Made by a program: the position numbers and the translations under genes. Below, piece by piece: positions 1-64,000 of a stretch of 64,000 bases of DNA. The stretch spans positions 74,430 through 138,429 of the forward strand of contig JBAZJB010000001.1 in NCBI GenBank assembly GCA_041651575.1, given 5' to 3'. How positions within the stretch are numbered: position 1 is the stretch's first letter; each line of letters opens with the position of its first letter. The notes under the pieces were generated by a model that did no database searches, was not told where the DNA came from, and saw only the letters and a list, made by a program, of their open reading frames with translations. Source of the DNA: Candidatus Nanoarchaeia archaeon (GTDB taxonomy: Archaea > Nanobdellota > Nanobdellia > SCGC-AAA011-G17 > JAFCDX01).

Positions 1-201
1 CATTATTTCTTTTACTGTTTCTTCATTAGATAAATTTCTTGCTTGAGCATCAAGTAACTTAACAGAATGACTATATTTTTCTAAATTTGCTGCAATGAAA
101 CAGAGACCTAAATTAGGTAATTGACCTACCCTAATCTTACTCTTTGAGCCATATCCTTCTTTTATAAAATCATAAGGAGGAGTTATAAGTAAGACTTTCA
201 T
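1..201 (-). CDS. B12-binding radical SAM protein, N-terminal fragment (gene continues beyond window start)
   Basis: Minus-strand ATG at 201. Translation MKVLLITPPYDFIKEGYGSKSKIRVGQLPNLGLCFIAANLEKYSHSVKLLDAQARNLSNEETVKEIM resembles the N-terminal B12-binding domains of the ORFs at 2189-3604 and 10488-11894. It is absent from the ORF track, probably because the gene runs off the window edge. Confidence 0.5.
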   Translation of the reverse strand, partial: MKVLLITPPYDFIKEGYGSKSKIRVGQLPNLGLCFIAANLEKYSHSVKLLDAQARNLSNEETVKEIM

Positions 202-387
202 ATTTTTTCTCCTTTCAATTTAAGTTTTATTTCTAGGCATATTTTCATTTGTTAGACAATTATTTAACTATTTAAAAACGTTTGTTTTGTTTTTAAATAA
301 ATTTCTAAACCTTTTATTTTAGGTGCAATTTAAATAATTTTCTATAGATACCGATTATTTTATAAATAGATTATAATCTTTATTCAA

Positions 388-1089
388 ATGGACCTTTCAA
401 TTATAGTTCCGGTTTATAATGAAGAGAAAAGAATACAGCCTTTTCTTCCAAATTTGATAGATTTTTCTAAAAAAAACTTAAAAAATTATGAAATTCTCTT
501 AATAAATGATGGATCTAAAGATAATACGCTGAATGTTTTGAAAGAACTTATAAAAAATAATAAAACAACAAAAATAATTTCTTATAATGAAAATAAAGGA
601 AAAGGTTATGCTATACGCGAAGGCATTTTTTCTTCTAAGGGAAGCAAAGTTATGTTTATAGATGCCGATGGTTCTATAATGCCTGATCAAATTCCAAACC
701 TTGTAAAAGAATTAGAACATTATGATTGTGTTGTCGGTAATAGAAAAGATAAAAATTCAAAAGTAACAACTTCAAGATATAGAGCTTTTACACAAATTTT
801 ATTTAATGGAATAGTAAGGGTTTTATTTTGGACAGGAATAGATGATAATCTGTGTGGTTTTAAGGGTTTTAAAAAAGAAGTTGCAAAAGATTTATTTCAA
901 GAAATGTATGATTATGGATGGATATTTGATGTAGAATTATTTTATAAAATGAAAAAGAAAGGGTATTCATTAAAAAGGATTCCTTTGGTATGGACACACG
1001 TTGATGATTCAAAAATGAAATTTACAGATCCTGCTTGGATGTTTATTAAATTATTAATAATCTTAAAATTAAGACTTAAAAAATGGTAA
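388..1089 (+). CDS. Family 2 glycosyltransferase (dolichyl-phosphate sugar synthase-like)
   Basis: N-terminal 'IIVPVYNEE...INDGSKDNT' and 'FIDADG' are GT2 signature motifs. Its stop overlaps the next start (ATGGTAA). Confidence 0.7.
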   Translation: MDLSIIVPVYNEEKRIQPFLPNLIDFSKKNLKNYEILLINDGSKDNTLNVLKELIKNNKTTKIISYNENKGKGYAIREGIFSSKGSKVMFIDADGSIMPDQIPNLVKELEHYDCVVGNRKDKNSKVTTSRYRAFTQILFNGIVRVLFWTGIDDNLCGFKGFKKEVAKDLFQEMYDYGWIFDVELFYKMKKKGYSLKRIPLVWTHVDDSKMKFTDPAWMFIKLLIILKLRLKKW

Positions 1090-2114
1090 GAATAGGGAAT
1101 CAAAATTATAGTTTTAAAGAACTTTGGAAAATTAAGAAATCTATTTTTCTTGCTGTAATCTCTCCAAAAAAGTTTTATAATTTTTTTAAAGTAAAGTACT
1201 CAGAATTTAGAAAAAATACAAAAGTTTCTGGTCTTCCTTATTCAACTTTCATAGAAACGAGTTCTTTTTGTAATTTAAGATGTCCTATGTGTTTGAAATT
1301 GCAAAAAAATTCTAAATTTGATAATAAAAATATGACTTTAGAGCAATATAATGAAATAATGAAGCAACTTGGCCCAACTATGATGACATTAAGGTTGTGG
1401 AACTATGGAGAACCTTTGATTAATAAGGATATTTTTGAAATGATTAAGTTGGCTAAGAAATATAGAATTTTTACTGTACTTTCTACAAATGGAGTATTAA
1501 TGACTAAGGAAGTTTCTAGAAAATTACTTGAATCCGGATTAGACTTTTTAGTTATTTCATTTGATGGAGCTTCAAAAGAAACGTATGAAAAAAACAGGAA
1601 ACAAGGAGTTTTTGAAGTAGTATTAAAAAATGTACAAAATTTCATGGAATTAAAAAAACAAATGAAGAAAAATAACCTTTTGGTTTCTATACAGTTCATT
1701 ATTATGAATACTAATGAAAATGAAGTTGAAAAAATAAAAGAAATTACTAATAATCTTGGTGCAGATAAATTAATGTTAAGAGTATTAAATGTTGTATCTA
1801 AAAAAGGTTCTGAATTACTTCCAAAAAACAAAAAATATGAAAATCTTGAGCAAGAACCAGAAAAAAATCTTAATTTCTGTTCAAATGTTTGGGAAGAGAC
1901 AGTAATTAATTCTACAGGGATTGTAACCCCTTGTTGTATGGATGCGGCAATTGAATATCCCTTTGGTAATGTTTTTTCAGAAAGTTTTAAGGATATATGG
2001 AATGGTCCAAAATATTTAGAATTTAGGAAAAAAATACTTCAAAATATAAATCAAATTAAAATTTGTAATGCTTATTGTTATAAAAAGGATAATAAAATTA
2101 ATTTTATAAAATAA
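1083..2114 (+). CDS. Radical SAM protein with C-terminal SPASM/twitch-like Cys cluster
   Basis: CxxxCxxC motif 'CNLRCPMC' near the N-terminus. C-terminal Cys-rich region 'PCCMDAAIEYPFGN...CNAYCY'. Confidence 0.65.
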   Translation: MVRIGNQNYSFKELWKIKKSIFLAVISPKKFYNFFKVKYSEFRKNTKVSGLPYSTFIETSSFCNLRCPMCLKLQKNSKFDNKNMTLEQYNEIMKQLGPTMMTLRLWNYGEPLINKDIFEMIKLAKKYRIFTVLSTNGVLMTKEVSRKLLESGLDFLVISFDGASKETYEKNRKQGVFEVVLKNVQNFMELKKQMKKNNLLVSIQFIIMNTNENEVEKIKEITNNLGADKLMLRVLNVVSKKGSELLPKNKKYENLEQEPEKNLNFCSNVWEETVINSTGIVTPCCMDAAIEYPFGNVFSESFKDIWNGPKYLEFRKKILQNINQIKICNAYCYKKDNKINFIK

Positions 2115-2188
2115 TTATTTCTATATTGTTAATATTATAAAAGCTTTTGTAAAATCTTTTGGTAATTTAAAACTTTTATATTCCTAAT

Positions 2189-3604
2189 TCATATGATTGC
2201 CTTACTTTGTTTTAATGCTTCTTTATAGTTTTTAAATACTTTTAATGCAAATTTAATTGATATACAATCAATAAAATCTGGCAAAGTTAATTTTAAATTT
2301 TTCTTTGAAATATTTTTTTGTATAGCTGTTTTAATAAATTTATCATACCATATACCAAATTTATCCTTATCTATTTTATTTGTTAGTAATACATCTGGAT
2401 TATACTTTAAAATAGTTTTATGTTTTTCATCATAATAACTTTCTTTTATTTTTTTATGTTTTATTGCGTACTCCCATAAATCTGTTCCAGGTAAGGGCGT
2501 TGTTTGATATATTTGCACTAAATCTATTCCAGGATTTAACATAAAATCAAAGCTTTTTTGTAAATCTTCTTCGGTTTCATCAGGATTTCCTATCATAATA
2601 TATCCTACTACATTTAAATTATATTCTTTACAAAGTTTTATAGCAGTAAGTCCTTGAGCAACTGTTACTGTATTCTTTTTTAGATATTTTAATACTTTAT
2701 CAGAACCGGATTCAAAACCAAAACAAACAGTTTGAGCATTTAATCTCTTTAATAAATCACAAATTTCTCTGTCAATTATATTTGCTCTGGCATAAATCTC
2801 AAAATCTATTTTTTTATTTAATTTCTTTTGTTCTAATAATTCTACTATCTTTCTAAATCTATCTTTATTTGCAATAGCTAGATCATCATATATTGAAATA
2901 TGTTTAACTTTATATTTTTTATATAACATTTCTATTTCACTTACCACATATTCAGCAGAATGCCATCTTACCTTATTAAATAAAGTATTAGAACCGCAGT
3001 AAACACAATGATAAGGACATCCTCTCGAAGTCATTATGGTCCCTTTTTTCCCAATTTTTGTACCGATTCTTCCAGGAACTAAATAGAAACTTTTCATTTT
3101 TAATAATTCTCTTGCGATTGGGGGAATAGAATCTAAAGGTTCAATTAATTCTTCTCTTGGTGTTTTTATTAATCTTTCATTATCTTTAAAACAAATACCT
3201 TTTATTTTTTTTAAATTTTGTAAATCGAACTTTTTATTTTTATCGTATTCATTTAATAAATTCAAAAATATTTTTTCTCCTTCTCCCATAACACCAATAT
3301 CAAAATTTGTTTTTAATAGATCTAAAGGTTTAATAGTTATATGTACTCCTCCCAAAATTAAAGGAGCTTTTGTTATCTTTCTTAATTCTTTAGCTAATTC
3401 TTTAGCATCATAAAATTGTTCACTTACAGCACCAATTCCTATTATGTCTGGTTTATACTTTTTAATGGCTTTAATTGGGTTTTCTCTGTCTATTATTTTG
3501 ATATCTTTAAAATTACTATATTTTTTAACATAGGAAGCCAAATAAGATAATCCAATTGGTGGTGCACCAAATACCTTTTCTATATTAATTAGAGCTATTT
3601 TCAT
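2189..3604 (-). CDS. B12-binding domain radical SAM protein
   Basis: N-terminal Rossmann-like B12-binding region (MKIALINIEK...GIGAVSE) followed by 'SRGCPYHCVYCGS' (CxxxCxxC). Confidence 0.65.
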   Translation of the reverse strand: MKIALINIEKVFGAPPIGLSYLASYVKKYSNFKDIKIIDRENPIKAIKKYKPDIIGIGAVSEQFYDAKELAKELRKITKAPLILGGVHITIKPLDLLKTNFDIGVMGEGEKIFLNLLNEYDKNKKFDLQNLKKIKGICFKDNERLIKTPREELIEPLDSIPPIARELLKMKSFYLVPGRIGTKIGKKGTIMTSRGCPYHCVYCGSNTLFNKVRWHSAEYVVSEIEMLYKKYKVKHISIYDDLAIANKDRFRKIVELLEQKKLNKKIDFEIYARANIIDREICDLLKRLNAQTVCFGFESGSDKVLKYLKKNTVTVAQGLTAIKLCKEYNLNVVGYIMIGNPDETEEDLQKSFDFMLNPGIDLVQIYQTTPLPGTDLWEYAIKHKKIKESYYDEKHKTILKYNPDVLLTNKIDKDKFGIWYDKFIKTAIQKNISKKNLKLTLPDFIDCISIKFALKVFKNYKEALKQSKAII

Positions 3605-3656
3605 GGATTATGATAAAGACAAAAAGCTTTTATAACTTTCTCCTTATAATGGTTTT

Positions 3657-4496
3657 ATGAAAAGAAATCCAAAAGTCTCTATAATCGCCGCGGCTTATAA
3701 TGAAGAGAAATACATAGGAAAGTTGATAGGTTCAGTTTTAAATCAAAATTATAAAAACATAGAAATTGTGATAGTTGATGATAATTCTAAAGATAATACT
3801 TATAATATTATAACAGCTTATTCTAAAAAACATAAGAATGTAATTGTATTACAACAAGATAAAAAACTAAGAGGACCTGGAAATGCTTGGAATTTGGCAG
3901 TAAGAAAAGGAAGTTCTGGAGATATTTTATTTTTTGAAGGTGCAGATACAATTTTAGCTAAAGATTATGTTGAAAAAATGATAGCACCAATAATTTCTGG
4001 AGAGGTAATTGGTACTTTGCATAAAGAAGAAAAAATAGCTAATAAAAATAAGATTCTTGCTAGGGCTTATGGAAAAAGAATTTGTGTTGATAAAAATAAT
4101 GAAGGAATAATATTTGGGGCTATAAGAAAAGATAAATGGGAAGAAACAGGAGGGTTTGATCCTTCTTTGGGATATGCAGATGATCATACTTTATATTTAA
4201 AATTAAAAATTAAATCTAAAGGAGTTGATGCAGATATTTATCATCATAATCCAGAAACTTTAGCTGAAATATGGAAACAATATCTTTGGATTGGAGCTTC
4301 AACTAAAATTCCTTTTAAAATCTTGATAAGTTTGCCTGTTTTTCCTCTTTGGGTTTTATATAAAACTTTGAAACATTTAAAAGAAGATTTTTATTTACCT
4401 TTTATTCTATTTTTACCTTTCTTTTATACAATGAAGTATTTTGGATTTTATTTTGGTGTATTAAGAAAATTAATTTTCAAAAATATATATAGATAA
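3657..4496 (+). CDS. Family 2 glycosyltransferase with C-terminal membrane segment
   Basis: 'VSIIAAAYNEEKYI...VIVDDNSKDNT' GT2 motifs. Hydrophobic C-terminus. Confidence 0.65.
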   Translation: MKRNPKVSIIAAAYNEEKYIGKLIGSVLNQNYKNIEIVIVDDNSKDNTYNIITAYSKKHKNVIVLQQDKKLRGPGNAWNLAVRKGSSGDILFFEGADTILAKDYVEKMIAPIISGEVIGTLHKEEKIANKNKILARAYGKRICVDKNNEGIIFGAIRKDKWEETGGFDPSLGYADDHTLYLKLKIKSKGVDADIYHHNPETLAEIWKQYLWIGASTKIPFKILISLPVFPLWVLYKTLKHLKEDFYLPFILFLPFFYTMKYFGFYFGVLRKLIFKNIYR

Positions 4497-4498
4497 AA

Positions 4499-5620
4499 TT
4501 ATTTTTTATAAAATTCTTTTATTTTATCACAAGTATAATCAATTTCATCTGTTTTTAATGTTGGGAACATGGGTAAAGATAATATTTCATTGCTTACTTT
4601 TTCTGTTACTGGAAAATCTCCTTTTTTATAACCTAAATCTTTAAAGCAAGGTTGTAAATGTATTGGAACTGGATAATGTTTTCCTACAGAAATTCCATTT
4701 TCAGTTAAATATTTTTCAAGTTCATCACGATTTTGTGTTCTTATAACATATAAATGATAAACATGAGAAACATTTTCATTTTCTTTAGGAGTTATTACTG
4801 GTTCTAAATCTTTAAGTCTTTCATTATATTCTTCAGCATGTTTTCTTCTTAATTCATTCCAACGATCTAACACTTTTAGTTTAGTGTCTAACACTACTGC
4901 TTGTATCGTATCTAATCTACTATTTGTTGGAATATCGTTATGTACATATTTTTTTTCTTGACCATAATTTCTTATTTTTTTTATTCTTTCAGCAACTTCT
5001 TTATCATCTGTAGTTATTGCTCCACCATCTCCATAACAACCTAAGTTTTTTCCTGGATAAAAACTGAATGCAGCAATATTCCCTAGATTTCCTGTTTTTC
5101 TACTATAAAATTCAGCACCATGTGCTTGACAAGAATCTTCTAATATTAATATATCTAATATTTCTTGTTCTAATCTACGTATATCTACTGGTTGCCCATA
5201 TAAATGAACGGGAATTATTGCTTTAGTGCGTTTTGTTGTATTTTCTTGTATTTGGTTTATATCCAGGTTATAATTTGATTCATCAATATCAATTAAAATC
5301 GCATTTGCTCCAACACCTATTATAGCACCTACTGTTGCATTAAAAGTATTTGCTACGGTTATTACATCATCTCCTGGTTTTATATTATTAACTTTCAAAG
5401 CCAATTCTAAAGCAGATAATCCATTTCCTACACCTATACAATATTTTACCCCGCAATAATCTGCAAAATTCTTTTCAAATTCTTCAACACCTTTTCCAAG
5501 AATAAAATCTTTATTTTCTATAACTGTTAATATTTTTTCTTTATTTATTTCTTCTATGCTTCTTCCATCTATTTTAGTTTCTCTTTCGTCTCTTCTTAAA
5601 TCTCCAAATGGAACTTTCAT
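4499..5620 (-). CDS. DegT/DnrJ/EryC1/StrS-family PLP-dependent sugar aminotransferase
   Basis: Family-typical motifs (…GDDVITVANTF.AT…, …DSCQAHGAEF…, 'FSFYPGKNLG'). Confidence 0.7.
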   Translation of the reverse strand: MKVPFGDLRRDERETKIDGRSIEEINKEKILTVIENKDFILGKGVEEFEKNFADYCGVKYCIGVGNGLSALELALKVNNIKPGDDVITVANTFNATVGAIIGVGANAILIDIDESNYNLDINQIQENTTKRTKAIIPVHLYGQPVDIRRLEQEILDILILEDSCQAHGAEFYSRKTGNLGNIAAFSFYPGKNLGCYGDGGAITTDDKEVAERIKKIRNYGQEKKYVHNDIPTNSRLDTIQAVVLDTKLKVLDRWNELRRKHAEEYNERLKDLEPVITPKENENVSHVYHLYVIRTQNRDELEKYLTENGISVGKHYPVPIHLQPCFKDLGYKKGDFPVTEKVSNEILSLPMFPTLKTDEIDYTCDKIKEFYKK

Positions 5621-6132
5621 TTTAAATTATGCATAAGAGCAGCATATTTTTTGTCTCTTACATCTCCAATTATTCTTGCAGGATTTCCAACAACTACTGA
5701 ATATGGTTTAACATCTTTAGTTACCATACTTCCTCCACCTATAAAAGAATATATTCCTATTTTAATTCCAGGCCTTATTATTGCTCCTCCACCAATTGTA
5801 GCATTATCTTCAACTACAACTTCTTCTAATTTCCATTCTCCTCTGGAAGCTTTTTCTGCTGTTGGAAACATGTCATTTAAAAAAGTTGCTCTAGGACCAA
5901 CAAAAACAGAATTTCCTATTATTGTTCCTTCTGGAACGAAAACATAAGATTGTAATCTACAATTATTTCCAATTCTAGCATCTTTTTTTATTTCAGAATA
6001 ACTTCCCACTTGGGTATTTTCTCCAATAATACAACCATATAAATTACAAAAGTGCCATATTTTAGAACCTTTTCCAATTACAACATCATCAGTTATTAAA
6101 CTATTTTTTCCAACGAAATAATCTTTACTCAT
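5617..6132 (-). CDS. Hexapeptide-repeat (LbH) sugar N-acetyltransferase
   Basis: Repeated [LIV]G..x..[LIV] hexapeptide periodicity (IGKGSKIWHFCNLYGCIIGENTQVGSY...). 4-nt overlap with the aminotransferase. Confidence 0.6.
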   Translation of the reverse strand: MSKDYFVGKNSLITDDVVIGKGSKIWHFCNLYGCIIGENTQVGSYSEIKKDARIGNNCRLQSYVFVPEGTIIGNSVFVGPRATFLNDMFPTAEKASRGEWKLEEVVVEDNATIGGGAIIRPGIKIGIYSFIGGGSMVTKDVKPYSVVVGNPARIIGDVRDKKYAALMHNLK

Positions 6133-7124
6133 CTTAAAATAACCTCCAATCCATTTCTTTTTTTTGATTCTTCTGCTGCGCTTAATATTTTTACTATTTC
6201 AAGTCCATCTCTTCCATCACTTCTACATTGTTCTGAACCATTTATACAATTAAAAAAATGATTTAATTCTTCAAGTAAAGGTTGTTTTGATTGAATTTTT
6301 GGAATTAATATATCTCCGTCTCTTGTTGCTGCTTGAAAATCTCCAAATTCTCCACTTATTGGTTGATAATCTACTCCTTTATTATAAATGAAAAGTTTTT
6401 CTGTAGGTTGAACATCATCAAATAAAACTGCTTTTTTAGTTCCACCAACAACAAATTTTCTTTCTTTTATTGGATGTTCCCAATTAACATATATTGTAGT
6501 TAAAATATTATTTGGATATTTTAAATTCAAAGAAACAATATCATCTACTATTTTATTATGAGAAACTCCTTGATAACTTACTGAGATGGGTGAATTTCCT
6601 ATTAAAAAATTTGAAACATAAATATCGTGTGTTGCTAAATCCCAAAGAGCGCTTACATCTTTTCTTATTGGTCCAAGACCTACTCTTTTTGCTTCTAGAT
6701 ATCTTAAACTTCCTAATTCTCCTGATTCTATAATCTTTTTTAATTGAATTACTGCAGGATTATATTTGAAAATATGGCCTACCATTAAAACAACTTTTTC
6801 TTTTTCTGCTATTTTTATTAGTTCTTCTGCATCGCTAACATCATCAGTTATTGGTTTTTCTACTAAAACATGTTTTCCGTGATTTAAACAATCTTTTGCA
6901 ATATTATAATGCATTTTTGTAGGAGTAGCAATTATTACAGAATCTACTTTATCAAGAATTTTAGAATAATAATCAATTCCTTTTTCTTTTAATAATTGGG
7001 CAGGCAATCCTTTTGAAGGAATTGGATCACAGATATACTTTAAATCGACTTTTTCTGAATCTCTTAGGCTATTAACATAATTCTTACCCCAATATCCACA
7101 TCCGATTAATGCTACATTGTTCAT
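6129..7124 (-). CDS. Gfo/Idh/MocA-family NAD-dependent sugar oxidoreductase
   Basis: N-terminal 'VALIGCGYWGKNYV' Rossmann motif and 'EKP' motif. Together with the aminotransferase and acetyltransferase it resembles the WbpB/WbpE/WbpD-type acetamido-sugar module. Confidence 0.6.
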   Translation of the reverse strand: MNNVALIGCGYWGKNYVNSLRDSEKVDLKYICDPIPSKGLPAQLLKEKGIDYYSKILDKVDSVIIATPTKMHYNIAKDCLNHGKHVLVEKPITDDVSDAEELIKIAEKEKVVLMVGHIFKYNPAVIQLKKIIESGELGSLRYLEAKRVGLGPIRKDVSALWDLATHDIYVSNFLIGNSPISVSYQGVSHNKIVDDIVSLNLKYPNNILTTIYVNWEHPIKERKFVVGGTKKAVLFDDVQPTEKLFIYNKGVDYQPISGEFGDFQAATRDGDILIPKIQSKQPLLEELNHFFNCINGSEQCRSDGRDGLEIVKILSAAEESKKRNGLEVILR

Positions 7125-7237
7125 TTTACAATCTTTTAGACTTTAAATAATTTATAAATGTTTCTATCGGATAGTAGATAAACCTTATGAATTTAATTTC
7201 TATAAGAATAACATTTAAATATCTTTAAATTTGTTAA

Positions 7238-8587
7238 TTGGTTATGGAAGGAAAAAAAGAGACAGTATACTATTTCGGTTTAACTTTTATATCTAAATTT
7301 ATAACCTATCTTTTATTACTTATTTTAGCTAATTATTTTTATATTTCAGAATATGGTAAAGCTTCATTTGCTTTGGCAGTTTTTAATATAATCTATTTTT
7401 TTATGTTAATTGGTTTACCGGATCTATTTGTTCCATGGTTTATACATAAAAAAGATGTAAATTCGGTATTTTATTTTTTAGTATTATTAACTGGAATTTT
7501 TACTGTTTTAGGACTAGCTTTTACACTAATTTTTTATCCTTGGATCTTACCTTTAGCAATTTCACTTCCATTTTTATTAGTATATCTAGTAGGTTATTCT
7601 ATCTTTAGAATTAAAAAACAATATCATCTATTAAAAATTTCAGATATACTTTTTATTTTCTTAGTCTTTATTTCAGTATTTTTCTTAAAAAGTTATGGTA
7701 AATTTGGAATTACTTTAGGGTATAGTGTTGCTTATATTTTAACAAGCTTCTTTATTTTTAGTTTAACAAGAAAAGAAATATTTGGTTTGGCAAAAACTTT
7801 TAAATTAGATTTCAAAGCTATATTTCTTTATTTAAAAAAAGGTTTGTCTACAGCATTAATAATTTTGTCTTATTTATTCATAGGTTGGATAGATACCGTA
7901 ATACTTGGTGCAATGTCTACATTCGATAATGTTGCAAGATATAATATCTCTAGTCCAATTGCAAATATATTAACCATAGTTCCATTGTCTTTATCTATGT
8001 TTTTATTGACTAGGATATCTGAAGTTAAAAAAGAAAAATTATCTTTATCCATTTTTAATAGGGCCTTAAGGTTATCTACTTCTTTTTCATTACTATTGGG
8101 AATAGGAATTTTATCTTTACTTAATATATTATTAAAAATATTTTTTAAACAATATATGGATATTGGAATATATGTAACCTTGCTTATGATTGGAATATTC
8201 TTATTTTGTATATACACCTTAATTGCTACATATTTATCTGCTAAGCTTACTCCAGAAAAAACAGTTTTACCAATAACAATTGCTGCATTGTTAAATATAA
8301 TATTAGATATACTTTTAATTCCAAATTATGGTTTGTTAGGAATTTGTATTGCTACCCTGATTGCTCATACTGTTGCATTTATCCTTTTATTATCTAAAAT
8401 GAAACTATTAATTAAATATTTTTATATTATTCCACTTTCTGTTTTATTACTTATTGCTTTTTACTTGGGATTATATGGTTTAATTTTAATCCCTATTGTA
8501 ATATTATCTTTGTTTTTGTTTAAATTAATAAACTTAGAAGACTTAAAAGTCGTAAAAGGAGTTATTTTTAAAATTTTAAGAATTTAA
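7238..8587 (+). CDS. Polysaccharide/oligosaccharide flippase (Wzx-like, MOP superfamily)
   Basis: 449 aa and highly hydrophobic with about 12-14 predicted TM segments. Lies within the glycan cluster. Confidence 0.5.
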   Translation: MVMEGKKETVYYFGLTFISKFITYLLLLILANYFYISEYGKASFALAVFNIIYFFMLIGLPDLFVPWFIHKKDVNSVFYFLVLLTGIFTVLGLAFTLIFYPWILPLAISLPFLLVYLVGYSIFRIKKQYHLLKISDILFIFLVFISVFFLKSYGKFGITLGYSVAYILTSFFIFSLTRKEIFGLAKTFKLDFKAIFLYLKKGLSTALIILSYLFIGWIDTVILGAMSTFDNVARYNISSPIANILTIVPLSLSMFLLTRISEVKKEKLSLSIFNRALRLSTSFSLLLGIGILSLLNILLKIFFKQYMDIGIYVTLLMIGIFLFCIYTLIATYLSAKLTPEKTVLPITIAALLNIILDILLIPNYGLLGICIATLIAHTVAFILLLSKMKLLIKYFYIIPLSVLLLIAFYLGLYGLILIPIVILSLFLFKLINLEDLKVVKGVIFKILRI

Positions 8588-8764
8588 ACCAAAACTATAT
8601 AAATTTATAATTCTTTTATTAATGATGAAAGAAAAATTTATATTAAGTATATTGGTTTTTTATGTTTTAATTCTGTATCCTTACTGGTTATTATATAATT
8701 TAGTTGGTTTTCCTTATTATTTTTTTATAAGTTTGATTGGATTTATAATTTTTGTTAAATTACT

Positions 8765-10456
8765 ATGAAACAAGAAAGAATATTTTGGATATTTGTAATA
8801 ATTTCAATTTTAGTACATATTTATGCAATGACATTTCCATTAGCAACACTAGAAGATGAATCTTTTCATGTAGAAAGAGCAATTTATAGTACACAAATAT
8901 TGGATCTAATCAATCCTTTAGTACTTACATTTTTAATTTTATTAAGCATAGGCTTTTTATTTCTTTTATATAAATTATATTCTAAGAAGGTTAATTATTT
9001 TTTATTGGTTTTAATTCCAATAGCTATAATCTATTACTTTTTAATTAATTATTTTGCAATTAGATTTAGCACAGCCCAATTTGGTAGTCTGGATTTGAAT
9101 AATTTTTCTTGGTTAGTTAGATATGGTTCTATAGGCACAGTTGTTTATACTTTACAACTTTTTGTTTTTGGATACAAAGAATGGGCAATGCGTTTGTTTC
9201 CTTTAATTTTTTCTGTTTTAGCTTCTTTTATGATGTATAAATTGGTACTTTTATATAAAAATGAAAATTGGGCCCTATTTTCTGCAATTTCTTTATTATT
9301 CATGCCAGGATTTTTTTATTTTGTTAATATAAGTCAGCCAACTACAGGGGTTATTTTCTTTACTTTAACATCATTATACTTTTTACTGAAATATGTAAAA
9401 CAAAAAGAGCAGAAACATTTGATTTATATGACTTTATTCTTAATTTTAGGTTTTCAATATAAAGAAACTTTCTTTTTAATATACGGGATAATATTTTCTT
9501 ACTTAATTTATTTATATTTGATTAAAGAAAAGGATATAAACTTTAAAAAAATACTAAAATATATTTTTTTAAGTTTAATACCTTTAATTTTATGGTTAAT
9601 TGTACAGATGAGATTTAATGCAAATCCTTCTGCAAGCAGAATTTTCTTTTTAGATTCAAGTTTATTTACCTTTACAAATTTTTTTAGGTATATTATTCAT
9701 TTACCAGAACAAGTTACCTTACCTTTAACAATATTGTTTTTAATTTCTCTTCCTTTTATTAGTTATAATATTTTTAAGAAAAGAGACCAATTATCTTTTA
9801 TTTTTTTAGTTTATTTTTTAATTCATTTTGTATTTTTTACAAAAGACAATCTTAGAAATTTTATGGTGGTATATAGGTATGGAGCAGATTTAATTCCTCC
9901 TGTTGCTTATTTATCTTTTTTCTTTTTAGAAAAGTTTGATAAAAAAGAGATAATTAGGTTTTTATCTTATGGATTAGTTTTATTTTTATTAGTATCAAGT
10001 TGTTTTTTGACTTATAATCATTGGGAAAAGAGATTTATTCCTATGGATGGAACTTTTTCTTATATAAAAGAGAATGTCCCCGAAGATGCTAAGATATTAA
10101 AAACAATGGCTCCAAATCCTTATAAATTTTATATGGGGAAATATGAATTAAAACAAGAATTTAAACATGAAGTCTGGAAAAATTCTTCAGAACAGAATAT
10201 TACTAATTTGTATTCTTTTATGAAAAATAATAATTATACTTATTTTATATTCCCAAATCCGATAATAAGTTATCAAAGTTATTGGCCAACCGATTATGGG
10301 TGGGTTACTTCTTGGGTATATAAACCTGAATTAAAATTAGTATCTGTTTTAAATGAATCTTTATTGTATAACTTAGAAATTAATAATACTTATTTTGATA
10401 TAGTCTATCGTGAAGAATTAGGTCCTAATGCCTTATATTTAATAAAAATTAGATAA
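8765..10456 (+). CDS. GT-C fold membrane glycosyltransferase (ArnT/PMT-like)
   Basis: Polytopic N-terminal domain with first-loop motif 'LEDESFHVERAIY' resembling the DE..R/E motif of ArnT/PMT enzymes. Soluble C-terminal domain. Confidence 0.4.
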   Translation: MKQERIFWIFVIISILVHIYAMTFPLATLEDESFHVERAIYSTQILDLINPLVLTFLILLSIGFLFLLYKLYSKKVNYFLLVLIPIAIIYYFLINYFAIRFSTAQFGSLDLNNFSWLVRYGSIGTVVYTLQLFVFGYKEWAMRLFPLIFSVLASFMMYKLVLLYKNENWALFSAISLLFMPGFFYFVNISQPTTGVIFFTLTSLYFLLKYVKQKEQKHLIYMTLFLILGFQYKETFFLIYGIIFSYLIYLYLIKEKDINFKKILKYIFLSLIPLILWLIVQMRFNANPSASRIFFLDSSLFTFTNFFRYIIHLPEQVTLPLTILFLISLPFISYNIFKKRDQLSFIFLVYFLIHFVFFTKDNLRNFMVVYRYGADLIPPVAYLSFFFLEKFDKKEIIRFLSYGLVLFLLVSSCFLTYNHWEKRFIPMDGTFSYIKENVPEDAKILKTMAPNPYKFYMGKYELKQEFKHEVWKNSSEQNITNLYSFMKNNNYTYFIFPNPIISYQSYWPTDYGWVTSWVYKPELKLVSVLNESLLYNLEINNTYFDIVYREELGPNALYLIKIR

Positions 10457-10487
10457 ATTTATATATTTTTCATTAATACTCTGAACT

Positions 10488-11894
10488 ATGAAAACAACTC
10501 TTATTTTTCCTCCATTTGAGAGAGAAATCAATGATAATCTGCAAATAAGCACAGTTAAGAAATTTGCAGGAGTCCCTGTACCTTTAAGTTTAATGTATAT
10601 TGCCGCTACATTAGAACAAGCAGGTCATGATGTTACCATTCTAGATGCAAATGCTTTGGGTTATACAAAAGACCAAATTATTTCTTATCTTAAAGAAAGA
10701 AAAGTAGAAGTTGTAGGTCTGACTGTAACTACATTAACTTATCATAAAGAAGCGGCATGGATAGAAGCCATAAAAAAAGAACTTCCTGATGTAACAATGA
10801 TTGTTGGAGGAAAACATGCCTGGTATTATTCTAAAGAATTACTAAAAAATAAATATATAGATTATGTTTTTGTTGGAGAAGCAGATAATTCTATTGTAGA
10901 ATTTGCAAATGCTTGGGATAAAGATCAGAAAAAATTAAAAAAAATAAAAGGGGTTTGGTCTAGAAATGGAAATAAAATAATTGATAATGGAATGTCAGAT
11001 CCCATTACAGATTTAGATTCTTTACCTTTCCCTGCAAGACACATGTTACCTTTAGGAAATTATTGTACTTTTATAACTAAAAAACAAAAGTTTTCTACTA
11101 TGATTACAACAAGAGGATGTGTAGGAAGATGTACTTTTTGTGATGGTCATTTAGATAGATATAGGGCAAGAAGTGCAGAAAAAGTTGTACAAGAAATGCA
11201 ATTAGCTTATGATATGGGTGTAAGAGAAATAGAATTGTATGATGACGCATTTACAATAAATAAACAAAGAGCAAGAGATATATGTGAAGGCATCAAAAAA
11301 AGAAAATTAAAATTAAGATGGGATATGAGAACAAGAGTTGATATGGTTGATGAAGAAATATTAAAAATTTTAAAATCTGCAGGATGTTGCAGAATTAATT
11401 ATGGTATTGAATCTGGAGATCAGGGAATTTTAAATTTTATGAAGAAAGATATTACTCTTGAGAAAGTTGAAAAAGCAGTTTTATTAAGTAAAAAATTAGG
11501 ATTTGAAGTTTTTGGTTATTTTATTCTTGGATGTCCTGGAGAAACTGAAGAAACTTTGAAAAAAACAATTGAATTCTCTAGAAAATATCCTTTTGATTAT
11601 GTTCAATTTACAAGAATGGTTCCTCTACCAAGAACAGAGTTGTATAGACAATATATGGAAGAAAAAGGACAGGATTATTGGTTAGAATATACTCAAGGTC
11701 AACATAAAGATGAACAAATTCATTTAGTTGGTACGCAGTTATCTGAAAAAAGAATAGAAGAGGCAGTTAAAAATGCTTATAGGGGATTTTATCTAAGGCC
11801 AAAACAAGTTTTAAAAACTCTTTTACGTACTAGATCCTTTGGTGAATTGAATAAATACATTAGTGCAGGAATTAATTTTGTATTTAAAAAATAA
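10488..11894 (+). CDS. B12-binding domain radical SAM protein
   Basis: B12-binding-like N-terminus (LSLMYIAATLEQAGHDVTILD) and 'TRGCVGRCTFCDG' CxxxCxxC. Confidence 0.65.
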   Translation: MKTTLIFPPFEREINDNLQISTVKKFAGVPVPLSLMYIAATLEQAGHDVTILDANALGYTKDQIISYLKERKVEVVGLTVTTLTYHKEAAWIEAIKKELPDVTMIVGGKHAWYYSKELLKNKYIDYVFVGEADNSIVEFANAWDKDQKKLKKIKGVWSRNGNKIIDNGMSDPITDLDSLPFPARHMLPLGNYCTFITKKQKFSTMITTRGCVGRCTFCDGHLDRYRARSAEKVVQEMQLAYDMGVREIELYDDAFTINKQRARDICEGIKKRKLKLRWDMRTRVDMVDEEILKILKSAGCCRINYGIESGDQGILNFMKKDITLEKVEKAVLLSKKLGFEVFGYFILGCPGETEETLKKTIEFSRKYPFDYVQFTRMVPLPRTELYRQYMEEKGQDYWLEYTQGQHKDEQIHLVGTQLSEKRIEEAVKNAYRGFYLRPKQVLKTLLRTRSFGELNKYISAGINFVFKK

Positions 11895-11958
11895 GGTAGT
11901 TTTAAAAACAGTAAATTCTATAATAAGGTTTAAATAATTTTCTCTTCTACGAATATTA

Positions 11959-12744
11959 ATGGTAAAAATAGGTATTATTGGGGGTTCTGGGTTGGATAAT
12001 CCAGGTTTATTAACTGAGTATAAAGAAGTTAGTGTAAAAACTCCATATGGATCACCAAGTTCTAAATTAGTTTGTGGAAAAATAAATAACGTTGATGTTG
12101 TTATTTTATCCAGACATGGAAAAGATCATACTATCATGCCTACAAATGTAAATTCCCAAGCAAATATTTTTGCTCTTAAAAAATTAGGTTGTACTCACGT
12201 AATTGCTACAACTGCTTGTGGTTCTTTAAATAAAAAAATAAAACCAGGAACTTTAGTATTGCCTAATCAATTTATTGATAGAACTACAAAAAGAAAACAA
12301 ACTTTTTTTGAAAAAGGAAAAGTATGTCATATTTCTATGGAAGAGCCTTTTTGTAAAGCTTTAAGATTATTAATTGGACAAACAATAAAAGAATTAAAAT
12401 TAAATTATCAAACTGATAAAACTGTTGTTACAATTGAAGGTCCAAGATTTTCTTCAAGAGCAGAATCTTTAATGAATCAAAAATTTGGAGGAGATATTGT
12501 AAATATGTCTACTGTTCCTGAAGTTGTTTTAGCTAGAGAAGCAGGTTTATGTTATCAAGCTATTGCAATGGTAACTGATTATGATTGTTTTATGGAACAT
12601 AAAGAAAATGTTAGTTGGGAACAAATTTCTAAAATCATGAGTAAGAATGCAGACAATGTTAAAAACATATTAGTTAATGTTATTAATAAAATAAATTATG
12701 ATCACTGTATTTGCAGAGACTCTTTAAAGAGTGCGTTGGTTTAA
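11959..12744 (+). CDS. mtnP: 5'-methylthioadenosine / purine nucleoside phosphorylase
   Basis: 'MVKIGIIGGSGL' N-terminus and the overall PNP/MTAP-family pattern. Confidence 0.65.
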   Translation: MVKIGIIGGSGLDNPGLLTEYKEVSVKTPYGSPSSKLVCGKINNVDVVILSRHGKDHTIMPTNVNSQANIFALKKLGCTHVIATTACGSLNKKIKPGTLVLPNQFIDRTTKRKQTFFEKGKVCHISMEEPFCKALRLLIGQTIKELKLNYQTDKTVVTIEGPRFSSRAESLMNQKFGGDIVNMSTVPEVVLAREAGLCYQAIAMVTDYDCFMEHKENVSWEQISKIMSKNADNVKNILVNVINKINYDHCICRDSLKSALV

Positions 12745-13049
12745 CAACTGAATACAGAACAAGTTATATTTAAATTAGGGCAAGTCAATCCTTTTTCATT
12801 AGAATCTATTTTTTCATTACCATTTAAATCTACATTAAATTTATTGTTACAGAAAATTTCTTTTAATTCTATAGCGGGATAGGTTTCATATTGTATACAA
12901 TAATTATTACACCTGTTTGTTACTTCTGGAAGATTTAATGGATATTCTATAAAAGTTCTAGTCTTACTATGGTCGATAAATCCAATAATAAATAACCCTA
13001 TTAAAATAAGAAGCATTAAAATAACAACAATTAATATTCCTTTTTTCAT
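12741..13049 (-). CDS. Small Cys-rich membrane-anchored protein (possible class III signal 'MKKG|ILIVVIL')
   Basis: N-terminal KKG followed by a long hydrophobic stretch. Cys-rich C-terminus. Confidence 0.3.
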   Translation of the reverse strand: MKKGILIVVILMLLILIGLFIIGFIDHSKTRTFIEYPLNLPEVTNRCNNYCIQYETYPAIELKEIFCNNKFNVDLNGNEKIDSNEKGLTCPNLNITCSVFSC

Positions 13050-13104
13050 AATCTATACAAACTTTTAACCTTTATAACTTTTTCTTAAGAGTGCTTTGGT
13101 GTAA

Positions 13105-13386
13105 TTATTTTTCTTCTAAGGCATAAGTACCATTTAACATTTTTAATTTACCGTTTTCAACATACCTTATTCCTGAACCATTTTCATTTACTTCTACATA
13201 AGAATTATAAATATCTTTTTCTAATATAACTTTACCATTACAATCAAAAAGAGTAACATGATAATTTTTTTTATTAAAATCTCTTGATATATCATTACTA
13301 AAATTACTACAAGTACCACAATTTTGGTTAAAAGTAAAAACCAAAGCGGCTAATCCTGTCAATGCAACTTTTGCTAATTTATTCAT
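13105..13386 (-). CDS. Small secreted protein
   Basis: Sec-type signal peptide MNKLAKVALTGLAALVF. BRE/TATA about 30 nt upstream at 13416-13423. Confidence 0.35.
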   Translation of the reverse strand: MNKLAKVALTGLAALVFTFNQNCGTCSNFSNDISRDFNKKNYHVTLFDCNGKVILEKDIYNSYVEVNENGSGIRYVENGKLKMLNGTYALEEK

Positions 13387-13478
13387 TTTAATATATAGGT
13401 TATAGTATATAGTTATTTATAAATCTTTTGTTTATTAAAAGACTAAGTTTATATATAACCCTCTTGGTATGGTGTAAA

Positions 13479-13829
13479 ATGAAAAAGATATTATTAATTT
13501 TAAGTTTATTATTTGTAATTGGTTTAGTAAATGCTTCTAATGAAACCTTTAAAACCTCTTTTGGTGAAACAACTTGTGTTGAAAATGATTATAATTTTAC
13601 TGAATGGTCTAAATGCGTAGAAGGTGGAAAAGCAGTAAGAAGTTATACTTTACTTGATAATCATTGTAGAGTAAATGAAAAAGTATATGTTCCTGAAATT
13701 GAAAAAGATTGTTTTTATATTACTGAAGAACCAGTGTATAAATCCATAGAAAATATTACTGAAGAAGTTGTTGTAGAAAAGGGTTTCTTTTTTAGTATTT
13801 GGGATTGGATTAAAGGATTATTCTCTTAA
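13479..13829 (+). CDS. Small secreted protein (start probably the internal ATG at 13479)
   Basis: 'MKKILLILSLLFVIGLVNAS' signal peptide begins at the internal Met. The track ORF starts at 13428. Confidence 0.35.
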   Translation: MKKILLILSLLFVIGLVNASNETFKTSFGETTCVENDYNFTEWSKCVEGGKAVRSYTLLDNHCRVNEKVYVPEIEKDCFYITEEPVYKSIENITEEVVVEKGFFFSIWDWIKGLFS

Positions 13830-13937
13830 AAGGTTAGATTTATATATAGTAAATGAATAAAAAGATTTAAATACTATTAAATTGAATAAATAGGTAACCT
13901 ATATACTTAAGTATGTAGATTAGGGGTAAAAACAAAA

Positions 13938-14996
13938 ATGAAAAATTTAAAATTTATATTAGGACTTTTTATTCTATTAGTAATGCCTTTAACATTAGCT
14001 CACCCTGTACTTATGGGAGACTGTGATGGAAACGGTGTTCTTGAATTACCTGATTATATGTGTAATGAACTTATAATGGCAAATCAAATTACTAAAGCAA
14101 ATTGTTATATTCCAGGTTGTATGAATTTTGATTTTAATGGAAATAAAATACTTATTGAAATTCAAGATTATACAACTTTTCAGCAAGTATTTGTAAATCA
14201 TCAAATAATATATTGGATTCATGATTTAGATAATGATGGATTCGATTCAACTGATGCAACTGGTGCAATAGTAGATTGTAATGATGGGGATGCAACAATA
14301 TATCCTGGCGCAACAGAAACATGTAATAATGTAGATGATAATTGTGATGGTTCTATTGATGAATCTTTAACAATAGCAACAGTAAATATTCTTGGAGAGT
14401 GTTTAGCTAATACTCAAACTTGTTCAGCAGGAATATGGTCTGATGATTTAACCAATTATATACCTGTAGCAGAAATTTGTGATGCAAAAGACAATGATTG
14501 TAATGGTCTAATAGATGATGGATTAGTATTTTCTAATTATTATGAAGATATTGATGCAGATGGATATGGAAATTTAGCAGTAATACAAAATGCTTGCGCA
14601 TTAGTACTTAATTACGTTTTAGATAGTACTGATTGTATTGATAATGATGGAAATATACATCCGGGTTCAACTATGTGTGGATCTATAGATTATAATTGTG
14701 ATGGAATTGTAGACGCTTGTCCAGCAGTTGCTAGTTCTAGCGGTGGTGGAGGCGGTGGCGGAAGTTCAAGAGGTAAAGTAAAACCAGTTATAAATACAGT
14801 AACACCTGTTGTTCCAACTCCAGTTATAGAAGAATCTAAACAAGAGCCTGTTCAAGAAACACAAGAGAATAATTTAATTACAGGTGCAGCAACAACTGAT
14901 GCAGAAAATAGTGGAACAAGTGGTTTAACCATTGGTTTAATCCTTTTGGCATTAATTGTAGTAGCAGGTTTATTCTATTGGAAGAAATCTAGATGA
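13938..14996 (+). CDS. Cell-surface Cys-rich protein with MopE-like putative metal-binding repeats, Gly/Thr-Pro linker and C-terminal TM anchor
   Basis: Signal peptide. Repeats 'CNNVDDNCDGSIDE', 'CDAKDNDCNGLIDDG', 'CGSIDYNCDGIVDAC'. 'SSGGGGGGGSS' linker, Pro/Thr-rich stretch, C-terminal hydrophobic helix and 'KKSR' tail. Confidence 0.55.
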   Translation: MKNLKFILGLFILLVMPLTLAHPVLMGDCDGNGVLELPDYMCNELIMANQITKANCYIPGCMNFDFNGNKILIEIQDYTTFQQVFVNHQIIYWIHDLDNDGFDSTDATGAIVDCNDGDATIYPGATETCNNVDDNCDGSIDESLTIATVNILGECLANTQTCSAGIWSDDLTNYIPVAEICDAKDNDCNGLIDDGLVFSNYYEDIDADGYGNLAVIQNACALVLNYVLDSTDCIDNDGNIHPGSTMCGSIDYNCDGIVDACPAVASSSGGGGGGGSSRGKVKPVINTVTPVVPTPVIEESKQEPVQETQENNLITGAATTDAENSGTSGLTIGLILLALIVVAGLFYWKKSR

Positions 14997-15066
14997 TTTC
15001 TTTTAATTTTTTTCTTTTTAAATAACATAAGGAAAGTTTTAAAAGGTATTTAGTTTTACATTTAAA

Positions 15067-15657
15067 ATGAGTTTAATCACAAAAATTGAACAAAGTTTAA
15101 TTGAAAAACATCTATTGTATAATTCTGCTAGGGGTTCTGGTAATGGAGAAGAAGTTCAAATAGTTCATTTTAATGTTTTTCCTCAAGTAGGTTTATACAA
15201 TTTAATTCATTTACACTGTTTTTTTAATTATGTAAGAAAGGATTTGGAACCTACTACAGAAAAAGATTTTGATATAGAAGAAGGTAAATTAATTTTAGGA
15301 ACAATGAACTTTCAAGAAAAGTTAGGAATTTTAAAAGAAGTAACTACTAAAACACCAAGTATAAGCTTAAGAAGTAAAGACTTTATTCACCTTTATCCAA
15401 GATTAAAAACGTTGGAAAGACCGGTTAAAACTTCTGAACAAAAAACTCTTTTATCTTTTCTTAGTATTGATTTATATCCTAGTAAGTTAATTTATGCAGA
15501 TTTATTTTCTGAAAGAAAGAAGGAAATAACTGTAAAAGATCTTAAAAAATATGAATCAGAAGAATTAACAAGGTTTATGAAAGGGTTACATATTTCAAAA
15601 TATGAAGCAAAACAGATGCTCAGAAATCAAATGGAGTTTATAGGTATAACCTTATAA
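15067..15657 (+). CDS. Hypothetical protein
   Basis: ORF only. No recognisable motif. Confidence 0.3.
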   Translation: MSLITKIEQSLIEKHLLYNSARGSGNGEEVQIVHFNVFPQVGLYNLIHLHCFFNYVRKDLEPTTEKDFDIEEGKLILGTMNFQEKLGILKEVTTKTPSISLRSKDFIHLYPRLKTLERPVKTSEQKTLLSFLSIDLYPSKLIYADLFSERKKEITVKDLKKYESEELTRFMKGLHISKYEAKQMLRNQMEFIGITL

Positions 15658-15704
15658 AATTCTCTTAAGGAAACATTTAAATATAAATTCTATTAATAAA
15701 TAAT

Positions 15705-16268
15705 ATGTTTGATTTAGCAAAAACATTTTTAGCAATTGGAATTGCAGTAATTTTTGCAATATTTATCGGTTATGGACTTCATGTTGTTTATGAAATTCCA
15801 ACAGCGTATAGTTCTCATAATAGTGAATGTTCTAAGACATATAAATGTGAACAACAAATTTATGATTGTCAAAAACAATATACAAGTGATAGTGGAATGG
15901 CAAGAGATTGTTATTCTAGTGTTCCACAAACCCCCCAATATAAAACCTGTCAAGAAAATTTATTTAAATGTAATGAAGAAGCTACTAAAAAAAGTCCTCA
16001 GTATATTCATTCAAGAAATAGTTTTTACATTTTAATACTTATTGGAATAATTACTATAATAACTGGTCTTTTCTTATCAAGTTTAGAAGGAATTGGTTCT
16101 GGTTTGATAGGTGGAGGAGTTTTAGTTGTAATTTGGTCTTTATTTTACACAGCAAGATATTGGTCTACCTTGCCTAAATATCTTAAATTAGCTGCATTAG
16201 GAATTGTTTTAGTAGTCTTAATCTACTTTGGTTATAAAAAATTAGAAAGTAGACAAACAACTTTATAA
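15705..16268 (+). CDS. Hypothetical membrane protein with Cys-rich extracytoplasmic segment
   Basis: N- and C-terminal TM helices flanking a Cys-rich loop. Confidence 0.35.
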   Translation: MFDLAKTFLAIGIAVIFAIFIGYGLHVVYEIPTAYSSHNSECSKTYKCEQQIYDCQKQYTSDSGMARDCYSSVPQTPQYKTCQENLFKCNEEATKKSPQYIHSRNSFYILILIGIITIITGLFLSSLEGIGSGLIGGGVLVVIWSLFYTARYWSTLPKYLKLAALGIVLVVLIYFGYKKLESRQTTL

Positions 16269-16278
16269 ATTCTTTAAT

Positions 16279-16599
16279 TTAAACTTTTATTAACTGTTTA
16301 TTCTCTAGAACTTCTAAGTCTTGAATTAATAACTTATTAAATAACTCAATCAATTTTTTTATGGATTCATTTTTAACATTTAGTTTATACAATTGAGCTC
16401 TTCCAATTGCTCTTGTTTTAACAACCATATTATTTTTTATAAATTTTGGAAATAGTCTATGAACTGTTCTCCAGCTTACCCCAGAGTTATTTGCAATATC
16501 TGTTAAAGAATAATCAAAATCTTTACCTTCTATTAAAAATTCCAATATTCTAGTTGTAGGATTATTTCCCATGAACTCTCTAAATAGTGTATTTTTCAT
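16279..16599 (-). CDS. Winged-helix DNA-binding protein
   Basis: 'SLTDIANNSGVSWRTVHRLFPKF' HTH-like segment. 4-nt overlap with the HEPN gene. Confidence 0.45.
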   Translation of the reverse strand: MKNTLFREFMGNNPTTRILEFLIEGKDFDYSLTDIANNSGVSWRTVHRLFPKFIKNNMVVKTRAIGRAQLYKLNVKNESIKKLIELFNKLLIQDLEVLENKQLIKV

Positions 16600-17072
16600 T
16601 TTTTTTCAATTATAGCTTTTATTAAAGACACAAATTTTATTGCATTTTCAATTGATTCCTTCGCATAAGGGATATTTGCATTCGAATTGATATTATATGT
16701 AAATCTGCCTCTTTTCTTTTTTTCTGAATAAAAAATGTTTAAAAGAATTTCAGCTTTTTCTGCTTCTAGATCGTAAATTTCTAATAAATGCCTGTCAATT
16801 TTACCAGAATCAACGAGTCTTTTAAATTCATCATAAGTTTTTTTATGTTCTTCTGGAGCAGCGGTTTTTATTTCTTCCAATAACAAATAGGCTTTTGCTA
16901 CGTAAAAAATAGCATAATAACATTCTGAAATAACATCATTAAAAAAGGTTTGATTACTTTGTAATTTAAGAGTATTTTTTAATTCTTTATTTATAGATAT
17001 ATCAAAATTTGTTTTTGCAAGAATAATTTCATTTTCAGCTCTTTCAAGATATAATTTAACCATTGAATCCAT
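16596..17072 (-). CDS. HEPN-domain protein
   Basis: 'YYAIFYVAKAYLLLEEI' helix typical of HEPN. Overlaps the upstream MNT gene by 17 nt. Confidence 0.55.
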   Translation of the reverse strand: MDSMVKLYLERAENEIILAKTNFDISINKELKNTLKLQSNQTFFNDVISECYYAIFYVAKAYLLLEEIKTAAPEEHKKTYDEFKRLVDSGKIDRHLLEIYDLEAEKAEILLNIFYSEKKKRGRFTYNINSNANIPYAKESIENAIKFVSLIKAIIEKK

Positions 17073-17661
17073 TTTTGATAGCCTCCCTTATTAATTCATA
17101 ATAAATATATGCATTCTTTAAGATAATGTTGGATTTAAATATTTCCTTTCCATAATTCTCTTTTTCATCAAGCAACATTTCTATAATATCTTTATTATTA
17201 AATACATATAAATGTATTTTTGGATAAAATAATAAAGTTATATTTTCAACAAGTTTTTGAATATCTATTGCTTTTTCATGGTCTGGAATTACTATAACTA
17301 AATCCAAATCAGAACTTTTTGTTGCTTTACCTTTAGCATAACTTCCTGTAACAATTAAAAGGTATTGAGAAATCTCTCTAATAGACATTAATTTTTCATA
17401 GTTTGGTAATTTCTTCTCCATTGCTTCTTGTTCTTCTAAAAAGGATAGTTGGGCTATTGACTGAATTGTTAAGGGTAACGAGATAATATTAGAACTTCCA
17501 ATTTTTTCTGATTTTAAGATATTATTTTTTTCAAGATATTTTATAGCTTCATAAACTTTAGGATAAGCTTTATTGAGTTTTTTTGCTAGTTGTAATATAC
17601 TTGTTTTTAGAAAAATATCCTTTCTAAACAAATTTAAGATTCTTAGTTGGTTTTTTAACAT
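17056..17661 (-). CDS. Winged-helix plus minimal nucleotidyltransferase (MNT) domain protein
   Basis: 'GSYAKGKATKSSDLDLVIV' nucleotidyltransferase motif (hG[GS]...DhD). N-terminal wHTH-like region. Confidence 0.6.
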   Translation of the reverse strand: MLKNQLRILNLFRKDIFLKTSILQLAKKLNKAYPKVYEAIKYLEKNNILKSEKIGSSNIISLPLTIQSIAQLSFLEEQEAMEKKLPNYEKLMSIREISQYLLIVTGSYAKGKATKSSDLDLVIVIPDHEKAIDIQKLVENITLLFYPKIHLYVFNNKDIIEMLLDEKENYGKEIFKSNIILKNAYIYYELIREAIKNGFNG

Positions 17662-17771
17662 ATTTGTACCTTTTTAGGTATAACATTATACTCTTTTAGG
17701 TATATAAATCTTTCTTTTTTAAAAATGGTCTAATTTTATATATACTTGATTATTCAAATTAACATAGAAAA

Positions 17772-18503
17772 ATGTTAATAGATGCACATTGTCATTTAGA
17801 TTTTGAAGAGTTTGACAAAGATATAGATTTAGTTATAAAAAGATTTCCAGGCATAATAATCCAAAATGCAGTTAGTCTAGATTCTATGAAAAAATCATTA
17901 ATAATAGCAAAGAAATACAATAACGTTAAGTTAGCATTTGGTGTTTATCCAACAAGAGCTTTAGAATTAACTGAAAAAGACTTTGAAAAAGCATTATCTT
18001 TTATAAGAGAAAATAAAGACAATATAATTGCTCTAGGTGAAATAGGTTTAGAATACAAAGAAAGTCAAGAAAGAGAAAAACAAATAATTAATTTAAAAAA
18101 ATTACTAAAATTGGCAGAAGAAATAAAAAAACCATTAATAGTACATTCAAGAAAAGCAGAATTAGAAGTTCTAGAACTATTAAAAAATTCAAAAGTAAAA
18201 GTAGTACTACATTGTTTTAATGGAAATACAACCGCAGTAAGAACGGCTTTAGAATATAACTTTTATTTTTCAGTACCAACTAATATATCAAATTCAAAAA
18301 ACTTAAAAAAATTAGTAAAAATAGTTCCTATAGATAGAATTCTAACAGAAACAGATGCTCCTTATTTAAGTCCAATAAAAGGGCAAAGAAATGAACCTTT
18401 GAATGTTAAACATACAATTAAAGTAATTTCAGAAATAAAACATATTACAGAAGAAAACGTAGAAGAACAAATATACAGGAATTATAAACTAATCTTTGAA
18501 TAA
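17772..18503 (+). CDS. tatD: TatD-family metal-dependent hydrolase/DNase
   Basis: 'MLIDAHCHLDF' N-terminal motif and 'HCF' motif. Confidence 0.7.
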   Translation: MLIDAHCHLDFEEFDKDIDLVIKRFPGIIIQNAVSLDSMKKSLIIAKKYNNVKLAFGVYPTRALELTEKDFEKALSFIRENKDNIIALGEIGLEYKESQEREKQIINLKKLLKLAEEIKKPLIVHSRKAELEVLELLKNSKVKVVLHCFNGNTTAVRTALEYNFYFSVPTNISNSKNLKKLVKIVPIDRILTETDAPYLSPIKGQRNEPLNVKHTIKVISEIKHITEENVEEQIYRNYKLIFE

Positions 18504-19220
18504 TTTATCATAAATTTCGTCTTTGGGTATTTCTTTAAATTGTCTTAAACCTAATTTTTCTAATTTTATTTTTCCTATGGAAATTCTTTTTAGTTCTTTA
18601 ACAGTATAACCTAAAGCACCAAACATTCTTCTTATTTGTCTTTTTTTACCTTCTTTTATAGTAATTATTACTTCTTTAGGACCAATTTTATGTGCTTTTG
18701 CTGGTCTTGTTCTATAATCTTTATCATCCAATAAAATAGTTACTCCTGTATCTAATCTTTTTAAATCCCAATCTGAAATATCTCTATCTAATAAAACTTG
18801 ATAAGATTTTTTAATATGATTTTTTGGATTAGAAATTTTAGAAGCTAACATACCGTCATTAGTTATTATAATTAATCCTGAAGAATCTACATCTAATCTC
18901 CCTACAGTAAAACAAGATCTTCTTGTTGCTTCATCAACTTTTAATTCTTTTTCTATGATATTATAAATAGATTTTGGTTCGTTTTTCTGACAGCTAATCC
19001 TTTTTGGTTTGTTAAATAAGAAATATACTTTTCTTGCTGGTTCTAATCTTTCTTCATTATAATAAACATTGGTTTCTTTTGTATCAACTCTATAATTTGG
19101 ATTGTTAATTATTTCAGTTCTAATTTTAATTTCATTATTTCTTATAGCTTTCATTACCTCGTCCTTAGTCCTAAAAGCTCCTGATTTGGATAATACCTGA
19201 TGTAACCTTAATTTTACCAT
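18489..19220 (-). CDS. RsuA/RluB-family pseudouridine synthase with S4 domain
   Basis: N-terminal S4-like 'LRLHQVLSKSGAFRTKDEVMKAIRNNEIKI' and catalytic 'GRLDVDSSGLIIITNDG'. Confidence 0.65.
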   Translation of the reverse strand: MVKLRLHQVLSKSGAFRTKDEVMKAIRNNEIKIRTEIINNPNYRVDTKETNVYYNEERLEPARKVYFLFNKPKRISCQKNEPKSIYNIIEKELKVDEATRRSCFTVGRLDVDSSGLIIITNDGMLASKISNPKNHIKKSYQVLLDRDISDWDLKRLDTGVTILLDDKDYRTRPAKAHKIGPKEVIITIKEGKKRQIRRMFGALGYTVKELKRISIGKIKLEKLGLRQFKEIPKDEIYDKLFKD

Positions 19221-19562
19221 TTATTTATAACCAAATAATTTATTATATTCTTTGTGGTCCATAATTTTTAAAACAAATAAGAATATAGTAATGGTATCTC
19301 CTTCTATTGTATAAAGCATTCTCCAATAATTTGATAATTCTACCCTATATAAATTTTGAATTCCCATTTTTTTAAATTCAGAAGGAATTAGTTCTTTTTT
19401 AATGGGATCTCCATATTGCGGATTTTTCTTTAATATATCTTTTATTCTATTAAAAGAATTTAATATGGATTTTGCTTCTTTATCATTGCTTTTTTTTAAT
19501 TCTAAATAAGATTCTTCTGCATCTCCTTTTAAAAGTATTTTTACTTCTTTTCCAAAAAACAT
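19221..19562 (-). CDS. RelE/ParE-family toxin-like protein
   Basis: C-terminal 'LYRVELSNYWRMLYTIEGDTITIFLFVLKIMDHKEY' follows the RelE/ParE pattern. Confidence 0.5.
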   Translation of the reverse strand: MFFGKEVKILLKGDAEESYLELKKSNDKEAKSILNSFNRIKDILKKNPQYGDPIKKELIPSEFKKMGIQNLYRVELSNYWRMLYTIEGDTITIFLFVLKIMDHKEYNKLFGYK

Positions 19563-19563
19563 T

Positions 19564-19869
19564 TTAAACCTCTATAGTATTTTTTAACATCTTTTTTAAA
19601 TGTTCTGGTTCAGAATAAATCCATTGAATCCCCTTTGGCCCATAGATTATTTTTCCACTTTTCCAAAGATATTCTAAAATGAGTTTAAGAGTTTGATGCA
19701 TTATTTGTTTTGGAAGCCTTTTTTTTAATTCAGCTATAGAAATAGGAATATCATTATTTTTCTTTAAAAATTCTTCAACCATTAAAACAGTATTAAGATT
19801 AGGATACCTGAGTATAATATTATTCTTCTTTTCTATTAGTTCTGTTTTTTTAAATTCAAGTTTTTGCAT
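19564..19869 (-). CDS. Hypothetical small protein, putative cognate antitoxin
   Basis: Lies immediately upstream of the RelE-like ORF with a 1-nt gap, and is small. No sequence homology was recognised. Confidence 0.3.
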   Translation of the reverse strand: MQKLEFKKTELIEKKNNIILRYPNLNTVLMVEEFLKKNNDIPISIAELKKRLPKQIMHQTLKLILEYLWKSGKIIYGPKGIQWIYSEPEHLKKMLKNTIEV

Positions 19870-19969
19870 TTTATTTATATCAACTGATACTTATTATATA
19901 TCAAATAGTATATAAACCTTCCTGTTTTAATACAATAATTTTTATAAATAGTTATACCCTTTTAAATTT

Positions 19970-20500
19970 ATGCATAAAATCAAGGAAAAAATAAGAACAG
20001 TACCTCACTGGCCTAAACAAGGAGTTATGTTTAGGGACGTTACAACCTTGTTAAAAGATGCTCATGGTTTTAACTATATGATTGATAAATTGCATGAAAG
20101 GTACAAAGATTCTGGAATTGATATTGTAGTTGGGATTGAAGCAAGAGGTTTTATTACAGGTTCTGCATTAGCTCATAGATTAGGAATTGGTTTTGTACCT
20201 ATAAGAAAAAAAGGTAAATTACCTGCAGAAGTTATTTCTGAAGAATATGCTTTAGAATATGGAACAGATAAAATTGAAATTCATAAAGATGCAATAAATA
20301 AAGGAGATAAAGTTTTAATTGTAGACGATTTGATTGCTACAGGGGGGACAAGTTTTGCTGCATGTAGATTAGTTGAAAAACTTGGTGGAGAAATTCTTGA
20401 ATGTTCATTTATAGTAGATTTACCTGAACTTGGTGGAAAGAAAAAACTAGAACAAGCAGGTTATAAGGTTTTTAATTTAGTTGATTTCGAAGGAGAATAA
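19970..20500 (+). CDS. apt: Adenine phosphoribosyltransferase
   Basis: 'VLIVDDLIATGGT' PRPP-binding motif and 'GIEARGFI'. Confidence 0.75.
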   Translation: MHKIKEKIRTVPHWPKQGVMFRDVTTLLKDAHGFNYMIDKLHERYKDSGIDIVVGIEARGFITGSALAHRLGIGFVPIRKKGKLPAEVISEEYALEYGTDKIEIHKDAINKGDKVLIVDDLIATGGTSFAACRLVEKLGGEILECSFIVDLPELGGKKKLEQAGYKVFNLVDFEGE

Positions 20501-20919
20501 TGTCTTTTCAACCACATTATTAAAGAAATAGCCCTCATATTCCATACTTCTGTTACGCCTTTAACTTGTTTCATATAAATTGCATTTACTAAATCAAATA
20601 ACATATGGTAAGCTATACCTATAATTACACATAAAAATATTTCAGAAAAGAAACTTAATGCTAAAATTAAAATATGAAATTCTATTGTATGAAAAATATG
20701 TAATAAATCCCTATCTTTTCTTGGGTGAGGACTATGATATTCATAACATTTTTTCAAAGAAAAAGATTTGTTGTGAAAGATGCACCATAAATAATGGTCT
20801 ATATCAAATATCCAAGCAGAGAAAAATATAATTAAAGTATTTATTAGAGAAACATCAAAATAATTATATAAAATAAAACAAAAAGGTAAAGTTACCAGTA
20901 TATGTATTAAGGGTATCAT
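20461..20919 (-). CDS. Hypothetical His-rich membrane protein (possible membrane-bound metal-dependent hydrolase)
   Basis: Multi-TM with a His-rich core (DIDHYLW, HSPHPRK, HIFHTIEFH). Convergent 40-nt overlap with apt. Confidence 0.3.
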   Translation of the reverse strand: MIPLIHILVTLPFCFILYNYFDVSLINTLIIFFSAWIFDIDHYLWCIFHNKSFSLKKCYEYHSPHPRKDRDLLHIFHTIEFHILILALSFFSEIFLCVIIGIAYHMLFDLVNAIYMKQVKGVTEVWNMRAISLIMWLKRHYSPSKSTKLKTL

Positions 20920-21118
20920 TTAATTTACCTTTTTCTTCTTTTGGTTATGCTTTCTTCTAAGTCTTCAATTTTTTGTTCTAGGATAAATATTCTCCTTAAA
21001 CCATATAAATTTCCTAGACTTAAACCTAGAATTAAAAGCAACAAGTATGTATTCCCATCCATTACCATTAAATCACCTCTAATTAATATAAGAATTACTT
21101 ATTTAAAAATCTAACGTT

Positions 21119-21403
21119 TTAATTTTTATGAACACATTTAACTATTAAATCAGAATTATGTTCTTCTATGGTTACTTTTTCTAAATCATTTATAATTAAG
21201 TCATTTCCTGCAACCATATATTTTACGTTTCCATTAAATATCTTAACTTCTTTACATTTTGGAAATTCTAATATTTTTTTAGGGCAGTCAGGACTTTTAT
21301 GAGGATCATTTACATCACATAGTTCGATAAAAGGAGTTAATTTTCCAAGTTTTAAAAAGTTCTTTTTCCTTCCAATTATTGCAGATTTTGTTTTGTATTC
21401 CAT
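21119..21403 (-). CDS. Hypothetical protein
   Basis: ORF only. Confidence 0.25.
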   Translation of the reverse strand: MEYKTKSAIIGRKKNFLKLGKLTPFIELCDVNDPHKSPDCPKKILEFPKCKEVKIFNGNVKYMVAGNDLIINDLEKVTIEEHNSDLIVKCVHKN

Positions 21404-21404
21404 T

Positions 21405-22961
21405 TTAATCTTCTAATAAGTTTTCTATAATAACTGCGAATGCAGGCCTGGTTATAAATACTCCTACACATACACCTATTATAGTCATTATAGCAAAACC
21501 TCTTAATAAACCTGCTCCTGCGAATAATAAAGGCAACATAGCAGCTACTATTCCTGCAAAAGCAGCAAATATTATACTAAATGCAGATTTTATTCTATCT
21601 TTCCAGTTAGTATAAGTTTCTTTTCTTAATCCTTCGTCTGTAATAATAATTTGATCATTAACGCCTGTACCAATTGCTGCAATAATACCTGCTATTGCTG
21701 CCATATCCATACTGTTTTTCATGAAGGCAGCAACACCTAACATAATAAATATCTCAGATATTGAAATAAATATAATTGAACCAGAAACTTTCCAACTTCT
21801 ATATCTTACTAATATAATTAAAGAAACAGAAACTATTGCTAAAATTCCAATTAATAAAGTATTTTTTACAAATTGTTCTCCAAGTAATGGGCTAATTGAA
21901 TCTAATTTTACAATGTTTAATTTTGTTGGTAAAGAACCGGTAATTAAAACTGTTTGTAAATGTTTCATTTGTTTTTCTGCTTCTAATATTGCTTCATTTC
22001 TATCTTTTCCAACTCCAGGACCAGTGATTGAAATATCCATAGCAACTTTTCCTTTTAAGTCTCCCATAATTTGTAAACTATCAACTTGTTTATCGTCTAA
22101 ATAAAAGTCTAATTTTTTTTCAAGAACTTCAGAACCTTCTGGAGTTGTTATTAAAGGTATTTTTGAAGTTACATCTGCAAATTTCTTTGCTGCAGCTTCA
22201 CTTAATTTAATTGCAAATTCAAATTTACAAAATTCAGATCCATCTTGGTTTGTAGAACAATCTCTAATTCCAGAACAAGTACCATCATTTCTACATACAA
22301 ATTTAATATCTTCTTGTCCTCCACTAAATACAGTATCATTTCCAATTTTAGCTTCGAATTTTCCTTGTTGTCCTATTAATTGTCTAACTTCTTCTTTGGA
22401 TGCTCCTGCAACTTCAATTAAAATATAATTATTTCCAAATAAATCATTAACAGGTTTTAATTTAATATCAGATAAACCATAAACATTTAATCTATTTTCC
22501 ATAGTTGCAATTAAATCGTCTCTTTCTTGATCAGAAAATTCTCCTTCAGGTTGTATCAATACTCTAGTTCCTCCTGCCAATTCTAAACCTTTTTTAATAT
22601 TAGAAAATGGTTTGTCAGCAACAGTTAATCCTGAATAATTTGTTTTCATAAAAGCATATTCTCTTTTATCTGTAGAAAGTCTTATTATTTCTCCTTCTTT
22701 TATCGAATCAAGAGCTTTAGAATAATCTTGTAAATTAGTTATTGTATTTCCATTTACTGCTTTTATAGTTTCTAATTTAGTTTGTACCAAGGTTGGAGCC
22801 GGACTTGCCATACCTGCTAAATAAGAAGTACTATTAAGTTCTACAGCTTTAATTACAACTCCTTCTTTTCCAAATTGAGGATTTATTGCTATATATGAGA
22901 AGATTACGAATAGTAAAAATACAATTACTTTCCAACTTTTGAATATTTGTTTTATTTTCAT
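21405..22961 (-). CDS. secD: Protein-export membrane protein SecD
   Basis: Large periplasmic domain plus C-terminal 6-TM bundle with 'GTGVNDQIIITDE'. Confidence 0.65.
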   Translation of the reverse strand: MKIKQIFKSWKVIVFLLFVIFSYIAINPQFGKEGVVIKAVELNSTSYLAGMASPAPTLVQTKLETIKAVNGNTITNLQDYSKALDSIKEGEIIRLSTDKREYAFMKTNYSGLTVADKPFSNIKKGLELAGGTRVLIQPEGEFSDQERDDLIATMENRLNVYGLSDIKLKPVNDLFGNNYILIEVAGASKEEVRQLIGQQGKFEAKIGNDTVFSGGQEDIKFVCRNDGTCSGIRDCSTNQDGSEFCKFEFAIKLSEAAAKKFADVTSKIPLITTPEGSEVLEKKLDFYLDDKQVDSLQIMGDLKGKVAMDISITGPGVGKDRNEAILEAEKQMKHLQTVLITGSLPTKLNIVKLDSISPLLGEQFVKNTLLIGILAIVSVSLIILVRYRSWKVSGSIIFISISEIFIMLGVAAFMKNSMDMAAIAGIIAAIGTGVNDQIIITDEGLRKETYTNWKDRIKSAFSIIFAAFAGIVAAMLPLLFAGAGLLRGFAIMTIIGVCVGVFITRPAFAVIIENLLED

Positions 22962-23881
22962 TAGTTAATACCTTTTTTCTTACAATACCAAGTTATTATT
23001 CCTGCATTTGTTAAGAAAGTTGTAAATACATCTGCAATTAAAGCAATTAATATTATTGTGAACATTTCTTTAATAACAACTGAATTACTGAATATTATTG
23101 CTATTGTTAAAGCCGCTACTGCAGTTAGTAACATTGTTAATCCTGTTTTCATAGCATTCCACATTCTATCAAATATTTTTCCTTCGTGTTTTTTTAATGC
23201 TTTTGTTGTCAGTAATATATCTGTATCAATACTATAACCTATAATTAATAAAAATGCAACAATACCTGCACTTGAAATTTTCATACCCATTAAATTGACT
23301 GCTGCTAAAGCAATTACCATATCTCCAAATGCTGCTTGTATAACTGCAAGACTTGGAATAATATTTCTAAAAGTTGCAAATACAACAATACCCATTAATA
23401 TAAAAGCAAAAAATAAAACCATTAATAATTCTGAGTAAAAGGAACTTCCTAAAGAAGAACCTGTTTCTTCCATAGAATAATTTTGATCATCTAAAGTTAA
23501 ATCTAATCTTTTTTCTAAATAAGATTTTAATTCATCTGAGGTTTTTCCTGAAATTTCTACTAAAATCCCTATTTGTTTTCCTGTGCTTAAATCTGTTAAT
23601 GTTCTTACAGAAGCATCTACTAATTCTTTTTCAATTTCAGCAGTATCAACTTGTTTTTCAGTATAAATTGTAGCAGAAATACCTCCTTTTAAGGTAATAT
23701 CTTTGTTGATTATATCTCCTGTCTTATAATAAAACCCTATAATACTGACTAAAGATAGAGCTACAACTATTAAAGGTAAAACCATTAATAACTTATAATG
23801 CTTGTTGTAAAACTCTTCTACTTGCTGTTTTATCATATTTATATTGAAATTTAATGATTTAAAAACATTATGGAATTGCAA
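22961..23881 (-). CDS. secF: Protein-export membrane protein SecF
   Basis: 306 aa with a SecF-like 6-TM architecture. 1-nt overlap with secD. Confidence 0.6.
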   Translation of the reverse strand: MQFHNVFKSLNFNINMIKQQVEEFYNKHYKLLMVLPLIVVALSLVSIIGFYYKTGDIINKDITLKGGISATIYTEKQVDTAEIEKELVDASVRTLTDLSTGKQIGILVEISGKTSDELKSYLEKRLDLTLDDQNYSMEETGSSLGSSFYSELLMVLFFAFILMGIVVFATFRNIIPSLAVIQAAFGDMVIALAAVNLMGMKISSAGIVAFLLIIGYSIDTDILLTTKALKKHEGKIFDRMWNAMKTGLTMLLTAVAALTIAIIFSNSVVIKEMFTIILIALIADVFTTFLTNAGIITWYCKKKGIN

Positions 23882-24314
23882 AAAAGGTATTCTTACTAAG
23901 ATTATTATATATATCTCTTAGCTCTTTTCTTTCAGGCATATCTATATATTCTCCATATTCGGGATAATAAAATTTGGCCATTACATTAACTCCAATTATT
24001 GTAGGATTTGTGTCGCCCCAAATATATTCAATCTGCTCATCTGCGTCTATATTTGATTTAGGGTTATACTTTTTATCCCAATTATTATGTTTAATATTAT
24101 CTTTTTCTAATTCTAAAAGAATATTATCTAATACCTTATCAAGAATTTTATTAAAAATTAGTTTGTCTCCTGCACTTGGTTTAAAAGGTTTAGGGCATTT
24201 ATTACCAATAAAACTTATTCCATTAGCTCCCTTCATATAATAAAATACATCTATGGTTTGTGCACACTCACACATTCCTTTCAATATTTTTTCCCTATAA
24301 TAGTCTTTATTCAT
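23868..24314 (-). CDS. Hypothetical protein
   Basis: ORF only. Confidence 0.25.
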   Translation of the reverse strand: MNKDYYREKILKGMCECAQTIDVFYYMKGANGISFIGNKCPKPFKPSAGDKLIFNKILDKVLDNILLELEKDNIKHNNWDKKYNPKSNIDADEQIEYIWGDTNPTIIGVNVMAKFYYPEYGEYIDMPERKELRDIYNNLSKNTFFAIP

Positions 24315-24334
24315 TTATTAGAAGATAAAAAGAT

Positions 24335-24637
24335 TTATTTTAAGTCTTTTGTTTTGTCGTTTATTGTTTGTTCAAGTTGGTTTATTTCTTGTTCATTCAC
24401 TTGTTTTTTCTCTTTTTTTATATTATCTAATAATTTATAAGTTCCATCATTTTGTTGTAAAAAGATGAATTTAGTTCCAGCTGTATTTGTAACTACTATA
24501 TCTGAACTTCCTTTATTAGATAAATCTCTAACATAAGCACATTGTGGTTTAGTTATATATTGAGCAAGGTTTCCACCTATACCCACTCCTGCCATTAAAC
24601 TAATTACTCCTACTATTACATAATTTGATTCTGACAT
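24335..24637 (-). CDS. Small membrane-anchored protein with coiled-coil tail
   Basis: N-terminal TM (VIVGVISLMAGVGIGG). Conserved promoter element upstream (24679-24705). Confidence 0.35.
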   Translation of the reverse strand: MSESNYVIVGVISLMAGVGIGGNLAQYITKPQCAYVRDLSNKGSSDIVVTNTAGTKFIFLQQNDGTYKLLDNIKKEKKQVNEQEINQLEQTINDKTKDLK

Positions 24638-24678
24638 TTTTTTACCTGCATTTATTATACAAATATCGTATTAATTAA

Positions 24679-24705
24679 TATATAAACCTTTCTATTTGTA
24701 ACTAC
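24679..24705 (-). promoter_or_regulatory. BRE/TATA promoter with conserved upstream element (minus-strand reading GTAGTTACAAA..GAAAGGTTTATATA)
   Basis: TATA about 42 nt upstream of the ATG at 24637. Near-identical copies lie at 36198-36227 and 49083-49111. Confidence 0.45.
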
Positions 24706-24765
24706 TATTAAGTTATATAAATATCAATAATAAACCTTTAAAAAGAAATACTTTTTCCATAAAGA

Positions 24766-25293
24766 ATGATAGAAGTATTAAGACTGTCTCATAGAGTGTC
24801 TAGAGACCCTAGAATTAGCACTCACGTAGCTTTAACAGCAAGGGCTTTTGGAGCATCTAAAATATACTATTCTGGACAAAAAGACTCTAATGTAGAAGAT
24901 ACTGTTAATAAAATAACTGAAAATTTTGGTGGTCCTTTTGAAATAGAATATGTAAAAGATGCATTAAAACTAGCAGAAGAAAAAAAGAAAAAAGGTTTTT
25001 TTATAGTACATTTAACAATGTATGGATTAAAAATACAAAAAGAAATAAAAGACATTAAAAAACAAAAGAATATTTTAGTTTTAGTTGGTTCTGAAAAAGT
25101 ATTGCCTGAATTTTATAAAATTGCAGATAAAAATATTGCTGTAACAGGACAGCCACATTCTGAAGTAATGGCTTTGGGATTGTTTTTAGATATGTGTTTT
25201 GATAGAAAAGAATTAGATAAAAACTTTGATAATGGAAAAATGTTAATTATACCTCAAAACCTAGGAAAGAACGTTAAAAAGCTCAAAGAATAA
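24766..25293 (+). CDS. tRNA (cytidine56-2'-O)-methyltransferase aTrm56 (SPOUT family)
   Basis: 'MIEVLRLSHRVSRDPRISTHVALTARAFGA' matches the archaeal Trm56 N-terminus. Confidence 0.65.
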   Translation: MIEVLRLSHRVSRDPRISTHVALTARAFGASKIYYSGQKDSNVEDTVNKITENFGGPFEIEYVKDALKLAEEKKKKGFFIVHLTMYGLKIQKEIKDIKKQKNILVLVGSEKVLPEFYKIADKNIAVTGQPHSEVMALGLFLDMCFDRKELDKNFDNGKMLIIPQNLGKNVKKLKE

Positions 25294-25342
25294 ATTTATA
25301 AATAATAATATTCTAAGTTATATATAAAAAAGAGGGTGTTTA

Positions 25343-28300
25343 ATGAATAAAGTATTAGGTAATATAATCTTAATTTTTCTTGTTTTAATTCTATCTTCAG
25401 TTAGTGTAATTTCTTATACTTGTACAGAAACCGATGGAGGAAATAAACCTTACACTTATGGAGAACTTACTTGTTTAGAAACAGGCACTTGGATTTTTAA
25501 AGATAGTTGTGATTCTGCTACTAATTTAAGGGAATGGTATTATCGTAGTGATATAAAGGATTATTCTACTGCAAATTATATTTGTAATTGTATATATAAT
25601 CCAACTACTAAAGCTTCAACATGCTCTCAAGGATCTATTACTGGTTGTAGTAGTGGATTATGTGATACTAGTTTAATTGGTACTGGTGGAGGAACTGGAA
25701 CTTGTACATATACCTCATCAACTTGTCCAACTTGGTCAATATGTGCTTCTGCAAGTCAATATTGTACTGTTACTAATTGTAATTCATTAACTCGTTCTTG
25801 TATAACAGGAACTTCTTGTCAATATATTCCACAAACTTGTCCAACTTGGTCAGCTTGTTCAGGAAGTTCTCAATATTGTACTGCTCCAAATTGTAATTCA
25901 TTAACAAAAGCATGTACTTCTGGAACAACTTGTGCTTATACTCAAGTAACTTGTCCAACTTGGTCTACATGTTCTGGAAGTTCTCAATATTGTACTGCTA
26001 CAAATTGTAATTCATTAACTAAATCTTGTACAACTGGAACTGGTACAATAACTACAACAACAGGTTGTGTTTCAACTTCAGAAACAGAAGATACAGAAAC
26101 ATTATGTGCTAACAATGTTGATGATGATTGTGATGGTTCAATGGATTGTGCAGATAGCGAATGTAAAGATTTTTGTGCAACAACTTCAATTAGTCTTTCA
26201 AAAAATCCAACAATAAATATTTCTTTAATAAAAAATTATGGTCCTGGAGAAAAAATACAAGGTTTAATTAGTTTTAATAATTTAAAAGGATTACCTAGTC
26301 CAACAAAAGTAATAGTAGAAGTTGGGGATAAAAGAATAACAAAAAATTTAATTGATTTATGTAAAAATTGTATTACTGTCAAAGAATCTTATAATCTTTC
26401 TAATAAAGGACAAAATATTCCTGAAGAATCTAGAATTATTGAATTTTTAAAAGCAGACACTATAACAAAATATGCATTAGTTATACCTCAAGCAGGAGTT
26501 AATGATATACAAAAAGCAGAATTTAGTTTAACAGGTATTGCTAAAAATTCTTTTTATCCAAATTCTCCAAAATTAGATTTAAATCAAGCAGATGGAAAAT
26601 ATGATTGGGAATATACAGGTCCTTTGAAATTAGATGGTTCTGGAGCAGTTATTTATCAAAAAATTAATTCAGATTATTTAGCTTCATTAACCCCTTCATC
26701 AGAAACCTATAAAATTTATGGTGGAGAAAGATACGAATATTGTGAAAGAGTTAAATTACCTAAAACAAAAAAATATTTGTTAGAAGCTTATGTTAAAAAA
26801 ACTTCACAAACAGGTGGACAATTAAACTTTAGAATAAGACATGATGGAGCTCTTGGTTATTCTACAGAATTTGATGATAAAGAAGGAAACATTAAAAATT
26901 TAGAATGCACTGCACAAGAACCTTCAACAAGTTATTCTTGGAAATCCTGCGAAATAGATGTTTCTAATGTAGATTTAAGTGAAGAATATAATTTAATTTG
27001 TGTTTATTCAAAAGCAGATAATGATGAAGCTGCTTATTATGATTTAGCAACAGAAGATTATTCTTTAATAAATAAAGGATATAAATGTGATCCTGAAAAT
27101 TGTGTATATGCAGAAGGTTTTGATTATTTTATAAGAGCTTATTCTGCTGCCTTTGATCCTAAATTTAGTACAACAGAAAATGTAAATTTAATAAATTCCT
27201 TTTCCGAAGTTCAGTGTAATTATATTTCATCAATAGATAATATTGTTAATTGTATCTTTCCATTGACTTTTGTTTCTAATTCTCAAGGAAAATTACAATT
27301 GACTAATTTAAATTTAGAATATGGAGGAAGGAGTAGTTCTAAACTAATAGGAGTTAATTATATTCCAGAAACATTAAATTATGCTGGATCTTTGAATTTA
27401 ACAAGTAAAGATTTTATTAATTTAACAACTCCACTATCTGAAGGAGATTATAATTTAAAAGTAAAATTGATTTATGGAACATCACAATATGCTTCAAAAG
27501 AATTTGAAATAGAAGTTTTTCCAACACCAAGTGCTTCTTTAGATGTTCCTGAAACCGGAATTGTAAATACAGACATACCTTGTAATTTTAGTATAGATAA
27601 TTCAACAGGATTTAAATTTTCTTGGAGTTTTGGAGATGGAAAAAATGCAACTATTAAAGAAACAAAACATAGTTATGATAATATTGGATTTTATAATATA
27701 ACTTTACAAGTAACAGATCTTAATGGCGTTGTTTCTACTTTTGAAAAATCCATAGAAATTATTTCAGCAGAACAAACTTTGATTACTTTGCTAGATACTA
27801 CAAAGTTACAATTAGATAATGTATTACAACAATTAAATTCTTTATCTGGAGATGTTTCTTCTGTAATAACTACTTTAAATTTAAAACAAAAAATAAATGA
27901 TGCAAAACTTGCTGTTGATGGATATAATTCAGAATATAATTCTACTTTAATAATGACCGGAGTAACAAAAGAACAAAAAATTAGTGCAATATATAATAAA
28001 TTATTAACTTTGAGAAAAACTACTGTTTCACAAATTTCTATTTCCAATTTTGGTTTTAGTCCAAAGTTATCTATGCCTAATCAAATACCTGACCAACTAT
28101 TTTCTTCAGTAAGTGATATAGGAACTGCTAAGAACGATATTTTTGCAATACAAGATAAAATAGAGGTAACTTCAAAAGCTTATTTAGTTAATTTACAATA
28201 TCTAGCTGGAGAACAAGAAACTTTAAGATTGGTTAAGAAAACAGTTTCTGTTTCAGATATACCTCAAGGTTCTTCAATAGTAGAATATATTCCTAAAGAA

Positions 28301-28846
28301 GTAGAACAATCTATAACTGATAAAAATATTTTAAGTTCAGGATTTACTATAATTGCTGCAGATCCAATTATAAGTTGGCCTGCTTCTTCATCAGTAGAAA
28401 TAACTTATAAATTAAGTTCTGGAGATTTAGAATCTTTATCAAAAACAAGAACTTTCTTATTTGTACCTATTACAGAAGAACCTGTAGAAAAATATACTTG
28501 TGGAGACAATAAGTGTGATTTAGGAGAAGAAACAACTTGTAAAGCAGATTGTGAAATAAAATCTCCTACATTATTTTATATTTTTACTATTGTATTAATA
28601 ATTATTGTATTGGGTGTTGGAGGATATTATTTATATGAAAAATATGGGAAAAAATATCCTTTTGTAAACAAAGAATCAGAAATAAGATTAGAAGCTTATA
28701 TTAAAAAAGAACAAGCAAATAGATTACCAGACATACAAATTAAAAGTATTTTAGTTAAAAAGGGTTGGAAAAAAGAACAATTGGATTATGTTTTCAATAA
28801 AATTATAAAAGAAAAAAAAGCTAAACTCAATAGAAAATTGAAATAA
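25343..28846 (+). CDS. Large cell-surface protein: Cys-rich N-terminal tandem repeats, MopE-like motif, PKD domain, C-terminal TM anchor with basic tail
   Basis: Signal peptide. Three 38-aa repeats 'TCPTWS.C...QYCT..NCNSLT..C'. 'CANNVDDDCDGSMDCADSEC'. PKD signature 'FSWSFGDGKNAT...HSYDNIGFYNITLQVTDLNGV'. C-terminal TM 'LFYIFTIVLIIIVLGVGGYYLY' and Lys-rich tail. Confidence 0.6.
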   Translation: MNKVLGNIILIFLVLILSSVSVISYTCTETDGGNKPYTYGELTCLETGTWIFKDSCDSATNLREWYYRSDIKDYSTANYICNCIYNPTTKASTCSQGSITGCSSGLCDTSLIGTGGGTGTCTYTSSTCPTWSICASASQYCTVTNCNSLTRSCITGTSCQYIPQTCPTWSACSGSSQYCTAPNCNSLTKACTSGTTCAYTQVTCPTWSTCSGSSQYCTATNCNSLTKSCTTGTGTITTTTGCVSTSETEDTETLCANNVDDDCDGSMDCADSECKDFCATTSISLSKNPTINISLIKNYGPGEKIQGLISFNNLKGLPSPTKVIVEVGDKRITKNLIDLCKNCITVKESYNLSNKGQNIPEESRIIEFLKADTITKYALVIPQAGVNDIQKAEFSLTGIAKNSFYPNSPKLDLNQADGKYDWEYTGPLKLDGSGAVIYQKINSDYLASLTPSSETYKIYGGERYEYCERVKLPKTKKYLLEAYVKKTSQTGGQLNFRIRHDGALGYSTEFDDKEGNIKNLECTAQEPSTSYSWKSCEIDVSNVDLSEEYNLICVYSKADNDEAAYYDLATEDYSLINKGYKCDPENCVYAEGFDYFIRAYSAAFDPKFSTTENVNLINSFSEVQCNYISSIDNIVNCIFPLTFVSNSQGKLQLTNLNLEYGGRSSSKLIGVNYIPETLNYAGSLNLTSKDFINLTTPLSEGDYNLKVKLIYGTSQYASKEFEIEVFPTPSASLDVPETGIVNTDIPCNFSIDNSTGFKFSWSFGDGKNATIKETKHSYDNIGFYNITLQVTDLNGVVSTFEKSIEIISAEQTLITLLDTTKLQLDNVLQQLNSLSGDVSSVITTLNLKQKINDAKLAVDGYNSEYNSTLIMTGVTKEQKISAIYNKLLTLRKTTVSQISISNFGFSPKLSMPNQIPDQLFSSVSDIGTAKNDIFAIQDKIEVTSKAYLVNLQYLAGEQETLRLVKKTVSVSDIPQGSSIVEYIPKEVEQSITDKNILSSGFTIIAADPIISWPASSSVEITYKLSSGDLESLSKTRTFLFVPITEEPVEKYTCGDNKCDLGEETTCKADCEIKSPTLFYIFTIVLIIIVLGVGGYYLYEKYGKKYPFVNKESEIRLEAYIKKEQANRLPDIQIKSILVKKGWKKEQLDYVFNKIIKEKKAKLNRKLK
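25721..26062 (+). repeat. Three tandem in-frame 114-nt repeats (38-aa Cys-rich modules)
   Basis: 'acttgtccaacttggtc...' recurs at 25721, 25835 and 25949 with high nucleotide identity. Confidence 0.7.
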
Positions 28847-28880
28847 AAAGGTTTAAATATTTAAATTCTTAATTATTAAT

Positions 28881-30899
28881 ATGAAAAGAGGAGTATTAAT
28901 TATATTTTCTTTGTTGTTTATTTTGTTGAGTGTTAATTGTTTTGCATTTACTATTTCCGGGCATACTCTTTATAATGGTGACCCTTTTTCTGGGGTTAAA
29001 GTTAATATTAGTTGCCCTCCTTATTATTATGAAACTGATTCTGATTATTTAGGAGATTATAGTATTACTGACAATATAGCGTGTCCTAGTTATTATTTAA
29101 TTATCGCAGAAATTATTGATGAAGATCCTACTGATTCTGAAGGCACTTCACTTTATACGGCTAAGAAGATGAGTTATCCTGGAAGTAATCCTGTTAGTCT
29201 TGATTTAATTATGTGGATTGATATAGATAATGATCATTATACAATTTTAGGTTATTGTGCTTCTCCTTTATGTACTTGTCCTGGAGATCCAAGATGTAGA
29301 ATGGATTGTGTTGATACTCTAACTAATGATCCTGCAGGTTGTCCAACTTTAGTAAGTGGTTGTACATCAGCAACTTCAGCTTGTGCAATTTGTATAAATC
29401 CTGGCGCAACAGAAATTTGTGATGGAAAAGATAATAATTGTGATAATTCTATTGATGAAGGAGGAGTATGTCCTACAATAACTTATTATTGTAATACTGA
29501 TAATGATGGTTATTTTAGTTCAACCGCTTTAACTTGTAATACTTATAATTGTAAACCTACTTCTTGTCAACTTACTGCAGGAAATGATTGTGATGATACC
29601 AAATCAGATGATCCTACGGGTTGTCCTGCTATTAAAACCTCTTGTATTACTTCTACTTCAAAATGTGCTATTTGTATAAATTCTGGAGCAACAGAAGTTT
29701 GTGATGGAAAAGATAATGATTGTATCAATGGAATTGATGAAAATGTAAATTGTGGTACAACTTTATGTACGGCAGCAAACACAATAGGTTCATGTTCAAA
29801 TATTTGTGCAGGTATATCTGGTTGTTCAACTTGTATTCCTATATGTACTTGTCAAACTGGATTTTGTGATCAAGATAATAATATGGCAAATGGTTGTGAA
29901 ATATCAACAACAGAAATTTGTAATAGTATAGATGATGATTGTGATAATTCTATTGATGAAGATTTAACAAGGTATACCTATTATCAAGATTCTGATGGAG
30001 ATGGATATGGAAACTCTTTAGTTAATGTAACTACATGTGATTCTACTCCTCCAACAGGTTATGTAACGAATGATGATGATTGTGATGATACTAATCTTAA
30101 TAAAAATCCTGGGGCAGTAGAAATATGTGAAAATGGAATAGATGAAGATTGTAGTGGTTTTGATAAAACTCCTTGCGATTGTAATGACATTTCTAATTCT
30201 GAAGCATGTTTAAATAATAATGATTGTTACTGGGATTTTAGTGCTAATAGTTGTTTTGATTGTGCTCTTCCGCCTCTTTGCGCAGTATTTGGTTTAGATG
30301 AAAATTATTGTGAATCTAGAAGATGTGGATTACCTGTATGTGTATGGGATGATACTATTAATCCAAATGAATGTAAACAAGATGGAAATTGTGGAGAACA
30401 TGGTGGAGATTATGATAGTGATGGAATTTGTGATGATGCAGATAATTGTGTAGATATTTATAATCCAAGTCAAAATAATGAAGTATGTATGTGTTCGCAA
30501 GTTACAAATCAACCAAATACTCTTTGTGAAGATATTTTTGGAATAGGAACAATTTGTGATGAAGAATGTATTGGAGGTTGTTTTATTACTTCATCAGATT
30601 CTGCAACAGGAAAATGTTGTGTTTATGGAAGATGCGGTATTTCTAGTTATACTTTATCAGGAACTAGTTCATATGAATTAAGAAATAGCGAATGTATAAA
30701 TGCAAATGAAGAAGGAATAGGAACAAGATGGGTTGTTAAATTTAATCCCGCTACAGGAAATCAAATCGGAGAATCTTACCAAGAACCTTGTGCAATTCTT
30801 CCAAAACAAAAACAAGTTCCTTTTTTCAGTTTAATTTCAGCAATGTCAATAGTATTTATTCTAACTTTATTCTATGTATTTAAAAGAAAATCATTTTAA
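28881..30899 (+). CDS. Cell-surface Cys-rich protein with multiple MopE-like putative metal-binding repeats and C-terminal TM anchor
   Basis: Signal peptide. 'CINPGATEICDGKDNNCDNSIDEGGVC', 'CINSGATEVCDGKDNDCINGIDEN', 'CNSIDDDCDNSIDED', 'PGAVEICENGIDEDCSG'. C-terminal hydrophobic helix. Confidence 0.6.
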   Translation: MKRGVLIIFSLLFILLSVNCFAFTISGHTLYNGDPFSGVKVNISCPPYYYETDSDYLGDYSITDNIACPSYYLIIAEIIDEDPTDSEGTSLYTAKKMSYPGSNPVSLDLIMWIDIDNDHYTILGYCASPLCTCPGDPRCRMDCVDTLTNDPAGCPTLVSGCTSATSACAICINPGATEICDGKDNNCDNSIDEGGVCPTITYYCNTDNDGYFSSTALTCNTYNCKPTSCQLTAGNDCDDTKSDDPTGCPAIKTSCITSTSKCAICINSGATEVCDGKDNDCINGIDENVNCGTTLCTAANTIGSCSNICAGISGCSTCIPICTCQTGFCDQDNNMANGCEISTTEICNSIDDDCDNSIDEDLTRYTYYQDSDGDGYGNSLVNVTTCDSTPPTGYVTNDDDCDDTNLNKNPGAVEICENGIDEDCSGFDKTPCDCNDISNSEACLNNNDCYWDFSANSCFDCALPPLCAVFGLDENYCESRRCGLPVCVWDDTINPNECKQDGNCGEHGGDYDSDGICDDADNCVDIYNPSQNNEVCMCSQVTNQPNTLCEDIFGIGTICDEECIGGCFITSSDSATGKCCVYGRCGISSYTLSGTSSYELRNSECINANEEGIGTRWVVKFNPATGNQIGESYQEPCAILPKQKQVPFFSLISAMSIVFILTLFYVFKRKSF

Positions 30900-33461
30900 G
30901 AATTTTTTAATTTCTGCAAATACAAAAACACTTGAAGATATTAATAAAATATATATCCAATCTATTAATTTTAAGCTTACAATTCCAAATAAGCTTGTAC
31001 CAAAGTAAATTACAATTATTTGTAATAATATAGAAATTCCTAAAGCATATAATAATTTTTTATTCGTAAATAATCCAACTTTAAATACAGAACTTTCGCT
31101 TCTTGAATTAACTGCATTAAACATTTGAAACATCATTAAGGTAGAAAAAGCCATTGTTCTAGCATATTCTAAAGTATAATAGAAATTATACAATTTAAAT
31201 ATAAATAATGTTCCTATTGCCATTAATATCGCAATCAAACCCATATGTATTATATTGGATTTATTAAGAATACTTTCTTTTTTCTTTCTTGGAGCTTTAG
31301 ACATAATATCTCTTTCAATAGGCTCTAATCCTAAAGCTAGAGCAGGTAAACCATCTGTAATTAGATTTATCCATAATATTTGGATAGGTAATAACATTAG
31401 AGGCAATCCAATTATAGTTGCAATAAATATAGTAAATATTTCTCCTAAATTACAAGATAATAAATAAGTAATAAACTTTTTAATATTAGAATATATTCCC
31501 CGTCCTTCTTTTACAGCAGCAACAATAGAAGCAAAATTATTATCTAATAATATCATATCTGATTCTTGTTTAGCAATATCTGTTCCACGTTCAACTGCAA
31601 TTCCTATGTCTGCTGCTTTTAATGCAGGAGCATCATTTACTCCATCTCCTGTCATTGCAACAATATGATCTTTTTCTTGTAAAGCTTCTATGATTCTTAA
31701 TTTGTGTTTTGGAGTTACTCTAGCATATACAGAAATGTCATCTACTAAACTTTTAAAATCTTTTTTAGATAGTTTATTTAATTGTTCTCCTGTAATTACT
31801 TTTCCTTTAATTCCAACTTGTTGTGCTATTGCTTTTGCAGTTTCTTTATGGTCTCCAGTAATCATAATAACTTTAATTCCTGCTCTTTCACACAAATCTA
31901 TTGCATCTTTAACTTCTGGTCTTGGAGGGTCTATCATCCCCATCAATCCAACAAAAACTAAATTTTCTGGTTTATCTGTTTTTGAATAAGCAAAAGCAAG
32001 AACTCTTAATGCTTTACTTCCCATATTATTTAAAGTTTTTAATATTTCTTCACGTTCTTCTTTTCCAAACCATTTTGTTCTTCCATTAATATAATAATAT
32101 GAACAAAATTCCATTATTTTTTCTGGAGCTCCTTTAAAATAATATACTTCTCTATCTTTTATTTTATGAGAAGTTGCCATGAATTGTTTTTCATTAGCAA
32201 AAGGTATTTCTTTTATTCTTGGATAAGGTTTTATGTTTAAATTAGATTTTGCTACAACATTTAATAAGGCTAATTCAGTAGGATCTCCGGATTTGTATTC
32301 TAAATCTGCATTATTACATAAATAAGCAACTTGCATTAATGGTTGTAATTCTTCTGTGTCTATTTTTCTATTGTTATAAATAAAATCTCCTTTAATATCA
32401 TAACCTTCTCCTGTAACTTTAATTAATTTATCATTAACAAATATTTCTTTAACGGTCATTTCATTTTTAGTTATAGTTCCTGTTTTATCTGTGGCAATTA
32501 CTGTTGTAGAACCTAAAGTTTCAACAGCATTTAATTTTCTAATTAAACTATTCCTTTTTAGCATTCTTTGCAATCCTAAAGCTAAAGTAATTGTTATTAT
32601 TGCAGGTAATCCTTCTGGAATTGCAGCAACAGCCAAACTCGTAGAAACTAAAAATGTATCAATTAAATTTCTATTGATATAATAACCTATACAAAAAGTG
32701 ATTAGACAAATTAATACAATTGCAATTGAAATAAAAGTTCCTAATTTTTTAATGTTTGTTTGCAAAGGAGTTTCTGTTTCTTTTATTGTTTTTAAAGAAT
32801 AAGCTATTTTTCCAATTTCAGTTTGTATTCCTGTTTCAACAACTACAGCTTTTGCATGCCCATATACACAAGTTGTAGAAGAAAAAATCATATTTTTTTG
32901 ATCACTTACAACAATATCAGAATGTAACTTATCTATAATTTTTTCTACAGGTAAAGATTCTCCTGTTAAAATGCTTTCATCTAATTTTAAATTAATTGCT
33001 TCAATTAAACGAGCATCAGCAGGAATATTGCTTCCTTGTTCAATTAAAATAATATCTCCTGGAACCAATTCATCAGAATTTATTGTTTTTTTAATTCCAT
33101 CTCTTATTACATTTGCTTTGAAAGCTGCTAATTTTTTTAATGCTTTTAATGCTTTTTCAGCTTTGTATTCTTGTACAAAACCAAGTATAGAATTTAATAA
33201 TAATATAATTAGTATTAATACAAAATCACTAAATCTACCAATAAATAAAGAAATTAATGCTACAATTAATAAAATTATAACTAAAATATTTGTAAATTGT
33301 GATAAAAATATTTTTATTGGTCCTTTTGATTCTTTAGCTTTTATAGAATTTGGGCCATACTTTGCTAGCCTATCAGATGCTTCTTTTTCGGATAATCCTT
33401 TAGTTAAATCTGTGTTTAGAATACCCAACACTTCTTTTGTGCTTTTATCATAAAAAGGCAT
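30891..33461 (-). CDS. P-type cation-transporting ATPase (type IIA/IIB Ca2+-ATPase-like)
   Basis: 'DKTGTIT' phosphorylation motif, 'TGDGVNDAPAL', 'MITGD'. 10-TM architecture. Confidence 0.8.
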   Translation of the reverse strand: MPFYDKSTKEVLGILNTDLTKGLSEKEASDRLAKYGPNSIKAKESKGPIKIFLSQFTNILVIILLIVALISLFIGRFSDFVLILIILLLNSILGFVQEYKAEKALKALKKLAAFKANVIRDGIKKTINSDELVPGDIILIEQGSNIPADARLIEAINLKLDESILTGESLPVEKIIDKLHSDIVVSDQKNMIFSSTTCVYGHAKAVVVETGIQTEIGKIAYSLKTIKETETPLQTNIKKLGTFISIAIVLICLITFCIGYYINRNLIDTFLVSTSLAVAAIPEGLPAIITITLALGLQRMLKRNSLIRKLNAVETLGSTTVIATDKTGTITKNEMTVKEIFVNDKLIKVTGEGYDIKGDFIYNNRKIDTEELQPLMQVAYLCNNADLEYKSGDPTELALLNVVAKSNLNIKPYPRIKEIPFANEKQFMATSHKIKDREVYYFKGAPEKIMEFCSYYYINGRTKWFGKEEREEILKTLNNMGSKALRVLAFAYSKTDKPENLVFVGLMGMIDPPRPEVKDAIDLCERAGIKVIMITGDHKETAKAIAQQVGIKGKVITGEQLNKLSKKDFKSLVDDISVYARVTPKHKLRIIEALQEKDHIVAMTGDGVNDAPALKAADIGIAVERGTDIAKQESDMILLDNNFASIVAAVKEGRGIYSNIKKFITYLLSCNLGEIFTIFIATIIGLPLMLLPIQILWINLITDGLPALALGLEPIERDIMSKAPRKKKESILNKSNIIHMGLIAILMAIGTLFIFKLYNFYYTLEYARTMAFSTLMMFQMFNAVNSRSESSVFKVGLFTNKKLLYALGISILLQIIVIYFGTSLFGIVSLKLIDWIYILLISSSVFVFAEIKKFLK

Positions 33462-33500
33462 GTCCTATTATAATATATTACAATTTAAGAATTTTACTTT

Positions 33501-34391
33501 TTAAGCTCTAAATTTATCTTTTCTTCTTTTTTCTTTAATACGTTTAAATACTGTATAAGCAGCTTGTCCGCCAGGTATAAAGCTAGATAAAGCCTCTCCA
33601 CCTATTTCTAATATTTCAGATTCTGCAAAAGAAGTTTCTGTTTTTTTGTTTTCTAATTTACTTGAATAAGTTACTTCTTCTGTTAATCCATCTACAAAAA
33701 TAAATCTTTTTCCTCCTTGAGGATAAGCAATACATTCAAAAATATAGATAGGATGGAAATATAATATTAATTTTTCTACAGAAATTTCTTCATTTAATAC
33801 TTTATCTGCATCTACAGGATGCATTATAGCTTGTAAAATACTTCTTACTATGAATTCTGCTTTAGTTTCTATAGCATAAACTTGTGTACTTTCATTAACG
33901 ATTAAATCTTCAATTTCTTTTATCCTTCTGGTTTCAAAATTCAAATATTTTTCAAATTTAGTATTATTTTTTAGGTCTTCTGGTTTTTTATGTTCTATTG
34001 TAGCATCTATTAACAAATCTCTTTCTTTTTTTACTTCACATATATCTGTTCCATTAATGACTAAAGATTTTCTTTTTTCTCCTTTTTCTGCATCAAATCT
34101 TTCTTTATCAATAACAAAACTTTTAACTTCTTTATCCACATCTACCCTATATTTATTTTTTCTTTCATATTCTATATACGAGAATGCATTAATATGCCAG
34201 AATGGATAATATCTTTTTAACATACCAACAACTTTAATCTCTTCTTGTCTACCAAATTTTCTAGCAATACCATGGAACATACCAAAGGCTTTTTCTTTAT
34301 TTTGTTCGGCTAATTCTTTAGCTCTAGCTAAGTTGATTTTATCCAAAAAAAACCTTATTTCTTGCTTTTTATGTTTTACAGATGGTTGCAT
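33501..34391 (-). CDS. Hypothetical protein
   Basis: ORF only. No motif recognised. Confidence 0.3.
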   Translation of the reverse strand: MQPSVKHKKQEIRFFLDKINLARAKELAEQNKEKAFGMFHGIARKFGRQEEIKVVGMLKRYYPFWHINAFSYIEYERKNKYRVDVDKEVKSFVIDKERFDAEKGEKRKSLVINGTDICEVKKERDLLIDATIEHKKPEDLKNNTKFEKYLNFETRRIKEIEDLIVNESTQVYAIETKAEFIVRSILQAIMHPVDADKVLNEEISVEKLILYFHPIYIFECIAYPQGGKRFIFVDGLTEEVTYSSKLENKKTETSFAESEILEIGGEALSSFIPGGQAAYTVFKRIKEKRRKDKFRA

Positions 34392-34517
34392 TTTATCTCT
34401 TTAAATGAATTTTAGTGTTTTTAAAATTTTCTAATTGCAAAATAGGGGTTTGTAACTCTAGAGCAATAATACAAAAACTTTATAAAATAAAGAATTCTTA
34501 AGAATAAAAAGAGGTGT

Positions 34518-35345
34518 TTGATGAAATATAAGAAAGTTAAGGTTTCTGAAGATAAATCTAAAGAAGAATATAAAATAGCTTATGATTTTGCTGTTAAAGC
34601 TTATAAACAATTTAAAGAGGTTATAAAGACAGTAATTCTTTTTAACCCTACAGATAATACTTTAAAAGAAATTAATATTATAATTATCGTTGATGATTGT
34701 ACAATAGATTGGGATCAAGAATTAATAGCCTGGTATAGGGAAGAATTAGGAAAATTAATTGCTAAACAAAAATATGCTACTAAAGTGCATGTAAATACAG
34801 TTACTTTGTCTGCGTTTTGGGAAGAAGTTCGCGTAGGAGAACCATTTATAATTAATGTTTTAAGATATGGACAAGCTATGCTTGATTTTGGTGGCTTTTT
34901 TGAACCATTAAAAGTTTTATTAGCAAAAGGAAAAATAAGACCAACTCCAGAGGCAGTTTATACTGCTTTACGTAGAGCTCCTGATAGTCTTTCAAAAGCT
35001 AGATATAATATGCTTGCTAGTGTAGAAGGATTGTATTGGAGTATGGTGGATTCAGCACATGCTGCATTAATGGCTTCAAATGAAATTCCTCCAAGTCCAG
35101 AACATATTCCAGATATGTTAAGTACTATTTTTGTAAAACAAGGAAAAATACATAAGAAATATGTCGAATGGTATCATGAACTTCAAGATCTAGCTAGAGG
35201 TATTTCACAGGGAAAAATAATTTCTGTAAAACCTGAAGAATTAAATGAACATTCTAAAAGAGCAGAAATCTTTGTAAGTACTATGTATAAAATAACAGAT
35301 AATTTGTTAAAAAGAGAAAAAATAGTTAAAATAGAAAAAAAATAA
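34518..35345 (+). CDS. Hypothetical protein (weak, degenerate nucleotidyltransferase-like N-terminus and helical C-terminal half)
   Basis: 'VILFNPTDNTLKEINIIIIVDD' loosely resembles an MNT core but lacks the GS and DxD motifs. Confidence 0.25.
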   Translation: MMKYKKVKVSEDKSKEEYKIAYDFAVKAYKQFKEVIKTVILFNPTDNTLKEINIIIIVDDCTIDWDQELIAWYREELGKLIAKQKYATKVHVNTVTLSAFWEEVRVGEPFIINVLRYGQAMLDFGGFFEPLKVLLAKGKIRPTPEAVYTALRRAPDSLSKARYNMLASVEGLYWSMVDSAHAALMASNEIPPSPEHIPDMLSTIFVKQGKIHKKYVEWYHELQDLARGISQGKIISVKPEELNEHSKRAEIFVSTMYKITDNLLKREKIVKIEKK

Positions 35346-35346
35346 A

Positions 35347-36171
35347 TTAATGTTGTGCTTGTGCTTTATACACATCTAAAAGAGGCACAGTTAATTTCTT
35401 TAAGTTTTCTTGTGAACCATAAACTTCTTGTATCAATTCTTTATTTAATTGATATTTTCCATCTTTACATTTCACAAATTTACTTCCTAAGTCTCTTTTA
35501 GCTAATGCTGTTTGATAAGCATGTAAATCATTGTAATTTAATCCTAAACTTAATGTATTATACTTTAAGTTATATTTTTTTTGTAAATGAGCATCCATTT
35601 CGCCAGGTATTTGGTCTTTTTCAAGGTTTTTTAAGTGATCTAAAACAGCTTCAGCTTCTACAACAGCTTTATCGGCTTTTTCACTTTTCTTATACTCATC
35701 TGAGATTTTTAATTCACTGAAATAGTCTCCAAATAACTGATAAATATCTTGTTCTATTTTTTCTGTAAGAGCTTGTTTTTCTTCTGGAGTTTTTCCTTTT
35801 TCTATTTCTTCTTTTCCTTTTTTTACTAAATCTTCTAAGTGACCTGCACTAATAGCAGTATAATCTTGTAATATTTTTGGTGCATATTTAGCTAAGAATG
35901 CATCTATTGATTCAGAATTTTCTTTTAAATAACCTTCTGCTTCTCCTTCTATACGTGCATCTGTAGCATTTATAAATAAATCAGGCATTTCTCCATTAGT
36001 TTTAAGTTTTGATAAAGTTTCAACAAAGTGTTTATCGGAGAATTTTTTCTTACCTTTTTTAACTTCATTCATATATTGTCCAATTTGATAATTGTTGTTA
36101 GTAAGAACTAGGCCATCTAAATATTCCCTGTTTTGATTTTGTGTTTCTGACATTTTGTTTTTTATCCTCAA
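35347..36171 (-). CDS. Hypothetical protein
   Basis: ORF only. Conserved promoter element directly upstream. Confidence 0.3.
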   Translation of the reverse strand: MRIKNKMSETQNQNREYLDGLVLTNNNYQIGQYMNEVKKGKKKFSDKHFVETLSKLKTNGEMPDLFINATDARIEGEAEGYLKENSESIDAFLAKYAPKILQDYTAISAGHLEDLVKKGKEEIEKGKTPEEKQALTEKIEQDIYQLFGDYFSELKISDEYKKSEKADKAVVEAEAVLDHLKNLEKDQIPGEMDAHLQKKYNLKYNTLSLGLNYNDLHAYQTALAKRDLGSKFVKCKDGKYQLNKELIQEVYGSQENLKKLTVPLLDVYKAQAQH

Positions 36172-36197
36172 ATTTTATATATTCTAGTAGTAGAACT

Positions 36198-36227
36198 TAT
36201 TTATAAACCTTTCGCTTTTGTAACTAC
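36198..36227 (-). promoter_or_regulatory. BRE/TATA promoter with conserved upstream element (GTAGTTACAAAAGCGAAAGGTTTATAAATAAG on minus strand)
   Basis: TATA at 36200-36207, about 30 nt upstream of the ATG at 36171. Copy of the 24679-24705 element. Confidence 0.45.
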
Positions 36228-36279
36228 CTGTAGGTAACAACTTATAACCTTTTTAAAAGGGTTTTAAAGGAGTATAAAC

Positions 36280-36415
36280 GCCGAGAGCAGGATTTGAACC
36301 TGCACATCCTTTCGGAAACCAGCTTTCTTGCACAACCTTTCCAGGTTCGCCTTACTTCGAGGTTCGCCTTACTCTATTAGTAATCTGGCGCAATACCAGG
36401 TTATGCGATCTCGGC
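36280..36415 (-). tRNA. Intron-containing type-II tRNA gene (probably tRNA-Ser; pre-tRNA 136 nt, intron position unresolved)
   Basis: Minus-strand 7-bp acceptor stem GCCGAGA/TCTCGGC. T-arm GCAGG-TTCAAAT-CCTGC. 3-bp D-stem with 11-nt D-loop (GCA-TAACCTGGTAT-TGC) as in type-II tRNAs. Variable-arm hairpin TCC-GAAA-GGA. Discriminator G. About 50 nt of extra internal sequence. Confidence 0.55.
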
Positions 36416-36456
36416 ATATAAATCTAAAGAAATAATTGCTTTTAAAATTATCTATT

Positions 36457-36894
36457 TCAGAATTTTTCCCATAAATACAATCTAAAAATTCTTGTTTCTG
36501 TTAAGTTAGACAACATAATACTTTTTGCATAAACATCTTTATTATTAGGTATGAAGTCATTTTTTATATCTGGATTACAATTTGTATTTTTTTGATTACA
36601 TACTGTAAAATTAAAATCAAGAGTAACAAACTTTTTTGTATTATCTTTTATAGTAGCATATAGGTTTATTCTATTTGGGTCTGTAGGATTAAATGGAACG
36701 TTTAATGGGGATTCTAATACATTTTTTCTTAAAGAACTATTCAATTCTATTATTTTTAAGGTATTTTTTTGAATAGAACTTAATGTATTTTCTTTTTGAC
36801 TTTCTTTTGGAGTTAATATAGTCATTATAAAAATGAAAGTAAGTAAGATTGCAATTACTGCTTCTACTGTCCTTATGTATGCTTTTTTATTCAT
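36457..36894 (-). CDS. Type IV pilin-like protein (class III signal peptide 'MNKKA|YIRTVEAVIAILL')
   Basis: KKA followed by a hydrophobic helix. Last gene of the pilus operon. Confidence 0.45.
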   Translation of the reverse strand: MNKKAYIRTVEAVIAILLTFIFIMTILTPKESQKENTLSSIQKNTLKIIELNSSLRKNVLESPLNVPFNPTDPNRINLYATIKDNTKKFVTLDFNFTVCNQKNTNCNPDIKNDFIPNNKDVYAKSIMLSNLTETRIFRLYLWEKF

Positions 36895-36895
36895 T

Positions 36896-37648
36896 TTACC
36901 ACGCCATTATTGTTATTGTTATAGACTCTAATTCTCCATTTTGTTTTAATATATAGTTTGGTATTTGTCTTACAAATACATCTGCGCTTGCAGGAGGAAT
37001 CAAATTTTGTGGGAATTTATTTTCTCCTATTTGAATACTAAATTCTTTATTTGGTGGGAAATTCCATTCTGTTTTTAAATCTTCATAATTCTTTCCAAAT
37101 AATGAATTAATTTTATCTCCACAATTTCCATCATCACATATTCCTTTAATTGTTTCAGCAATTCCATACTGATAATTTGTTATAGGAACAATACAATTAC
37201 CACTAGAACCTCCTCCAGCAATATTGAAATCTAGAGAATTAAATATAAAAAGTTCATCGTTTGTTGCAGGTAAATTTCCATTTATTAAATAAGAAGCTAT
37301 ATTAAAATTTAAATAATCTCCACTAATTGAAGAAGCTAAAATAATACTTTTGGTTTTACTATAAACTTTTGTGTTTTTATCTAGCCATTCAAATGGAAAT
37401 GTTAATTTTGCTGCAACTGGATCTCCACTACATTGCCCCCCATCTAATTTAACATTCAAAGGAACTTTGGTAATTTCCCAATTAATGTCTTTCATTAAAC
37501 CATCTTGAACTAAATCTAATAAAACAGATCCTTTATACAATGGATCAATTCCAGGTTTTAACATTACTATAACGAATAGAGTATATACCATAAATAAACC
37601 TATTGCAAGCATCCAATCTAAATGATGACCTATTGCTTTTTTATTCAT
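36896..37648 (-). CDS. Type IV pilin-like protein (start at internal Met giving 'MNKKA|IGHHLDWMLAIGLFMV')
   Basis: The internal ATG forms an ATGA overlap with the stop of the upstream gene at 37645-37647. Confidence 0.45.
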   Translation of the reverse strand: MNKKAIGHHLDWMLAIGLFMVYTLFVIVMLKPGIDPLYKGSVLLDLVQDGLMKDINWEITKVPLNVKLDGGQCSGDPVAAKLTFPFEWLDKNTKVYSKTKSIILASSISGDYLNFNIASYLINGNLPATNDELFIFNSLDFNIAGGGSSGNCIVPITNYQYGIAETIKGICDDGNCGDKINSLFGKNYEDLKTEWNFPPNKEFSIQIGENKFPQNLIPPASADVFVRQIPNYILKQNGELESITITIMAW

Positions 37649-38538
37649 ATAACACCTACTGCTATTGCTGGAGTCCATGATACTGTTGAAATAATCAAAT
37701 ATCCAACAATTACAAATATTAAACTATGTTTTACTCCATATTTTAATTCCCCTTCTGAAAATTTTCCAATTAATAATCCCGCAAATAATCCTTGTATTAA
37801 TACCATCCAAGTAAAGGTATTTGCCATAATTTTTTCATCTAATTTTGCAGTTGAACTACTTCCTAAGGAAATTCCAGGAACTCCGGAAATAGGAGAGCCA
37901 CCCATACTTAATTCTTCTCCACCTAAATTACTTATTTTTGGCATAAGATAAACTTGCATCATTAACATTATTGCAATAAATATAAAAAAGATAATGTATC
38001 CTTGTACAACTTGTGAATATACAGAAGATTTTCTTTCTTCTTTTATTTTCTTAATAGAATATACTGAATTGCTTACTGCTTGTAACACCTCTGCCATATT
38101 ACCACCTGATTTTTCTGCTTCTGTAACTATAGAAATAGATTTATTTATAACTTTATTCCTTGCATCGTTTGCAAATACTTCTAGAACATCATCTAAAGGA
38201 AAACCCCATTCTATTTGTGCAGCCATTTTTTTAACATGAGGAGTTAAAGCACCATAATCTTCTGTTGAAATTTGTATAATTGCTTTTGGAATAGGAATAC
38301 CAGATTTTACTGTTTCTACTAAGGCTCTTACAAATTCTAAGAATTTTGTTTCTATTTCTTGTTGTCTTTTGTTTTCAGCTAAAAAATCTAGGAAGAATTG
38401 TATGCCCATTACAACGAATCCAATAATTATTACAGGTTTAAACCATCTTTCATTTAAAAAATAGATAAAATTAATTATAAGAATCAATATTCCTATTATT
38501 ATAAATAAAATATGTTTTGATTGAAGTTTTATTTCCAT
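37645..38538 (-). CDS. TadC/FlaJ-like pilus platform membrane protein (half-size)
   Basis: T2SS-F-like domain with cytoplasmic helical region and 3-4 TM segments. Follows the ATPase gene. Confidence 0.5.
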   Translation of the reverse strand: MEIKLQSKHILFIIIGILILIINFIYFLNERWFKPVIIIGFVVMGIQFFLDFLAENKRQQEIETKFLEFVRALVETVKSGIPIPKAIIQISTEDYGALTPHVKKMAAQIEWGFPLDDVLEVFANDARNKVINKSISIVTEAEKSGGNMAEVLQAVSNSVYSIKKIKEERKSSVYSQVVQGYIIFFIFIAIMLMMQVYLMPKISNLGGEELSMGGSPISGVPGISLGSSSTAKLDEKIMANTFTWMVLIQGLFAGLLIGKFSEGELKYGVKHSLIFVIVGYLIISTVSWTPAIAVGVI

Positions 38539-38539
38539 T

Positions 38540-39502
38540 TTATATCTCAGTTGCTGTTAAATTAAGGAATGCTATGAAACCTACGTTTAGTATAGGTAAA
38601 ACTAAAAAGGTTCCATATTGAGCAATGACTGTTGCAGTTAATCCTCCTACTGCTCCTCCAATAACATTAATGATTGCTAAAGTTGTAATAAACAATAAAG
38701 GTGCAGCAATTAATATTCCTGTATAAATATCTGAATATGTTGCAATAGATTCTACATATTTTTGTCTTTCTAATTTGTATGTTGAAAGAGCGTCTTGTGC
38801 TTTTGTTTCTAAATATGTTTTTAAATCTCCACCTGAATTAACTGTTGATACAATTCCATTTAATAATTCTCCAAATTCTGGACTTGGGCAAGTTGATGCA
38901 ACAGATTTCAAAGCAGTGCTTAAATCATAACCAAAAATATTAATATGATTCATTATTTTTTTAAATTCTGTTTCTAATTCAGGATATTCTTTGGATTGTA
39001 TTAACAAACTGAAAATATTTATTGGTGGAGTACCTGAGCCAGCAATAGCTGCCATATGAATAATTGCAAAAGGTAGTTCTGATTTAATTTTTTTCCTTCT
39101 GCTATTAATATTTGATTTTGGATAGAAGAAAAAAAGGATTACAGTAAAAAATAGAGATAATACTCCTAAACCTAATCCATTAAGAATATTTTTTAATATA
39201 ATTGAAAATAGAATTGTTCCTACAAAAAAAGCTAAAATACTTGAAAATATCATTATACTTACATAACTTTCAGAAAGCATATTTAATCTTATTAATTTTA
39301 AAGAATTAAATAAAGGTTTGAACAATTCTGGAAATTTTCTTAGTAAAAGAAGAGTTATAGGTTCTACAAATCTATTTGATATTTTTGCAAATTGGTTTGG
39401 TTTGTATAAAGTATATGGAACTACTGCAGGTTTTGATTTTACTTTTTTATAATTTTTAGCAAATTTCTTAATATAAGGATTTATTTCAGGATTTTTTTTC
39501 AT
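38540..39502 (-). CDS. TadB/FlaJ-like pilus platform membrane protein (half-size)
   Basis: Same architecture as the adjacent platform gene and directly downstream of the ATPase. Confidence 0.5.
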   Translation of the reverse strand: MKKNPEINPYIKKFAKNYKKVKSKPAVVPYTLYKPNQFAKISNRFVEPITLLLLRKFPELFKPLFNSLKLIRLNMLSESYVSIMIFSSILAFFVGTILFSIILKNILNGLGLGVLSLFFTVILFFFYPKSNINSRRKKIKSELPFAIIHMAAIAGSGTPPINIFSLLIQSKEYPELETEFKKIMNHINIFGYDLSTALKSVASTCPSPEFGELLNGIVSTVNSGGDLKTYLETKAQDALSTYKLERQKYVESIATYSDIYTGILIAAPLLFITTLAIINVIGGAVGGLTATVIAQYGTFLVLPILNVGFIAFLNLTATEI

Positions 39503-39509
39503 ATTTCAC

Positions 39510-41111
39510 CTAAATTACGCCGAATTGCTTTAAAACTTTTTTTGGATTTCTTGCATATTCATTAATTACTGTTTGAACTTGTTTATAATCAAAAATTTTA
39601 GCTTTGTACATAGCAACTAATAGTTTCGTTCTTAATTGGAATTCTTCTAATAATCTTTCTTTACCAAATCCAAATTCTTCTGTTAATTTTTTAAAAGTAT
39701 AACTATCTGTTTTAAAGAAAAAAGTATCTGTATTAACATCCCATTTAAATGGAATATTAATTTGTGCTTGTCCTGATTCTCCTACAGAAATAATTTCTTG
39801 AATCATTTTTATTCTTCTTACATCTACATTGTTTACTTTTGCATGTCCAATAACACAAACAACATCAAGGGATTCAACTAAAGTTGCAGATAAATTAATT
39901 GGGGGGCTCTCAAGTCTTTTTATCATACTTTCTACATCATTTGCGTGCATTGTACCCATTGATGGATGTCCTGAGCTCATTCCCTGGAATAAAACGAAAG
40001 CTTCTTGTCCTCTAATTTCTCCCACAATTACATAATCTGGTCTTTGTCTGAAAGATTCTTTTAATAAATCAAATAAAGTAACTTCTCCATATTTTTGGCC
40101 AACAATATTTGCTAGACCAATACCTTCTCTAGCTACACTTGGTAACCAGTTTTCATGTTCTAAATTTAATTCTCTAGTATCTTCTATTGAAACAATTCTA
40201 GCTTGAGGTGGGATAAAAAAGGCTAATCCATTTAAGAAAGTTGTTTTACCTGAACCTGTTCCACCAATGACCATAACATTAAATTCGTGTTCAATCAAAA
40301 TCCATAGGTATGCTAAAATTTCTGGGCTTACTGTTCTCATATCAATCATTTTTACAGGGCTCCATGGCTCTTTAGTAAATTTTCTTAAAGTGAAAGTAGG
40401 TCCTTTTGAAGAAATGTCTGTTGTATAAGTTGCATTTACTCTAGATCCATCTGGCAAAGATCCATCTAAAATTGGATTTGAATAAGAAACATATCTTCCT
40501 GCTTTTTGTGCTAATTTTTCTACAAAAGAAATTAAATAAGGAAATTCATTAAATGTAATATTTGATCTTAAATTTCTATATTTTCTATGTACTATATAAA
40601 CTGGACTCTTTATTCCATTACATTCAATATCTTCTATAAAATAATCACATAATAAAGGTTCAATCTCATTCATACCTACAAAATCTCGATAAACATAATA
40701 CATTATTTTTAAAAAAGTATCATTAGAAATTTTTAATCCAAGTTCTTTTAATAAAGTTTTAATATTTCTTTCTAAATATTCAATAACTGCTTCTCCTTTT
40801 TTAATACTAATAAAACTAACATTGATGAATTCTTTTACTCCATTTTCTAATATTTTTAGAACTTCTTTTTCTCTATCATCTAATCTTGGTTCTATTACTT
40901 CATAAATAACATCGCCTTCTTTTGGATCCCAATGTATATGAACAGAAGCATAAGGTTCAATTAAAGGATATTGAATATCAATTTTTTCTTTGTTTGGAAA
41001 ATCAGGTAATACTGGAAGTTTTTCTATACGATTTATTTTGAAAAGAGTCTCTTCTTTTATAGAACTATCTACTTTTTTATCTACCTCTTTTTTTCCAAAT
41101 AACTTAAACAT
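39510..41111 (-). CDS. Type IV pilus assembly ATPase (FlaI/TadA/GspE family)
   Basis: Walker A 'GGTGSGKTT', Asp box, Walker B 'DYVIVGEIRGQEA' and His box 'GHPSMGTMHA'. Confidence 0.8.
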   Translation of the reverse strand: MFKLFGKKEVDKKVDSSIKEETLFKINRIEKLPVLPDFPNKEKIDIQYPLIEPYASVHIHWDPKEGDVIYEVIEPRLDDREKEVLKILENGVKEFINVSFISIKKGEAVIEYLERNIKTLLKELGLKISNDTFLKIMYYVYRDFVGMNEIEPLLCDYFIEDIECNGIKSPVYIVHRKYRNLRSNITFNEFPYLISFVEKLAQKAGRYVSYSNPILDGSLPDGSRVNATYTTDISSKGPTFTLRKFTKEPWSPVKMIDMRTVSPEILAYLWILIEHEFNVMVIGGTGSGKTTFLNGLAFFIPPQARIVSIEDTRELNLEHENWLPSVAREGIGLANIVGQKYGEVTLFDLLKESFRQRPDYVIVGEIRGQEAFVLFQGMSSGHPSMGTMHANDVESMIKRLESPPINLSATLVESLDVVCVIGHAKVNNVDVRRIKMIQEIISVGESGQAQINIPFKWDVNTDTFFFKTDSYTFKKLTEEFGFGKERLLEEFQLRTKLLVAMYKAKIFDYKQVQTVINEYARNPKKVLKQFGVI

Positions 41112-41184
41112 CTTACCTAATTTAATATAAAAATTGTATATATAAATAGGTTTCGAATTTAGAAAATTGGTAAAATTAGGCTTT

Positions 41185-41703
41185 TTATATGCCCTTTATT
41201 GATATTTTGCCTGCATCTTCGTTTCTTATAAGGAGATTATATTTTCCTGAAAGTGTTTTTAAATCTGTATTTAATCCTGCTAAAGCGTTGGTATAATCTA
41301 AAGTTAATGTAATTTGATATTGACTTCCTTGTTTTATTGTAGATATTTTTATATTTCCTTCTGTTATTGTTGAACCTTCTTGAGATGCAATGTATTTTGA
41401 AGGACCAGTCCAAGTTATTTTCTTTGGTGCTATTGTTGGAGGATTATCTGCTCCTGTGGTTATACTGAATTCTCCTCTTTGTATTTCAATTGAAGCTGTT
41501 CTTTGTGCTCCAGGACCTTCTCTTAAAACGTCTCTTATTGTAGAATCTATTTTATGCATAACTTCTTTTGTTTGTAAATAAGTATTTCTATCTCTCATTT
41601 TATTTATTGCTGGTGTTGTTGCCGCTAATACTACTGCAAGAATTACTACACCAAGAGCTACATAAATTACTGCTGAAATCCAAATATCTGCTTTTTTGTT
41701 CAT
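41185..41703 (-). CDS. Type IV pilin-like protein (class III signal 'MNKKA|DIWISAVIYVALGVV')
   Basis: KKA followed by a hydrophobic N-terminal helix. Confidence 0.5.
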   Translation of the reverse strand: MNKKADIWISAVIYVALGVVILAVVLAATTPAINKMRDRNTYLQTKEVMHKIDSTIRDVLREGPGAQRTASIEIQRGEFSITTGADNPPTIAPKKITWTGPSKYIASQEGSTITEGNIKISTIKQGSQYQITLTLDYTNALAGLNTDLKTLSGKYNLLIRNEDAGKISIKGI

Positions 41704-41743
41704 GTTCGTTTATATAAAAAATAAAAAAATAAAAAAAATAAAT

Positions 41744-42277
41744 TTATGCTATTGTTGCTTCTGCTGCTACTCCAACATCACAAGGTTTTGTATCTGCTCC
41801 AATTTTAACTTTTGGAACTACTAATACTTTATTTCCTGCTTTTATTATTTTACTATTTGTTAAGTTCCATTGTTGTATTGCTGCACCATTCCAACTTATG
41901 TTGGTTAGTATGTTTATATCTTTAGAACCTAAAATAGGTATAGCATTTGTATTTGTTACATCTGCATCAACTGTTATCCTTTCGGTAGTTGTTTCTATTA
42001 ATACAATTGCACCTGCAACTTCTTTTTCTGCATTATTATTTGCTATTTTTATTGTTAAATTGCTTAATGCTCCATCTACAGGTTTTTCTAAAATTGCACT
42101 AGTAATTTCTAAATTCATACCCATACAAGCAGTTTGTAAGTTTACTGTTTTTTCTTGTTCAGCTGTTAAGTTTTTAACAAAACCACCTGCCCATTGCAAG
42201 ACAACTGCAGCTAAAACTATAGTAAATCCAATTATCAAAACTGTTGCGATTAATGGACTAATTGCTTTCTTATTCAT
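41744..42277 (-). CDS. Archaeal type IV pilin (class III signal 'MNKKA|ISPLIATVLIIGFTIVLAA')
   Basis: Canonical archaeal pilin/flagellin-N-terminal-like 'ISPLIATVL' helix. Confidence 0.65.
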   Translation of the reverse strand: MNKKAISPLIATVLIIGFTIVLAAVVLQWAGGFVKNLTAEQEKTVNLQTACMGMNLEITSAILEKPVDGALSNLTIKIANNNAEKEVAGAIVLIETTTERITVDADVTNTNAIPILGSKDINILTNISWNGAAIQQWNLTNSKIIKAGNKVLVVPKVKIGADTKPCDVGVAAEATIA

Positions 42278-42302
42278 TTTTCACCTCCGTTATCATTTTT
42301 TA

Positions 42303-42731
42303 TTAAATATCAACTGTAACTTTTTTCTCAGCACAAGTTCCAGTAACTCCTTGTCTTACTATCATTGGCATAACATCTAATTTACCTGTTTTTCCTGGAA
42401 ATGTTAAAGATTTTTGTTCTCCAGGATTAAAAGATTCTTTTTCTACAAGACTTTCTCCATTACTTTGAACCATTATTCTTATGCCATTAAATAAAGCAGT
42501 TCCATCGTTTTTAATTTCAAGAACTGCATTTCCATTTATTTTTTGAGCACTTAATATAATTAATGAAATTTGAGTTGTACAATCAGTTTTAATTTCATTT
42601 AAAGCTCCATCTTTTTGCATTTGTTCTCTAATAATACTTCCATACCACATCCAAATTGCAACAGCTATTATTACAGTGAAACCAATTAGAAGTACTGTAG
42701 CAATTAATGGACTGATTGCTTTTTTATTCAT
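42303..42731 (-). CDS. Archaeal type IV pilin (start at internal 'MNKKA|ISPLIATVLLIGFTVIIAVAI')
   Basis: Same N-terminal domain. The track ORF extends 9 codons upstream to 42758. Confidence 0.6.
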   Translation of the reverse strand: MNKKAISPLIATVLLIGFTVIIAVAIWMWYGSIIREQMQKDGALNEIKTDCTTQISLIILSAQKINGNAVLEIKNDGTALFNGIRIMVQSNGESLVEKESFNPGEQKSLTFPGKTGKLDVMPMIVRQGVTGTCAEKKVTVDI

Positions 42732-42748
42732 TAAATCTTCTCTTTTTA

Positions 42749-43300
42749 TTATGGACATTTTCTAATACTCTTAATCTCCTTTAATTTAAAAACCTTTTCA
42801 TTACAAATTATATTTTTATCTTCTACATGGATTATTGGAGTAATAATTATTTCTAAAGGTTTTAAAGTTAAATCTAAATCATCATCGGTTGCATCTTCAT
42901 CATTTAAACCTGCACTTAAAGATAGAAAAGCATTTACTCCTGGATTGATAACATTAAGTTTAGTAGTTCCTTCTGAATTACTTGTAATTGAAAATTGTTC
43001 ATCTTTTTCTAATTCATCTAAATCAGTTCCTTGTTTTAGATATAGTGTAATATTTACTATGTTAAAAGAACCAGTATTTTTTAATGTAAAATTTAATATT
43101 TTGGCATCATTCAAAATTTTATAACAATCTAATTGTGCATTAATACTTGTATCTGGACAATATAAATCTGAACCTTTTTCTATATTACTTACTTGTTCTC
43201 TTGTTTGGTTTATTATATAATTAGAAACGAAAACTCCAATTACAACTGTAAATCCAACTAGCATAACATACGCAATTAATGGACTTATTGATTTTTTCAT
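42749..43300 (-). CDS. Archaeal type IV pilin ('MKKS|ISPLIAYVMLVGFTVVIGV')
   Basis: Same N-terminal domain. Confidence 0.6.
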   Translation of the reverse strand: MKKSISPLIAYVMLVGFTVVIGVFVSNYIINQTREQVSNIEKGSDLYCPDTSINAQLDCYKILNDAKILNFTLKNTGSFNIVNITLYLKQGTDLDELEKDEQFSITSNSEGTTKLNVINPGVNAFLSLSAGLNDEDATDDDLDLTLKPLEIIITPIIHVEDKNIICNEKVFKLKEIKSIRKCP

Positions 43301-43971
43301 GGTGTTTCTATTACCTGTACTTTTACATTATTGTTGTCTTCACTTTTTACTATGGCATTAAAATTTTGATTTCCTATTTTATAAAAGACTCCTGCTATTT
43401 GTAAATAAAATTGTCCAGTAGTTAAGTCTACATTTCCAGAATTTAATTCAGAACCAAAATTAGTTACTTTTGTTGGAATTGTTTTAGTAAATTTCATTCC
43501 AGCCACATCTAAACTTAATTCATTAACTGTTTTACTAGTATCAGAAAATAAACTATCTGTACAGGAGGGTTGTTCTGTAGAAGTACATATCCAAGTAATA
43601 TCTTCATTTGGGGTTGAAGATTTTTTACCTAAGAAATTACCTACTTTGAAAGTATACGCATTTTTAGTTTCTTCATCTTCTAAAGGATTGATGCTTCTAT
43701 AAACATAAACAATTCCTAAACTTGGATCAATTGATTGAGCATAATTAGTAAAATTTTTTGTAAAATCTTCTAAAGCTGTTTCTACATCCTCATTAGTTAA
43801 TATTGCTTCGTTAACAACTTTTGGTGTTTCTTCAGCATAATTAGCAGACAAATCTGGAAAATCTTCTAATAAAATTCTTTCTTCATAGGTATTTACTCTA
43901 GAAGATAATATCAAAATTACTCCACAAAGTATTACTGCTATTAAAATAAAAAATTGACCTCTTTTATTCAT
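43297..43971 (-). CDS. Pilin-like protein ('MNKRG|QFFILIAVILCGVILIL')
   Basis: KRG followed by a hydrophobic helix. First gene of the operon, with a 4-nt overlap to the next. Confidence 0.45.
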   Translation of the reverse strand: MNKRGQFFILIAVILCGVILILSSRVNTYEERILLEDFPDLSANYAEETPKVVNEAILTNEDVETALEDFTKNFTNYAQSIDPSLGIVYVYRSINPLEDEETKNAYTFKVGNFLGKKSSTPNEDITWICTSTEQPSCTDSLFSDTSKTVNELSLDVAGMKFTKTIPTKVTNFGSELNSGNVDLTTGQFYLQIAGVFYKIGNQNFNAIVKSEDNNNVKVQVIETP

Positions 43972-43986
43972 TATTATTATACTCCT

Positions 43987-44619
43987 TTAGTCCTTTAATA
44001 ATTTTTCTACGTCTTTAAAAATGACTTTAATTGGCCTTTCACCATTAACTTCTTTTATAATTCCTAATTTTTTAAAATATTTTATAATGGGGGTTTCAAA
44101 TTTCCTATAAACTTTTAATCTTTCATCTATTACACATTCATCTTCTCTAACTTGTAATTTTGTTCTATCATAATCACAAATGTTATCGTGTTTTGGTTTT
44201 AAAAATTTAATATGATACGTACGTCCGCATTTAGGACATTGTAATCTTCCTTTTAATCTTGATTTTACTGTTTTATCAGAAACTTTAATCAAAATTGCTT
44301 TGTCTATTTGATTATTCTTAATTAAATTTTTAGCTTCTTCAAATCTTCTTGGAGAACCATCCAAAACATAATTATCTTTTGGAATATTTTTTATTAATAA
44401 GTTATTTACTAATTTATGCGGTGCTAATTTTCCAGAATCTAATATTTTTTCTAATTTTTTATCTTTTCTTGCTGCTTTTCTTAAGATATTTCCAACAGTA
44501 ATTCTCTTTAAATGATACTTTTTTTCTAGAAGTTGAGCATAAGTTCCTTTTCCAGATCCAGGTGGACCTATTATTGCTAGTTTCATTTTACCTCTTTTTA
44601 ATTTAAAAGAATTATTCAA
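43987..44619 (-). CDS. adk: Adenylate kinase (long type with zinc-ribbon lid)
   Basis: 'IIGPPGSGKGT' P-loop. 'CPKCGRTYH...C.YD' lid domain. Confidence 0.8.
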   Translation of the reverse strand: MNNSFKLKRGKMKLAIIGPPGSGKGTYAQLLEKKYHLKRITVGNILRKAARKDKKLEKILDSGKLAPHKLVNNLLIKNIPKDNYVLDGSPRRFEEAKNLIKNNQIDKAILIKVSDKTVKSRLKGRLQCPKCGRTYHIKFLKPKHDNICDYDRTKLQVREDECVIDERLKVYRKFETPIIKYFKKLGIIKEVNGERPIKVIFKDVEKLLKD

Positions 44620-44634
44620 TTATATAGTTTTCTA

Positions 44635-45114
44635 TTAACCGAAGTATTGGACTTTCTCTTTTTTCTCTGAGGATTCCCAACCTTTTATCAATTTTTCAAA
44701 TATTTTTTTAATTTTGTCTTTATTATCATTCCAATCTTGGTAAAATTCTTTTATGAATTTGGCATTTTCTTCTTCTTTTGATTCTATTTCTAAGGAAGCA
44801 GATCTCCTTTCAAATATCATCATATGACTTAATAATTTTGAAATGTTTTCTTTTTCTACTTCATCAAAGAAATTATTTTGTTTAATAGAAACAATAACTC
44901 CTGGATTTGGCATTAAAACTGCCTGTAAGTTATTACAAACAAAAATTAATTTTTCACTCATTCTTCTTCTTATAACATCTAATAAAAACTTTTCATTTAC
45001 ATTTTCTAGATTAACATTAGATAATTCGAATTCCTTGTCCAAACTATTAAAATCTGATAAACTATACTTTGTTTTGTATTTACTATATTCTTTTTCTAAG
45101 TTTGTTTTTTCCAT
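44635..45114 (-). CDS. Hypothetical protein
   Basis: ORF only. Confidence 0.25.
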   Translation of the reverse strand: MEKTNLEKEYSKYKTKYSLSDFNSLDKEFELSNVNLENVNEKFLLDVIRRRMSEKLIFVCNNLQAVLMPNPGVIVSIKQNNFFDEVEKENISKLLSHMMIFERRSASLEIESKEEENAKFIKEFYQDWNDNKDKIKKIFEKLIKGWESSEKKEKVQYFG

Positions 45115-45128
45115 TTTAAAGGATTATA

Positions 45129-45223
45129 AGCCCCGACCGGGAATTGAACCCGGGACCTCTTCCTTACCAAGGAACTGAGCAGTTTTCATCAAACTAGTGC
45201 TCTACCGACTGAGCCATCGGGGC
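45129..45223 (-). tRNA. tRNA-Thr(GGU) with 22-nt non-canonical intron (between positions 27 and 28)
   Basis: Minus strand. Acceptor GCCCCGA/TCGGGGC. D-arm GCTC-AGTCGGTA-GAGC. T-arm CCGGG-TTCAATT-CCCGG. Anticodon arm C|TTCC-TTGGTAA-GGAAG after removing TAGTTTGATGAAAACTGCTCAG, leaving a mature length of 73 nt. Confidence 0.55.
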
Positions 45224-45853
45224 GCTTTTAATAAAATCTACCTTCTCTTTATTTTTTAAAGGTATGTATTTTAATATTTTATAGAAATCCTTTTTATGTA
45301 TATAAATCTGATGGTAAACATGATTATTATACTTCCAAGGGCAAGAATGATAAGAAAATTTAAATTGTTTAAACATATTATCACAAAATTTAGCTAAATA
45401 TTTACTTGCTGTAGAAAGCCCAAAACCACTTCCCTTTTTACCTCCGTCTGTATCTAATAATCCTGTAAGTAATGGGGCATAATACTTTTTTGGTAAATTT
45501 GGAATTTTAGCAATTTTTGCTTTTTTACCGGTGGTAATTCCTTTATTTTTTAAGAATAAGTATATCTTTTTGGATTCTATTGGGCAATTATATAAAATTT
45601 TTCTATCTTTCTTTTTTCTAATTTCTAATCGCGGATTTATATTAAATAATCTAACAAATAGAGGAATGTATACTTCTTTACAGAAATTTAAAGAATTACA
45701 GAAAAAATAAATAAGGTGTCTTTTCTGTATTTTTCCATTTGGTCTTTTTGTAAATGCTTTAGGTAAACTTCCGTCCCCTAAAATTAAACCACAAAAATAA
45801 GCTAAATCATTATTCCATCTTTTTGGTAAAATTATATTTTTATTTATGCTCAT
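45194..45853 (-). CDS. LAGLIDADG-family homing endonuclease-like protein (free-standing)
   Basis: Two LAGLIDADG motifs 'LAYFCGLILGDGSL' and 'LLTGLLDTDGGKK' about 110 aa apart. The last 10 codons read into the tRNA-Thr 5' end, so the true C-terminus is uncertain. Confidence 0.55.
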   Translation of the reverse strand: MSINKNIILPKRWNNDLAYFCGLILGDGSLPKAFTKRPNGKIQKRHLIYFFCNSLNFCKEVYIPLFVRLFNINPRLEIRKKKDRKILYNCPIESKKIYLFLKNKGITTGKKAKIAKIPNLPKKYYAPLLTGLLDTDGGKKGSGFGLSTASKYLAKFCDNMFKQFKFSYHSCPWKYNNHVYHQIYIHKKDFYKILKYIPLKNKEKVDFIKSAPMAQSVEH

Positions 45854-45962
45854 ACCACTATGGTGCTTTTTTTATTTATAAATCTCACGCACACCCGTTT
45901 GCAAGTTGCAATTTGTTGTAATATATATTTTGTAGAATATACTTTTTATAAGAAAAAATAAG

Positions 45963-46046
45963 TGTGGGAGAAGGGATTTGAACCCTCGCAAGCACTAAGC
46001 TACTGGATCTTAAGTCCAGCGCATTTGACCGCTCTGCCACTCCCAC
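45963..46046 (-). tRNA. tRNA-Leu(UAA)
   Basis: Minus strand. GTGGGAG/CTCCCAC acceptor. 3-bp D-stem with 11-nt D-loop. Anticodon arm CTGGA-CTTAAGA-TCCAG. Long variable arm. T-arm GAGGG-TTCAAAT-CCCTT. Discriminator A. Confidence 0.75.
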
Positions 46047-46084
46047 ATAATCCAAAAAAGAACTAAAATTACTTATAAATATTG

Positions 46085-46579
46085 CTATTTATTGATTATA
46101 TTTAACCCTATTATTTTCTTATTTTTAATATCAAATACTAATAATTCAGAAGGAAATTCTTTGTTTTTTAAACCTGTTAATGTTGCTAGTTTTTCAGCTT
46201 TTAAGGTATCTATTACTATAGAACCAGGATATTCGGCTTTTGCTATGTTTTTTGCTATTTTTATTTTATGTTCTTCTATACTTTTGAATTTTAATAATTC
46301 TCCTTTGTAAACTTTTTTTAAGCATTCTGCTTCTATTTTTATTATCTCTTTTCTTGTCTTTGGTTTTTTCTTTTTTTCCATAGATACTTTTAATTTAGCA
46401 TAATATTCAACTATTTTTGTTATTTTGTTTATTTCTTCTTTTTTTAATCTAATGAATTTTAACCATTTTGTTCTTGCTGGAGAATTTAGAAATATTAACA
46501 ATACTTTCTGATCTATTAAGAATTCCCTTGCATCGCTTGGAGATTCTTGTTTTAATTTAGAAAAACTAACCTCTTTCAT
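46085..46579 (-). CDS. Hypothetical Lys-rich protein
   Basis: ORF only. Confidence 0.25.
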   Translation of the reverse strand: MKEVSFSKLKQESPSDAREFLIDQKVLLIFLNSPARTKWLKFIRLKKEEINKITKIVEYYAKLKVSMEKKKKPKTRKEIIKIEAECLKKVYKGELLKFKSIEEHKIKIAKNIAKAEYPGSIVIDTLKAEKLATLTGLKNKEFPSELLVFDIKNKKIIGLNIINK

Positions 46580-46679
46580 TAATATTAAAAGAATTCTTTT
46601 GTTTTTATAGGTTGTGGTGATAAAACTTTAATCTTAGCTCATTAAAAACCTTTAAATAATCAATTTATTTATTAAATAT

Positions 46680-47345
46680 ATGAAATTAAAGAGGAAGATG
46701 TTTTTATTATTTACCTTGGGATTAATAGTTATAGGATTAATGTTATTCTTACCAGCAGGTTCTTTTAGTTATTGGCAAGGTTGGTTATTCATAGCTATTT
46801 TATTTATTCCTTGTCTTTTTGTGGCATTATATTTTTTAAAACATGATCCAAAACTTTTAGAAAGGAGAATGAAATTTAAAGAAAAAGAAGTTCAGCAAAG
46901 ATTAATTATAAAAATATCAATTTTAATTTTCATTATAGGCTTCTTAATTCCAGGATTTGATTATAGATATCATTGGTCAAATGTTCCAGTGTTTTTAGTT
47001 ATTATTTCAGCAATTATTGTTTTAGTAGGATATTCACTAGTATTTTTTGTTTTTAAAGAAAATAGTTTTACTTCAAGAACAGTAGAAGTTTATAAAAAAC
47101 AAAAATTAGTTAGCACAGGACCTTATGCAATAATAAGACATCCAATGTATTTGGGAGTAATTTTAATGTATTTATTTATGCCTTTAACTCTTGGATCTTA
47201 TTACGCATCAATTTTTTCAATCCCAATGATTTTTGTAATAATTTTTAGAACTTTAAACGAAGAAAAAGTTTTGTTAAGAGATTTAAAAGGTTATAAAGAA
47301 TATATGAAAAAAGTAAAATATAGGATAATACCTTATTTATGGTGA
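46680..47345 (+). CDS. Isoprenylcysteine carboxyl methyltransferase (ICMT)/phospholipid methyltransferase-family membrane protein
   Basis: 'GPYAIIRHPMYLGVILMYLF' (the RHPxY motif of ICMT/PEMT family). Multi-TM. Confidence 0.55.
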   Translation: MKLKRKMFLLFTLGLIVIGLMLFLPAGSFSYWQGWLFIAILFIPCLFVALYFLKHDPKLLERRMKFKEKEVQQRLIIKISILIFIIGFLIPGFDYRYHWSNVPVFLVIISAIIVLVGYSLVFFVFKENSFTSRTVEVYKKQKLVSTGPYAIIRHPMYLGVILMYLFMPLTLGSYYASIFSIPMIFVIIFRTLNEEKVLLRDLKGYKEYMKKVKYRIIPYLW

Positions 47346-47346
47346 G

Positions 47347-47898
47347 ATGATGAGAGACAGTATATTTAATAAAGATTTTTTTGAAATATTAGGAACACAA
47401 CTAGTTTCTGTGATTGGTGGATTAATTGCAGGAACAATGTTAGCAATATATACTGATAAGGTTTTTTTAATTCCAGGTATGTTAATTCTTATACCAGGTT
47501 TACTAGAAATGAGAAATAGTATAGATGGTTCATTTGCTTCTAGATTAAGTGCAGGATTATTTTTACATGTAATAAATCCTAAGCATACAAAAACAAAAAT
47601 AATAAAAGGAAATTTAGTTGCAGCATTTTCTCTTGGAATTGTCGTTTCATTAGTTCTTGGTTTGGTTGCATTCGGATTTAATTATTTCATATTAAACTTA
47701 TTTATGCCAAAAATAATTTTGATACCTCTTATTGCAGGGATTTTTGCAAATTTAATCGAATTACCTTTAACTTTGTTTACCACTTTGGCTTTATTTAAAA
47801 GAGGATATGATCCAAATAACATAATGGGGCCTTTCATAACCTCAACAGGAGATATAATAAGCGTTATTTCGTTGCTTGTTACATTATTCATACTATGA
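47347..47898 (+). CDS. MgtE/SLC41-like divalent cation transporter TM-domain protein (half 1)
   Basis: 5-TM unit with 'PFITSTGDIISVISLL'. ATGA overlap with the next gene. Confidence 0.45.
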   Translation: MMRDSIFNKDFFEILGTQLVSVIGGLIAGTMLAIYTDKVFLIPGMLILIPGLLEMRNSIDGSFASRLSAGLFLHVINPKHTKTKIIKGNLVAAFSLGIVVSLVLGLVAFGFNYFILNLFMPKIILIPLIAGIFANLIELPLTLFTTLALFKRGYDPNNIMGPFITSTGDIISVISLLVTLFIL

Positions 47899-48608
47899 TT
47901 AATCACACAAAAAATCACAAATTGAAAAGAGAACTAAAGAAATTAATAAAAATTAAAAGACATAAACATCATCCTTTATTGCATCGCATTCATAAAAAGC
48001 ATGGAATATCCCATAAAACTCTTTTTTATATTAAAGAATATGGAGCTCATTCGCATGTCATTAATGTAATTATGAAAGAAAGCATTTTGATTCTTATTTT
48101 AGCAACTTTGATGAGTGCGTTTGGTGGAATTGCTTTAGAAAAGATGAAAGAAATTTTTCTAATTATAATTCCTTTTGTGATATTATACCCTACTCTAAAT
48201 GGAATGATTGGCAGTTATGGTTCAATTATTTCGTCTAAATTTGGAACTATGCTTCATCAAGGAAAAGTAAAAGATGGTTGGTGGACAAATAAAGAACTTA
48301 GAAAATTATATTATCAACTAATTACTATTGCCTTAGGAACAGGAATCCTTAGTTCAACCGTTGCAATAATTATAGCTTATTTTTCAAAATATGTTATTAC
48401 TTCTATAATTATATTAAAAATATATGGAATTGTTTTATTAGATGTTTTTATTTTAGTAAATATTTTATTTACAATTTCAATATATGCAGGAAGATATTAT
48501 TTTAAACATCAAGAAGATCCTAATAATTTTTTAGTGCCTTTAGCAACAGCAATAGCTGATTTAGGAAATGGGCTTATTTTAGCTGGACTTATATTTTTAT
48601 TATTCTGA
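47895..48608 (+). CDS. MgtE/SLC41-like divalent cation transporter TM-domain protein (half 2)
   Basis: 'PLATAIADLGNGLILAGL' resembles the conserved D..GN motif of the MgtE pore. Confidence 0.45.
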   Translation: MINHTKNHKLKRELKKLIKIKRHKHHPLLHRIHKKHGISHKTLFYIKEYGAHSHVINVIMKESILILILATLMSAFGGIALEKMKEIFLIIIPFVILYPTLNGMIGSYGSIISSKFGTMLHQGKVKDGWWTNKELRKLYYQLITIALGTGILSSTVAIIIAYFSKYVITSIIILKIYGIVLLDVFILVNILFTISIYAGRYYFKHQEDPNNFLVPLATAIADLGNGLILAGLIFLLF

Positions 48609-49064
48609 TTTATTTATAGGGAATGTTTTTTCAACAAACCTCTTTATAATTTCTTTTGCAGTTTCTAGAGACTTATAAGCGTGGCATTCGTAAGGAGTCT
48701 TTATAAATTTAGATCCTTGTTTTCCAAGAGTATATGCAGAAACTTGTTCTTCTAATCCTTCTTTGAATAAACATAAAATGGGTTTGCCTAAGCTTACTAG
48801 ATCAGATATTTCTCCACCAACACCTAAGCTAGGATTACTTATCTCGAAAATTCCACAATCTGCTCCTAAAATCCAGTTGTAATCTCTATCATGAATATCG
48901 GTATTTGTTAATTTAGCTTCACTTTTTTGCCAATCCCCTGTTTGATGCCTTGACATTAATAGATAACCTAATTCTTCAATAATATCTGGAAGTTTGGCTA
49001 ACTCTGTTTTATCTACTACGCCATATCCTCCACGCATTGAACATCCAAAAAATACTTTTACCAT
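48600..49064 (-). CDS. 2'-deoxynucleoside 5'-phosphate N-hydrolase (DNPH1/Rcl-like; nucleoside 2-deoxyribosyltransferase superfamily)
   Basis: 'KVFFGCSMRGG' and 'NPSLGVGGEISDLVSLGKPILCLF' resemble the 'YFCGSIRGG…QPSLGVGYELG…ILCLF' pattern as I recall it for DNPH1/Rcl. Confidence 0.6.
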   Translation of the reverse strand: MVKVFFGCSMRGGYGVVDKTELAKLPDIIEELGYLLMSRHQTGDWQKSEAKLTNTDIHDRDYNWILGADCGIFEISNPSLGVGGEISDLVSLGKPILCLFKEGLEEQVSAYTLGKQGSKFIKTPYECHAYKSLETAKEIIKRFVEKTFPINKSE

Positions 49065-49082
49065 AAAAATTAAATTGCCTCT

Positions 49083-49111
49083 TTATTTATAAACCTTTCT
49101 TTTGTTATCAC
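49083..49111 (-). promoter_or_regulatory. BRE/TATA promoter with GTGATAACAAA upstream element (variant of the 24679 and 36198 element)
   Basis: TATA at 49087-49094, 23-30 nt upstream of the ATG at 49064. Confidence 0.45.
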
Positions 49112-49402
49112 TTTAAAGAAGTTATTATAACTCTAACCTATTTTATCTTAGGTTTGATTTTTGTAGTAATTGGTTTAAAGATTACTCGTAAAGTTAACAA
49201 GAATTAATTATTCTGATTTTGTATTAGAATTTCCTATGTTTGTGGTTCTAAACTTTCCACCGTGTTTGTAAGGATTGTACCTTCTTTTATTTCTTTTTTC
49301 TTTTCTTGATTTTCTATAGCTTGCACATTCAAAATCTGACATATTTTTACTAATGTTTTCTAATATATAAAATTATTTAAATTAAAAGATTAAGTTAATG
49401 GT

Positions 49403-50386
49403 ATGAGAAATAAAACTCTGATGAAACTTGTGTTGTTTGCTTTTTTAATAGGAGCAGGTTTAATTGGTTATAGTCAGAAGAATATTTCTCCTATGGCTGT
49501 TCTTGAGCAACCAAAAATAATACAGGAAAATTACAAATATATGCAAGTTTATTTTTGTGAAACTGATGATTGTGGTAAAATTCAAGCAGATTTAATAAAA
49601 AACACAGAAAATCCGGATTGTGCCTTTTATGATATTGATTTGGAAAATATGGTTAGTGAATTATCTAAGAAAAATTATAGATTAGTTACAAATGATCATA
49701 GTAAGATTAGTTTAGAACACAAATTTGATACTAATAAAGCTTTAATGCATGACAAATTTTGTATTTATTCAAATAATACCTTTTCTTCAGGTTCTTTTAA
49801 TCCGAAAGAAGCTAGTTTGTTTAAAGATTATAATAATTTAATAGTAATTCAATCAGATTATCTATCTCAGAATTATAGAGATGAATTTGAAGAGTTATTT
49901 TCTGGAATATTTGGTTCTGGAGCTAAAGTAAGATATCCAAAAGTACAATATGGAGATATTTTAATAGAAAATTACTTTTGCCCGGAGGATTCTTGCCAAA
50001 AACACGTTTTAGAACAAATGGATAAAGCAAATTCTAGTATTTATGGATTATTATTTTCCTTTACAGATAGTTATATTGCAGAAAAATTAGTTGAAAAGAA
50101 AAATCTCGATATTAAATTGGTTGTTGAGAAACAAAGGATGAATATGCAATATGAAAAGTACAAATTCTTGAAAGAAAATGGAATAAATATAAAAACAGAT
50201 TCAAATCCTTATTTACTTCATGATAAAGTATGGATAATTGATAGAAAAATTGTAATAACAGGAAGTTATAATCCAACTGCTTCTGGAAATACTAAGAACG
50301 ATGAAAATATATTAATAATTCATTCTTCAGAATTAGCTGAAAAATTATTAAAAAGATTTGATTCTATTTATTCTAGTGCAAATTAG
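49403..50386 (+). CDS. Secreted phospholipase D-superfamily protein (Nuc-like nuclease / two HKD motifs)
   Basis: Signal/TM 'MRNKTLMKLVLFAFLIGAGLIG'. 'HDKFCIYSNNTFSSGSFN' and 'HDKVWIIDRKIVITGSYNPT' (HxKx4Dx6GSxN). Confidence 0.6.
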   Translation: MRNKTLMKLVLFAFLIGAGLIGYSQKNISPMAVLEQPKIIQENYKYMQVYFCETDDCGKIQADLIKNTENPDCAFYDIDLENMVSELSKKNYRLVTNDHSKISLEHKFDTNKALMHDKFCIYSNNTFSSGSFNPKEASLFKDYNNLIVIQSDYLSQNYRDEFEELFSGIFGSGAKVRYPKVQYGDILIENYFCPEDSCQKHVLEQMDKANSSIYGLLFSFTDSYIAEKLVEKKNLDIKLVVEKQRMNMQYEKYKFLKENGINIKTDSNPYLLHDKVWIIDRKIVITGSYNPTASGNTKNDENILIIHSSELAEKLLKRFDSIYSSAN

Positions 50387-50417
50387 AGTTTTATACCTTT
50401 TAAATACGATATAAAAA

Positions 50418-50426
50418 TATTTATAA
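50418..50426 (+). promoter_or_regulatory. TATA box (ATTTATAAA) about 25 nt upstream of the giant surface protein gene
   Basis: Spacing consistent with a leaderless archaeal transcript. Confidence 0.4.
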
Positions 50427-50449
50427 ACGCGTATACTACACTATTTATT

Positions 50450-53400
50450 ATGCATAAAAAGAGGGTAAGAGATACTTTTTACTTTTATACTTCTAAAAGA
50501 GAAAAAGGAAAAGTCAAAAGCGTTTACTTAGGTACTAATTTCTTATCTGCAAAGAAAAGAGAACTAGAGTTACAATTTAATAAGTTTAGTATACTACAAA
50601 CAAAATATGTATTAATGCTTTTAATTTTAGTACTTTTATTATCTGGATTTTATTTTATGGGAAATTATACTGGATTATTTATTTCTAATGAAACAGGAGA
50701 AACTTTTGTAAATGAAACTGAAGGTATTACTTTAACTGAACCTTCAAATGTTTCTGAAACCATAGCAGAAACTAATATAACAGAAATACCTGAAGAAATA
50801 ATTCTTGTAGAAGAGATTATAATCCCAGAAGAAGAACCAGAAGAAAGTTTTACCTTACAAGATTTAATTTTAAATAGGGGCAATGGACTACAAACTAATT
50901 TTACAGGAATAACTCCTGCAAATAATTCAATTCAATCAAACACAAATATATTTGTGAATGTTTCAAGCAGTGATGATGGAGATCATTATACTTTTTTGGA
51001 TTTTGATAGAGATTTGGCTTTATGGATGACAATGGATGATGTAAATGCTTCAACAGAGCCAACTGATTTATCAATATATAGCAACAATGGAAGCAGACAA
51101 GGAAACGCAGCACAATCTGCTTCTGGACATTTTGGAAAATCATTTAGTTTTGATGGTACTGGAGATTTTGTTGCTATAAAAAATGCAAATATTCTTAATC
51201 CGGCAGATAGATTAACTATTTCTGCTTGGATATATGCAAATGAATGGGAAACAAACCGTTGGGAAGGAACAATTGTTGGAAAAGATGATTGGGCAGATGG
51301 AAATGCTAATGGTTATGTATTAAGAACAGGAGATAATGGTAGACTTTCTTTTGCATTTGGAAAGGGGGCAGCAGGATGGTCAGAAATACTTTCAGATCAA
51401 ATAATGGCCATAGGAACTTGGTATCATGTTGTTGTAGTATTAAACAATACAAATATGAGTTTATTCATAAATGGAACAATTAAAAAAAGTGCATCTTTAC
51501 CAAGTGTAACAACTATAAACCCCTCTTCATATGCTTTAGATATAGGTAGAAGTACTTTTGCTACAGATAGATTATTCAATGGATTGATAGATGAAGTTTT
51601 AATTTTTAATAGAAGTTTATCTGATCAGGAAGTTTATGCCTTGTTCAATGCTTCATCAAATAATTATTATAATAATTTTACTAATCTTATTCTAGGAACT
51701 CATACATTTACTGCTTATTCTGTTAATAGTTCTGGAGTAAAAAATCAAACAGAACAAAGAATTGTAAGAATTATAGAAGAAGCAAATAGGCCTGCAATAG
51801 ATTTTGTTGATCCTACTCCAGGAAATGGAGCAAATACTTCAAACACTTCTGTTGAGATTAATGTTTCAATAGCTGAACAGAATTTAAATTCTTTAATTTA
51901 TAATTGGAATGGAACTAATTTTACTCTCTATGATAATACTTTGGTTCTAAGATATAATTTTGATAATAGAAGTGTATTAGGAGAAAATTCAACTTATGTT
52001 ATGGATATGAGCAATTATAGTAGCAATGGTAGTTTAATTGGTCCTCCAAATTTTATTACAGCTGGACGTTATGGTTTAGGATTAAACTTTTCTGGAAATG
52101 CTCAATATATTAATATAACTGATAACCCTAGAATAGATGTTACCAATAATTTTACATATTCTGCATGGATTAATCCTGTAGGTTATAATGCTTGTCAAGG
52201 AATTATTAGTAAATATCATGTAGGTTGGGGAAATGGGCCTACCTTTAGATTAAAATGTGCTGAACCTTATAATACAATTGATTTTAATGAATTAGTTTCA
52301 ACAAAAGTTATTGATTTGAATACTTGGACTCATGTTGTTGGAATTATTAAAGATGGAGTGGCATATGTTTATGTAAATGGAGTGTTAGATGCTTCTGGAG
52401 CTCCAGGATATGCCGTTTTAGATAATGCTCAACCATTAATGATAGGAGTAGATTTCTTTGTTAGTCCAAGATATTGGAATGGTTCTCTTGATGAGATAAA
52501 AATATGGAATAGAAGTTTAACTGCAGAAGAAGTTTATCAAGATTATGTTTCAAATTTATACAAATTTAATTCTACACAATGGTATTTTTATATAAATCAA
52601 TCACAGAATGCTACAACTAATTTAGGTTATGGAAATTATACTTATCAAGTTTTTGCAGAGGATAAATTTACACTTTCAAATCAAACAGGACAAAAATTAA
52701 TTAATCTAAATAATAATATCCCTACTTTTTTTAATATAACTTTTTTTGATAATGTAACAACTAGTTCATATGGAAAAGCAAAACAATTTAATGGTTCTGT
52801 GGCTATTGGGGATTTAGATTCTGGACAAAAATTAAATATTTCCTTTTTTTGGTATGAACAAGATTCTATAATCATCTCTAATAATACTGCAGGTTCTAAT
52901 ATGAGTAATATTACTAATGGAATAAATGGAACGATGTATTACACAACACAAAATTTAACTGCATTAAATTACAAGCTGGGTTATAATTACTCTTTAGGAA
53001 TTTACGTTTGTGATGGATTTGGATGTAATCAATCCAATTCAACTAGATTATTCATTAATAATACATTGCCTTTCTTTAGAAATATTACTTTATATGATAA
53101 TGTAACAACCACTTCTATAGGGAAGGGTTATTCATTTAATGCTTCAACTTTTATAGAAGATGCTGATAATGATAAATTAAACATTTCATTTTACTGGTTA
53201 AAAATAAATCCATATTCTATAATAAAAACTTCAACAAATAATGCAAATCAAAACATTACTAATGGAAATAATGGAACAGAATATTATTCTAGTATTAATT
53301 TAACTTATTCTGATTATGAATTAGGATTTAATTATACTTTTTTAGTTCAGGTTTGTGACAATTTATATTGTAATACTAGTAATTGGTCAACAAGTATATT

Positions 53401-55093
53401 ATTTATTAACAATTCTATGCCTACAAATGTTTCCTTATTTACTCCAAATAATGATTCAATAACAGGAACTAATAATACCAATTATAGTTGGTATAGTTCT
53501 GTAGATTTAGATGAAGATATACTAAATTATATCTTAGAAATTGATGATGATATTAATTTTGAATCTATAGATTATTATTCAGATTATATCGGTAATTCAA
53601 CTATAATAAGTAATAAATCTCAACAATTAACAGATGGAGTGTATTATTGGAGAATTATTACTACAGATAATTATTCTAATTCAACAGTATCAGATATAAG
53701 AAAATTAACTATAGATACAACAAGTCCTAATTTAACTATATTATACCCTATGAATAATTCAGGATTTTATGGTAATGTTACTATAAATCTAAATATAACA
53801 GATAGGAATAATATAACTAATTGTACTTTAAATTTAAACAATCTATTAAATATAACAGAAATATCAATAATAAAAAACATTACAACCAATATTTCATTAT
53901 ACAATCTAAATATATCTAAATATAATTATACTATAAATTGTACAGATGTAGCAAATAATACTATTTTAAGTGAATTAAGACAATTTTCAATAATCTATAC
54001 AACCTCTTTTTCTGGTGAGACCACTAATATGAGTGCTGTTAATGTATCAAATATATCAGATTTGACAGTAGAAACTTCTTCTAAAGGAAAATTAGTCTTT
54101 AAAGAAAATATAGATTTAAGCAATGGAACAGATTTAAGTTCTTACATAACCATTTCTTCAAATTACATAGAAATTAATTCAACAGCCTATCCTGAATTAA
54201 ATAAATCTGCTAATATTACTTTATATGGAATTACCTATTCCAATCCAGAACCATTAAGAAATGGTTTGACTTGTCCAACAACAATTTGTCAAGAAATAAG
54301 TTATTCTGGAAACGTATTTGTATTTAATGTAACTCAATTTACAAGTTATTCTGCAGGAGAAACCGCAGTGTCTGGTGGACCTGGTGGCGGAGCAGCAGGT
54401 GGTGGCGGAGGCGGTGGAGCTGTAAAAGAAAAAGTAACTTATGAATGTACTAAAAATAGTGATTGTTCAGAAGGGTATACTTGTTATGGAACTAAATGTG
54501 TAAAATTATTCGACGTAAAGATATTAGAAATTCAATCTCCAATTACTTCAACAGGATTCTTTGATTTAACTTATTATATAAAAGGAATGGCAAATATTAA
54601 TGGAGATGTAATTATAAAATTTTATCTAGATAAAAATGGAAATATAACAGAACTTGGAAAAGATACAGTTTACTTTGGAAACTTTGAAGAAAAAACAGAA
54701 AAAACAAAGTTATTCTTACCAAGTTATCTAGAAGGAGTATACGACTTTAATGTAGAAGCACAATTTGAAGATTATTCTGCTAGCTCTTTCAGAAAGATAG
54801 AAATAATAAAGAAAGAAAATAAAACAGAAATTCTAGAAAATGGAAAACCAATAGAAATGTCTAGTTATGAATACTTTAGATATTCTGTCTGGCCTATACT
54901 AAAAATAATAATATATACATTAATTATTATTGCAATAGTTTTCCTTGGAATAAAATTACTAACTAAAAAAAGAATTAAAAACATAAAGAAAAAGTTCTTA
55001 AAAAGATTACATAGAAAATACAATAAAAAATTAAAAGTGTTTAAAAAGAAATTAAAACGCTTAATAACCAAGTATATAACTTCTAAACTCTAA
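50450..55093 (+). CDS. Giant (1547 aa) cell-surface protein with two LamG/concanavalin-A-like lectin domains, tandem Asn-rich modules, Gly linker, C-terminal TM anchor and Lys-rich tail
   Basis: LamG_3-like blocks ('LTISAWIYANEW…GLIDEVLIFNRSLSDQEVYALF' and 'FTYSAWINPVGY…GSLDEIKIWNRSLTAEEVYQDY'). Two roughly 115-aa repeated modules. 'GGPGGGAAGGGGGGGA' linker. TM 'ILKIIIYTLIIIAIVFLGIKLL' followed by a K-rich tail. Very dense N-x-S/T sequons. Confidence 0.6.
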   Translation: MHKKRVRDTFYFYTSKREKGKVKSVYLGTNFLSAKKRELELQFNKFSILQTKYVLMLLILVLLLSGFYFMGNYTGLFISNETGETFVNETEGITLTEPSNVSETIAETNITEIPEEIILVEEIIIPEEEPEESFTLQDLILNRGNGLQTNFTGITPANNSIQSNTNIFVNVSSSDDGDHYTFLDFDRDLALWMTMDDVNASTEPTDLSIYSNNGSRQGNAAQSASGHFGKSFSFDGTGDFVAIKNANILNPADRLTISAWIYANEWETNRWEGTIVGKDDWADGNANGYVLRTGDNGRLSFAFGKGAAGWSEILSDQIMAIGTWYHVVVVLNNTNMSLFINGTIKKSASLPSVTTINPSSYALDIGRSTFATDRLFNGLIDEVLIFNRSLSDQEVYALFNASSNNYYNNFTNLILGTHTFTAYSVNSSGVKNQTEQRIVRIIEEANRPAIDFVDPTPGNGANTSNTSVEINVSIAEQNLNSLIYNWNGTNFTLYDNTLVLRYNFDNRSVLGENSTYVMDMSNYSSNGSLIGPPNFITAGRYGLGLNFSGNAQYINITDNPRIDVTNNFTYSAWINPVGYNACQGIISKYHVGWGNGPTFRLKCAEPYNTIDFNELVSTKVIDLNTWTHVVGIIKDGVAYVYVNGVLDASGAPGYAVLDNAQPLMIGVDFFVSPRYWNGSLDEIKIWNRSLTAEEVYQDYVSNLYKFNSTQWYFYINQSQNATTNLGYGNYTYQVFAEDKFTLSNQTGQKLINLNNNIPTFFNITFFDNVTTSSYGKAKQFNGSVAIGDLDSGQKLNISFFWYEQDSIIISNNTAGSNMSNITNGINGTMYYTTQNLTALNYKLGYNYSLGIYVCDGFGCNQSNSTRLFINNTLPFFRNITLYDNVTTTSIGKGYSFNASTFIEDADNDKLNISFYWLKINPYSIIKTSTNNANQNITNGNNGTEYYSSINLTYSDYELGFNYTFLVQVCDNLYCNTSNWSTSILFINNSMPTNVSLFTPNNDSITGTNNTNYSWYSSVDLDEDILNYILEIDDDINFESIDYYSDYIGNSTIISNKSQQLTDGVYYWRIITTDNYSNSTVSDIRKLTIDTTSPNLTILYPMNNSGFYGNVTINLNITDRNNITNCTLNLNNLLNITEISIIKNITTNISLYNLNISKYNYTINCTDVANNTILSELRQFSIIYTTSFSGETTNMSAVNVSNISDLTVETSSKGKLVFKENIDLSNGTDLSSYITISSNYIEINSTAYPELNKSANITLYGITYSNPEPLRNGLTCPTTICQEISYSGNVFVFNVTQFTSYSAGETAVSGGPGGGAAGGGGGGGAVKEKVTYECTKNSDCSEGYTCYGTKCVKLFDVKILEIQSPITSTGFFDLTYYIKGMANINGDVIIKFYLDKNGNITELGKDTVYFGNFEEKTEKTKLFLPSYLEGVYDFNVEAQFEDYSASSFRKIEIIKKENKTEILENGKPIEMSSYEYFRYSVWPILKIIIYTLIIIAIVFLGIKLLTKKRIKNIKKKFLKRLHRKYNKKLKVFKKKLKRLITKYITSKL

Positions 55094-55133
55094 AATCATA
55101 AACCTTTTAAATCCTAGATATTAAATACTATTA

Positions 55134-56951
55134 ATGTCAAAAGAAGTTTTATCAAAAGAGAAAAAGGCCTTATTATTTGGTAATGAGTCAGTTGTAAGAG
55201 CTTGTTTAGAGTCGGGTGTAGGCTTCTCGGCTTCATATCCAGGAACTCCTGCTTCTGAAATAGGTACTGTATTGGCAGAAGTATCAAAAGAAACAGGATT
55301 ATACTTTGAATGGTCTACTAATGAAAAAGTTGCTTTGGAAGCAGCAGCAGGTGCCGCATTTTCTGGAGTAAAATCAATAACTGCAATGAAACATTATGGT
55401 TTAAATGTAGTTTCAGATTCATTATTACCTTTAACATATTTAGAATGTCCTTTAGTAGTTGTTGTAGCAGATGATCCAGGATGTTTTAGTTCTATTGAAA
55501 CAGAACAAGATACAAGATGGTATTCTAAAATGGGTTATATTCCTATGTTAGAGCCAAGTTCTCCTGAAGAAACAATGGATGTAACAAAAAAAGCATTTGA
55601 AATTGCTTGGAAATATAAAATTCCAGTTATAATAAGATTAACAACAAGAGTTTGTTACACAAGATCAATAATTAATTTAAGTAAAATACCAAAAATAAAT
55701 TCTATTGGAAGATTTGAAAAACCAATAAATTATGAAGGTTCTTGCAGTCATACTGTTTTAGGTCATGAAAAATTATTAAATAAAATAGAATTATTAAAGA
55801 AATTATCTGAAAAATCTGAATTAAATTTTACTGAAGCAGGAACAGGAAATGTAGGAATTATTACTTCTGGTGTTTCTTACAGATATGTAAAAGAAGTTTT
55901 TGATGATTTAAAAATTAAATTGCCTTTATTAAAAATAGGTATGAGTTATCCTATGCCTGAAGAAAAAATAAAGAATTTCTGTAAAAAATTAAAAAAAGTT
56001 TTAATCGTTGAAGAAGTTGATCCTATAATTGAAAACGAAGTTAAATGTTTAACAAATAATTTAGAAGTTCATGGTAAAGATTTTTTATCTTCTGTTGGAG
56101 AATATAATACTGAAATTGTTTTAAGTGGAATATGTAAAATATTAAATAAAAAATTCCCAAAAGACATTGAAAATATAGGTAAACAATATAATAATACAGA
56201 AATAGAGCCAAGAATTCCATTTTTATGTGCAGGTTGTCCTCACAGATCTACATTTTATGCTATTAGAAAAGTAATTCCAGATGCTCCAAAATTAGGAGAT
56301 ATTGGTTGTTATTTATTAGGTTCTTGGAAACCAGAAAAAATAGAAGATATAATTGTAAGTATGGGTGCAGGAATAAGTTTAGCTCATGGAGTTTCAAAAT
56401 CTACAAATAAAAAAACAGTTGCTTTTATTGGAGATTCAACATTTTTCCATGCAGGTGTTCCAGCATTATTGAATTTAGTTTATAATAAATCAGATATTTT
56501 ACTAGTTATTTTAGATAATAGATGGACTGCAATGACTGGCCATCAACCTACATTAACAACAGGAAGAAATGCAACAGAAGAAGCAAAGATAATTGATATA
56601 GCAGAAATTGTTAAAGCTTGTCAAGTTGATAATTACGCAAGTGCAAATGTTTACAACATGAATGAATTATTAACTACTGTAAAAGATTTATATTCAAAAA
56701 AAGGAGTTTCTGTTTTGATTGCTAAAGGAGAATGTAAGTTAGCTTATTTGAGAAGATTAGCAAAAGAAAAGAAAAATTATTTCAAATTTGAAGTTTATCA
56801 ACAAAATTCAGACTTAAAAGAGCTTGATAATTTTAAATGTCCAGCAATATTCAAAGAAAATGGAAAATATTCAATCGATGCAAATTTATGTTGGGGTTGT
56901 ACTGTTTGTAAACAATTAGCACCTAGTTCAATAAAAATAAAAACACAATGA
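55134..56951 (+). CDS. iorA: Indolepyruvate:ferredoxin oxidoreductase subunit alpha
   Basis: N-terminus 'LLFGNESVVRACLESGVGFSASYPGTPASEI'. TPP-binding 'GDSTFFH' region. C-terminal Cys cluster 'CWGCTVC'. Confidence 0.7.
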   Translation: MSKEVLSKEKKALLFGNESVVRACLESGVGFSASYPGTPASEIGTVLAEVSKETGLYFEWSTNEKVALEAAAGAAFSGVKSITAMKHYGLNVVSDSLLPLTYLECPLVVVVADDPGCFSSIETEQDTRWYSKMGYIPMLEPSSPEETMDVTKKAFEIAWKYKIPVIIRLTTRVCYTRSIINLSKIPKINSIGRFEKPINYEGSCSHTVLGHEKLLNKIELLKKLSEKSELNFTEAGTGNVGIITSGVSYRYVKEVFDDLKIKLPLLKIGMSYPMPEEKIKNFCKKLKKVLIVEEVDPIIENEVKCLTNNLEVHGKDFLSSVGEYNTEIVLSGICKILNKKFPKDIENIGKQYNNTEIEPRIPFLCAGCPHRSTFYAIRKVIPDAPKLGDIGCYLLGSWKPEKIEDIIVSMGAGISLAHGVSKSTNKKTVAFIGDSTFFHAGVPALLNLVYNKSDILLVILDNRWTAMTGHQPTLTTGRNATEEAKIIDIAEIVKACQVDNYASANVYNMNELLTTVKDLYSKKGVSVLIAKGECKLAYLRRLAKEKKNYFKFEVYQQNSDLKELDNFKCPAIFKENGKYSIDANLCWGCTVCKQLAPSSIKIKTQ

Positions 56952-57517
56952 AATCAGATATAATAATAACAGGATACGGAGGACAAGGAGTTTTAACAAT
57001 TGCAGAAGTGATAGCAAAAGCTGCTTTAAGTCAAGGATATAATATTTCACAGACAGAATTACATGGACTTGCTCAACGTGGAGGTTCTTTACAATGTCAT
57101 ATAAGAATTTCTGATAAAAAAATAAATTCTGAATTAATTTTGGTTGGAAGTGCTGATTTAATAATAGCTTTAGATCCTTTAGAAGCATTAAGAGCTTGTT
57201 ATTGGGCAAATCCAAACACAACAATCTTAATTAATTATAAAACTTCTAAACCTTATCTGGTTGAAGAACTTTCTCCAGAAGGATTAATAACTAAAATTAA
57301 AAAATTCTCAAAGAAAATAGAAATTGTAAAAGCAGACGATATCGTTCAAAAGTTAACAGGAAATATTATGGACGCAAATACTTATATTTTGGGTTATGCT
57401 TTAAAGAAAAAGATTTTAATTTTGAATAAAGATAAAATTTGGAAGTCAATAACTGATAAGATTAGACCAGAATTCATAGAAAGCAATAAAAAGGTATTTG
57501 AAACAGCATTAAAATAA
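56948..57517 (+). CDS. iorB: Indolepyruvate:ferredoxin oxidoreductase subunit beta
   Basis: 'IIITGYGGQGVLTIAEVIAKAA' pyruvate-oxidoreductase gamma-like domain. 4-nt overlap with iorA. Confidence 0.65.
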   Translation: MKSDIIITGYGGQGVLTIAEVIAKAALSQGYNISQTELHGLAQRGGSLQCHIRISDKKINSELILVGSADLIIALDPLEALRACYWANPNTTILINYKTSKPYLVEELSPEGLITKIKKFSKKIEIVKADDIVQKLTGNIMDANTYILGYALKKKILILNKDKIWKSITDKIRPEFIESNKKVFETALK

Positions 57518-57537
57518 TTTTTAATAGGGGGTGAAAA

Positions 57538-58314
57538 ATGTATTCGGAAGAGCAATATAAAAAAGCATTTGATTTGAGAAAAGAAGGTTTTACATATAAT
57601 GAAATAAAAGAAAAACTTAATCTTTTATCACTAAACGCAGCATATGGTTGGATTAAAAAAAGAAATCTACCGCGCGGATCATTTTTAAGTTCTGATGCTA
57701 AAAAATTATCTCCAGAACTGGCTTATATTTTGGGGGTAATTCAAGGTGATGGATATGTTTCTATTAGTAGAACAAAAGGCTGTGCAAAATTAGAAGCAAA
57801 AGACAAAGATTTCGTAAAAAATTTTAAAAATAAATTAAGTAAATGGTCCGGACAAAAATCTTATTTTAATCTAAGAAAAGACAGAAATTTATATACGGCA
57901 ACGCTTAATTCATTAAGGGCATCACAATTTCTTAAAGATTTTAATATTTATAATTTATCTAATACTAAAAAAGATATAAAAATCTCTTTTTTAAGAGGGT
58001 TATTTGATTCAGAGGGGGGAGTATCAGGTTATAATTTAAGCACTCCTAGAACTGCTACGAGATTTATAGCTTTTTATAATACAGATAAAGATTTAATATT
58101 CCTTGTTAAGAATATGTTAGAATCTTTAGGAATAAGAGTTCAAAATATAGATAAAAGGATTAAAAGTGGTTTTTCTACTAATACTCTGCTTTTTAGACTT
58201 AGGATAGGTGGAAAAGAGAATTTAGAAAAGTTTAATAATACTATAAGGTTTTCGATAAAAAGAAAAAATAAAAAACTTGAAGAAGTTTTAAGGAGTTATA
58301 AGAAAAATGTTTAA
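57538..58314 (+). CDS. LAGLIDADG-family homing endonuclease-like protein (free-standing) with N-terminal HTH-like region
   Basis: Motifs 'LAYILGVIQGDGYVS' and 'FLRGLFDSEGGVS' about 90 aa apart. Confidence 0.55.
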   Translation: MYSEEQYKKAFDLRKEGFTYNEIKEKLNLLSLNAAYGWIKKRNLPRGSFLSSDAKKLSPELAYILGVIQGDGYVSISRTKGCAKLEAKDKDFVKNFKNKLSKWSGQKSYFNLRKDRNLYTATLNSLRASQFLKDFNIYNLSNTKKDIKISFLRGLFDSEGGVSGYNLSTPRTATRFIAFYNTDKDLIFLVKNMLESLGIRVQNIDKRIKSGFSTNTLLFRLRIGGKENLEKFNNTIRFSIKRKNKKLEEVLRSYKKNV

Positions 58315-59401
58315 AAAATTTAATAAATTTAGTATAATTTTCTTATTTATTATTCTTTTATTTACTCCTTGTTTGGTTATGGCTGAACAGAATGTAGACT
58401 TATACTTCTTTTACGGAAAATCCTGTCCACATTGTGCAAATATGGAAGTTTTTTTACAAGATACACAAAAAGAATATTCTAATTTAAATATTAAAGAATT
58501 TGAAATATATTTCAATGAGAAAGATAGAGAATATTTACAACAATTAGCAACAGCGTATGGAACTAAAGTTGAGGGTGTTCCAACAATTTTCATTGGAGAT
58601 AAATTCTTTGTAGGAGAATCTCAAGAAGTTAAAGATGGAATAATAGAACAAATACAGAAATGTTCTCAAGAAAAATGTGAAATAAAACAAGAGCAACAAA
58701 CAGGAATATGGGAAAAATTAACAATACCTGCGGTTATTTCTGCTGCTGCAGTTGATTCAATTAATCCATGTGAATTTGCAGTATTAATTATTCTATTAAC
58801 TACAATTTTAGTTGCTGGAAAAAAGAAAAAAGCATTATATGCAGGATTGGCATTTAGTGCTGCAATGTTTTTATCATATTTAGCAATGGGTTTTGGTTTA
58901 TATTCCGCAATACAATATTCTGGAATTACACATATTATTTACATAATCGTTTCTGTATTAGCAATTTTAGTTGGATTATTTAATTTGAAAGATTATCTTT
59001 GGTATGGTAAATGGTTTATCATGGAAGTTCCTTTATCCTGGAGACCTAGAATGAAAGGTCTTGTTAAAAGTGTAGCTTCTATTCCTGGTGCTTTTGGTAT
59101 GGGTTTAGTAGTTAGTTTATTTTTATTGCCTTGTACTTCTGGTCCTTATATTGTTATACTTGGATTATTGGCTAAAGCAGCAACAAGAGCAAATGCAGTT
59201 CCATTATTATTACTTTATAATTTGATATTTATTTTACCTATGTTGATTATTACTCTTGCAGTTTATTTTGGAATTACTACAACAGAAAAAGCAGAAGAAT
59301 GGAGAACAAGAAAATTAAGAACTTTACATTTAATTACAGGTTCAATTATTTTATTATTAGGTATTGTAATGTTAGCCAGTGTTATTTTTGGATGGCTTTA
59401 A
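58307..59401 (+). CDS. Thioredoxin-fold (CPHC) domain fused to CcdA/DsbD-like disulfide-transporting membrane domain
   Basis: Signal peptide. 'FFYGKSCPHCANMEVFL' Trx/DsbA-like. TM domain with paired Cys 'SINPCEFAVL' and 'LLPCTSGPYIV'. Confidence 0.6.
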   Translation: MFKKFNKFSIIFLFIILLFTPCLVMAEQNVDLYFFYGKSCPHCANMEVFLQDTQKEYSNLNIKEFEIYFNEKDREYLQQLATAYGTKVEGVPTIFIGDKFFVGESQEVKDGIIEQIQKCSQEKCEIKQEQQTGIWEKLTIPAVISAAAVDSINPCEFAVLIILLTTILVAGKKKKALYAGLAFSAAMFLSYLAMGFGLYSAIQYSGITHIIYIIVSVLAILVGLFNLKDYLWYGKWFIMEVPLSWRPRMKGLVKSVASIPGAFGMGLVVSLFLLPCTSGPYIVILGLLAKAATRANAVPLLLLYNLIFILPMLIITLAVYFGITTTEKAEEWRTRKLRTLHLITGSIILLLGIVMLASVIFGWL

Positions 59402-60072
59402 TTTTTATTAACTAGTTTAGATAGTTCAGCTATATTTTCTGGTTTATTTCTTTTTTTAATATGGTGTCTTAGTCCCTCTATTATTACAGGAAGTAAAGAA
59501 ACAAAAATTATTCCAACAATTACTGCACTATAATTTTCTCTTACAAAAGGAAGATTACCAAAAAAATAACCTAAAGAAACAAAACCAGTTGCCCACATTG
59601 CAGCCCCAGTTATATTATAAAAACTAAATCTAGAATATTTCATTTTTGCTATACCTGCAACAAAAGGAGCAAAAGTTCTAACAATTGGAACAAATCTAGC
59701 AATTATAATTGTTTTTCCACCATATTTTTCATAAAAATGATGAGTTTTATCAATGTATTCTTGTTTAACATATTTTTTTCTTATTAATAAATTTCCAACA
59801 TGTTTTCCAAGGTAATAGTTTATTATATCTCCAAGTACTGCTGCTAAAGTTAATACTATAACTAAATAATAAGGATTCAAAACTCCTTGTGCTGCTAATG
59901 TCCCTGCTGCAAAAATTAAAGAATCTCCTGGTAAAAAAGGAGTAAATACAAATCCTGTTCCTAAAATTATTAAAAATAATAAACCATAAATGAATGTTCC
60001 ATATTTAAACGTCCACACTATTAAATTATCATCCATATGTAATACAAAATGAATAATTTGTGAAATTATCAT
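59398..60072 (-). CDS. DedA/SNARE-associated family membrane protein
   Basis: 'ARFVPIVRTFAPFVAGIAKM' family motif. Confidence 0.6.
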   Translation of the reverse strand: MIISQIIHFVLHMDDNLIVWTFKYGTFIYGLLFLIILGTGFVFTPFLPGDSLIFAAGTLAAQGVLNPYYLVIVLTLAAVLGDIINYYLGKHVGNLLIRKKYVKQEYIDKTHHFYEKYGGKTIIIARFVPIVRTFAPFVAGIAKMKYSRFSFYNITGAAMWATGFVSLGYFFGNLPFVRENYSAVIVGIIFVSLLPVIIEGLRHHIKKRNKPENIAELSKLVNKN

Positions 60073-60193
60073 ATTTCTTACTTTTAGTATAAATATATAA
60101 ATTTATGCTATCAAAATGCTTATAAACTGTAGAACTCAACTTAAAGTCTTGAGGGGTGCAAAAAAGAGGTGATTACTCTTTATTTATTCTAAC

Positions 60194-60211
60194 AAAACTT
60201 TTATAAACAAT
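60194..60211 (+). promoter_or_regulatory. Promoter 18-mer CAAAACTTTTATAAACAAT (TATA 24-32 nt upstream of ATG 60231)
   Basis: The identical 18-mer recurs at 60493-60510, upstream of the permease gene. Confidence 0.45.
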
Positions 60212-60230
60212 ATATACATACTTTTTCTTA

Positions 60231-60470
60231 ATGAAAAATGTTGATGAATTAAAGAAATTTTCTGTATATCCCGTTATTATAACTTATTACACTACTGGAA
60301 TAGATACAGCTATTGCTGCTTTTCATAAAGAAGCTTATAATGTATTTGAAAAAACTGAAGAACTTGCTATTAAAAAAGCAACCACTAAATTTAAAAAAGA
60401 ATTCCCAGATAAAACAATTGATAGAATTGGGATAGGTATAAGCACTAGATTAGAGGATTGTTTATTTTAA
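60231..60470 (+). CDS. Hypothetical small protein
   Basis: ORF only. Confidence 0.25.
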   Translation: MKNVDELKKFSVYPVIITYYTTGIDTAIAAFHKEAYNVFEKTEELAIKKATTKFKKEFPDKTIDRIGIGISTRLEDCLF

Positions 60471-60492
60471 ATAAGTTTTAATTCTATATATC

Positions 60493-60510
60493 AAAACTTT
60501 TATAAACAAT
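60493..60510 (+). promoter_or_regulatory. Second copy of promoter 18-mer, followed by SD-like AGAGGTG (60531-60537)
   Basis: Exact repeat of 60194-60211. Confidence 0.4.
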
Positions 60511-60542
60511 TTAAACTAATTAAATCTTAAAGAGGTGTTAAA

Positions 60543-61667
60543 ATTAAAGATAGAACTTTATTACTTGAAGCAATAGCTACTATCACAGGATGTGTTATTG
60601 GAGCAGGAGTTCTTGGAATACCTTATGTTGTTGCAAAAGCAGGATTTTTTACTGGTTTAGTTGATATAATTTTAATAGGAATTTTAATTTTAATACTTAA
60701 TTTTTATTTAGGAGAAGTTGTTTTAAGGACAAAAGGAAAGCATCAGTTAACTGGTTATGCTAATAAATATCTTGGTGAAAAAGGAAAATATTTGATGTTT
60801 TTTGCTTTATTGATTGGAGATTTAGGTGCATTAATTGCTTATTTGATTGGTGAAGGAAAATCTTTATCAACTTTACTTGGAGGAGACCCATTATTATGGA
60901 GTTTTATTTTCTTTGCAATTGGATCTTTTTTAGTATACAAAGGAATTAAAAGCATAGCCGAATCAGAATTTTTAGTTTCAGGTTTAATTTTAGTAATAGT
61001 TGTAGTAATAGGGATATTTTCATTTAGTCATATTTCAACTGCAAATTATACTGGATTTGATATTAAAAATATTTTTATTCCTTATGGAACTGTGCTATTT
61101 GCTTATTTAGGATTTTTAGCAATACCTGAAGCTCACGAAATTCTAATAAACAAAAGAAAATTATTTAAGAAAGCAATTATGATTGGATTAGCAATTCCTG
61201 CAGCAGTTTATATTTTATTTCCTTTAATTATTATAGGGGTTACTGGAGTAAATACAACCGAAATTGCAACAATTGGATTAAGTGATCACATCGGTAAAAT
61301 TGGTTTTGTTCTTGGTAATTTATTTGCTGTTTTTGCAATGTTTACTTCATTTTTAGCAATATCTTTAGCATTAAGAGAAGTTTTAAATTATGATTTCAAA
61401 GTAAAAGAAGATTTATCTTTTTTATTTGCAACGTTTTTACCATTATTTATTTTTTTGATTGTTAGAAAATTTGCTAGTTTTAATACTGTTTTAAATTATG
61501 CAGGAGCTTTATCTGGTGGATTTACTGGATTAATGATTTTACTTATGGCAAGAAAAGCAGAAAAACTTGGAGATAGAAAACCAGAATATAAAATAACTAA
61601 AAATGTCTTTGTAATGGGGGCAATAGCAATAGCATTAATCTTAGGAATAATCTTTGCAATAATATAA
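60543..61667 (+). CDS. Amino acid permease-family transporter (N-terminus extended upstream of the track ORF; probable non-ATG start)
   Basis: The frame is open from 60531. Upstream in-frame translation 'IKDRTLLLEAIATITGCVIGAGVLGIPYVVAKAG' is the conserved first TM of APC-family permeases. There is no ATG/GTG/TTG between the stop at 60528 and 60792, but there is an ATT at 60543, 5 nt after an SD-like motif. Confidence 0.5.
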   Translation: MKDRTLLLEAIATITGCVIGAGVLGIPYVVAKAGFFTGLVDIILIGILILILNFYLGEVVLRTKGKHQLTGYANKYLGEKGKYLMFFALLIGDLGALIAYLIGEGKSLSTLLGGDPLLWSFIFFAIGSFLVYKGIKSIAESEFLVSGLILVIVVVIGIFSFSHISTANYTGFDIKNIFIPYGTVLFAYLGFLAIPEAHEILINKRKLFKKAIMIGLAIPAAVYILFPLIIIGVTGVNTTEIATIGLSDHIGKIGFVLGNLFAVFAMFTSFLAISLALREVLNYDFKVKEDLSFLFATFLPLFIFLIVRKFASFNTVLNYAGALSGGFTGLMILLMARKAEKLGDRKPEYKITKNVFVMGAIAIALILGIIFAII

Positions 61668-61668
61668 A

Positions 61669-62568
61669 ATGTTATGGATAATTTATTCTTTAGCTTCTGC
61701 TCTTTGTACTTCTATTTCTTATTTGCTTAGGAAAAAAACTTTAATAAAAGAACATTCAATTCAGTTTTTAACGGTTTTTAAATTCTTTGAAGGAGTATTT
61801 GTTTTATTATTAGTTCCTTTTGTAAATTTTAATTTACCCATTTTTGTATATGTATTACTATTTTTAATTTCTTTAATAGGATTAGAGGCAGATATTTTTG
61901 ATACAAAATCTTTAAAACATTTAGAAATTAGCAATGTTTTTCCTTTAAAGAATTTAAGTCCTTTGTTTTTAGTTATTATTTCTTATATTTTCTTAGGTGA
62001 AAAATTAGTTTTATTACAGATAATTGGAATTATTATTTTAATCTTTGGAACTTATGTTTTAGAATGCAATGGTAATTTACTTAATTATCAATATTTTTTT
62101 AAAAGAGTAAAACATTCTAGATATTTACAATATGCTTTTTTAAGTTTAGTTTTGGTTTCATTTTCGGCAATTGGAGAAAAATATACTTTTAATAAACATC
62201 TAGTGGATCCTTTAACCATTTTATTTTTTATATATACTTTTATGGCAATTGAAATGTTGATAGTTCAAATATTCTTTCCAAAAGAGAAAGAGCATAAGAA
62301 TCCAATCAAAGAAATTTTTGATACTTTAAATAGGGCAAGATGGCCAATTTTTGTTTCTGCTTTATTTGGATTACTTGCAGCAGCTTTTTATTATTTAGCA
62401 ATACAAATTGCACTAGTTTCTTTGGTAATACCTCTTAAAAGATTATCTACATTAATAACAACGGTTTTAGGTGGAGAATTCTTCAAAGAAAAAAATTTAT
62501 TCTTTAGAACTTTAGCTTGTCTTATTATGTTATTTGGATTATATTTGATAGTTCATCCTATGATATAA
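61669..62568 (+). CDS. EamA/DMT-like 10-TM transporter
   Basis: Hydrophobicity pattern of two 5-TM repeats. Weak. Confidence 0.35.
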   Translation: MLWIIYSLASALCTSISYLLRKKTLIKEHSIQFLTVFKFFEGVFVLLLVPFVNFNLPIFVYVLLFLISLIGLEADIFDTKSLKHLEISNVFPLKNLSPLFLVIISYIFLGEKLVLLQIIGIIILIFGTYVLECNGNLLNYQYFFKRVKHSRYLQYAFLSLVLVSFSAIGEKYTFNKHLVDPLTILFFIYTFMAIEMLIVQIFFPKEKEHKNPIKEIFDTLNRARWPIFVSALFGLLAAAFYYLAIQIALVSLVIPLKRLSTLITTVLGGEFFKEKNLFFRTLACLIMLFGLYLIVHPMI

Positions 62569-62600
62569 AACTTTAAATATTAAAAGAATTTAATTATAAT

Positions 62601-63494
62601 ATGAAAAAGAGCCTGATTTATGCGTTTGCTTTTTTATTCTTAATGAATTTAGTATTTGCTCTGGATTGGTCTAATATTACTGCTAAAGACTTAGGGTTTA
62701 TAGATGCTGGACAAAAAGTTGTAGAAAATGGTAAAACTATTACTTTGGTAAGTACTGGAGGAACAAAAGCAATATTCAATGTGGATGGAGAATTAAAAGC
62801 AATTACAACAGATGGAGTTGTTTCTGGGGTTTGGATTGCAGTTGATGGAGTATTTGATGATCCTGCTAGAGCAATGGTAAAAATTTATGTTCCTTTTAAT
62901 TGCGGAGATGCTATTTGTGATGATAATGAAAGTTATAGAAATTGTTGCACTGATTGTAATTGTAGTAAAAAATCTGAATCATGTATTTCAAATCAATGTT
63001 CTGATAAATCTTTAAACAAATGTGAATTTGATTGGGATTGTTCTGATAATATTTCTTGTACAAAAGATACTTGTGAAGGAAGTCCAGCAGAATGCAAATT
63101 TGTTAAAATAACCGAATGTAAAAAAGCAGATGGTTGCTGTCCTGCAGGATGTATTTACCAATATGATAAAGATTGTCCAAAACCAGACCAGTGTAAAACA
63201 GATGTAGATTGTGATGATAAAAGTCCATGTACAATAGATTATTGTGCAGGAGATCCAAGAAAAGTATGTATTCATAATTCTACAGAAGAAGGTTGTGGAT
63301 TAGAAGGAAAATGTGTTCCTATAGGTAGTATAACAAATAAAACTTATTGTGAAAATATAACTTGGGTTGAACAAAAACAAGATTTAGAAAATTGTACAAA
63401 AAGTTATGAATGTATTAATTCTTGTTCTAATGGAATATGCAAACAATTAGGTTTTTTTGATAAAATAATTAGTTTCTTTAAGAATTTATTTTAA
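62601..63494 (+). CDS. Secreted Cys-rich repeat protein
   Basis: Signal peptide. Repeated 'DC.D...C T.D.C.G' modules (DCSDNISCTKDTCEG, VDCDDKSPCTIDYCAGD). Confidence 0.45.
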   Translation: MKKSLIYAFAFLFLMNLVFALDWSNITAKDLGFIDAGQKVVENGKTITLVSTGGTKAIFNVDGELKAITTDGVVSGVWIAVDGVFDDPARAMVKIYVPFNCGDAICDDNESYRNCCTDCNCSKKSESCISNQCSDKSLNKCEFDWDCSDNISCTKDTCEGSPAECKFVKITECKKADGCCPAGCIYQYDKDCPKPDQCKTDVDCDDKSPCTIDYCAGDPRKVCIHNSTEEGCGLEGKCVPIGSITNKTYCENITWVEQKQDLENCTKSYECINSCSNGICKQLGFFDKIISFFKNLF

Positions 63495-64000
63495 TAATTT
63501 TTTTAATATTTCTTGAACTTTATGAGGTTCTGCTTGTCCTTTAGTAATTCTCATAACTTGTCCTGCAATAAATTGTAAGGATTTTTCATTTCCATTTTTA
63601 TAATCGTCTGCTGCTTTTTTATTCTCAGAAATTGCTTTCTTACATATTTCTTCAAGTTCTTTTTCAGAAGAAACAACTTTAATTCCTTGTTTTTTAACGT
63701 ATTCTTTTGGAGAAAATGGTTTTTCTATTAATTGTTCAATAATTCTTTGACCGACTTGTTCTGTAATTTGTTTTTTCTCAATTAATTCTAATAATTCAAT
63801 CAAATGTGTTTCGTCAATTTCTAAATCGTGTAAATCTAATTTATTATAAGCAACAACTCTCATTAATTCACGTTTTAACCATTTTGCTGCTAATTCTGGA
63901 TTAATTTTCTTAGCAACTTTTTCAAATAAATCTGCAAGTAAATATTCTGAAGCAATTACTTCTGCATCTTCTTTTTTAATATTATAAATTTTTATATATT
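63486..64000 (-). CDS. gatB: Asp/Glu-tRNA amidotransferase subunit B (GatB/GatE C-terminal region; gene continues beyond window end)
   Basis: The GatB/YqeY tail 'NGNEKSLQFIAGQVMRITKGQAEPHKVQEILKKLL'. The reading frame is open upstream to the window edge (…ADLFEKVAKKINPELAAKWLKRELMRVV…). Confidence 0.6.
   Translation of the reverse strand, partial: YIKIYNIKKEDAEVIASEYLLADLFEKVAKKINPELAAKWLKRELMRVVAYNKLDLHDLEIDETHLIELLELIEKKQITEQVGQRIIEQLIEKPFSPKEYVKKQGIKVVSSEKELEEICKKAISENKKAADDYKNGNEKSLQFIAGQVMRITKGQAEPHKVQEILKKLLK

What the first reader, a model, noticed from the sequence alone, without database searches (positions are those of the whole stretch)
36457..43971. Eleven-gene type IV pilus (Tad/Epd-like) operon with seven 'MNKKA'-type pilins and a split platform protein
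A contiguous minus-strand operon, mostly with 1-10 nt gaps or overlaps, encodes five pilin-like proteins, then a FlaI/TadA-family ATPase, two roughly 300-aa TadB/TadC-like membrane proteins, and two further pilin-like proteins. Seven proteins start with a near-identical class III signal (MNKKA / MKKS / MNKRG followed by a hydrophobic helix), and three carry the canonical archaeal 'ISPLIATVL' pilin helix. Archaeal pilus and archaellum loci normally have a single full-length FlaJ/TadC platform protein. Two half-size platform genes resemble the bacterial TadB/TadC arrangement, which is of interest for the archaeal-bacterial Tad relationship. No prepilin peptidase (FlaK/PibD/EppA), FlaH/KaiC-like or FlaF/G/X genes are present here, so this is a pilus rather than an archaellum, and the peptidase must be encoded elsewhere. 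In a small-genome archaeon such a pilus is a candidate host/cell-attachment organelle.
Basis: partly seen in the sequence, partly recalled or inferred. Interest (0 to 1): 0.72.

Follow-up and report, generated by a model that had tools for sequence, protein, structure and literature searches.

The report
DPANN type IV pilus operon, split platform
This is a real ten-gene operon for building a type IV pilus in a tiny DPANN archaeon, and its membrane platform is truly encoded as two half-size genes, but such split platforms, DPANN ones included, are already in the literature, so it is a solid and fairly ordinary find.

Summary
On the minus strand, 36457-43971 encodes five proteins with class III (prepilin-type) signals, a PilB/FlaI-family ATPase, two T2SSF-domain membrane proteins, and two more class III signal proteins.

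The two membrane proteins are the colinear N- and C-halves of an archaeal FlaJ/PilC platform. The split is not a frameshift. All 14 informative related DPANN loci have the same order (ATPase, N-half, C-half), with different junction spacing. The top 120 of 374 homologues of the N-half are 309-476 aa with a single T2SSF domain.

The "Tad/Epd-like" label is not supported. The ATPase is closest to Archaeoglobus GspE (PDB 2OAP) and carries a PilB3-like C-terminal domain. The pilins are PilA/Pilin_N type and resemble solved archaeal pilins. Four accessory proteins weakly but consistently match the DUF7287/7288/7261/7289 set of a haloarchaeal pil locus. The operon therefore looks like a euryarchaeal "clade 2"-type adhesion pilus.

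Two-gene platforms are already documented in several archaeal pilus clades, in DPANN, and as the proposed origin of TadB/TadC. No prepilin peptidase lies in the window or near the operon in relatives. A role in host attachment is plausible but untested. I classify it as a new member of a known kind, of low to moderate interest.

The parts
43297..43971 (-). g1: 224-aa class III signal protein (MNKRG|QFFILIAVIL...), a putative minor pilin
   Evidence: ORF. The KRG|Q motif plus hydrophobic helix is conserved in 6 orthologues. No Pfam or NCBIfam family for the window protein. One orthologue weakly hits DUF7261. The best hhalign partner in the haloarchaeal locus is its DUF7261 protein (E=0.01, N-terminal only).
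42749..43300 (-). g2: 183-aa PilA-like pilin paralogue (MKKS|ISPLIAYVML...)
   Evidence: Weak TIGR02537/UpsA hits. BLASTP to g3 gives 6e-9 and to g4 gives 3e-7. In orthologues the -1 residue is G, A or S.
42303..42731 (-). g3: 142-aa PilA-type pilin (MNKKA|ISPLIATVLL...). The ORF can also start at 42758 (151 aa). Candidate major pilin.
   Evidence: TIGR02537 at 34.4 bits (cutoff 20) and Pilin_N at E=7.7e-4. PDB 8fk7, the Pyrobaculum calidifontis archaeal type IV pilus subunit, at E=1e-5 over residues 2-124. 98% identical in the sister strain L007.
41744..42277 (-). g4: 177-aa PilA-type pilin (MNKKA|ISPLIATVLI...). Candidate major pilin, with 4 N-glycosylation sequons.
   Evidence: Pilin_N at 26.7 bits (cutoff 25.2) and TIGR02537 at 33.6 bits. 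PDB 8rey_M at E=9e-5, where chain residue 1 aligns to query residue 6, consistent with cleavage after MNKKA. Also hits 9myg and 8gi2. Sequons counted.
41185..41703 (-). g5: 172-aa class III signal protein (MNKKA|DIWISAVIYVALG...). It lies directly upstream of the ATPase in 13 related loci.
39510..41111 (-). g6: 533-aa PilB/FlaI-family assembly ATPase, of the afGspE/PilB3 type
   Evidence: T2SSE at 3.2e-34. FlaI NCBIfam model at 391 bits, below its 550 cutoff. PDB 2oap at 381 bits, FlaI at 255, CpaF at 170. With a family profile the scores are 462, 348 and 206. PilB3_C is found in 7 of 10 orthologues, best E=7e-9.
38540..39502 (-). g7: 320-aa N-terminal half of the FlaJ/PilC-type membrane platform (one T2SSF domain)
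   Evidence: T2SSF at 1.6e-14. It matches positions 5-227 of the 555-position ArlJ model. The family HMM hits residues 36-319 of a fused 674-aa haloarchaeal PilC. AF2 model pLDDT is 85; the top PDB folds are the EpsF, OutF and PilC cytoplasmic domains (TM 0.7-0.78 normalised to target). 374 homologues; the 120 listed are 309-476 aa with a single T2SSF domain.
37645..38538 (-). g8: 297-aa C-terminal half of the platform (one T2SSF domain)
   Evidence: T2SSF at 5.4e-17. It matches ArlJ positions 275-543 of 555 and UpsF positions 256-440. The family HMM hits residues 439-673 of the fused haloarchaeal PilC. It follows g7 in 14 of 14 related loci. The junction reads TAA-A-ATG.
36896..37648 (-). g9: 250-aa class III signal protein (MNKKA|IGHHLDWMLAIGLF...). 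The ORF can also start at 37678. It is the fastest-diverging gene of the operon.
   Evidence: The N-terminal K-[GA]-x(2,3)-H-[LI]-D-W motif is conserved in 7 orthologues. Only 61% identical to the sister strain, whose ATPase and platform are 97-99% identical. Only 2 hits in the 5.8-billion-protein search. 2 of 8 orthologues weakly hit DUF7287. In the haloarchaeal locus a DUF7287 gene likewise follows the platform gene.
36457..36894 (-). g10: 145-aa class III signal protein (MNKKA|YIRTVEAVIAILL...) with an invariant Glu at +6
   Evidence: It is the last gene of the operon in 12 related loci. Weak DUF7288 hit in 1 of 13 orthologues. hhalign to the haloarchaeal DUF7288 protein gives E=0.009 over 63 columns.

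Best explanation
This is a ten-gene operon of a Woesearchaeota/Nanoarchaeia (DPANN) archaeon that encodes the assembly machine and subunits of a PilA-type archaeal type IV pilus. It is related to the euryarchaeal 'clade 2 / PilB3-PilC3' family.

Likely mechanism (shown versus inferred):
- Seven prepilin-like proteins (g1-g5, g9, g10) are inserted in the membrane. An unlinked PibD/FlaK-type prepilin peptidase cleaves them after the [KR]-[GAS] motif. The motif is shown; the cleavage is inferred. One solved pilin's mature N-terminus aligns exactly at the predicted site.
- The hexameric ATPase g6 docks on a membrane platform made of g7 (N-half) and g8 (C-half). These act as a heterodimer equivalent to one full-length FlaJ/PilC. 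That they are the two halves is shown; the heterodimer is inferred. The 1-nt gap between g7 and g8 suggests translational coupling.
- The PilA-like g3 and/or g4 form the filament. g1, g5, g9 and g10, and perhaps g2, act as low-abundance initiating or tip pilins (inferred).
- The most likely role is adhesion to a surface or a host cell (inferred from known archaeal pili and the DPANN lifestyle).

The platform split is an ancient, fixed feature of this DPANN lineage, not an artefact.
For: - Domain content: T2SSE ATPase, two T2SSF proteins, and Pilin_N/TIGR02537 pilins.
- The halves are colinear. g7 matches ArlJ positions 5-227 and g8 matches 275-543 of 555. On a fused 674-aa haloarchaeal PilC they map to residues 36-319 and 439-673.
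- The split and the whole gene order are conserved in 14 of 14 DPANN loci, down to 52% ATPase identity. Junction spacing varies from a 4-nt overlap to 533 nt.
- Of 374 N-half homologues, the 120 listed are 309-476 aa with one T2SSF domain.
- The g7 model (pLDDT 85) matches the EpsF, OutF and PilC cytoplasmic domains.
- The ATPase aligns end to end with afGspE (2OAP) and has the PilB3_C domain.
- g3 and g4 match solved archaeal pilins. The mature N-terminus of 8rey aligns at Ile6 of g4.
- Class III motifs are conserved in orthologues of all seven proteins. The MNKKA-coding motif occurs 5 times against 0.03 expected.
- The g5 model has pilin architecture: a long N-terminal helix plus a beta domain.
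- Each accessory family's best match is a different member of one haloarchaeal pil operon. The order platform, DUF7287-like, DUF7288-like is shared.
Against: - No prepilin peptidase was found in the 64-kb window or within about 8 kb of the operon in 14 relatives. Processing is therefore assumed.
- g1, g9 and g10 have no significant family match. Their links to the DUF72xx families are below threshold and mostly confined to the N-terminal helix.
- The window ATPase itself scores only 17.4 bits on PilB3_C, against a cutoff of 27.
- There are no expression, filament or function data.
- The clade 2 assignment rests on similarity to afGspE, PilB3_C and the pilin type. No phylogeny including Epd references was made.
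Confidence: 0.78

Rival explanations
1. One reading: an Epd-like/Tad-like pilus, that is, a member of archaeal clade 1 / System 1. On this view the two-gene platform descends from the same fission that gave EpdJ/EpdK and bacterial TadB/TadC.
For: - There are two single-T2SSF-domain platform genes, as in Epd and Tad (PMC6668835).
- The 2026 preprint lists DPANN among the hosts of System 1, which is defined by two platform genes.
- g1 has Gln at +1, as Epd pilins do (Table 1 of PMC4371748).
Against: - The ATPase is much closer to afGspE (381 bits) and FlaI (255) than to the Tad ATPase CpaF (170), and it has PilB3_C.
- Six of the seven pilins lack Q at +1. None hits the Epd-type class III signal family. 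g3 and g4 are Pilin_N/PilA type and 142-177 aa long, not the ~70-aa headless pilins of Epd.
- The order is ATPase, N-half, C-half, with no FlaH/TadZ-like gene and no EppA. In Epd the order is platform-platform-ATPase-FlaH.
- The DPANN halves score 70-101 bits on a fused haloarchaeal PilC but at most 16 bits on Ralstonia TadB/TadC.
Confidence: 0.1
2. The machinery is the same, but its main role is not adhesion. It could be a DNA-uptake (competence) pilus, or a short pseudopilus or bindosome-like structure that presents or secretes other class III signal proteins. Nutrient and nucleotide scavenging would suit a reduced genome.
For: [quoted passage not shown]
- Bindosome-type systems use the same core. 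The BasE and BasF models score 213 and 46 bits on g6 and g7, far below their cutoffs.
- The 2026 preprint proposes widespread functionalised type IV filament machineries.
Against: - No DNA-binding, ComEC-like or substrate-binding protein lies in the operon or its immediate flanks.
- The pilins most resemble subunits of solved long surface filaments.
- The scores on the bindosome models are far below cutoff.
Confidence: 0.12
3. It is an archaellum, that is, a rotary motility apparatus.
For: The best NCBIfam model for the ATPase is FlaI (391 bits), and the best for the platform halves is ArlJ/FlaJ.
Against: - Both scores are far below the equivalog cutoffs (550 for FlaI; 400-570 for ArlJ).
- No archaellin, FlaF/G, FlaH or FlaC/D/E/X family hits were found in the operon or its flanks.
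- According to PMC4858521, all archaellum-bearing archaea carry those seven components.
Confidence: 0.02
4. The two platform ORFs are an artefact: a frameshifted or nonsense-mutated single gene, caused by an assembly error or pseudogenisation.
For: The ORFs are in different frames and only 1 nt apart. A single indel plus loss of the stop codon could fuse them.
Against: - The same sequence is found in independent assemblies from ENA, NCBI/JGI and Logan.
- The split is present in 14 of 14 related loci with different junction geometries.
- All 120 listed homologues of the N-half are single-domain.
- Each half starts with its own ATG. g7 also has a GGTGA Shine-Dalgarno-like motif 7-8 nt upstream.
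Confidence: 0.01

Closest known systems
Euryarchaeal 'clade 2 / System 2' type IV pili, such as Haloferax volcanii PilB3-PilC3 with PilA pilins, the related haloarchaeal pil loci, and the Archaeoglobus fulgidus GspE ATPase (2OAP)
   Same: - The ATPase aligns over its full length with afGspE, and its orthologues carry the PilB3_C domain.
- The pilins are PilA/Pilin_N type.
- Accessory class III proteins weakly match the DUF7287/7288/7261/7289 set of a Haloferax mediterranei pil locus, and the order after the platform gene is the same.
- PMC4858521 states that clade 2 includes some nanoarchaeal ATPases and that many clade 2 loci have two tadC-like genes.
   Different: - The platform is always two genes here, while the haloarchaeal comparison locus has a fused 674-aa protein. 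The 2026 preprint describes the System 2 platform as a single gene.
- The ATPase is compact (533 aa) and lacks the haloarchaeal N- and C-terminal extensions.
- There is no KaiC-like DUF7125 gene.
- All pilins are encoded in cis in one operon.
Epd pilus of Methanococcus maripaludis (clade 1 / System 1)
   Same: The platform is encoded by two adjacent single-T2SSF-domain genes, both needed for piliation in Epd (PMC4371748). There are several minor pilins in the locus. It is an archaeal adhesion pilus.
   Different: - The pilins are of a different type: Epd pilins have KGQ signals and the major pilin is short and headless.
- Epd has a dedicated EppA peptidase in its locus.
- The gene order differs, and Epd has a FlaH-like ATPase.
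- The ATPase here is afGspE/PilB3-like.
Bacterial Tad (Flp, type IVc) pilus with TadA/CpaF, TadB and TadC
   Same: One ATPase is followed by two half-size T2SSF platform genes. PMC6668835 explains this arrangement as fission of an archaeal two-domain platform gene.
   Different: - Only distant sequence similarity: CpaF at 170 bits over the core only, and Ralstonia TadB/TadC at 16 bits or less.
- No TadZ, secretin or Flp-type pilins.
- The order here is N-half then C-half, colinear with the fused gene. According to PMC6668835, TadB corresponds to the C-half and TadC to the N-half, which would make the Tad order the reverse (literature; not confirmed here).
DPANN and Thermoproteota 'subsystem 4A' loci with two platform genes (Sivabalasarma & Albers 2026 preprint)
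   Same: These are DPANN loci with two platform genes, an ATPase and pilins, and with accessory genes downstream of the platform gene.
   Different: Membership could not be tested because no arCOG or MacSyFinder models were available. No PilY-like adhesin was found here. The 4A-specific pilin arCOGs could not be checked.

Membership tests
Type IV filament (TFF) superfamily assembly system | PilB/FlaI/GspE-family secretion ATPase | tested here: met
   T2SSE at 3.2e-34. PDB 2oap at 381 bits, FlaI at 255, CpaF at 170.
Type IV filament (TFF) superfamily assembly system | Polytopic membrane platform with T2SSF domains | tested here: met
   g7 and g8 each carry one T2SSF domain above the Pfam cutoff. 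Together they cover the N- and C-halves of ArlJ, UpsF and a fused haloarchaeal PilC. The g7 model matches the EpsF, OutF and PilC folds.
Type IV filament (TFF) superfamily assembly system | Filament subunits with a class III signal peptide | tested here: met
   g3 and g4 pass the TIGR02537 cutoff, g4 passes the Pilin_N cutoff, and both hit solved archaeal pilins. All seven have a conserved [KR][GAS] motif plus hydrophobic helix. FlaFind itself was not available.
Type IV filament (TFF) superfamily assembly system | Class III signal (prepilin) peptidase of family A24 | tested here: inconclusive
   None was found among the multi-TM ORFs of the window or within about 8 kb of the operon in 14 relatives. 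The rest of the ~0.77-Mb contig could not be read.
Archaellum | FlaB archaellins, FlaF/G, FlaH and FlaC/D/E or FlaX, plus FlaI and FlaJ at equivalog level | tested here: not met
   No such families were found in the operon or its flanks. The FlaI model scores 391 bits against a cutoff of 550. The ArlJ models score 101 bits or less against cutoffs of 400-570.
Epd pilus (archaeal clade 1 / System 1) | Two platform genes, each with one T2SSF domain | tested here: met
Epd pilus (archaeal clade 1 / System 1) | Epd-type pilins: KGQ signal and a short major pilin without a globular head | tested here: not met
   Only g1 has G|Q. No Class_IIIsignal/DUF361 hit at E<=0.1. The pilins are 142-250 aa and of Pilin_N type.
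Epd pilus (archaeal clade 1 / System 1) | Locus organisation platform-platform-ATPase-FlaH-like, with the EppA peptidase linked | tested here: not met
   The order is ATPase, N-half, C-half. No KaiC/FlaH-like gene or peptidase is present. The Epd organisation is taken from PMC6668835.
Epd pilus (archaeal clade 1 / System 1) | ATPase branching within clade 1 (EpdL/KlbA group) | not testable with these tools
   No Epd reference sequences could be retrieved. Indirectly, the ATPase is afGspE/PilB3-like.
Bacterial Tad / type IVc pilus | TadA/CpaF-type ATPase, TadZ, RcpA secretin and Flp pilins | tested here: not met
   The TadA model TIGR03819 scores 157 bits against a cutoff of 373. CpaF matches the core only. 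No TadZ, secretin or Flp families were found.
Euryarchaeal clade 2 / System 2 PilA-type pilus | PilB3-like ATPase (PilB3_C domain; afGspE-like N- and C-terminal domains) | tested here: met
   The profile of 10 orthologues aligns with positions 29-506 of 2oap at 462 bits. PilB3_C is found in 7 of 10 orthologues, best E=7e-9. The window protein itself scores only 17.4 bits against a cutoff of 27.
Euryarchaeal clade 2 / System 2 PilA-type pilus | PilA-family (Pilin_N) pilins | tested here: met
   g3 and g4 match strongly and g2 weakly.
Euryarchaeal clade 2 / System 2 PilA-type pilus | Shared accessory or minor pilin set (arCOG02911-type; DUF7287/7288/7261/7289 in haloarchaea) | tested here: inconclusive
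   Each DPANN family's best match is the corresponding haloarchaeal family, and the order platform, DUF7287-like, DUF7288-like is shared. All scores are below threshold, however (E from 3e-4 to 1e-2, mostly the N-terminal helix).
Euryarchaeal clade 2 / System 2 PilA-type pilus | Single fused platform gene, as System 2 is described in the 2026 preprint | tested here: not met
   The platform is split in 14 of 14 loci. PMC4858521, however, states that many clade 2 loci have two tadC-like genes, so this feature is not agreed to be defining.

The most novel reading that the evidence does not exclude
The Woesearchaeota/Nanoarchaeia split is an independent, in-place fission of a pilB-pilC-type operon within the afGspE/PilB3 (clade 2-like) lineage. 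It would be separate from the fission that produced EpdJ/EpdK and bacterial TadB/TadC. On this reading, platform fission is recurrent and easily tolerated. The DPANN clade would then offer a clean natural experiment on how a pseudo-symmetric single-chain platform becomes an obligate heterodimer: the order ATPase, N-half, C-half is kept colinear, the genes are translationally coupled, and hundreds of sequenced variants exist.
Probability: 0.4. Interest if true: 0.4.

Novelty: new member of a known kind. Interest (0 to 1): 0.28.

Why it matters
Type IV pili are the main candidates for how genome-reduced DPANN archaea hold on to hosts or surfaces, or take up DNA. A compact operon that encodes everything except the peptidase, and that is conserved across Woesearchaeota and Nanoarchaeia, is a useful target for metatranscriptomics, cryo-ET and heterologous expression.

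The fast-evolving g9 is a candidate specificity determinant. The split platform adds a well-sampled lineage to the known cases. That may help decide whether platform fission happened once, as proposed for Epd and Tad, or repeatedly. None of this changes current understanding. The locus fits existing classifications and the published hypothesis.

Tried and rejected
1. Frameshift artefact for g7/g8: rejected.
2. Archaellum: rejected.
3. Search for a prepilin peptidase. A scan for multi-TM ORFs with a GxGD motif in the window and in 15 related loci, plus Pfam on all candidate membrane ORFs of the window, found nothing.
4. Mapping the DPANN halves onto bacterial TadB/TadC using a Ralstonia megaplasmid Tad locus. 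Only one 16-bit hit, of the C-half profile to the second Tad platform gene. This is too weak to say which half corresponds to which.
The protein search for g9 found only 2 sequences, so no g9 model was made.
7. Sequence search of the PDB with g7 gave no hit, and with g8 only PilC at E=0.019.
8. A heterodimer (multimer) prediction of g7+g8 was not possible with the tools.
9. Epd reference sequences (EpdJ/K/L) could not be obtained, so no phylogeny was made.
10. Promoter and terminator scans were not run. The available scanner models bacterial sigma-70 promoters, and the 27% GC content makes TATA-like matches uninformative.

Full report
**Source and setting**

The window has about 27% GC. The ATPase protein of the locus is encoded, identically, on a 315-kb ENA metagenome contig and on a Logan assembly contig. 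The same proteins occur in an NCBI MAG named "Candidatus Nanoarchaeia archaeon", whose longest contig is 766 kb. Related loci come from Woesearchaeota, Pacearchaeota and Nanoarchaeota MAGs.

**Checking the observation**

On the minus strand, 36457-43971 holds ten ORFs. The public gene calls on the source contig also give ten. In order of transcription they are:

| Gene | Coordinates | Size (aa) | N-terminus or identity |
|---|---|---|---|
| g1 | 43297-43971 | 224 | MNKRG\|QFF... |
| g2 | 42749-43300 | 183 | MKKS\|ISPLIAYVML |
| g3 | 42303-42731 | 142 | MNKKA\|ISPLIATVLL |
| g4 | 41744-42277 | 177 | MNKKA\|ISPLIATVLI |
| g5 | 41185-41703 | 172 | MNKKA\|DIWISAVIY... |
| g6 | 39510-41111 | 533 | ATPase |
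| g7 | 38540-39502 | 320 | platform, N-half |
| g8 | 37645-38538 | 297 | platform, C-half |
| g9 | 36896-37648 | 250 | MNKKA\|IGHHLDW... |
| g10 | 36457-36894 | 145 | MNKKA\|YIRTVEA... |

- Coding sequence fills 7359 of 7515 nt. The gaps are -4, 17, 25, 40, 73, 7, 1, -4 and 1 nt. "Eleven-gene" is therefore a miscount. An adenylate kinase gene 15 nt upstream may have been included.
- The 14-nt sequence coding for MNKKA occurs five times in the 64-kb window, only at these gene starts. Dinucleotide-preserving shuffles give 0.03.
- For g3 and g9 the MNKKA start lies 9-10 codons inside the longest ORF. Either start is compatible with a class III signal.

**What the proteins are**

- **ATPase (g6).** It has a T2SSE domain at E=3e-34.
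- **Platform halves (g7, g8).** Each has exactly one T2SSF domain above the Pfam cutoff. Against full-length archaeal platform models they are complementary. g7 covers ArlJ positions 5-227 of 555 and UpsF positions 30-226. g8 covers ArlJ positions 275-543 and UpsF positions 256-440.
- **Comparison with a fused platform.** I built HMMs of the g7 and g8 families from related loci. On a fused 674-aa platform protein of a Haloferax mediterranei plasmid pil locus they hit residues 36-319 (101 bits) and 439-673 (70 bits). The two genes are thus the colinear halves of one FlaJ/PilC-type protein.
- **Structure of g7.** An AlphaFold2 model built on 61 homologues has a mean pLDDT of 85. Its best PDB fold matches are all cytoplasmic domains of GspF/EpsF, OutF and PilC, with probability 1.0 and TM 0.7-0.78 normalised to the target.
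- **PilA-type pilins (g3, g4).** Both pass the TIGR02537 archaellin/pilin N-terminal cutoff, and g4 passes Pilin_N. Both have direct sequence hits to subunits of solved archaeal filaments: 8fk7 (the Pyrobaculum calidifontis type IV pilus), 8rey (a Cuniculiplasma divulgatum filament), and 9myg and 8gi2 (Natrinema pilins). Residue 1 of the 8rey chain aligns with Ile6 of g4, which is exactly the predicted cleavage site after MNKKA.
- **g2.** It is a paralogue of g3 and g4.
- **g1, g5, g9, g10.** None has a significant family hit. Their [KR]-[GAS] motif and hydrophobic helix are conserved in orthologues at 25-50% identity.

**Is the split real?**

Yes. The junction reads ...ATA TAA A ATG GAA..., with the two ORFs in different frames. 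Three lines of evidence rule out an artefact:

- All 14 informative related loci, with ATPase identity from 97% down to 52%, show the same order: g5, ATPase, N-half, C-half, and downstream where the contig continues g9 (7 loci) and g10 (12 loci).
- The junctions between the halves in those loci range from a 4-nt overlap to a gap of several hundred nucleotides.
- The N-half has 374 homologues in the large protein database. All 120 listed are 309-476 aa with a single T2SSF domain.

The split is an old, fixed property of this lineage.

**Which kind of pilus?**

The "Tad/Epd-like" label does not hold up.

- **ATPase affinity.** It aligns end to end with Archaeoglobus fulgidus GspE (PDB 2OAP) at 381 bits, or 462 bits with a family profile. 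FlaI scores 255 (348 with the profile) and the Tad ATPase CpaF scores 170 (206), the latter over the core only.
- **PilB3_C domain.** Seven of ten orthologues carry Pfam PilB3_C (best E=7e-9). The window protein scores 17 bits, below the cutoff.
- **Pilin type.** The pilins are Pilin_N/PilA type rather than Epd-type. Only g1 has Gln at +1.
- **Missing Epd and Tad parts.** There is no EppA, FlaH or TadZ-like gene. The gene order differs from the Epd and Tad organisation described in PMC6668835.
- **Haloarchaeal comparison locus.** The H. mediterranei locus reads: KaiC-like DUF7125, a 931-aa ATPase with PilB3_C, a fused T2SSF platform, DUF7287, DUF7288, DUF7261, DUF7266, DUF7289, with a Pilin_N pilin nearby.
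- **Accessory families.** Orthologues of g9, g10, g1 and g5 give weak Pfam hits to DUF7287, DUF7288, DUF7261 and DUF7289 respectively. In an hhalign matrix of five DPANN families against six haloarchaeal proteins, every family's best partner is the expected one. E-values run from 3e-4 to 1e-2, and the alignments mostly cover the N-terminal helix.
- **Shared order.** The arrangement platform, DUF7287-like, DUF7288-like is common to both loci.

Each of these accessory matches is individually below threshold. Taken together with the ATPase and pilin evidence, they place the operon nearest the euryarchaeal "clade 2" family of Makarova et al. (PMC4858521). That paper notes that clade 2 includes some nanoarchaeal ATPases and that many clade 2 loci have two tadC-like genes. 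I could not obtain Epd reference sequences, so no formal phylogeny was made.

**What is already known**

- Both PilC paralogues EpdJ and EpdK are required for piliation in M. maripaludis, and the parallel with TadB/TadC was drawn in 2015 (PMC4371748).
- Makarova et al. 2016 report one or two TadC genes in clades 1, 2 and 4A/H/I/J.
- Denise et al. 2019 showed that each Epd/Tad platform gene has one T2SSF domain. They argued for gene fission and an archaeal origin of Tad.
- A 2026 preprint states that System 1 occurs in DPANN with two platform genes, and that some DPANN subsystem 4A loci also have two.
- DPANN pili as host-contact organelles are a standing hypothesis.

This locus is a new, well-conserved example.

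**Mechanism (inferred)**

1. An unlinked prepilin peptidase cleaves the seven prepilins.
2. The g6 hexamer drives assembly through a g7+g8 heterodimeric platform.
3. g3 and/or g4 form the shaft.
4. g1, g5, g9 and g10 act as initiating or tip subunits.

g9 diverges much faster than its neighbours. It is 61% identical between two strains whose ATPase and platform are 97-99% identical. It is therefore a candidate for the surface-exposed or specificity-determining component. Adhesion is the most likely role. DNA uptake is a reasonable alternative, given the requirement for archaeal pili in transformation.

**Open points**

- No prepilin peptidase was found in the window or near the operon in relatives.
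- Whether this split shares ancestry with the Epd/Tad fission or arose independently is undecided. The colinear order ATPase, N-half, C-half and the clade 2-like affinities favour an independent fission.

**Verdict**

The locus is a new member of a known kind. Interest is about 0.28.

Noticed in passing
L007:5811-8960, L011:5274-8618, L012:8001-11003, L013:440-5251 and L015:7908-10913 (orthologues of window 39510-41111): The window's pilus ATPase has no intein. In 5 of 14 related DPANN loci the orthologue is 1000-1603 aa and carries Intein_splicing domains (four also have LAGLIDADG). The inteins sit at four or more different sites: around aa 223, 241, 290 (next to the P-loop) and 309-312. One gene has two inteins. 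The sister strain, 97-99% identical over the flanking ATPase segments, has one, so intein presence varies between near-identical strains.
   Followed up: yes
window 36279-36415 (-): A tRNA gene with a ~65-nt insertion (intron) lies 41 nt downstream of the last pilus gene on the same strand. Rfam found it (38.8 bits) but ARAGORN missed it. The inserted stretch contains GTAAGGCGAACCT twice. The tRNA's identity was not determined.
   Followed up: partly
window 45129-46055 (-): A 219-aa LAGLIDADG_3 homing-endonuclease-like ORF (45194-45853) sits between a 95-nt intron-containing tRNA (45129-45223, called His with an odd ATG anticodon by ARAGORN) and tRNA-Leu (45962-46046). The 3' end of the ORF runs into the tRNA sequence. 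It could be a free-standing or tRNA-associated homing endonuclease.
   Followed up: no
window 36896-37648 (g9) compared with L007:10819-11541: Divergence within the operon between two close strains is very uneven. g9 is 61% identical, g1, g2 and g4 are 77-80%, g5 is 90%, g10 is 92%, and g3, the ATPase and both platform halves are 97-99%. This suggests diversifying pressure on some pilin-like proteins.
   Followed up: partly
L003-L006, L008-L010, L014-L016 (orthologues of window 38540-39502): In more distant relatives the N-half platform protein is 395-466 aa, with an extra N-terminal extension of about 100-150 aa. That extension is absent from the window protein (320 aa) and its closest relatives.
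   Followed up: no
window 36457-36894 (g10) and alignment A5: The g10 family has an invariant Glu at position +6 after the predicted cleavage site (G|[YWF]-[ILM]-[RK]-x-x-E-A). This recalls the conserved Glu5 of bacterial type IV pilins and is unlike the ISPLIA-type archaeal pilins in the same operon.
   Followed up: no
window 12741-13049 (-); 28881-30899 (+); 50450-55093 (+): Other possible surface proteins lie outside the operon. One is a 102-aa ORF starting MKKG|ILIVVILMLLIL, which looks like a class III signal. Another is a 672-aa protein with MopE-type Cu-binding repeats that starts MKRG followed by a hydrophobic stretch. The third is a 1547-aa protein containing Laminin_G_3.
   Followed up: no

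Follow-up and report, generated by a model that had tools for sequence, protein, structure and literature searches.

Within the 64-kb stretch of DNA analyzed here (the window), positions 45129-45223 very probably carry a functional gene for tRNA-Thr(GGU) that belongs to a DPANN archaeon and contains, between tRNA positions 27 and 28, a 22-nt intron of the bulge-helix-bulge (BHB) type that would be spliced by proteins. The complete 95-nt pre-tRNA gene was delimited with the Rfam tRNA model (RF00005) and by reading of the sequence: the model matches at 50 bits (E=1e-7) from 45223 to 45129 on the minus strand and covers 71/71 model positions, with a 35-nt insertion within the anticodon arm. A preliminary description of this DNA had given exactly these coordinates without naming the strand. 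What it had said of the Thr(GGU) identity, the anticodon, the 22-nt intron at 27/28, the 73-nt mature product and the canonical form of the arms outside the anticodon arm agrees with the cloverleaf fold of the spliced 73-mer, in which all tRNA arms are intact, with the ARAGORN call on that 73-mer and with the BHB geometry.

Read 5' to 3', the gene runs GCCCCGA UG GCUC AGUCGGUA GAGC A C, then the intron UAGUUUGAUGAAAACUGCUCAG (45175..45196, minus strand), and then UUCC UUGGUAA GGAAG AGGUC CCGGG UUCAAUU CCCGG UCGGGGC U. Exon 1 (45197..45223, minus strand) comprises tRNA positions 1-27, that is, the 5' strand of the acceptor stem, the D arm, A26 and C27; exon 2 (45129..45174, minus strand) comprises positions 28-73, with the remainder of the anticodon arm, the variable loop, the T arm, the 3' strand of the acceptor stem and the discriminator U. 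The intron falls in the 5' strand of the anticodon stem, the anticodon GGU (45166..45168, minus strand) lies within the loop UUGGUAA, and CCA is not encoded. Once the 22 nt after C27 are removed, the exon junction reads GAGCAC followed directly by UUCCUUGG, and the unconstrained minimum free energy (MFE) fold of the resulting 73-mer is a cloverleaf at -34.8 kcal/mol. Inspection found the universal tRNA bases in place (U8, A14, G18G19, U33, A37, U54U55C56, A58 and the G53-C61 pair). The acceptor ends GCC.../...GGC and the discriminator U73 are likewise present and common to all relatives. Archaeal tRNA-Thr carries as identity elements for ThrRS G35 and U36, the pairs G1-C72, C2-G71 and C3-G70, and the discriminator U73; all of these occur in the window gene and in every homologue. 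ARAGORN, which the preliminary description had proposed as a check, gave a divided answer: the spliced 73-mer was called tRNA-Thr(ggt), and the unspliced gene was called His(atg) with or without intron mode.

The intron carries a relaxed archaeal splice motif of the HBh' type. The central helix H is formed by GAGC, the 3' strand of the D stem at positions 22-25 (45199..45202, minus strand), and GCUC at intron nt 17-20, or pre-tRNA 44-47 (45177..45180, minus strand), with 4/4 pairs; this GCUC and the next two bases repeat the GCUCAG of the D arm. The helix is flanked by two 3-nt bulges on opposite strands, A26 C27 ^ U at the 5' splice site (45196..45198, minus strand) and A G ^ U28 at the 3' splice site (45174..45176, minus strand), where ^ marks the predicted cut; in our geometry test each proposed splice site lies after the second bulge base, as in canonical archaeal introns. 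The intron hairpin h', AGUUU-GAUGA-AAACU at pre-tRNA 29-43 (45181..45195, minus strand), is present in the MFE fold and stacks with its 5 bp directly on H. Removal of the intron restores the cloverleaf, as expected of a BHB intron. The motif departs from the strict hBHBh' form of canonical introns, which classical alpha4/alpha2 EndA takes as substrate, in its 1-bp outer helix h and in its position at 27/28 rather than 37/38, and with an H of 4 bp, an h' of 5 bp and an h of about 0 it has the composition of the relaxed HBh' form, on which broad-specificity EndA acts. We assign it to that form because the outer exon helix consists of A21-U29 only in the window gene (0-1 bp in homologues); HBh' is defined as H, one closed bulge and h', with the other bulge unclosed by h (PMC3239211, PMC5829648). 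The preliminary description had also noted that the 5' part of the insert mimics an Ile(GAU) anticodon arm lacking a 3' partner. The Ile reading is indeed without a 3' stem partner, and the AGUUU of that segment does pair, with the intronic AAACU, as h'.

For the motif to form, the D stem must open, and the conformer with the BHB (-34.5 kcal/mol) is not itself the MFE structure (-38.2 kcal/mol) but costs about 3.7 kcal/mol. Chance is a poor source for such an arrangement: with the junctions held fixed, about 8e-4 of introns that were shuffled or drawn at random with matched composition form a 4-bp H together with an h' of >=3 bp, and about 1e-4 form the 4-bp H with an h' of 5 bp as observed. 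Among the junctions compatible with the sequence, only 27/28 yields a BHB. Mapping of the junctions by ARAGORN on 850 single-deletion variants proved too permissive, with 106 called Thr, and was replaced by the BHB geometry test. Folding at both junctions, which the preliminary description had suggested as a further check, thus came out in its favor, giving an H of 4 bp between two bulges of 3 nt, with the predicted cut after base 2 of each.

The gene and its intron are conserved among relatives. The window sequence is identical to ENA contig k141_1845718, and the gene recurs without change in a second, independently made assembly of this organism (L195; 13,602 nt, 0 mismatches) and in a related 'Candidatus Nanoarchaeia' genome (JAQUOT010000001.1, L063) in which the protein of a neighboring ORF is 92% identical. 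Two pattern scans added at least 6 distinct tRNA-Thr(GGU) genes whose intron, of 15-20 nt, also lies at 27/28; all are from Woesearchaeota-like genomes (L123, equal to L095 and from Woesearchaeota, L128, L162, L168, L175 and L167); homologue counts from these collection scans are lower bounds. All six have H as GAGC/GCUY and bulges AC^N and AR^N, so that H is kept in 7/7 genes with a 27/28 intron. The hairpin h' varies in length from 2 to 5 bp across these genes and shows compensatory changes (AA/UU, AGC/GCU, AGU/ACU, GA/UC and AAGU/ACUU among the homologues). In the alignment of the 27/28 genes 99.4% of cells are paired and 10 pairs have changed on both sides; 0/500 shuffles attained the observed pairing values, and slid registers did not come close either. 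H itself shows no covariation because the D stem fixes its exon strand, and its changes are confined to G-C becoming G-U.

The splice site has moved in other lineages and the central helix has moved with it. A class with the intron at 28/29 (Aenigmatarchaeota, one Promethearchaeota (Asgard) genome and metagenome contigs) has H as AGCG/CGCN, and a class at 29/30 has H as GCGC/GCGW; H thus shifts base for base with the splice site, as BHB recognition predicts. Intron-less tRNA-Thr(GGU) genes in two relatives confirm the exon junction: one in L185, where it follows tRNA-Leu(UAA) at a distance of 7 nt within the shared Leu-Thr...adenylate kinase-pilins-ATPase neighborhood, and a copy in L188. These results indicate that anticodon-stem introns of tRNA-Thr(GGU), at 27/28, 28/29 or 29/30, form a conserved family in Woesearchaeota-like archaea, Aenigmatarchaeota and one Asgard genome, which implies a broad-specificity endonuclease in these lineages.

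The first of the two scans used a pattern anchored on TAGAGC, and about 8 archaeal loci were useful among the matches listed. Ordinary bacterial tRNA-Thr genes that happen to have TAGAGC upstream dominated its output. Canonically interrupted Tyr and Ile tRNAs (L027, L049, L081, L130 and others), which fitted the patterns by chance, were set aside. A distinct set of loci in Clostridia MAGs (L005, L013, L021, L031, L051, L056, L064, L092, L094, L104 and L114) retains the 3' half of tRNA-Thr(GGU), its 5' half replaced by a conserved non-tRNA sequence (ttgctagtattt...TAGAGCA...); these may be attachment-site remnants of integrated elements. In two Woesearchaeota-like contigs the tRNA-Leu(UAA) gene before tRNA-Thr(GGU) is broken by several inserts (L123:6215-6485, L128:880-1061), and an upstream tRNA-Thr(CGU) gene has an insert after the anticodon (L123:6129-6214, L128:1062-1148). 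ARAGORN missed or miscalled these interrupted Leu(UAA) and Thr(CGU) genes.

Could the 95-nt transcript function unspliced, with the hairpin UAGUU-UGAUGAA-AACUG presenting the anticodon and the Thr-like hairpin forming a long variable arm, giving a tRNA-His(AUG) or tRNA-Ile(GAU)? ARAGORN does call tRNA-His(atg) on the raw sequence with the same gene ends, and the MFE fold of the precursor includes the intron hairpin. The loop UGAUGAA, however, has G rather than U at position 33, no known tRNA has both a His anticodon with A34 and a long variable arm, and the Ile(GAU) version is without a 3' stem partner. The homologues speak most directly against both versions. Their hairpins have 2-4 bp and loops of 4-5 nt (GAAA, AAAA, GGAAA, CUUAA) and so cannot be anticodon arms; ARAGORN assigns them differently from gene to gene (unknown, Phe, Ser(act), stop(tta)); and it is the UUGGUAA loop and its stem that are invariant throughout. 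Nor does the intron hairpin show what a class II tRNA with a long variable arm would, a 7-nt anticodon loop with U33 and a conserved arm. An unspliced product, to which we give almost no credence, is effectively refuted by these comparisons.

It is very unlikely, too, that the locus is a tRNA-Thr pseudogene hit by a 22-nt insertion in which the BHB-like pairing is fortuitous. The exact motif geometry is improbable by chance (about 1e-3 to 1e-4), every tRNA arm is intact, the same design is held with compensatory changes in at least 7 diverged genes, and the gene has stayed identical in a relative whose neighboring protein is just 92% identical. A finer question is whether the gene and its product are as described and the cuts fall one base further on, at 28/29 (CU^AG...CAGU^UCC). 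Such cuts are compatible with the sequence because U flanks both junctions, and the mature tRNA would be identical; H would then have 1/4 pairs and there would be no h', against 4/4 pairs and a 5-bp h' at 27/28, and in L123, L128 and L162 only 27/28 fits the sequence. We regard the shifted cuts as extremely improbable and retain the 22-nt intron at 27/28 of tRNA-Thr(GGU).

The surroundings of the gene are archaeal. The window has a GC content of 26%, its genes include those for aTrm56, archaeal type IV pilins and a FlaI-like ATPase, and NCBI lists its proteins under 'Candidatus Nanoarchaeia archaeon', which identifies the host as a DPANN archaeon. DPANN archaea are a group known for such non-canonical introns. 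In relatives, tRNA-Leu(UAA) and tRNA-Thr(GGU) form a conserved pair 7-60 nt apart. In the window a LAGLIDADG ORF has been inserted between tRNA-Leu(UAA) (45962-46046) and tRNA-Thr; this 219-aa ORF with two LAGLIDADG motifs (45194-45853, minus strand; Pfam LAGLIDADG_3, E=9e-10) reads through tRNA-Thr exon 1 and ends at a UAG stop codon supplied by the first three intron bases. The 3' end of the ORF is also found upstream of the identical tRNA-Thr in JAQUOT01, where L063 spans only 64 nt.

A second free-standing LAGLIDADG_3 ORF (258 aa, E=5e-17; 57538-58311, plus strand) directly follows the gene for the gamma subunit of pyruvate:ferredoxin oxidoreductase. In the close relative JAQUOT01 (L189:4269-7418, 1049 aa) and in L193 (4110-7442, 1110 aa) the FlaI-like ATPase contains an intein, that of L193 with a LAGLIDADG domain; the window copy (39510-41111, 533 aa) is intein-free.

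From established knowledge of archaeal tRNA splicing we infer the order of cleavage, ligation and refolding. The intronic GCUC, as a copy of the 5' strand of the D stem, would displace that strand and pair with GAGC 22-25 to form the 4-bp H, while the 5' segment of the intron would fold into the 5-bp hairpin stacked on H. The bulges AC^U and AG^U, 3 nt each, would thereby become exposed, and the archaeal splicing endonuclease (EndA) would cleave each after its second base. An RtcB-type ligase with Archease would join C27 to U28, and the D stem would then form along with the anticodon stem CUUCC/GGAAG of 5 bp.

None of the 68 ORFs of the 64-kb window is EndA, and neither RtcB nor Archease lies within it; genes for RtcB and Archease occur in related contigs. 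In three of these they stand just downstream of the same pilus/ATPase operon (L184:9089-12157, L185:15568-19017, L188:15102-18041), where the window has none. The preliminary description had named the heteromeric EndA as an example of the enzyme required and had taken the intron to be informative of lineage. The intron is consistent with a DPANN host and does not identify the type of enzyme. In a survey with Woesearchaeota and Pacearchaeota genomes among its sample, several DPANN lineages are reported to have an alpha4 EndA with an L3 loop and not heterotetramers, and the DPANN lineages sampled to have many disrupted tRNA genes (PMC5829648). For this host a heteromeric EndA is accordingly a possibility and not an expectation, published work favoring the alpha4 form with the L3 loop.

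Another tRNA gene of the window has an architecture of greater potential importance than the tRNA-Thr intron. The third tRNA gene of the window, 9 kb from tRNA-Thr, is a class II tRNA-Ser gene of 137 nt (36279-36415, minus strand; Rfam 38.8 bits) that ARAGORN missed. Exon 1 (36385-36415, minus strand) comprises positions 1-30. It is followed by two 7-nt anticodon cassettes, CCUCGAA with the anticodon CGA (36356-36362, minus strand) and CCUGGAA with the anticodon GGA (36339-36345, minus strand), then by a 14-nt second intron at 37/38 that both cassettes share (36325-36338, minus strand) and by exon 3, AGCUGG and the remainder of the tRNA (36279-36324, minus strand). A single 5' splice site at 30/31 (H strand CGCC, bulge AG^A) faces two tandem acceptors, ...AGUAAGGCGAA^C CUCGAA and ...GUAAGGCGAA^C CUGGAA, which arise from a direct repeat, so that acceptor and cassette together read GGCGAA^C-CUCGAA and GGCGAA^C-CUGGAA. 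Use of cassette 1 would give an 84-nt tRNA-Ser(CGA) and use of cassette 2 an 84-nt tRNA-Ser(GGA); both sequences fold into perfect cloverleaves, and ARAGORN agrees with both assignments. The two first-step BHB conformers are nearly isoenergetic, at -44.6 and -45.5 kcal/mol in the window and at -59.7 and -60.4 kcal/mol in the homologue L181.

The dual-cassette design is kept in three diverged lineages, with homologues in JAQUOT01 (L189:10480-10618), L181 (5713-5858) and L192 (1186-1353); the ATPase of L181 is 70% identical and an ORF neighboring the gene in L192 is 47% identical. Both cassettes are conserved, whereas sequence divergence is seen in the introns, the spacers, the acceptor stem and the variable arm; the stems show compensatory changes. 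Position 37 is A in both cassettes or, in L181, G in both. A plain tRNA-Ser(GGA) gene without introns occupies the corresponding site (10526-10608) in the outgroup L193, a more distant relative. In the L192 gene a further intron of ~39 nt interrupts the T loop near 59/60 (L192:~1300-1340), giving that gene three interruptions along with the duplicated cassette. The tRNA-Ser gene was found in 1/6 contigs read by synteny through the ATPase, and the small ORF beside it is a better handle for homologue searches than the ATPase. A scan of viral contigs yielded no further tRNA-Ser homologues and only a pentapeptide-repeat false positive.

The central helix of the second tRNA-Ser intron has 2-3/4 pairs, and a mismatch opposite base 34 is unavoidable. 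In all lineages the core of this intron (AGGUUGUGC, CAGGUUAUGC or CAGGUUAUA) complements the D arm GCAUAACCUG(G), in the window between 36325-36338 and 36398-36406 and likewise in L181 and L192. The core is also complementary to the cassette sequence AACCUG, and in MFE folds it pairs with the D arm; it may hold the D arm open for the first BHB. Taken together, the layout of the gene suggests that it yields two isoacceptors by alternative cis-splicing that chooses the anticodon. Whether Ser(CGA) and Ser(GGA) are both really produced, through mutually exclusive 7-nt exons, is a prediction from sequence that we hold tentatively, at slightly less than an even chance. Splicing of tRNA-Thr appears to depend on the opening and re-closing of the D stem by way of the GCUCAG copy, and tRNA-Ser appears to use the same logic for choice. 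The Thr intron may be one part of a lineage-wide set of alternative pre-tRNA folds programmed by intronic copies or complements of tRNA arms.

Non-canonical BHB introns of tRNAs are well documented in archaea, for example at 20/21, 22/23, 25/26, 29/30 and 30/31 (PMC4090602), and biochemical tests exist for relaxed HBh' substrates (PMC5829648, PMC3239211). The introns of Thermoproteales, Nanoarchaeum equitans and ARMAN-2 (PMC4090602, PMC3239211) resemble the Thr intron in being short and outside 37/38, in having a 4-bp helix and 3-nt bulges, often in a relaxed HBh' or hBH form, and in that their removal restores the cloverleaf. The Thr intron differs from them in its Woesearchaeota-like DPANN host, in building H from the whole 3' strand of the D stem and an intronic GCUCAG copy, and in its position, 27/28, which is absent from the list in PMC4090602 and which we did not find named in the literature searched. 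The D-loop intron of Methanopyrus kandleri pre-tRNA-Glu(UUC) is likewise of the relaxed HBh' type and interrupts the 5' half of its tRNA outside the canonical site, and it is cut efficiently only by broad-specificity EndA (PMC5829648); the tRNA, position and lineage differ, and the M. kandleri tRNA also has a canonical intron, whereas tRNA-Thr has a single intron. With canonical hBHBh' introns at 37/38 the Thr intron shares the 3-4-3 geometry, the cut after the second bulge base and, presumably, the enzymes; unlike them it is without the outer h, lies in the anticodon stem and requires the D arm to refold. The ectopic introns of nucleomorphs and red algae, in the D arm and anticodon stem (PMC4090602, PMC3728597), are also short and some are BHB-like, but their hosts are eukaryotes and the window, with its aTrm56 and pilins, is archaeal.

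Because introns of this kind are already known, the tRNA-Thr finding is correct but ordinary. It leaves the known working of such introns unchanged, and its use lies mainly in annotation of DPANN tRNA sets. ARAGORN miscalls the window gene and every homologue as His, Phe, Ser, a stop suppressor or unknown, and DPANN inventories will therefore under-count tRNA-Thr(GGU) unless non-canonical BHB introns are modeled. For the tRNA-Ser gene, we found no report of alternative or mutually exclusive cis tRNA splicing in the literature searched, and if confirmed it would be the first case found of alternative cis-splicing that selects a tRNA anticodon. The closest known system is the tri-split tRNA-Gly of Caldivirga maquilingensis, in which alternative anticodon-loop transcripts are spliced in trans (PMC4390854, PMC4033280); the dual-cassette tRNA-Ser would be its cis counterpart.

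What the first reader, a model, noticed from the sequence alone, without database searches (positions are those of the whole stretch)
45194..45853. Free-standing LAGLIDADG endonuclease ORF wedged between tRNA-Thr and tRNA-Leu, reading into the tRNA 5' end
This two-motif LAGLIDADG protein (LAYFCGLILGDGSL … LLTGLLDTDGGKK) is normally intron- or intein-encoded in archaea, but here it is not inside an rRNA, tRNA intron or host protein. Its 3' end overlaps the first 30 nt of tRNA-Thr, so the last residues (…APMAQSVEH) are encoded by tRNA sequence. It could be a domesticated or free-standing homing endonuclease. It could also be the remnant of a mobile intron whose insertion is related to the unusual tRNA intron next door, or a splicing-related factor.
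Basis: partly seen in the sequence, partly recalled or inferred. Interest (0 to 1): 0.6.

Follow-up and report, generated by a model that had tools for sequence, protein, structure and literature searches.

The report
Homing endonuclease gene welded to tRNA-Thr
[quoted passage not shown] It looks like a selfish gene that travels together with its tRNA, an arrangement I could not find described in the literature.

Summary
Window 45194-45853 (-) is an intact 219-codon ORF with two LAGLIDADG motifs. It hits Pfam LAGLIDADG_3, and its confident model (pLDDT 91) matches I-DmoI. Its last 30 nt lie inside tRNA-Thr(GGU), which carries a 22-nt intron at position 27/28.

The overlap is a family trait, not chance. 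In 50 of 54 distinct related loci (47-72% identical; Nanoarchaeia and Aenigmatarchaeota) tRNA-Thr(GGU) follows the conserved protein end (49 within -5..+7 nt). In 46 of these the ORF stops inside the tRNA.

Upstream of the ATG lie a conserved TATA box and a fossil of tRNA-Thr positions about 20-37. The start codon falls on A37, the canonical intron site. The four exceptional loci carry a complete tRNA-Thr on the other side plus a 5' or 3' tRNA-Thr fragment.

The protein is under strong purifying selection (dN/dS 0.08-0.22) yet is dispensable. Five of five related contigs keep the tRNA-Thr/neighbour-gene pair without it. One near-isogenic pair (flanks 92-98.5% identical) differs only by the cassette.

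More distant LAGLIDADG subfamilies abut tRNA-Leu, tRNA-Met and tRNA-Ser genes in the same way.

Best reading: a free-standing homing endonuclease, probably descended from a tRNA-intron ORF, that is inherited and probably moves as an endonuclease-plus-tRNA cassette. DNA cleavage and the target site are inferred, not shown.

The parts
45194..45853 (-). LAGLIDADG homing endonuclease ORF, 219 codons plus stop. The conserved core is residues 1-210 (45224-45853). Residues 211-219 and the stop codon (45194-45223) are tRNA sequence.
45764..45805 (-). LAGLIDADG motif 1 (LAYFCGLILGDGSL, residues 17-30). D27 is invariant in the family and aligns with D21 of I-DmoI.
45440..45472 (-). LAGLIDADG motif 2 (LLTGLLDTDGG, residues 128-138). 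D134, T135, G137 and G138 are invariant; D136 is conserved in at least 90% of sequences.
45129..45223 (-). tRNA-Thr(GGU) gene, 95 nt. Exon 1 is 45197-45223, the intron is 45175-45196 (22 nt, between positions 27 and 28), exon 2 is 45129-45174. The anticodon GGT is at 45166-45168.
45854..45869 (-). Fossil of the tRNA-Thr 5' half (AAAGCACCATAGTGGT, corresponding to tRNA positions about 22-36), directly upstream of the ATG. The A of the ATG corresponds to A37.
   Evidence: Longer fossils occur in L034, L079, L013, L039, L019 and L011.
45873..45882 (-). TATA box (TTTATAAATA) centred about 25 nt upstream of the ATG. It is the promoter for a leaderless or near-leaderless endonuclease mRNA.
   Evidence: One search shows a positional peak at -26..-22 in 56% of 54 loci.
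45248..45260 (-). TATA-like run TTTAAAAAATAAA inside codons 198-202 (IPLKNK motif), 25-37 nt upstream of tRNA +1. It is a possible internal promoter for tRNA-Thr, but this is weakly supported.
   Evidence: One search finds a strict match at this position in only about 12% of relatives.
45963..46046 (-). tRNA-Leu(UAA), the upstream neighbour. It is shared by the closest relatives but is not part of the cassette.
44635..45114 (-). 159-aa conserved hypothetical gene. It is the ancestral neighbour of tRNA-Thr(GGU) in Nanoarchaeota and was used as the anchor to find sites without the endonuclease.

Best explanation
The ORF is a functional, free-standing, monomeric two-domain LAGLIDADG homing endonuclease gene of the I-DmoI type. 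It forms one genetic unit with the tRNA-Thr(GGU) gene immediately downstream.

Shown:
- The fold and the active-site residues.
- Strong purifying selection on the protein.
- Obligatory abutment to tRNA-Thr(GGU) across the family.
- Its own conserved promoter, built into a fossil of the tRNA-Thr 5' half that ends at position 37.
- Presence/absence polymorphism at an otherwise conserved chromosomal site.
- Occasional frameshifted copies.

Inferred:
- The ancestor was an ORF carried in an intron or insertion at the canonical 37/38 site of tRNA-Thr(GGU). A partial duplication then placed an uninterrupted tRNA copy next to it, so the host keeps a working tRNA without having to splice out 650 nt.
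- The enzyme cuts tRNA-Thr(GGU) alleles that lack it. Double-strand-break repair then copies the endonuclease together with the adjacent tRNA (cassette homing). The conserved tRNA sequence on both sides serves as homology.
- The missing stop codon (the ORF stops at the first in-frame stop inside the tRNA) is a by-product of zero spacing.
- tRNA-Thr is either co-transcribed with the ORF and released by RNase P, or transcribed from a weak TATA-like run inside the ORF.
For: Protein:
- Pfam LAGLIDADG_3 hit.
- Model with pLDDT 91. Foldseek matches to an intein endonuclease domain and to I-DmoI, E about 1e-9, TM 0.6-0.7.
- D27 aligns with the catalytic D21 of I-DmoI.
- Both motif acidic residues are conserved.
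- dN/dS is 0.08-0.22 in about 30 close pairs.

Linkage:
- tRNA-Thr(GGU) follows the conserved protein end in 50 of 54 distinct loci, in 49 of them within -5..+7 nt of residue 210. The ORF ends inside the tRNA in 46 of those 50.
- The four exceptions are L011 and L071 (complete tRNA, ORF, 3' fragment), L072 (complete tRNA, ORF, 15-nt repeat of the tRNA 3' end) and L039 (5' half fragment, ORF).

Fossil:
- The motif [GA]AG[CT][GA]-N5-7-T[GA]GTA lies just upstream of the ATG (directly abutting it in most, 20-35 nt away in L009, L019 and L039) in 33 of 55 distinct upstream regions, with the same spacing as tRNA positions 22-26 and 33-37.
- Long 5' fragments (positions 1-26) occur in L034 (z = 7.3), L079 and L013.

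Promoter:
- TATA-like octamers peak at -26..-22 from the ATG.

Dispensable or mobile:
- Only 21 loci among 185,579 GTDB species representatives.
- Five of five contigs carrying the neighbour gene have tRNA-Thr(GGU) on the same contig (directly adjacent in four, about 1.4 kb away in L097) but no endonuclease gene.
- L006 and L096 have flanks 92-98.5% identical. L096 holds 150 nt with an intronless tRNA-Thr. L006 holds 877 nt with fossil, ORF and a different, intron-bearing tRNA-Thr.
- Frameshifted copies L021/L076 and L074.

Generality:
- Distant subfamilies read into tRNA-Leu(CAG), tRNA-Leu(UAG) (with an upstream 5' tRNA fragment in L090), tRNA-Met(CAU) and class II tRNAs.
Against: - No cleavage site is known.
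- About half of the resident tRNA-Thr genes have no intron. One of them (L016) has the same anticodon arm as the endonuclease-less L096 tRNA, so how the host copy escapes cutting is unexplained.
- The endonuclease tree separates an Aenigmatarchaeota-like group from the Nanoarchaeia. Pairwise endonuclease identity also tracks neighbour-gene identity (r = 0.77). Both are as expected for mostly vertical descent.
- In the L006/L096 pair the tRNA is inverted between the alleles, so this is a replacement and not a simple homing product.
- In most single loci the upstream fossil is too short to be significant on its own (z < 2).
- Nothing was found in viral contigs that could act as a vector.
Confidence: 0.6

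Rival explanations
1. Domesticated LAGLIDADG protein. It would be a DNA- or RNA-binding factor kept by the host for expression, processing or protection of tRNA-Thr, for example a maturase-like helper for the intron-bearing pre-tRNA, or a regulator.
For: - Strong purifying selection.
- The protein is more conserved than the neighbouring host gene: 47-65% against 26-43% identity.
- The tree follows host groups.
- The linkage to one tRNA is ancient.
Against: - It is absent from 5 of 5 related contigs and from a near-isogenic genome that keeps tRNA-Thr.
- It occurs in only about 21 GTDB species.
- Frameshifted copies exist.
- The catalytic residues are retained.
- Half of the linked tRNAs have no intron to mature.
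Confidence: 0.15
2. Stranded relic. It would be a formerly mobile intron ORF that no longer homes, is inherited vertically with tRNA-Thr and is being lost lineage by lineage.
For: - The correlation with neighbour divergence.
- The phylum-level structure of the tree.
- The tRNA fossils.
- Some decayed copies.
Against: - A dN/dS of about 0.1 over deep divergence is not expected for a functionless relic.
- The promoter and active site are conserved.
- The L006 cassette carries a tRNA-Thr quite unlike that of its near-isogenic partner, which points to recent import of the whole cassette.
Confidence: 0.17
3. Cargo or scar of an integrase-type element (pNOB8 or SSV type) that integrated into tRNA-Thr. 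This is the explanation proposed for the similar Caldiarchaeum locus.
For: - Direct repeats of tRNA parts flank the ORF (L072, L011, L071).
- The layout is the same as in PMC3293823.
Against: - No integrase is present, and no other element gene, in any of about 60 loci. The unit is a single ORF of 0.66 kb.
- The ORF is a LAGLIDADG nuclease and not a recombinase.
- There are no relatives in viral contigs.
Confidence: 0.04
4. Chance adjacency in a compact genome, with the overlap being an ORF-calling artefact.
For: The genome is AT-rich and compact. The nine tail residues are not conserved.
Against: The same junction occurs in 50 of 54 loci across two phyla, and other subfamilies show it with other tRNAs.
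Confidence: 0.01

Closest known systems
I-DmoI and other archaeal intron-encoded LAGLIDADG endonucleases (I-PorI, I-Tsp061I)
   Same: Monomeric two-motif LAGLIDADG fold. They are the best structural matches. They are archaeal, and this family probably also descends from an ORF in an archaeal-type intron.
   Different: Those enzymes sit inside rRNA introns. This one lies outside any intron, abuts a complete tRNA gene, has its own promoter, and shares only about 19% sequence identity.
Free-standing homing endonucleases of T-even phages, especially SegB in the T4 tRNA gene cluster (from my own knowledge; SegB is mentioned in PMC13096335)
   Same: A free-standing endonuclease gene placed next to tRNA genes. 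Inheritance is proposed to occur by co-conversion of flanking tRNA DNA (intronless homing).
   Different: SegB is a GIY-YIG enzyme in a phage. It has no ORF-tRNA overlap, no tRNA fossils and no fixed one-to-one pairing with a single tRNA.
Collaborative homing (free-standing F-CphI beside the intron-containing psbA gene of cyanophages; from my own knowledge)
   Same: A free-standing endonuclease gene next to a target gene, where an intron could shield the resident copy.
   Different: About half of the tRNA-Thr genes here have no intron. The introns are of the archaeal BHB-like type, and the link between intron and immunity is untested.
Caldiarchaeum subterraneum tRNA-Thr(GGU) locus heterogeneity (Sugahara et al. 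2012, PMC3293823)
   Same: The same tRNA and the same layout: a 5' tRNA-Thr fragment, then an insertion whose ORF lies immediately upstream of a complete tRNA-Thr on the same strand, with that tRNA carrying an extra intron near position 24/25. It also shows presence/absence within a population.
   Different: That insertion is 1.8 kb and contains a repeated element. Its ORF b (813 bp) was called a putative recombinase from a machine-learning classifier, and the event was attributed to a pNOB8-type integrase. Whether ORF b is a LAGLIDADG protein was never tested, and I could not test it here.
Integrative elements that target archaeal tRNA genes (SSV or pNOB8 type)
   Same: They leave direct repeats of part of a tRNA and regenerate a functional tRNA.
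   Different: They use tyrosine recombinases and are kilobases long. Here a single nuclease ORF is the whole element.

Membership tests
LAGLIDADG endonuclease superfamily (Pfam PF14528 LAGLIDADG_3) | Profile match above the curated cut-off | tested here: met
   39.2 bits against a cut-off of 22.5, E = 8.7e-10.
LAGLIDADG endonuclease superfamily (Pfam PF14528 LAGLIDADG_3) | Two LAGLIDADG helices, each ending in an acidic catalytic residue (monomeric two-domain type) | tested here: met
   GLILGDG (D27, invariant) and LLDTDGG (D134 invariant; D136 conserved in at least 90%). D27 aligns with D21 of I-DmoI.
LAGLIDADG endonuclease superfamily (Pfam PF14528 LAGLIDADG_3) | Alpha-beta-beta-alpha-beta-beta-alpha fold repeated twice | tested here: met
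   pLDDT 91, pTM 0.88. Foldseek probability 1.00 to I-DmoI, PI-PfuI and the TliVMA endonuclease domain.
LAGLIDADG endonuclease superfamily (Pfam PF14528 LAGLIDADG_3) | Site-specific double-strand DNA cleavage | not testable with these tools
   Needs an in vitro assay.
Mobile (homing) endonuclease gene | Presence/absence polymorphism at a conserved site in related genomes | tested here: met
   L006 against L096 with flanks 92-98.5% identical. Five of five neighbour-gene contigs lack it.
Mobile (homing) endonuclease gene | Sporadic distribution with intact and decayed copies | tested here: met
   21 GTDB species loci. Frameshifted copies L021/L076 and L074.
Mobile (homing) endonuclease gene | The enzyme cuts the empty allele, and its own insertion or allele is immune | not testable with these tools
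   The target is unknown. Introns occur in 20 of 36 linked tRNA-Thr genes against 8 of 30 other tRNAs, which is only suggestive.
Mobile (homing) endonuclease gene | Phylogeny incongruent with the host (horizontal transfer) | tested here: inconclusive
   The tree follows the major host groups and neighbour-gene divergence. However, the L006 cassette tRNA differs strongly from the tRNA of its near-isogenic partner.
Intron-encoded endonuclease (archaeal BHB intron) | The ORF lies between two exons of one RNA gene with a splice motif at the junctions | tested here: not met
   A complete tRNA-Thr lies downstream and only a 16-nt fossil upstream. The layout closest to ORF-in-tRNA is seen only in L011 and L071, and it is broken there.
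Group I or group II intron ORF | A ribozyme core around the ORF | tested here: not met
   No Rfam intron family was found even at E <= 1 in 44900-46150.
Intein endonuclease domain | In-frame insertion in a host protein with splicing blocks | tested here: not met
   The ORF has its own start and promoter and no flanking extein. The only NCBIfam hit is a 12-bit match to the intein region of a V-ATPase.
Integrase-type tRNA-integrating element | A tyrosine recombinase gene and att repeats bounding a multi-gene element | tested here: not met
   The unit is a single ORF and the flanks are housekeeping genes. Repeats of tRNA parts are present.

The most novel reading that the evidence does not exclude
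A large superfamily of archaeal LAGLIDADG endonucleases is specialised on tRNA genes. Each subfamily is tied to one tRNA (Thr-GGU, Leu-CAG, Leu-UAG, Met-CAU, Ser) and spreads as an endonuclease-plus-tRNA cassette that overwrites the resident tRNA gene. These elements would then be a main cause of the tRNA fragments, duplicated halves and unusually frequent, oddly placed introns of DPANN tRNA genes. The introns would persist because they split the endonuclease target site. This would give a concrete agent for the long-standing idea that disrupted tRNA genes are a defence against mobile elements.
Probability: 0.3. Interest if true: 0.8.

Novelty: new variant of a known kind. Interest (0 to 1): 0.62.

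Why it matters
Homing endonucleases are normally discussed as passengers of introns and inteins, or as free-standing phage genes. Here an archaeal chromosomal family is fused end-to-end to a tRNA gene. It carries a fossil of that tRNA as its promoter region and is polymorphic between near-identical genomes.

If the enzyme does cut tRNA-Thr genes, three things follow:
- It is a natural gene drive that carries a replacement tRNA.
- It gives a testable mechanism for how archaeal tRNA genes become fragmented and intron-rich, including the unexplained Caldiarchaeum tRNA-Thr(GGU) case.
- It offers a set of compact endonucleases with conserved 20-bp-class targets.

There is also a practical point for annotation. 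Many gene callers extend these ORFs into tRNA genes, and ARAGORN in bacterial mode mislabels the intron-bearing tRNA.

Tried and rejected
- **Neighbour-gene search.** A single-sequence search with the 159-aa neighbour found only itself. A profile of 13 syntenic homologues was needed.
- **Per-locus fossil test.** Smith-Waterman comparison of the upstream region with the downstream tRNA was mostly not significant. The fossil is convincing only as a family-wide motif plus a few long remnants.
- **Internal tRNA promoter.** The idea that the conserved IPLKNK codons encode the tRNA's TATA box holds for the window but not for the family. Only about 12% have a strict TATA-like octamer there. I therefore downgraded it and added co-transcription as an alternative.
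- **Canonical BHB fold of the 27/28 intron.** This was not obtained. The local fold gives helix GAGCA/UGCUC, a 3-nt bulge containing the 5' splice site and a 4-bp hairpin, which is a relaxed BHB-like motif at best.
- **Other sources excluded.** Group I or II intron, viral origin and intein were all rejected.
- **Artefacts.** L080 is a chimeric contig and was discarded. A first regular expression for tRNA starts failed and was corrected.
- **Literature.** Searches found no description of archaeal LAGLIDADG genes linked to tRNA genes. The library is limited to open-access papers.
- **Taxonomy of distant subfamilies.** This could not be obtained.

Full report
**Observation**

The minus-strand ORF 45194-45853 encodes 219 residues. 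It matches Pfam LAGLIDADG_3 with E = 8.7e-10, 39.2 bits against a cut-off of 22.5. It has weak sequence matches to I-DmoI.

An AlphaFold model built on 34 homologues is confident: pLDDT 91, pTM 0.88. It matches the endonuclease domain of the TliVMA intein, I-DmoI, PI-PfuI and I-SceI with Foldseek E down to 7e-10. The first motif, GLILGDG, aligns with GLI(I/W)GDG of I-DmoI, so D27 corresponds to D21.

Rfam finds three tRNAs in the window:
- 45129-45223(-).
- 45963-46046(-).
- 36279-36415(-).

ARAGORN in bacterial mode calls the first of these His. After deleting the 22 nt at 45175-45196 it folds as a clean tRNA-Thr(GGU). The intron lies between positions 27 and 28. The ORF ends 30 nt inside this tRNA. 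No group I or group II intron is detectable around the ORF. The window is identical to a contig of the MAG Candidatus Nanoarchaeia archaeon STD1_207.

**The family and its junction with tRNA-Thr**

A protein search gave 107 clusters at 47-72% identity, nearly all 208-230 aa long. They come from Pacearchaeota, Woesearchaeota, Nanoarchaeia and Aenigmatarchaeota MAGs. Many end in peptides such as ASVAQLVEH, ASVAQW or CPGSSVGRA, which are translated tRNA 5' ends in different frames.

I fetched 21 loci from GTDB species representatives and 63 from metagenomes. Among 54 distinct loci with enough downstream sequence:
- 50 have tRNA-Thr(GGU) downstream of the conserved protein end.
- In 49 of these the tRNA starts between -5 and +7 nt from the codon aligned with residue 210. 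In one it starts at +63.
- The ORF, stop codon included, runs 10-99 nt into the tRNA in 46 of the 50.

The 30-nt overlap in the window is therefore a family trait. The nine tail residues are not conserved and model poorly. The protein effectively ends at residue 210, and the stop codon is simply the first one met inside the tRNA.

An exhaustive profile search shows the family is a tight, isolated group. It collapses into one 50%-identity cluster at 347 bits, followed by a gap down to about 117 bits.

**A tRNA fossil upstream**

Upstream regions aligned at the ATG show two conserved features:
- A TATA box. TATA-like octamers peak sharply at -26..-22 in 56% of 54 loci.
- Between the TATA box and the ATG, the motif (T)AGAGCG-YTATAG-TGGTA-TG.

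GAGCG and TGGTA have exactly the spacing of tRNA-Thr positions 22-26 and 33-37, and the A of the start codon falls on A37. In the window the fossil reads AAAGCACCATAGTGGT|ATG, and the resident tRNA also has AGCAC.

Longer fossils survive elsewhere:
- L034 has GCCTCTGTGGCTCAGTTGGTAGAGCG (positions 1-26, z = 7.3).
- L079 and L013 have similar pieces.
- L039 has a 5' half with a D-loop deletion.
- L019 has GTAGAGCGTTGTAGTGGTAAGGAC.

The four loci that break the main rule are informative:
- L011 and L071 have a complete tRNA-Thr upstream, then the ORF, then a 3' tRNA-Thr fragment (positions about 39/44-73).
- L072 has a complete tRNA-Thr, the ORF, and a 15-nt repeat of the tRNA 3' end.
- L039 has the tRNA on the other strand.

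All of these layouts can be derived from one ancestor: an ORF sitting at the 37/38 site of tRNA-Thr, next to or fused with an uninterrupted copy. In most single loci the fossil is too short to be significant alone. The argument rests on the family-wide motif and the long remnants.

**Functional but dispensable**

dN/dS in about 30 close pairs is 0.08-0.22. The protein is more conserved than the adjacent 159-aa host gene, at 47-65% against 26-43% identity. Endonuclease and neighbour identities are correlated (r = 0.77). An NJ tree separates an Aenigmatarchaeota-like group from the Nanoarchaeia. Inheritance is therefore largely vertical where the gene is present.

Yet the gene is rare and dispensable:
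- The near-invariant peptides DTDGGKKG and GL..GDGS.P found only 21 loci among 185,579 species representatives.
- A few copies are frameshifted: L021/L076 and L074.
- Using a profile of the neighbour gene, I examined five long contigs. All five have tRNA-Thr(GGU) on the same contig as the neighbour gene (directly adjacent in four, about 1.4 kb away in L097), and none has the endonuclease.

One of these contigs, L096, is nearly isogenic with the endonuclease-bearing L006. The neighbour protein is 98.7% identical and the flanks are 92-98.5% identical at the DNA level. Between the flanks, L096 has 150 nt holding an intronless tRNA-Thr. L006 has 877 nt holding fossil, ORF and a clearly different tRNA-Thr with a 54-nt intron, in the opposite orientation.

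This shows that the endonuclease and its tRNA behave as one replaceable cassette. It does not show how the exchange happened.

**Introns**

Counted from Rfam hit lengths, 20 of 36 endonuclease-linked tRNA-Thr genes carry one or two introns, at about 27/28 and/or 37/38. This compares with 8 of 30 other tRNAs in the same loci. The sequences are not phylogenetically independent, so this is only suggestive.

Three other points bear on the introns:
- Endonuclease-less tRNA-Thr(GGU) genes also often have 37/38 introns of 74, 63 and 11 nt.
- L032 and L033 differ only by a 43-nt intron.
- The window's intron folds locally as helix GAGCA/UGCUC, a 3-nt bulge with the 5' splice site, and a 4-bp hairpin. 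This is a relaxed BHB-like motif shared by its closest relatives.

Introns could shield the resident tRNA from the enzyme. However, intronless resident tRNAs are common, and one (L016) has the same anticodon arm as the empty L096 allele. Immunity is therefore unexplained.

**Expression**

The conserved TATA box about 25 nt upstream of the ATG predicts a leaderless mRNA.

In the window, a TATA-like run (TTTAAAAAATAAA) lies 25-37 nt upstream of tRNA +1, inside the IPLKNK codons. That spacing is similar to the TATA box of the neighbouring tRNA-Leu. Strict matches at this position are rare in relatives (about 12%). Co-transcription with the ORF followed by RNase P processing is therefore at least as likely. 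That processing would remove the stop codon from the mRNA. Neither route is shown.

**A wider pattern**

More distant LAGLIDADG proteins (25-32% identical, often with an N-terminal extension of 100-130 residues) show the same layout with other tRNAs:
- Iainarchaeia/Diapherotrites loci read into tRNA-Leu(CAG).
- P0126 reads into tRNA-Leu(UAG), with a class II tRNA 5' fragment about 120 nt upstream of its ATG.
- P0125 reads into an intron-bearing tRNA-Met(CAU).
- P0134, P0129 and P0121 read into class II tRNAs.

Among 126 further relatives, 25 C-terminal tails can be back-translated to the tRNA position 8-19 pattern, against 9 internal control peptides. This is an underestimate, because many ORFs stop earlier.

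**Comparison with what is known**

- The fold and chemistry are those of I-DmoI-type archaeal enzymes.
- The lifestyle resembles free-standing phage endonucleases such as SegB in the T4 tRNA cluster, and collaborative homing next to an intron. Both comparisons rest on my own knowledge.
- The closest published layout is the tRNA-Thr(GGU) locus of Caldiarchaeum subterraneum. There, a 5' tRNA fragment is followed by a 1.8-kb insertion whose ORF lies immediately upstream of a complete tRNA-Thr with an extra intron. The locus is polymorphic within a population and was attributed to an integrase-type element (PMC3293823). Whether that ORF is a LAGLIDADG protein is unknown.

I found no paper describing archaeal LAGLIDADG genes fused to tRNA genes. 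The library holds open-access papers only.

**Verdict**

The finding is real. It is a free-standing LAGLIDADG homing endonuclease gene of a discrete DPANN family that is physically and evolutionarily tied to tRNA-Thr(GGU).

Shown:
- Fold, selection and linkage.
- The tRNA fossil.
- Dispensability and cassette replacement.

Inferred:
- Origin from an intron at 37/38.
- Cleavage of tRNA-Thr alleles.
- Spread by repair-mediated copying.

It is a new variant of a known kind.

Noticed in passing
window 36279-36415 (-): A third tRNA of 137 nt (Rfam 38.8 bits), so it has about 60 nt of intron sequence. ARAGORN missed it. No LAGLIDADG ORF precedes it; the upstream ORF stops 41 nt before the tRNA.
   Followed up: partly
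L032 3623-3738 versus L033 (same gene and flanks): Two contigs with the same endonuclease and flanks differ only by the presence or absence of a 43-nt intron at 37/38 of tRNA-Thr(GGU). This is a recent intron gain or loss.
   Followed up: partly
L012 1952-2347 (-): A second LAGLIDADG paralogue, 35% identical, lies 1.6 kb upstream of the tRNA-Thr-linked copy in a Pacearchaeota MAG.
   Followed up: no
L058 about 2020-2084: The first 10 nt of tRNA-Thr (GCCTCGATA..) are duplicated, and about 53 nt are inserted between the ORF end and the tRNA. This is the only locus with a spacer.
   Followed up: no
window 44635-45114 (-) and L095-L099: A 159-aa gene family without any Pfam domain (more than 215 clusters) is syntenic with tRNA-Thr(GGU) across Nanoarchaeota, on either side, with or without the endonuclease. 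Its function is unknown.
   Followed up: partly
L006 4743-4799: About 48 nt downstream of the cassette tRNA there is a second copy of its 3' end (CTGAGGCTT). This may be a scar of the replaced tRNA.
   Followed up: no
L095, L097, L099: tRNA-Thr(GGU) genes without the endonuclease still carry introns of 74, 11 and 63 nt at 37/38, the same site where the endonuclease fossil ends. They could be decayed remains of ORF-bearing introns.
   Followed up: no
L008 and L018 (motif 2): The second catalytic position is N (DTNGG) in L008 and Y (DTYGG) in L018. These two enzymes may be nickases or inactive.
   Followed up: no
window 37645-44586 (-): Downstream of the locus lies a type IV pilus or archaellum-like cluster (T2SSE ATPase, two T2SSF proteins, pilin-N proteins) and an adenylate kinase. 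A 1547-aa Laminin_G_3 protein lies at 50450-55093.
   Followed up: no
L080: The contig switches from AT-rich archaeal endonuclease sequence to GC-rich sequence after residue 74. It is probably an assembly chimera and was excluded.
   Followed up: yes
L016 (CAYIKF010000047.1): The GTDB record is titled 'uncultured Gammaproteobacteria bacterium', but the contig carries the archaeal endonuclease/tRNA-Thr/159-aa gene trio. The bin is probably contaminated or mislabelled.
   Followed up: no
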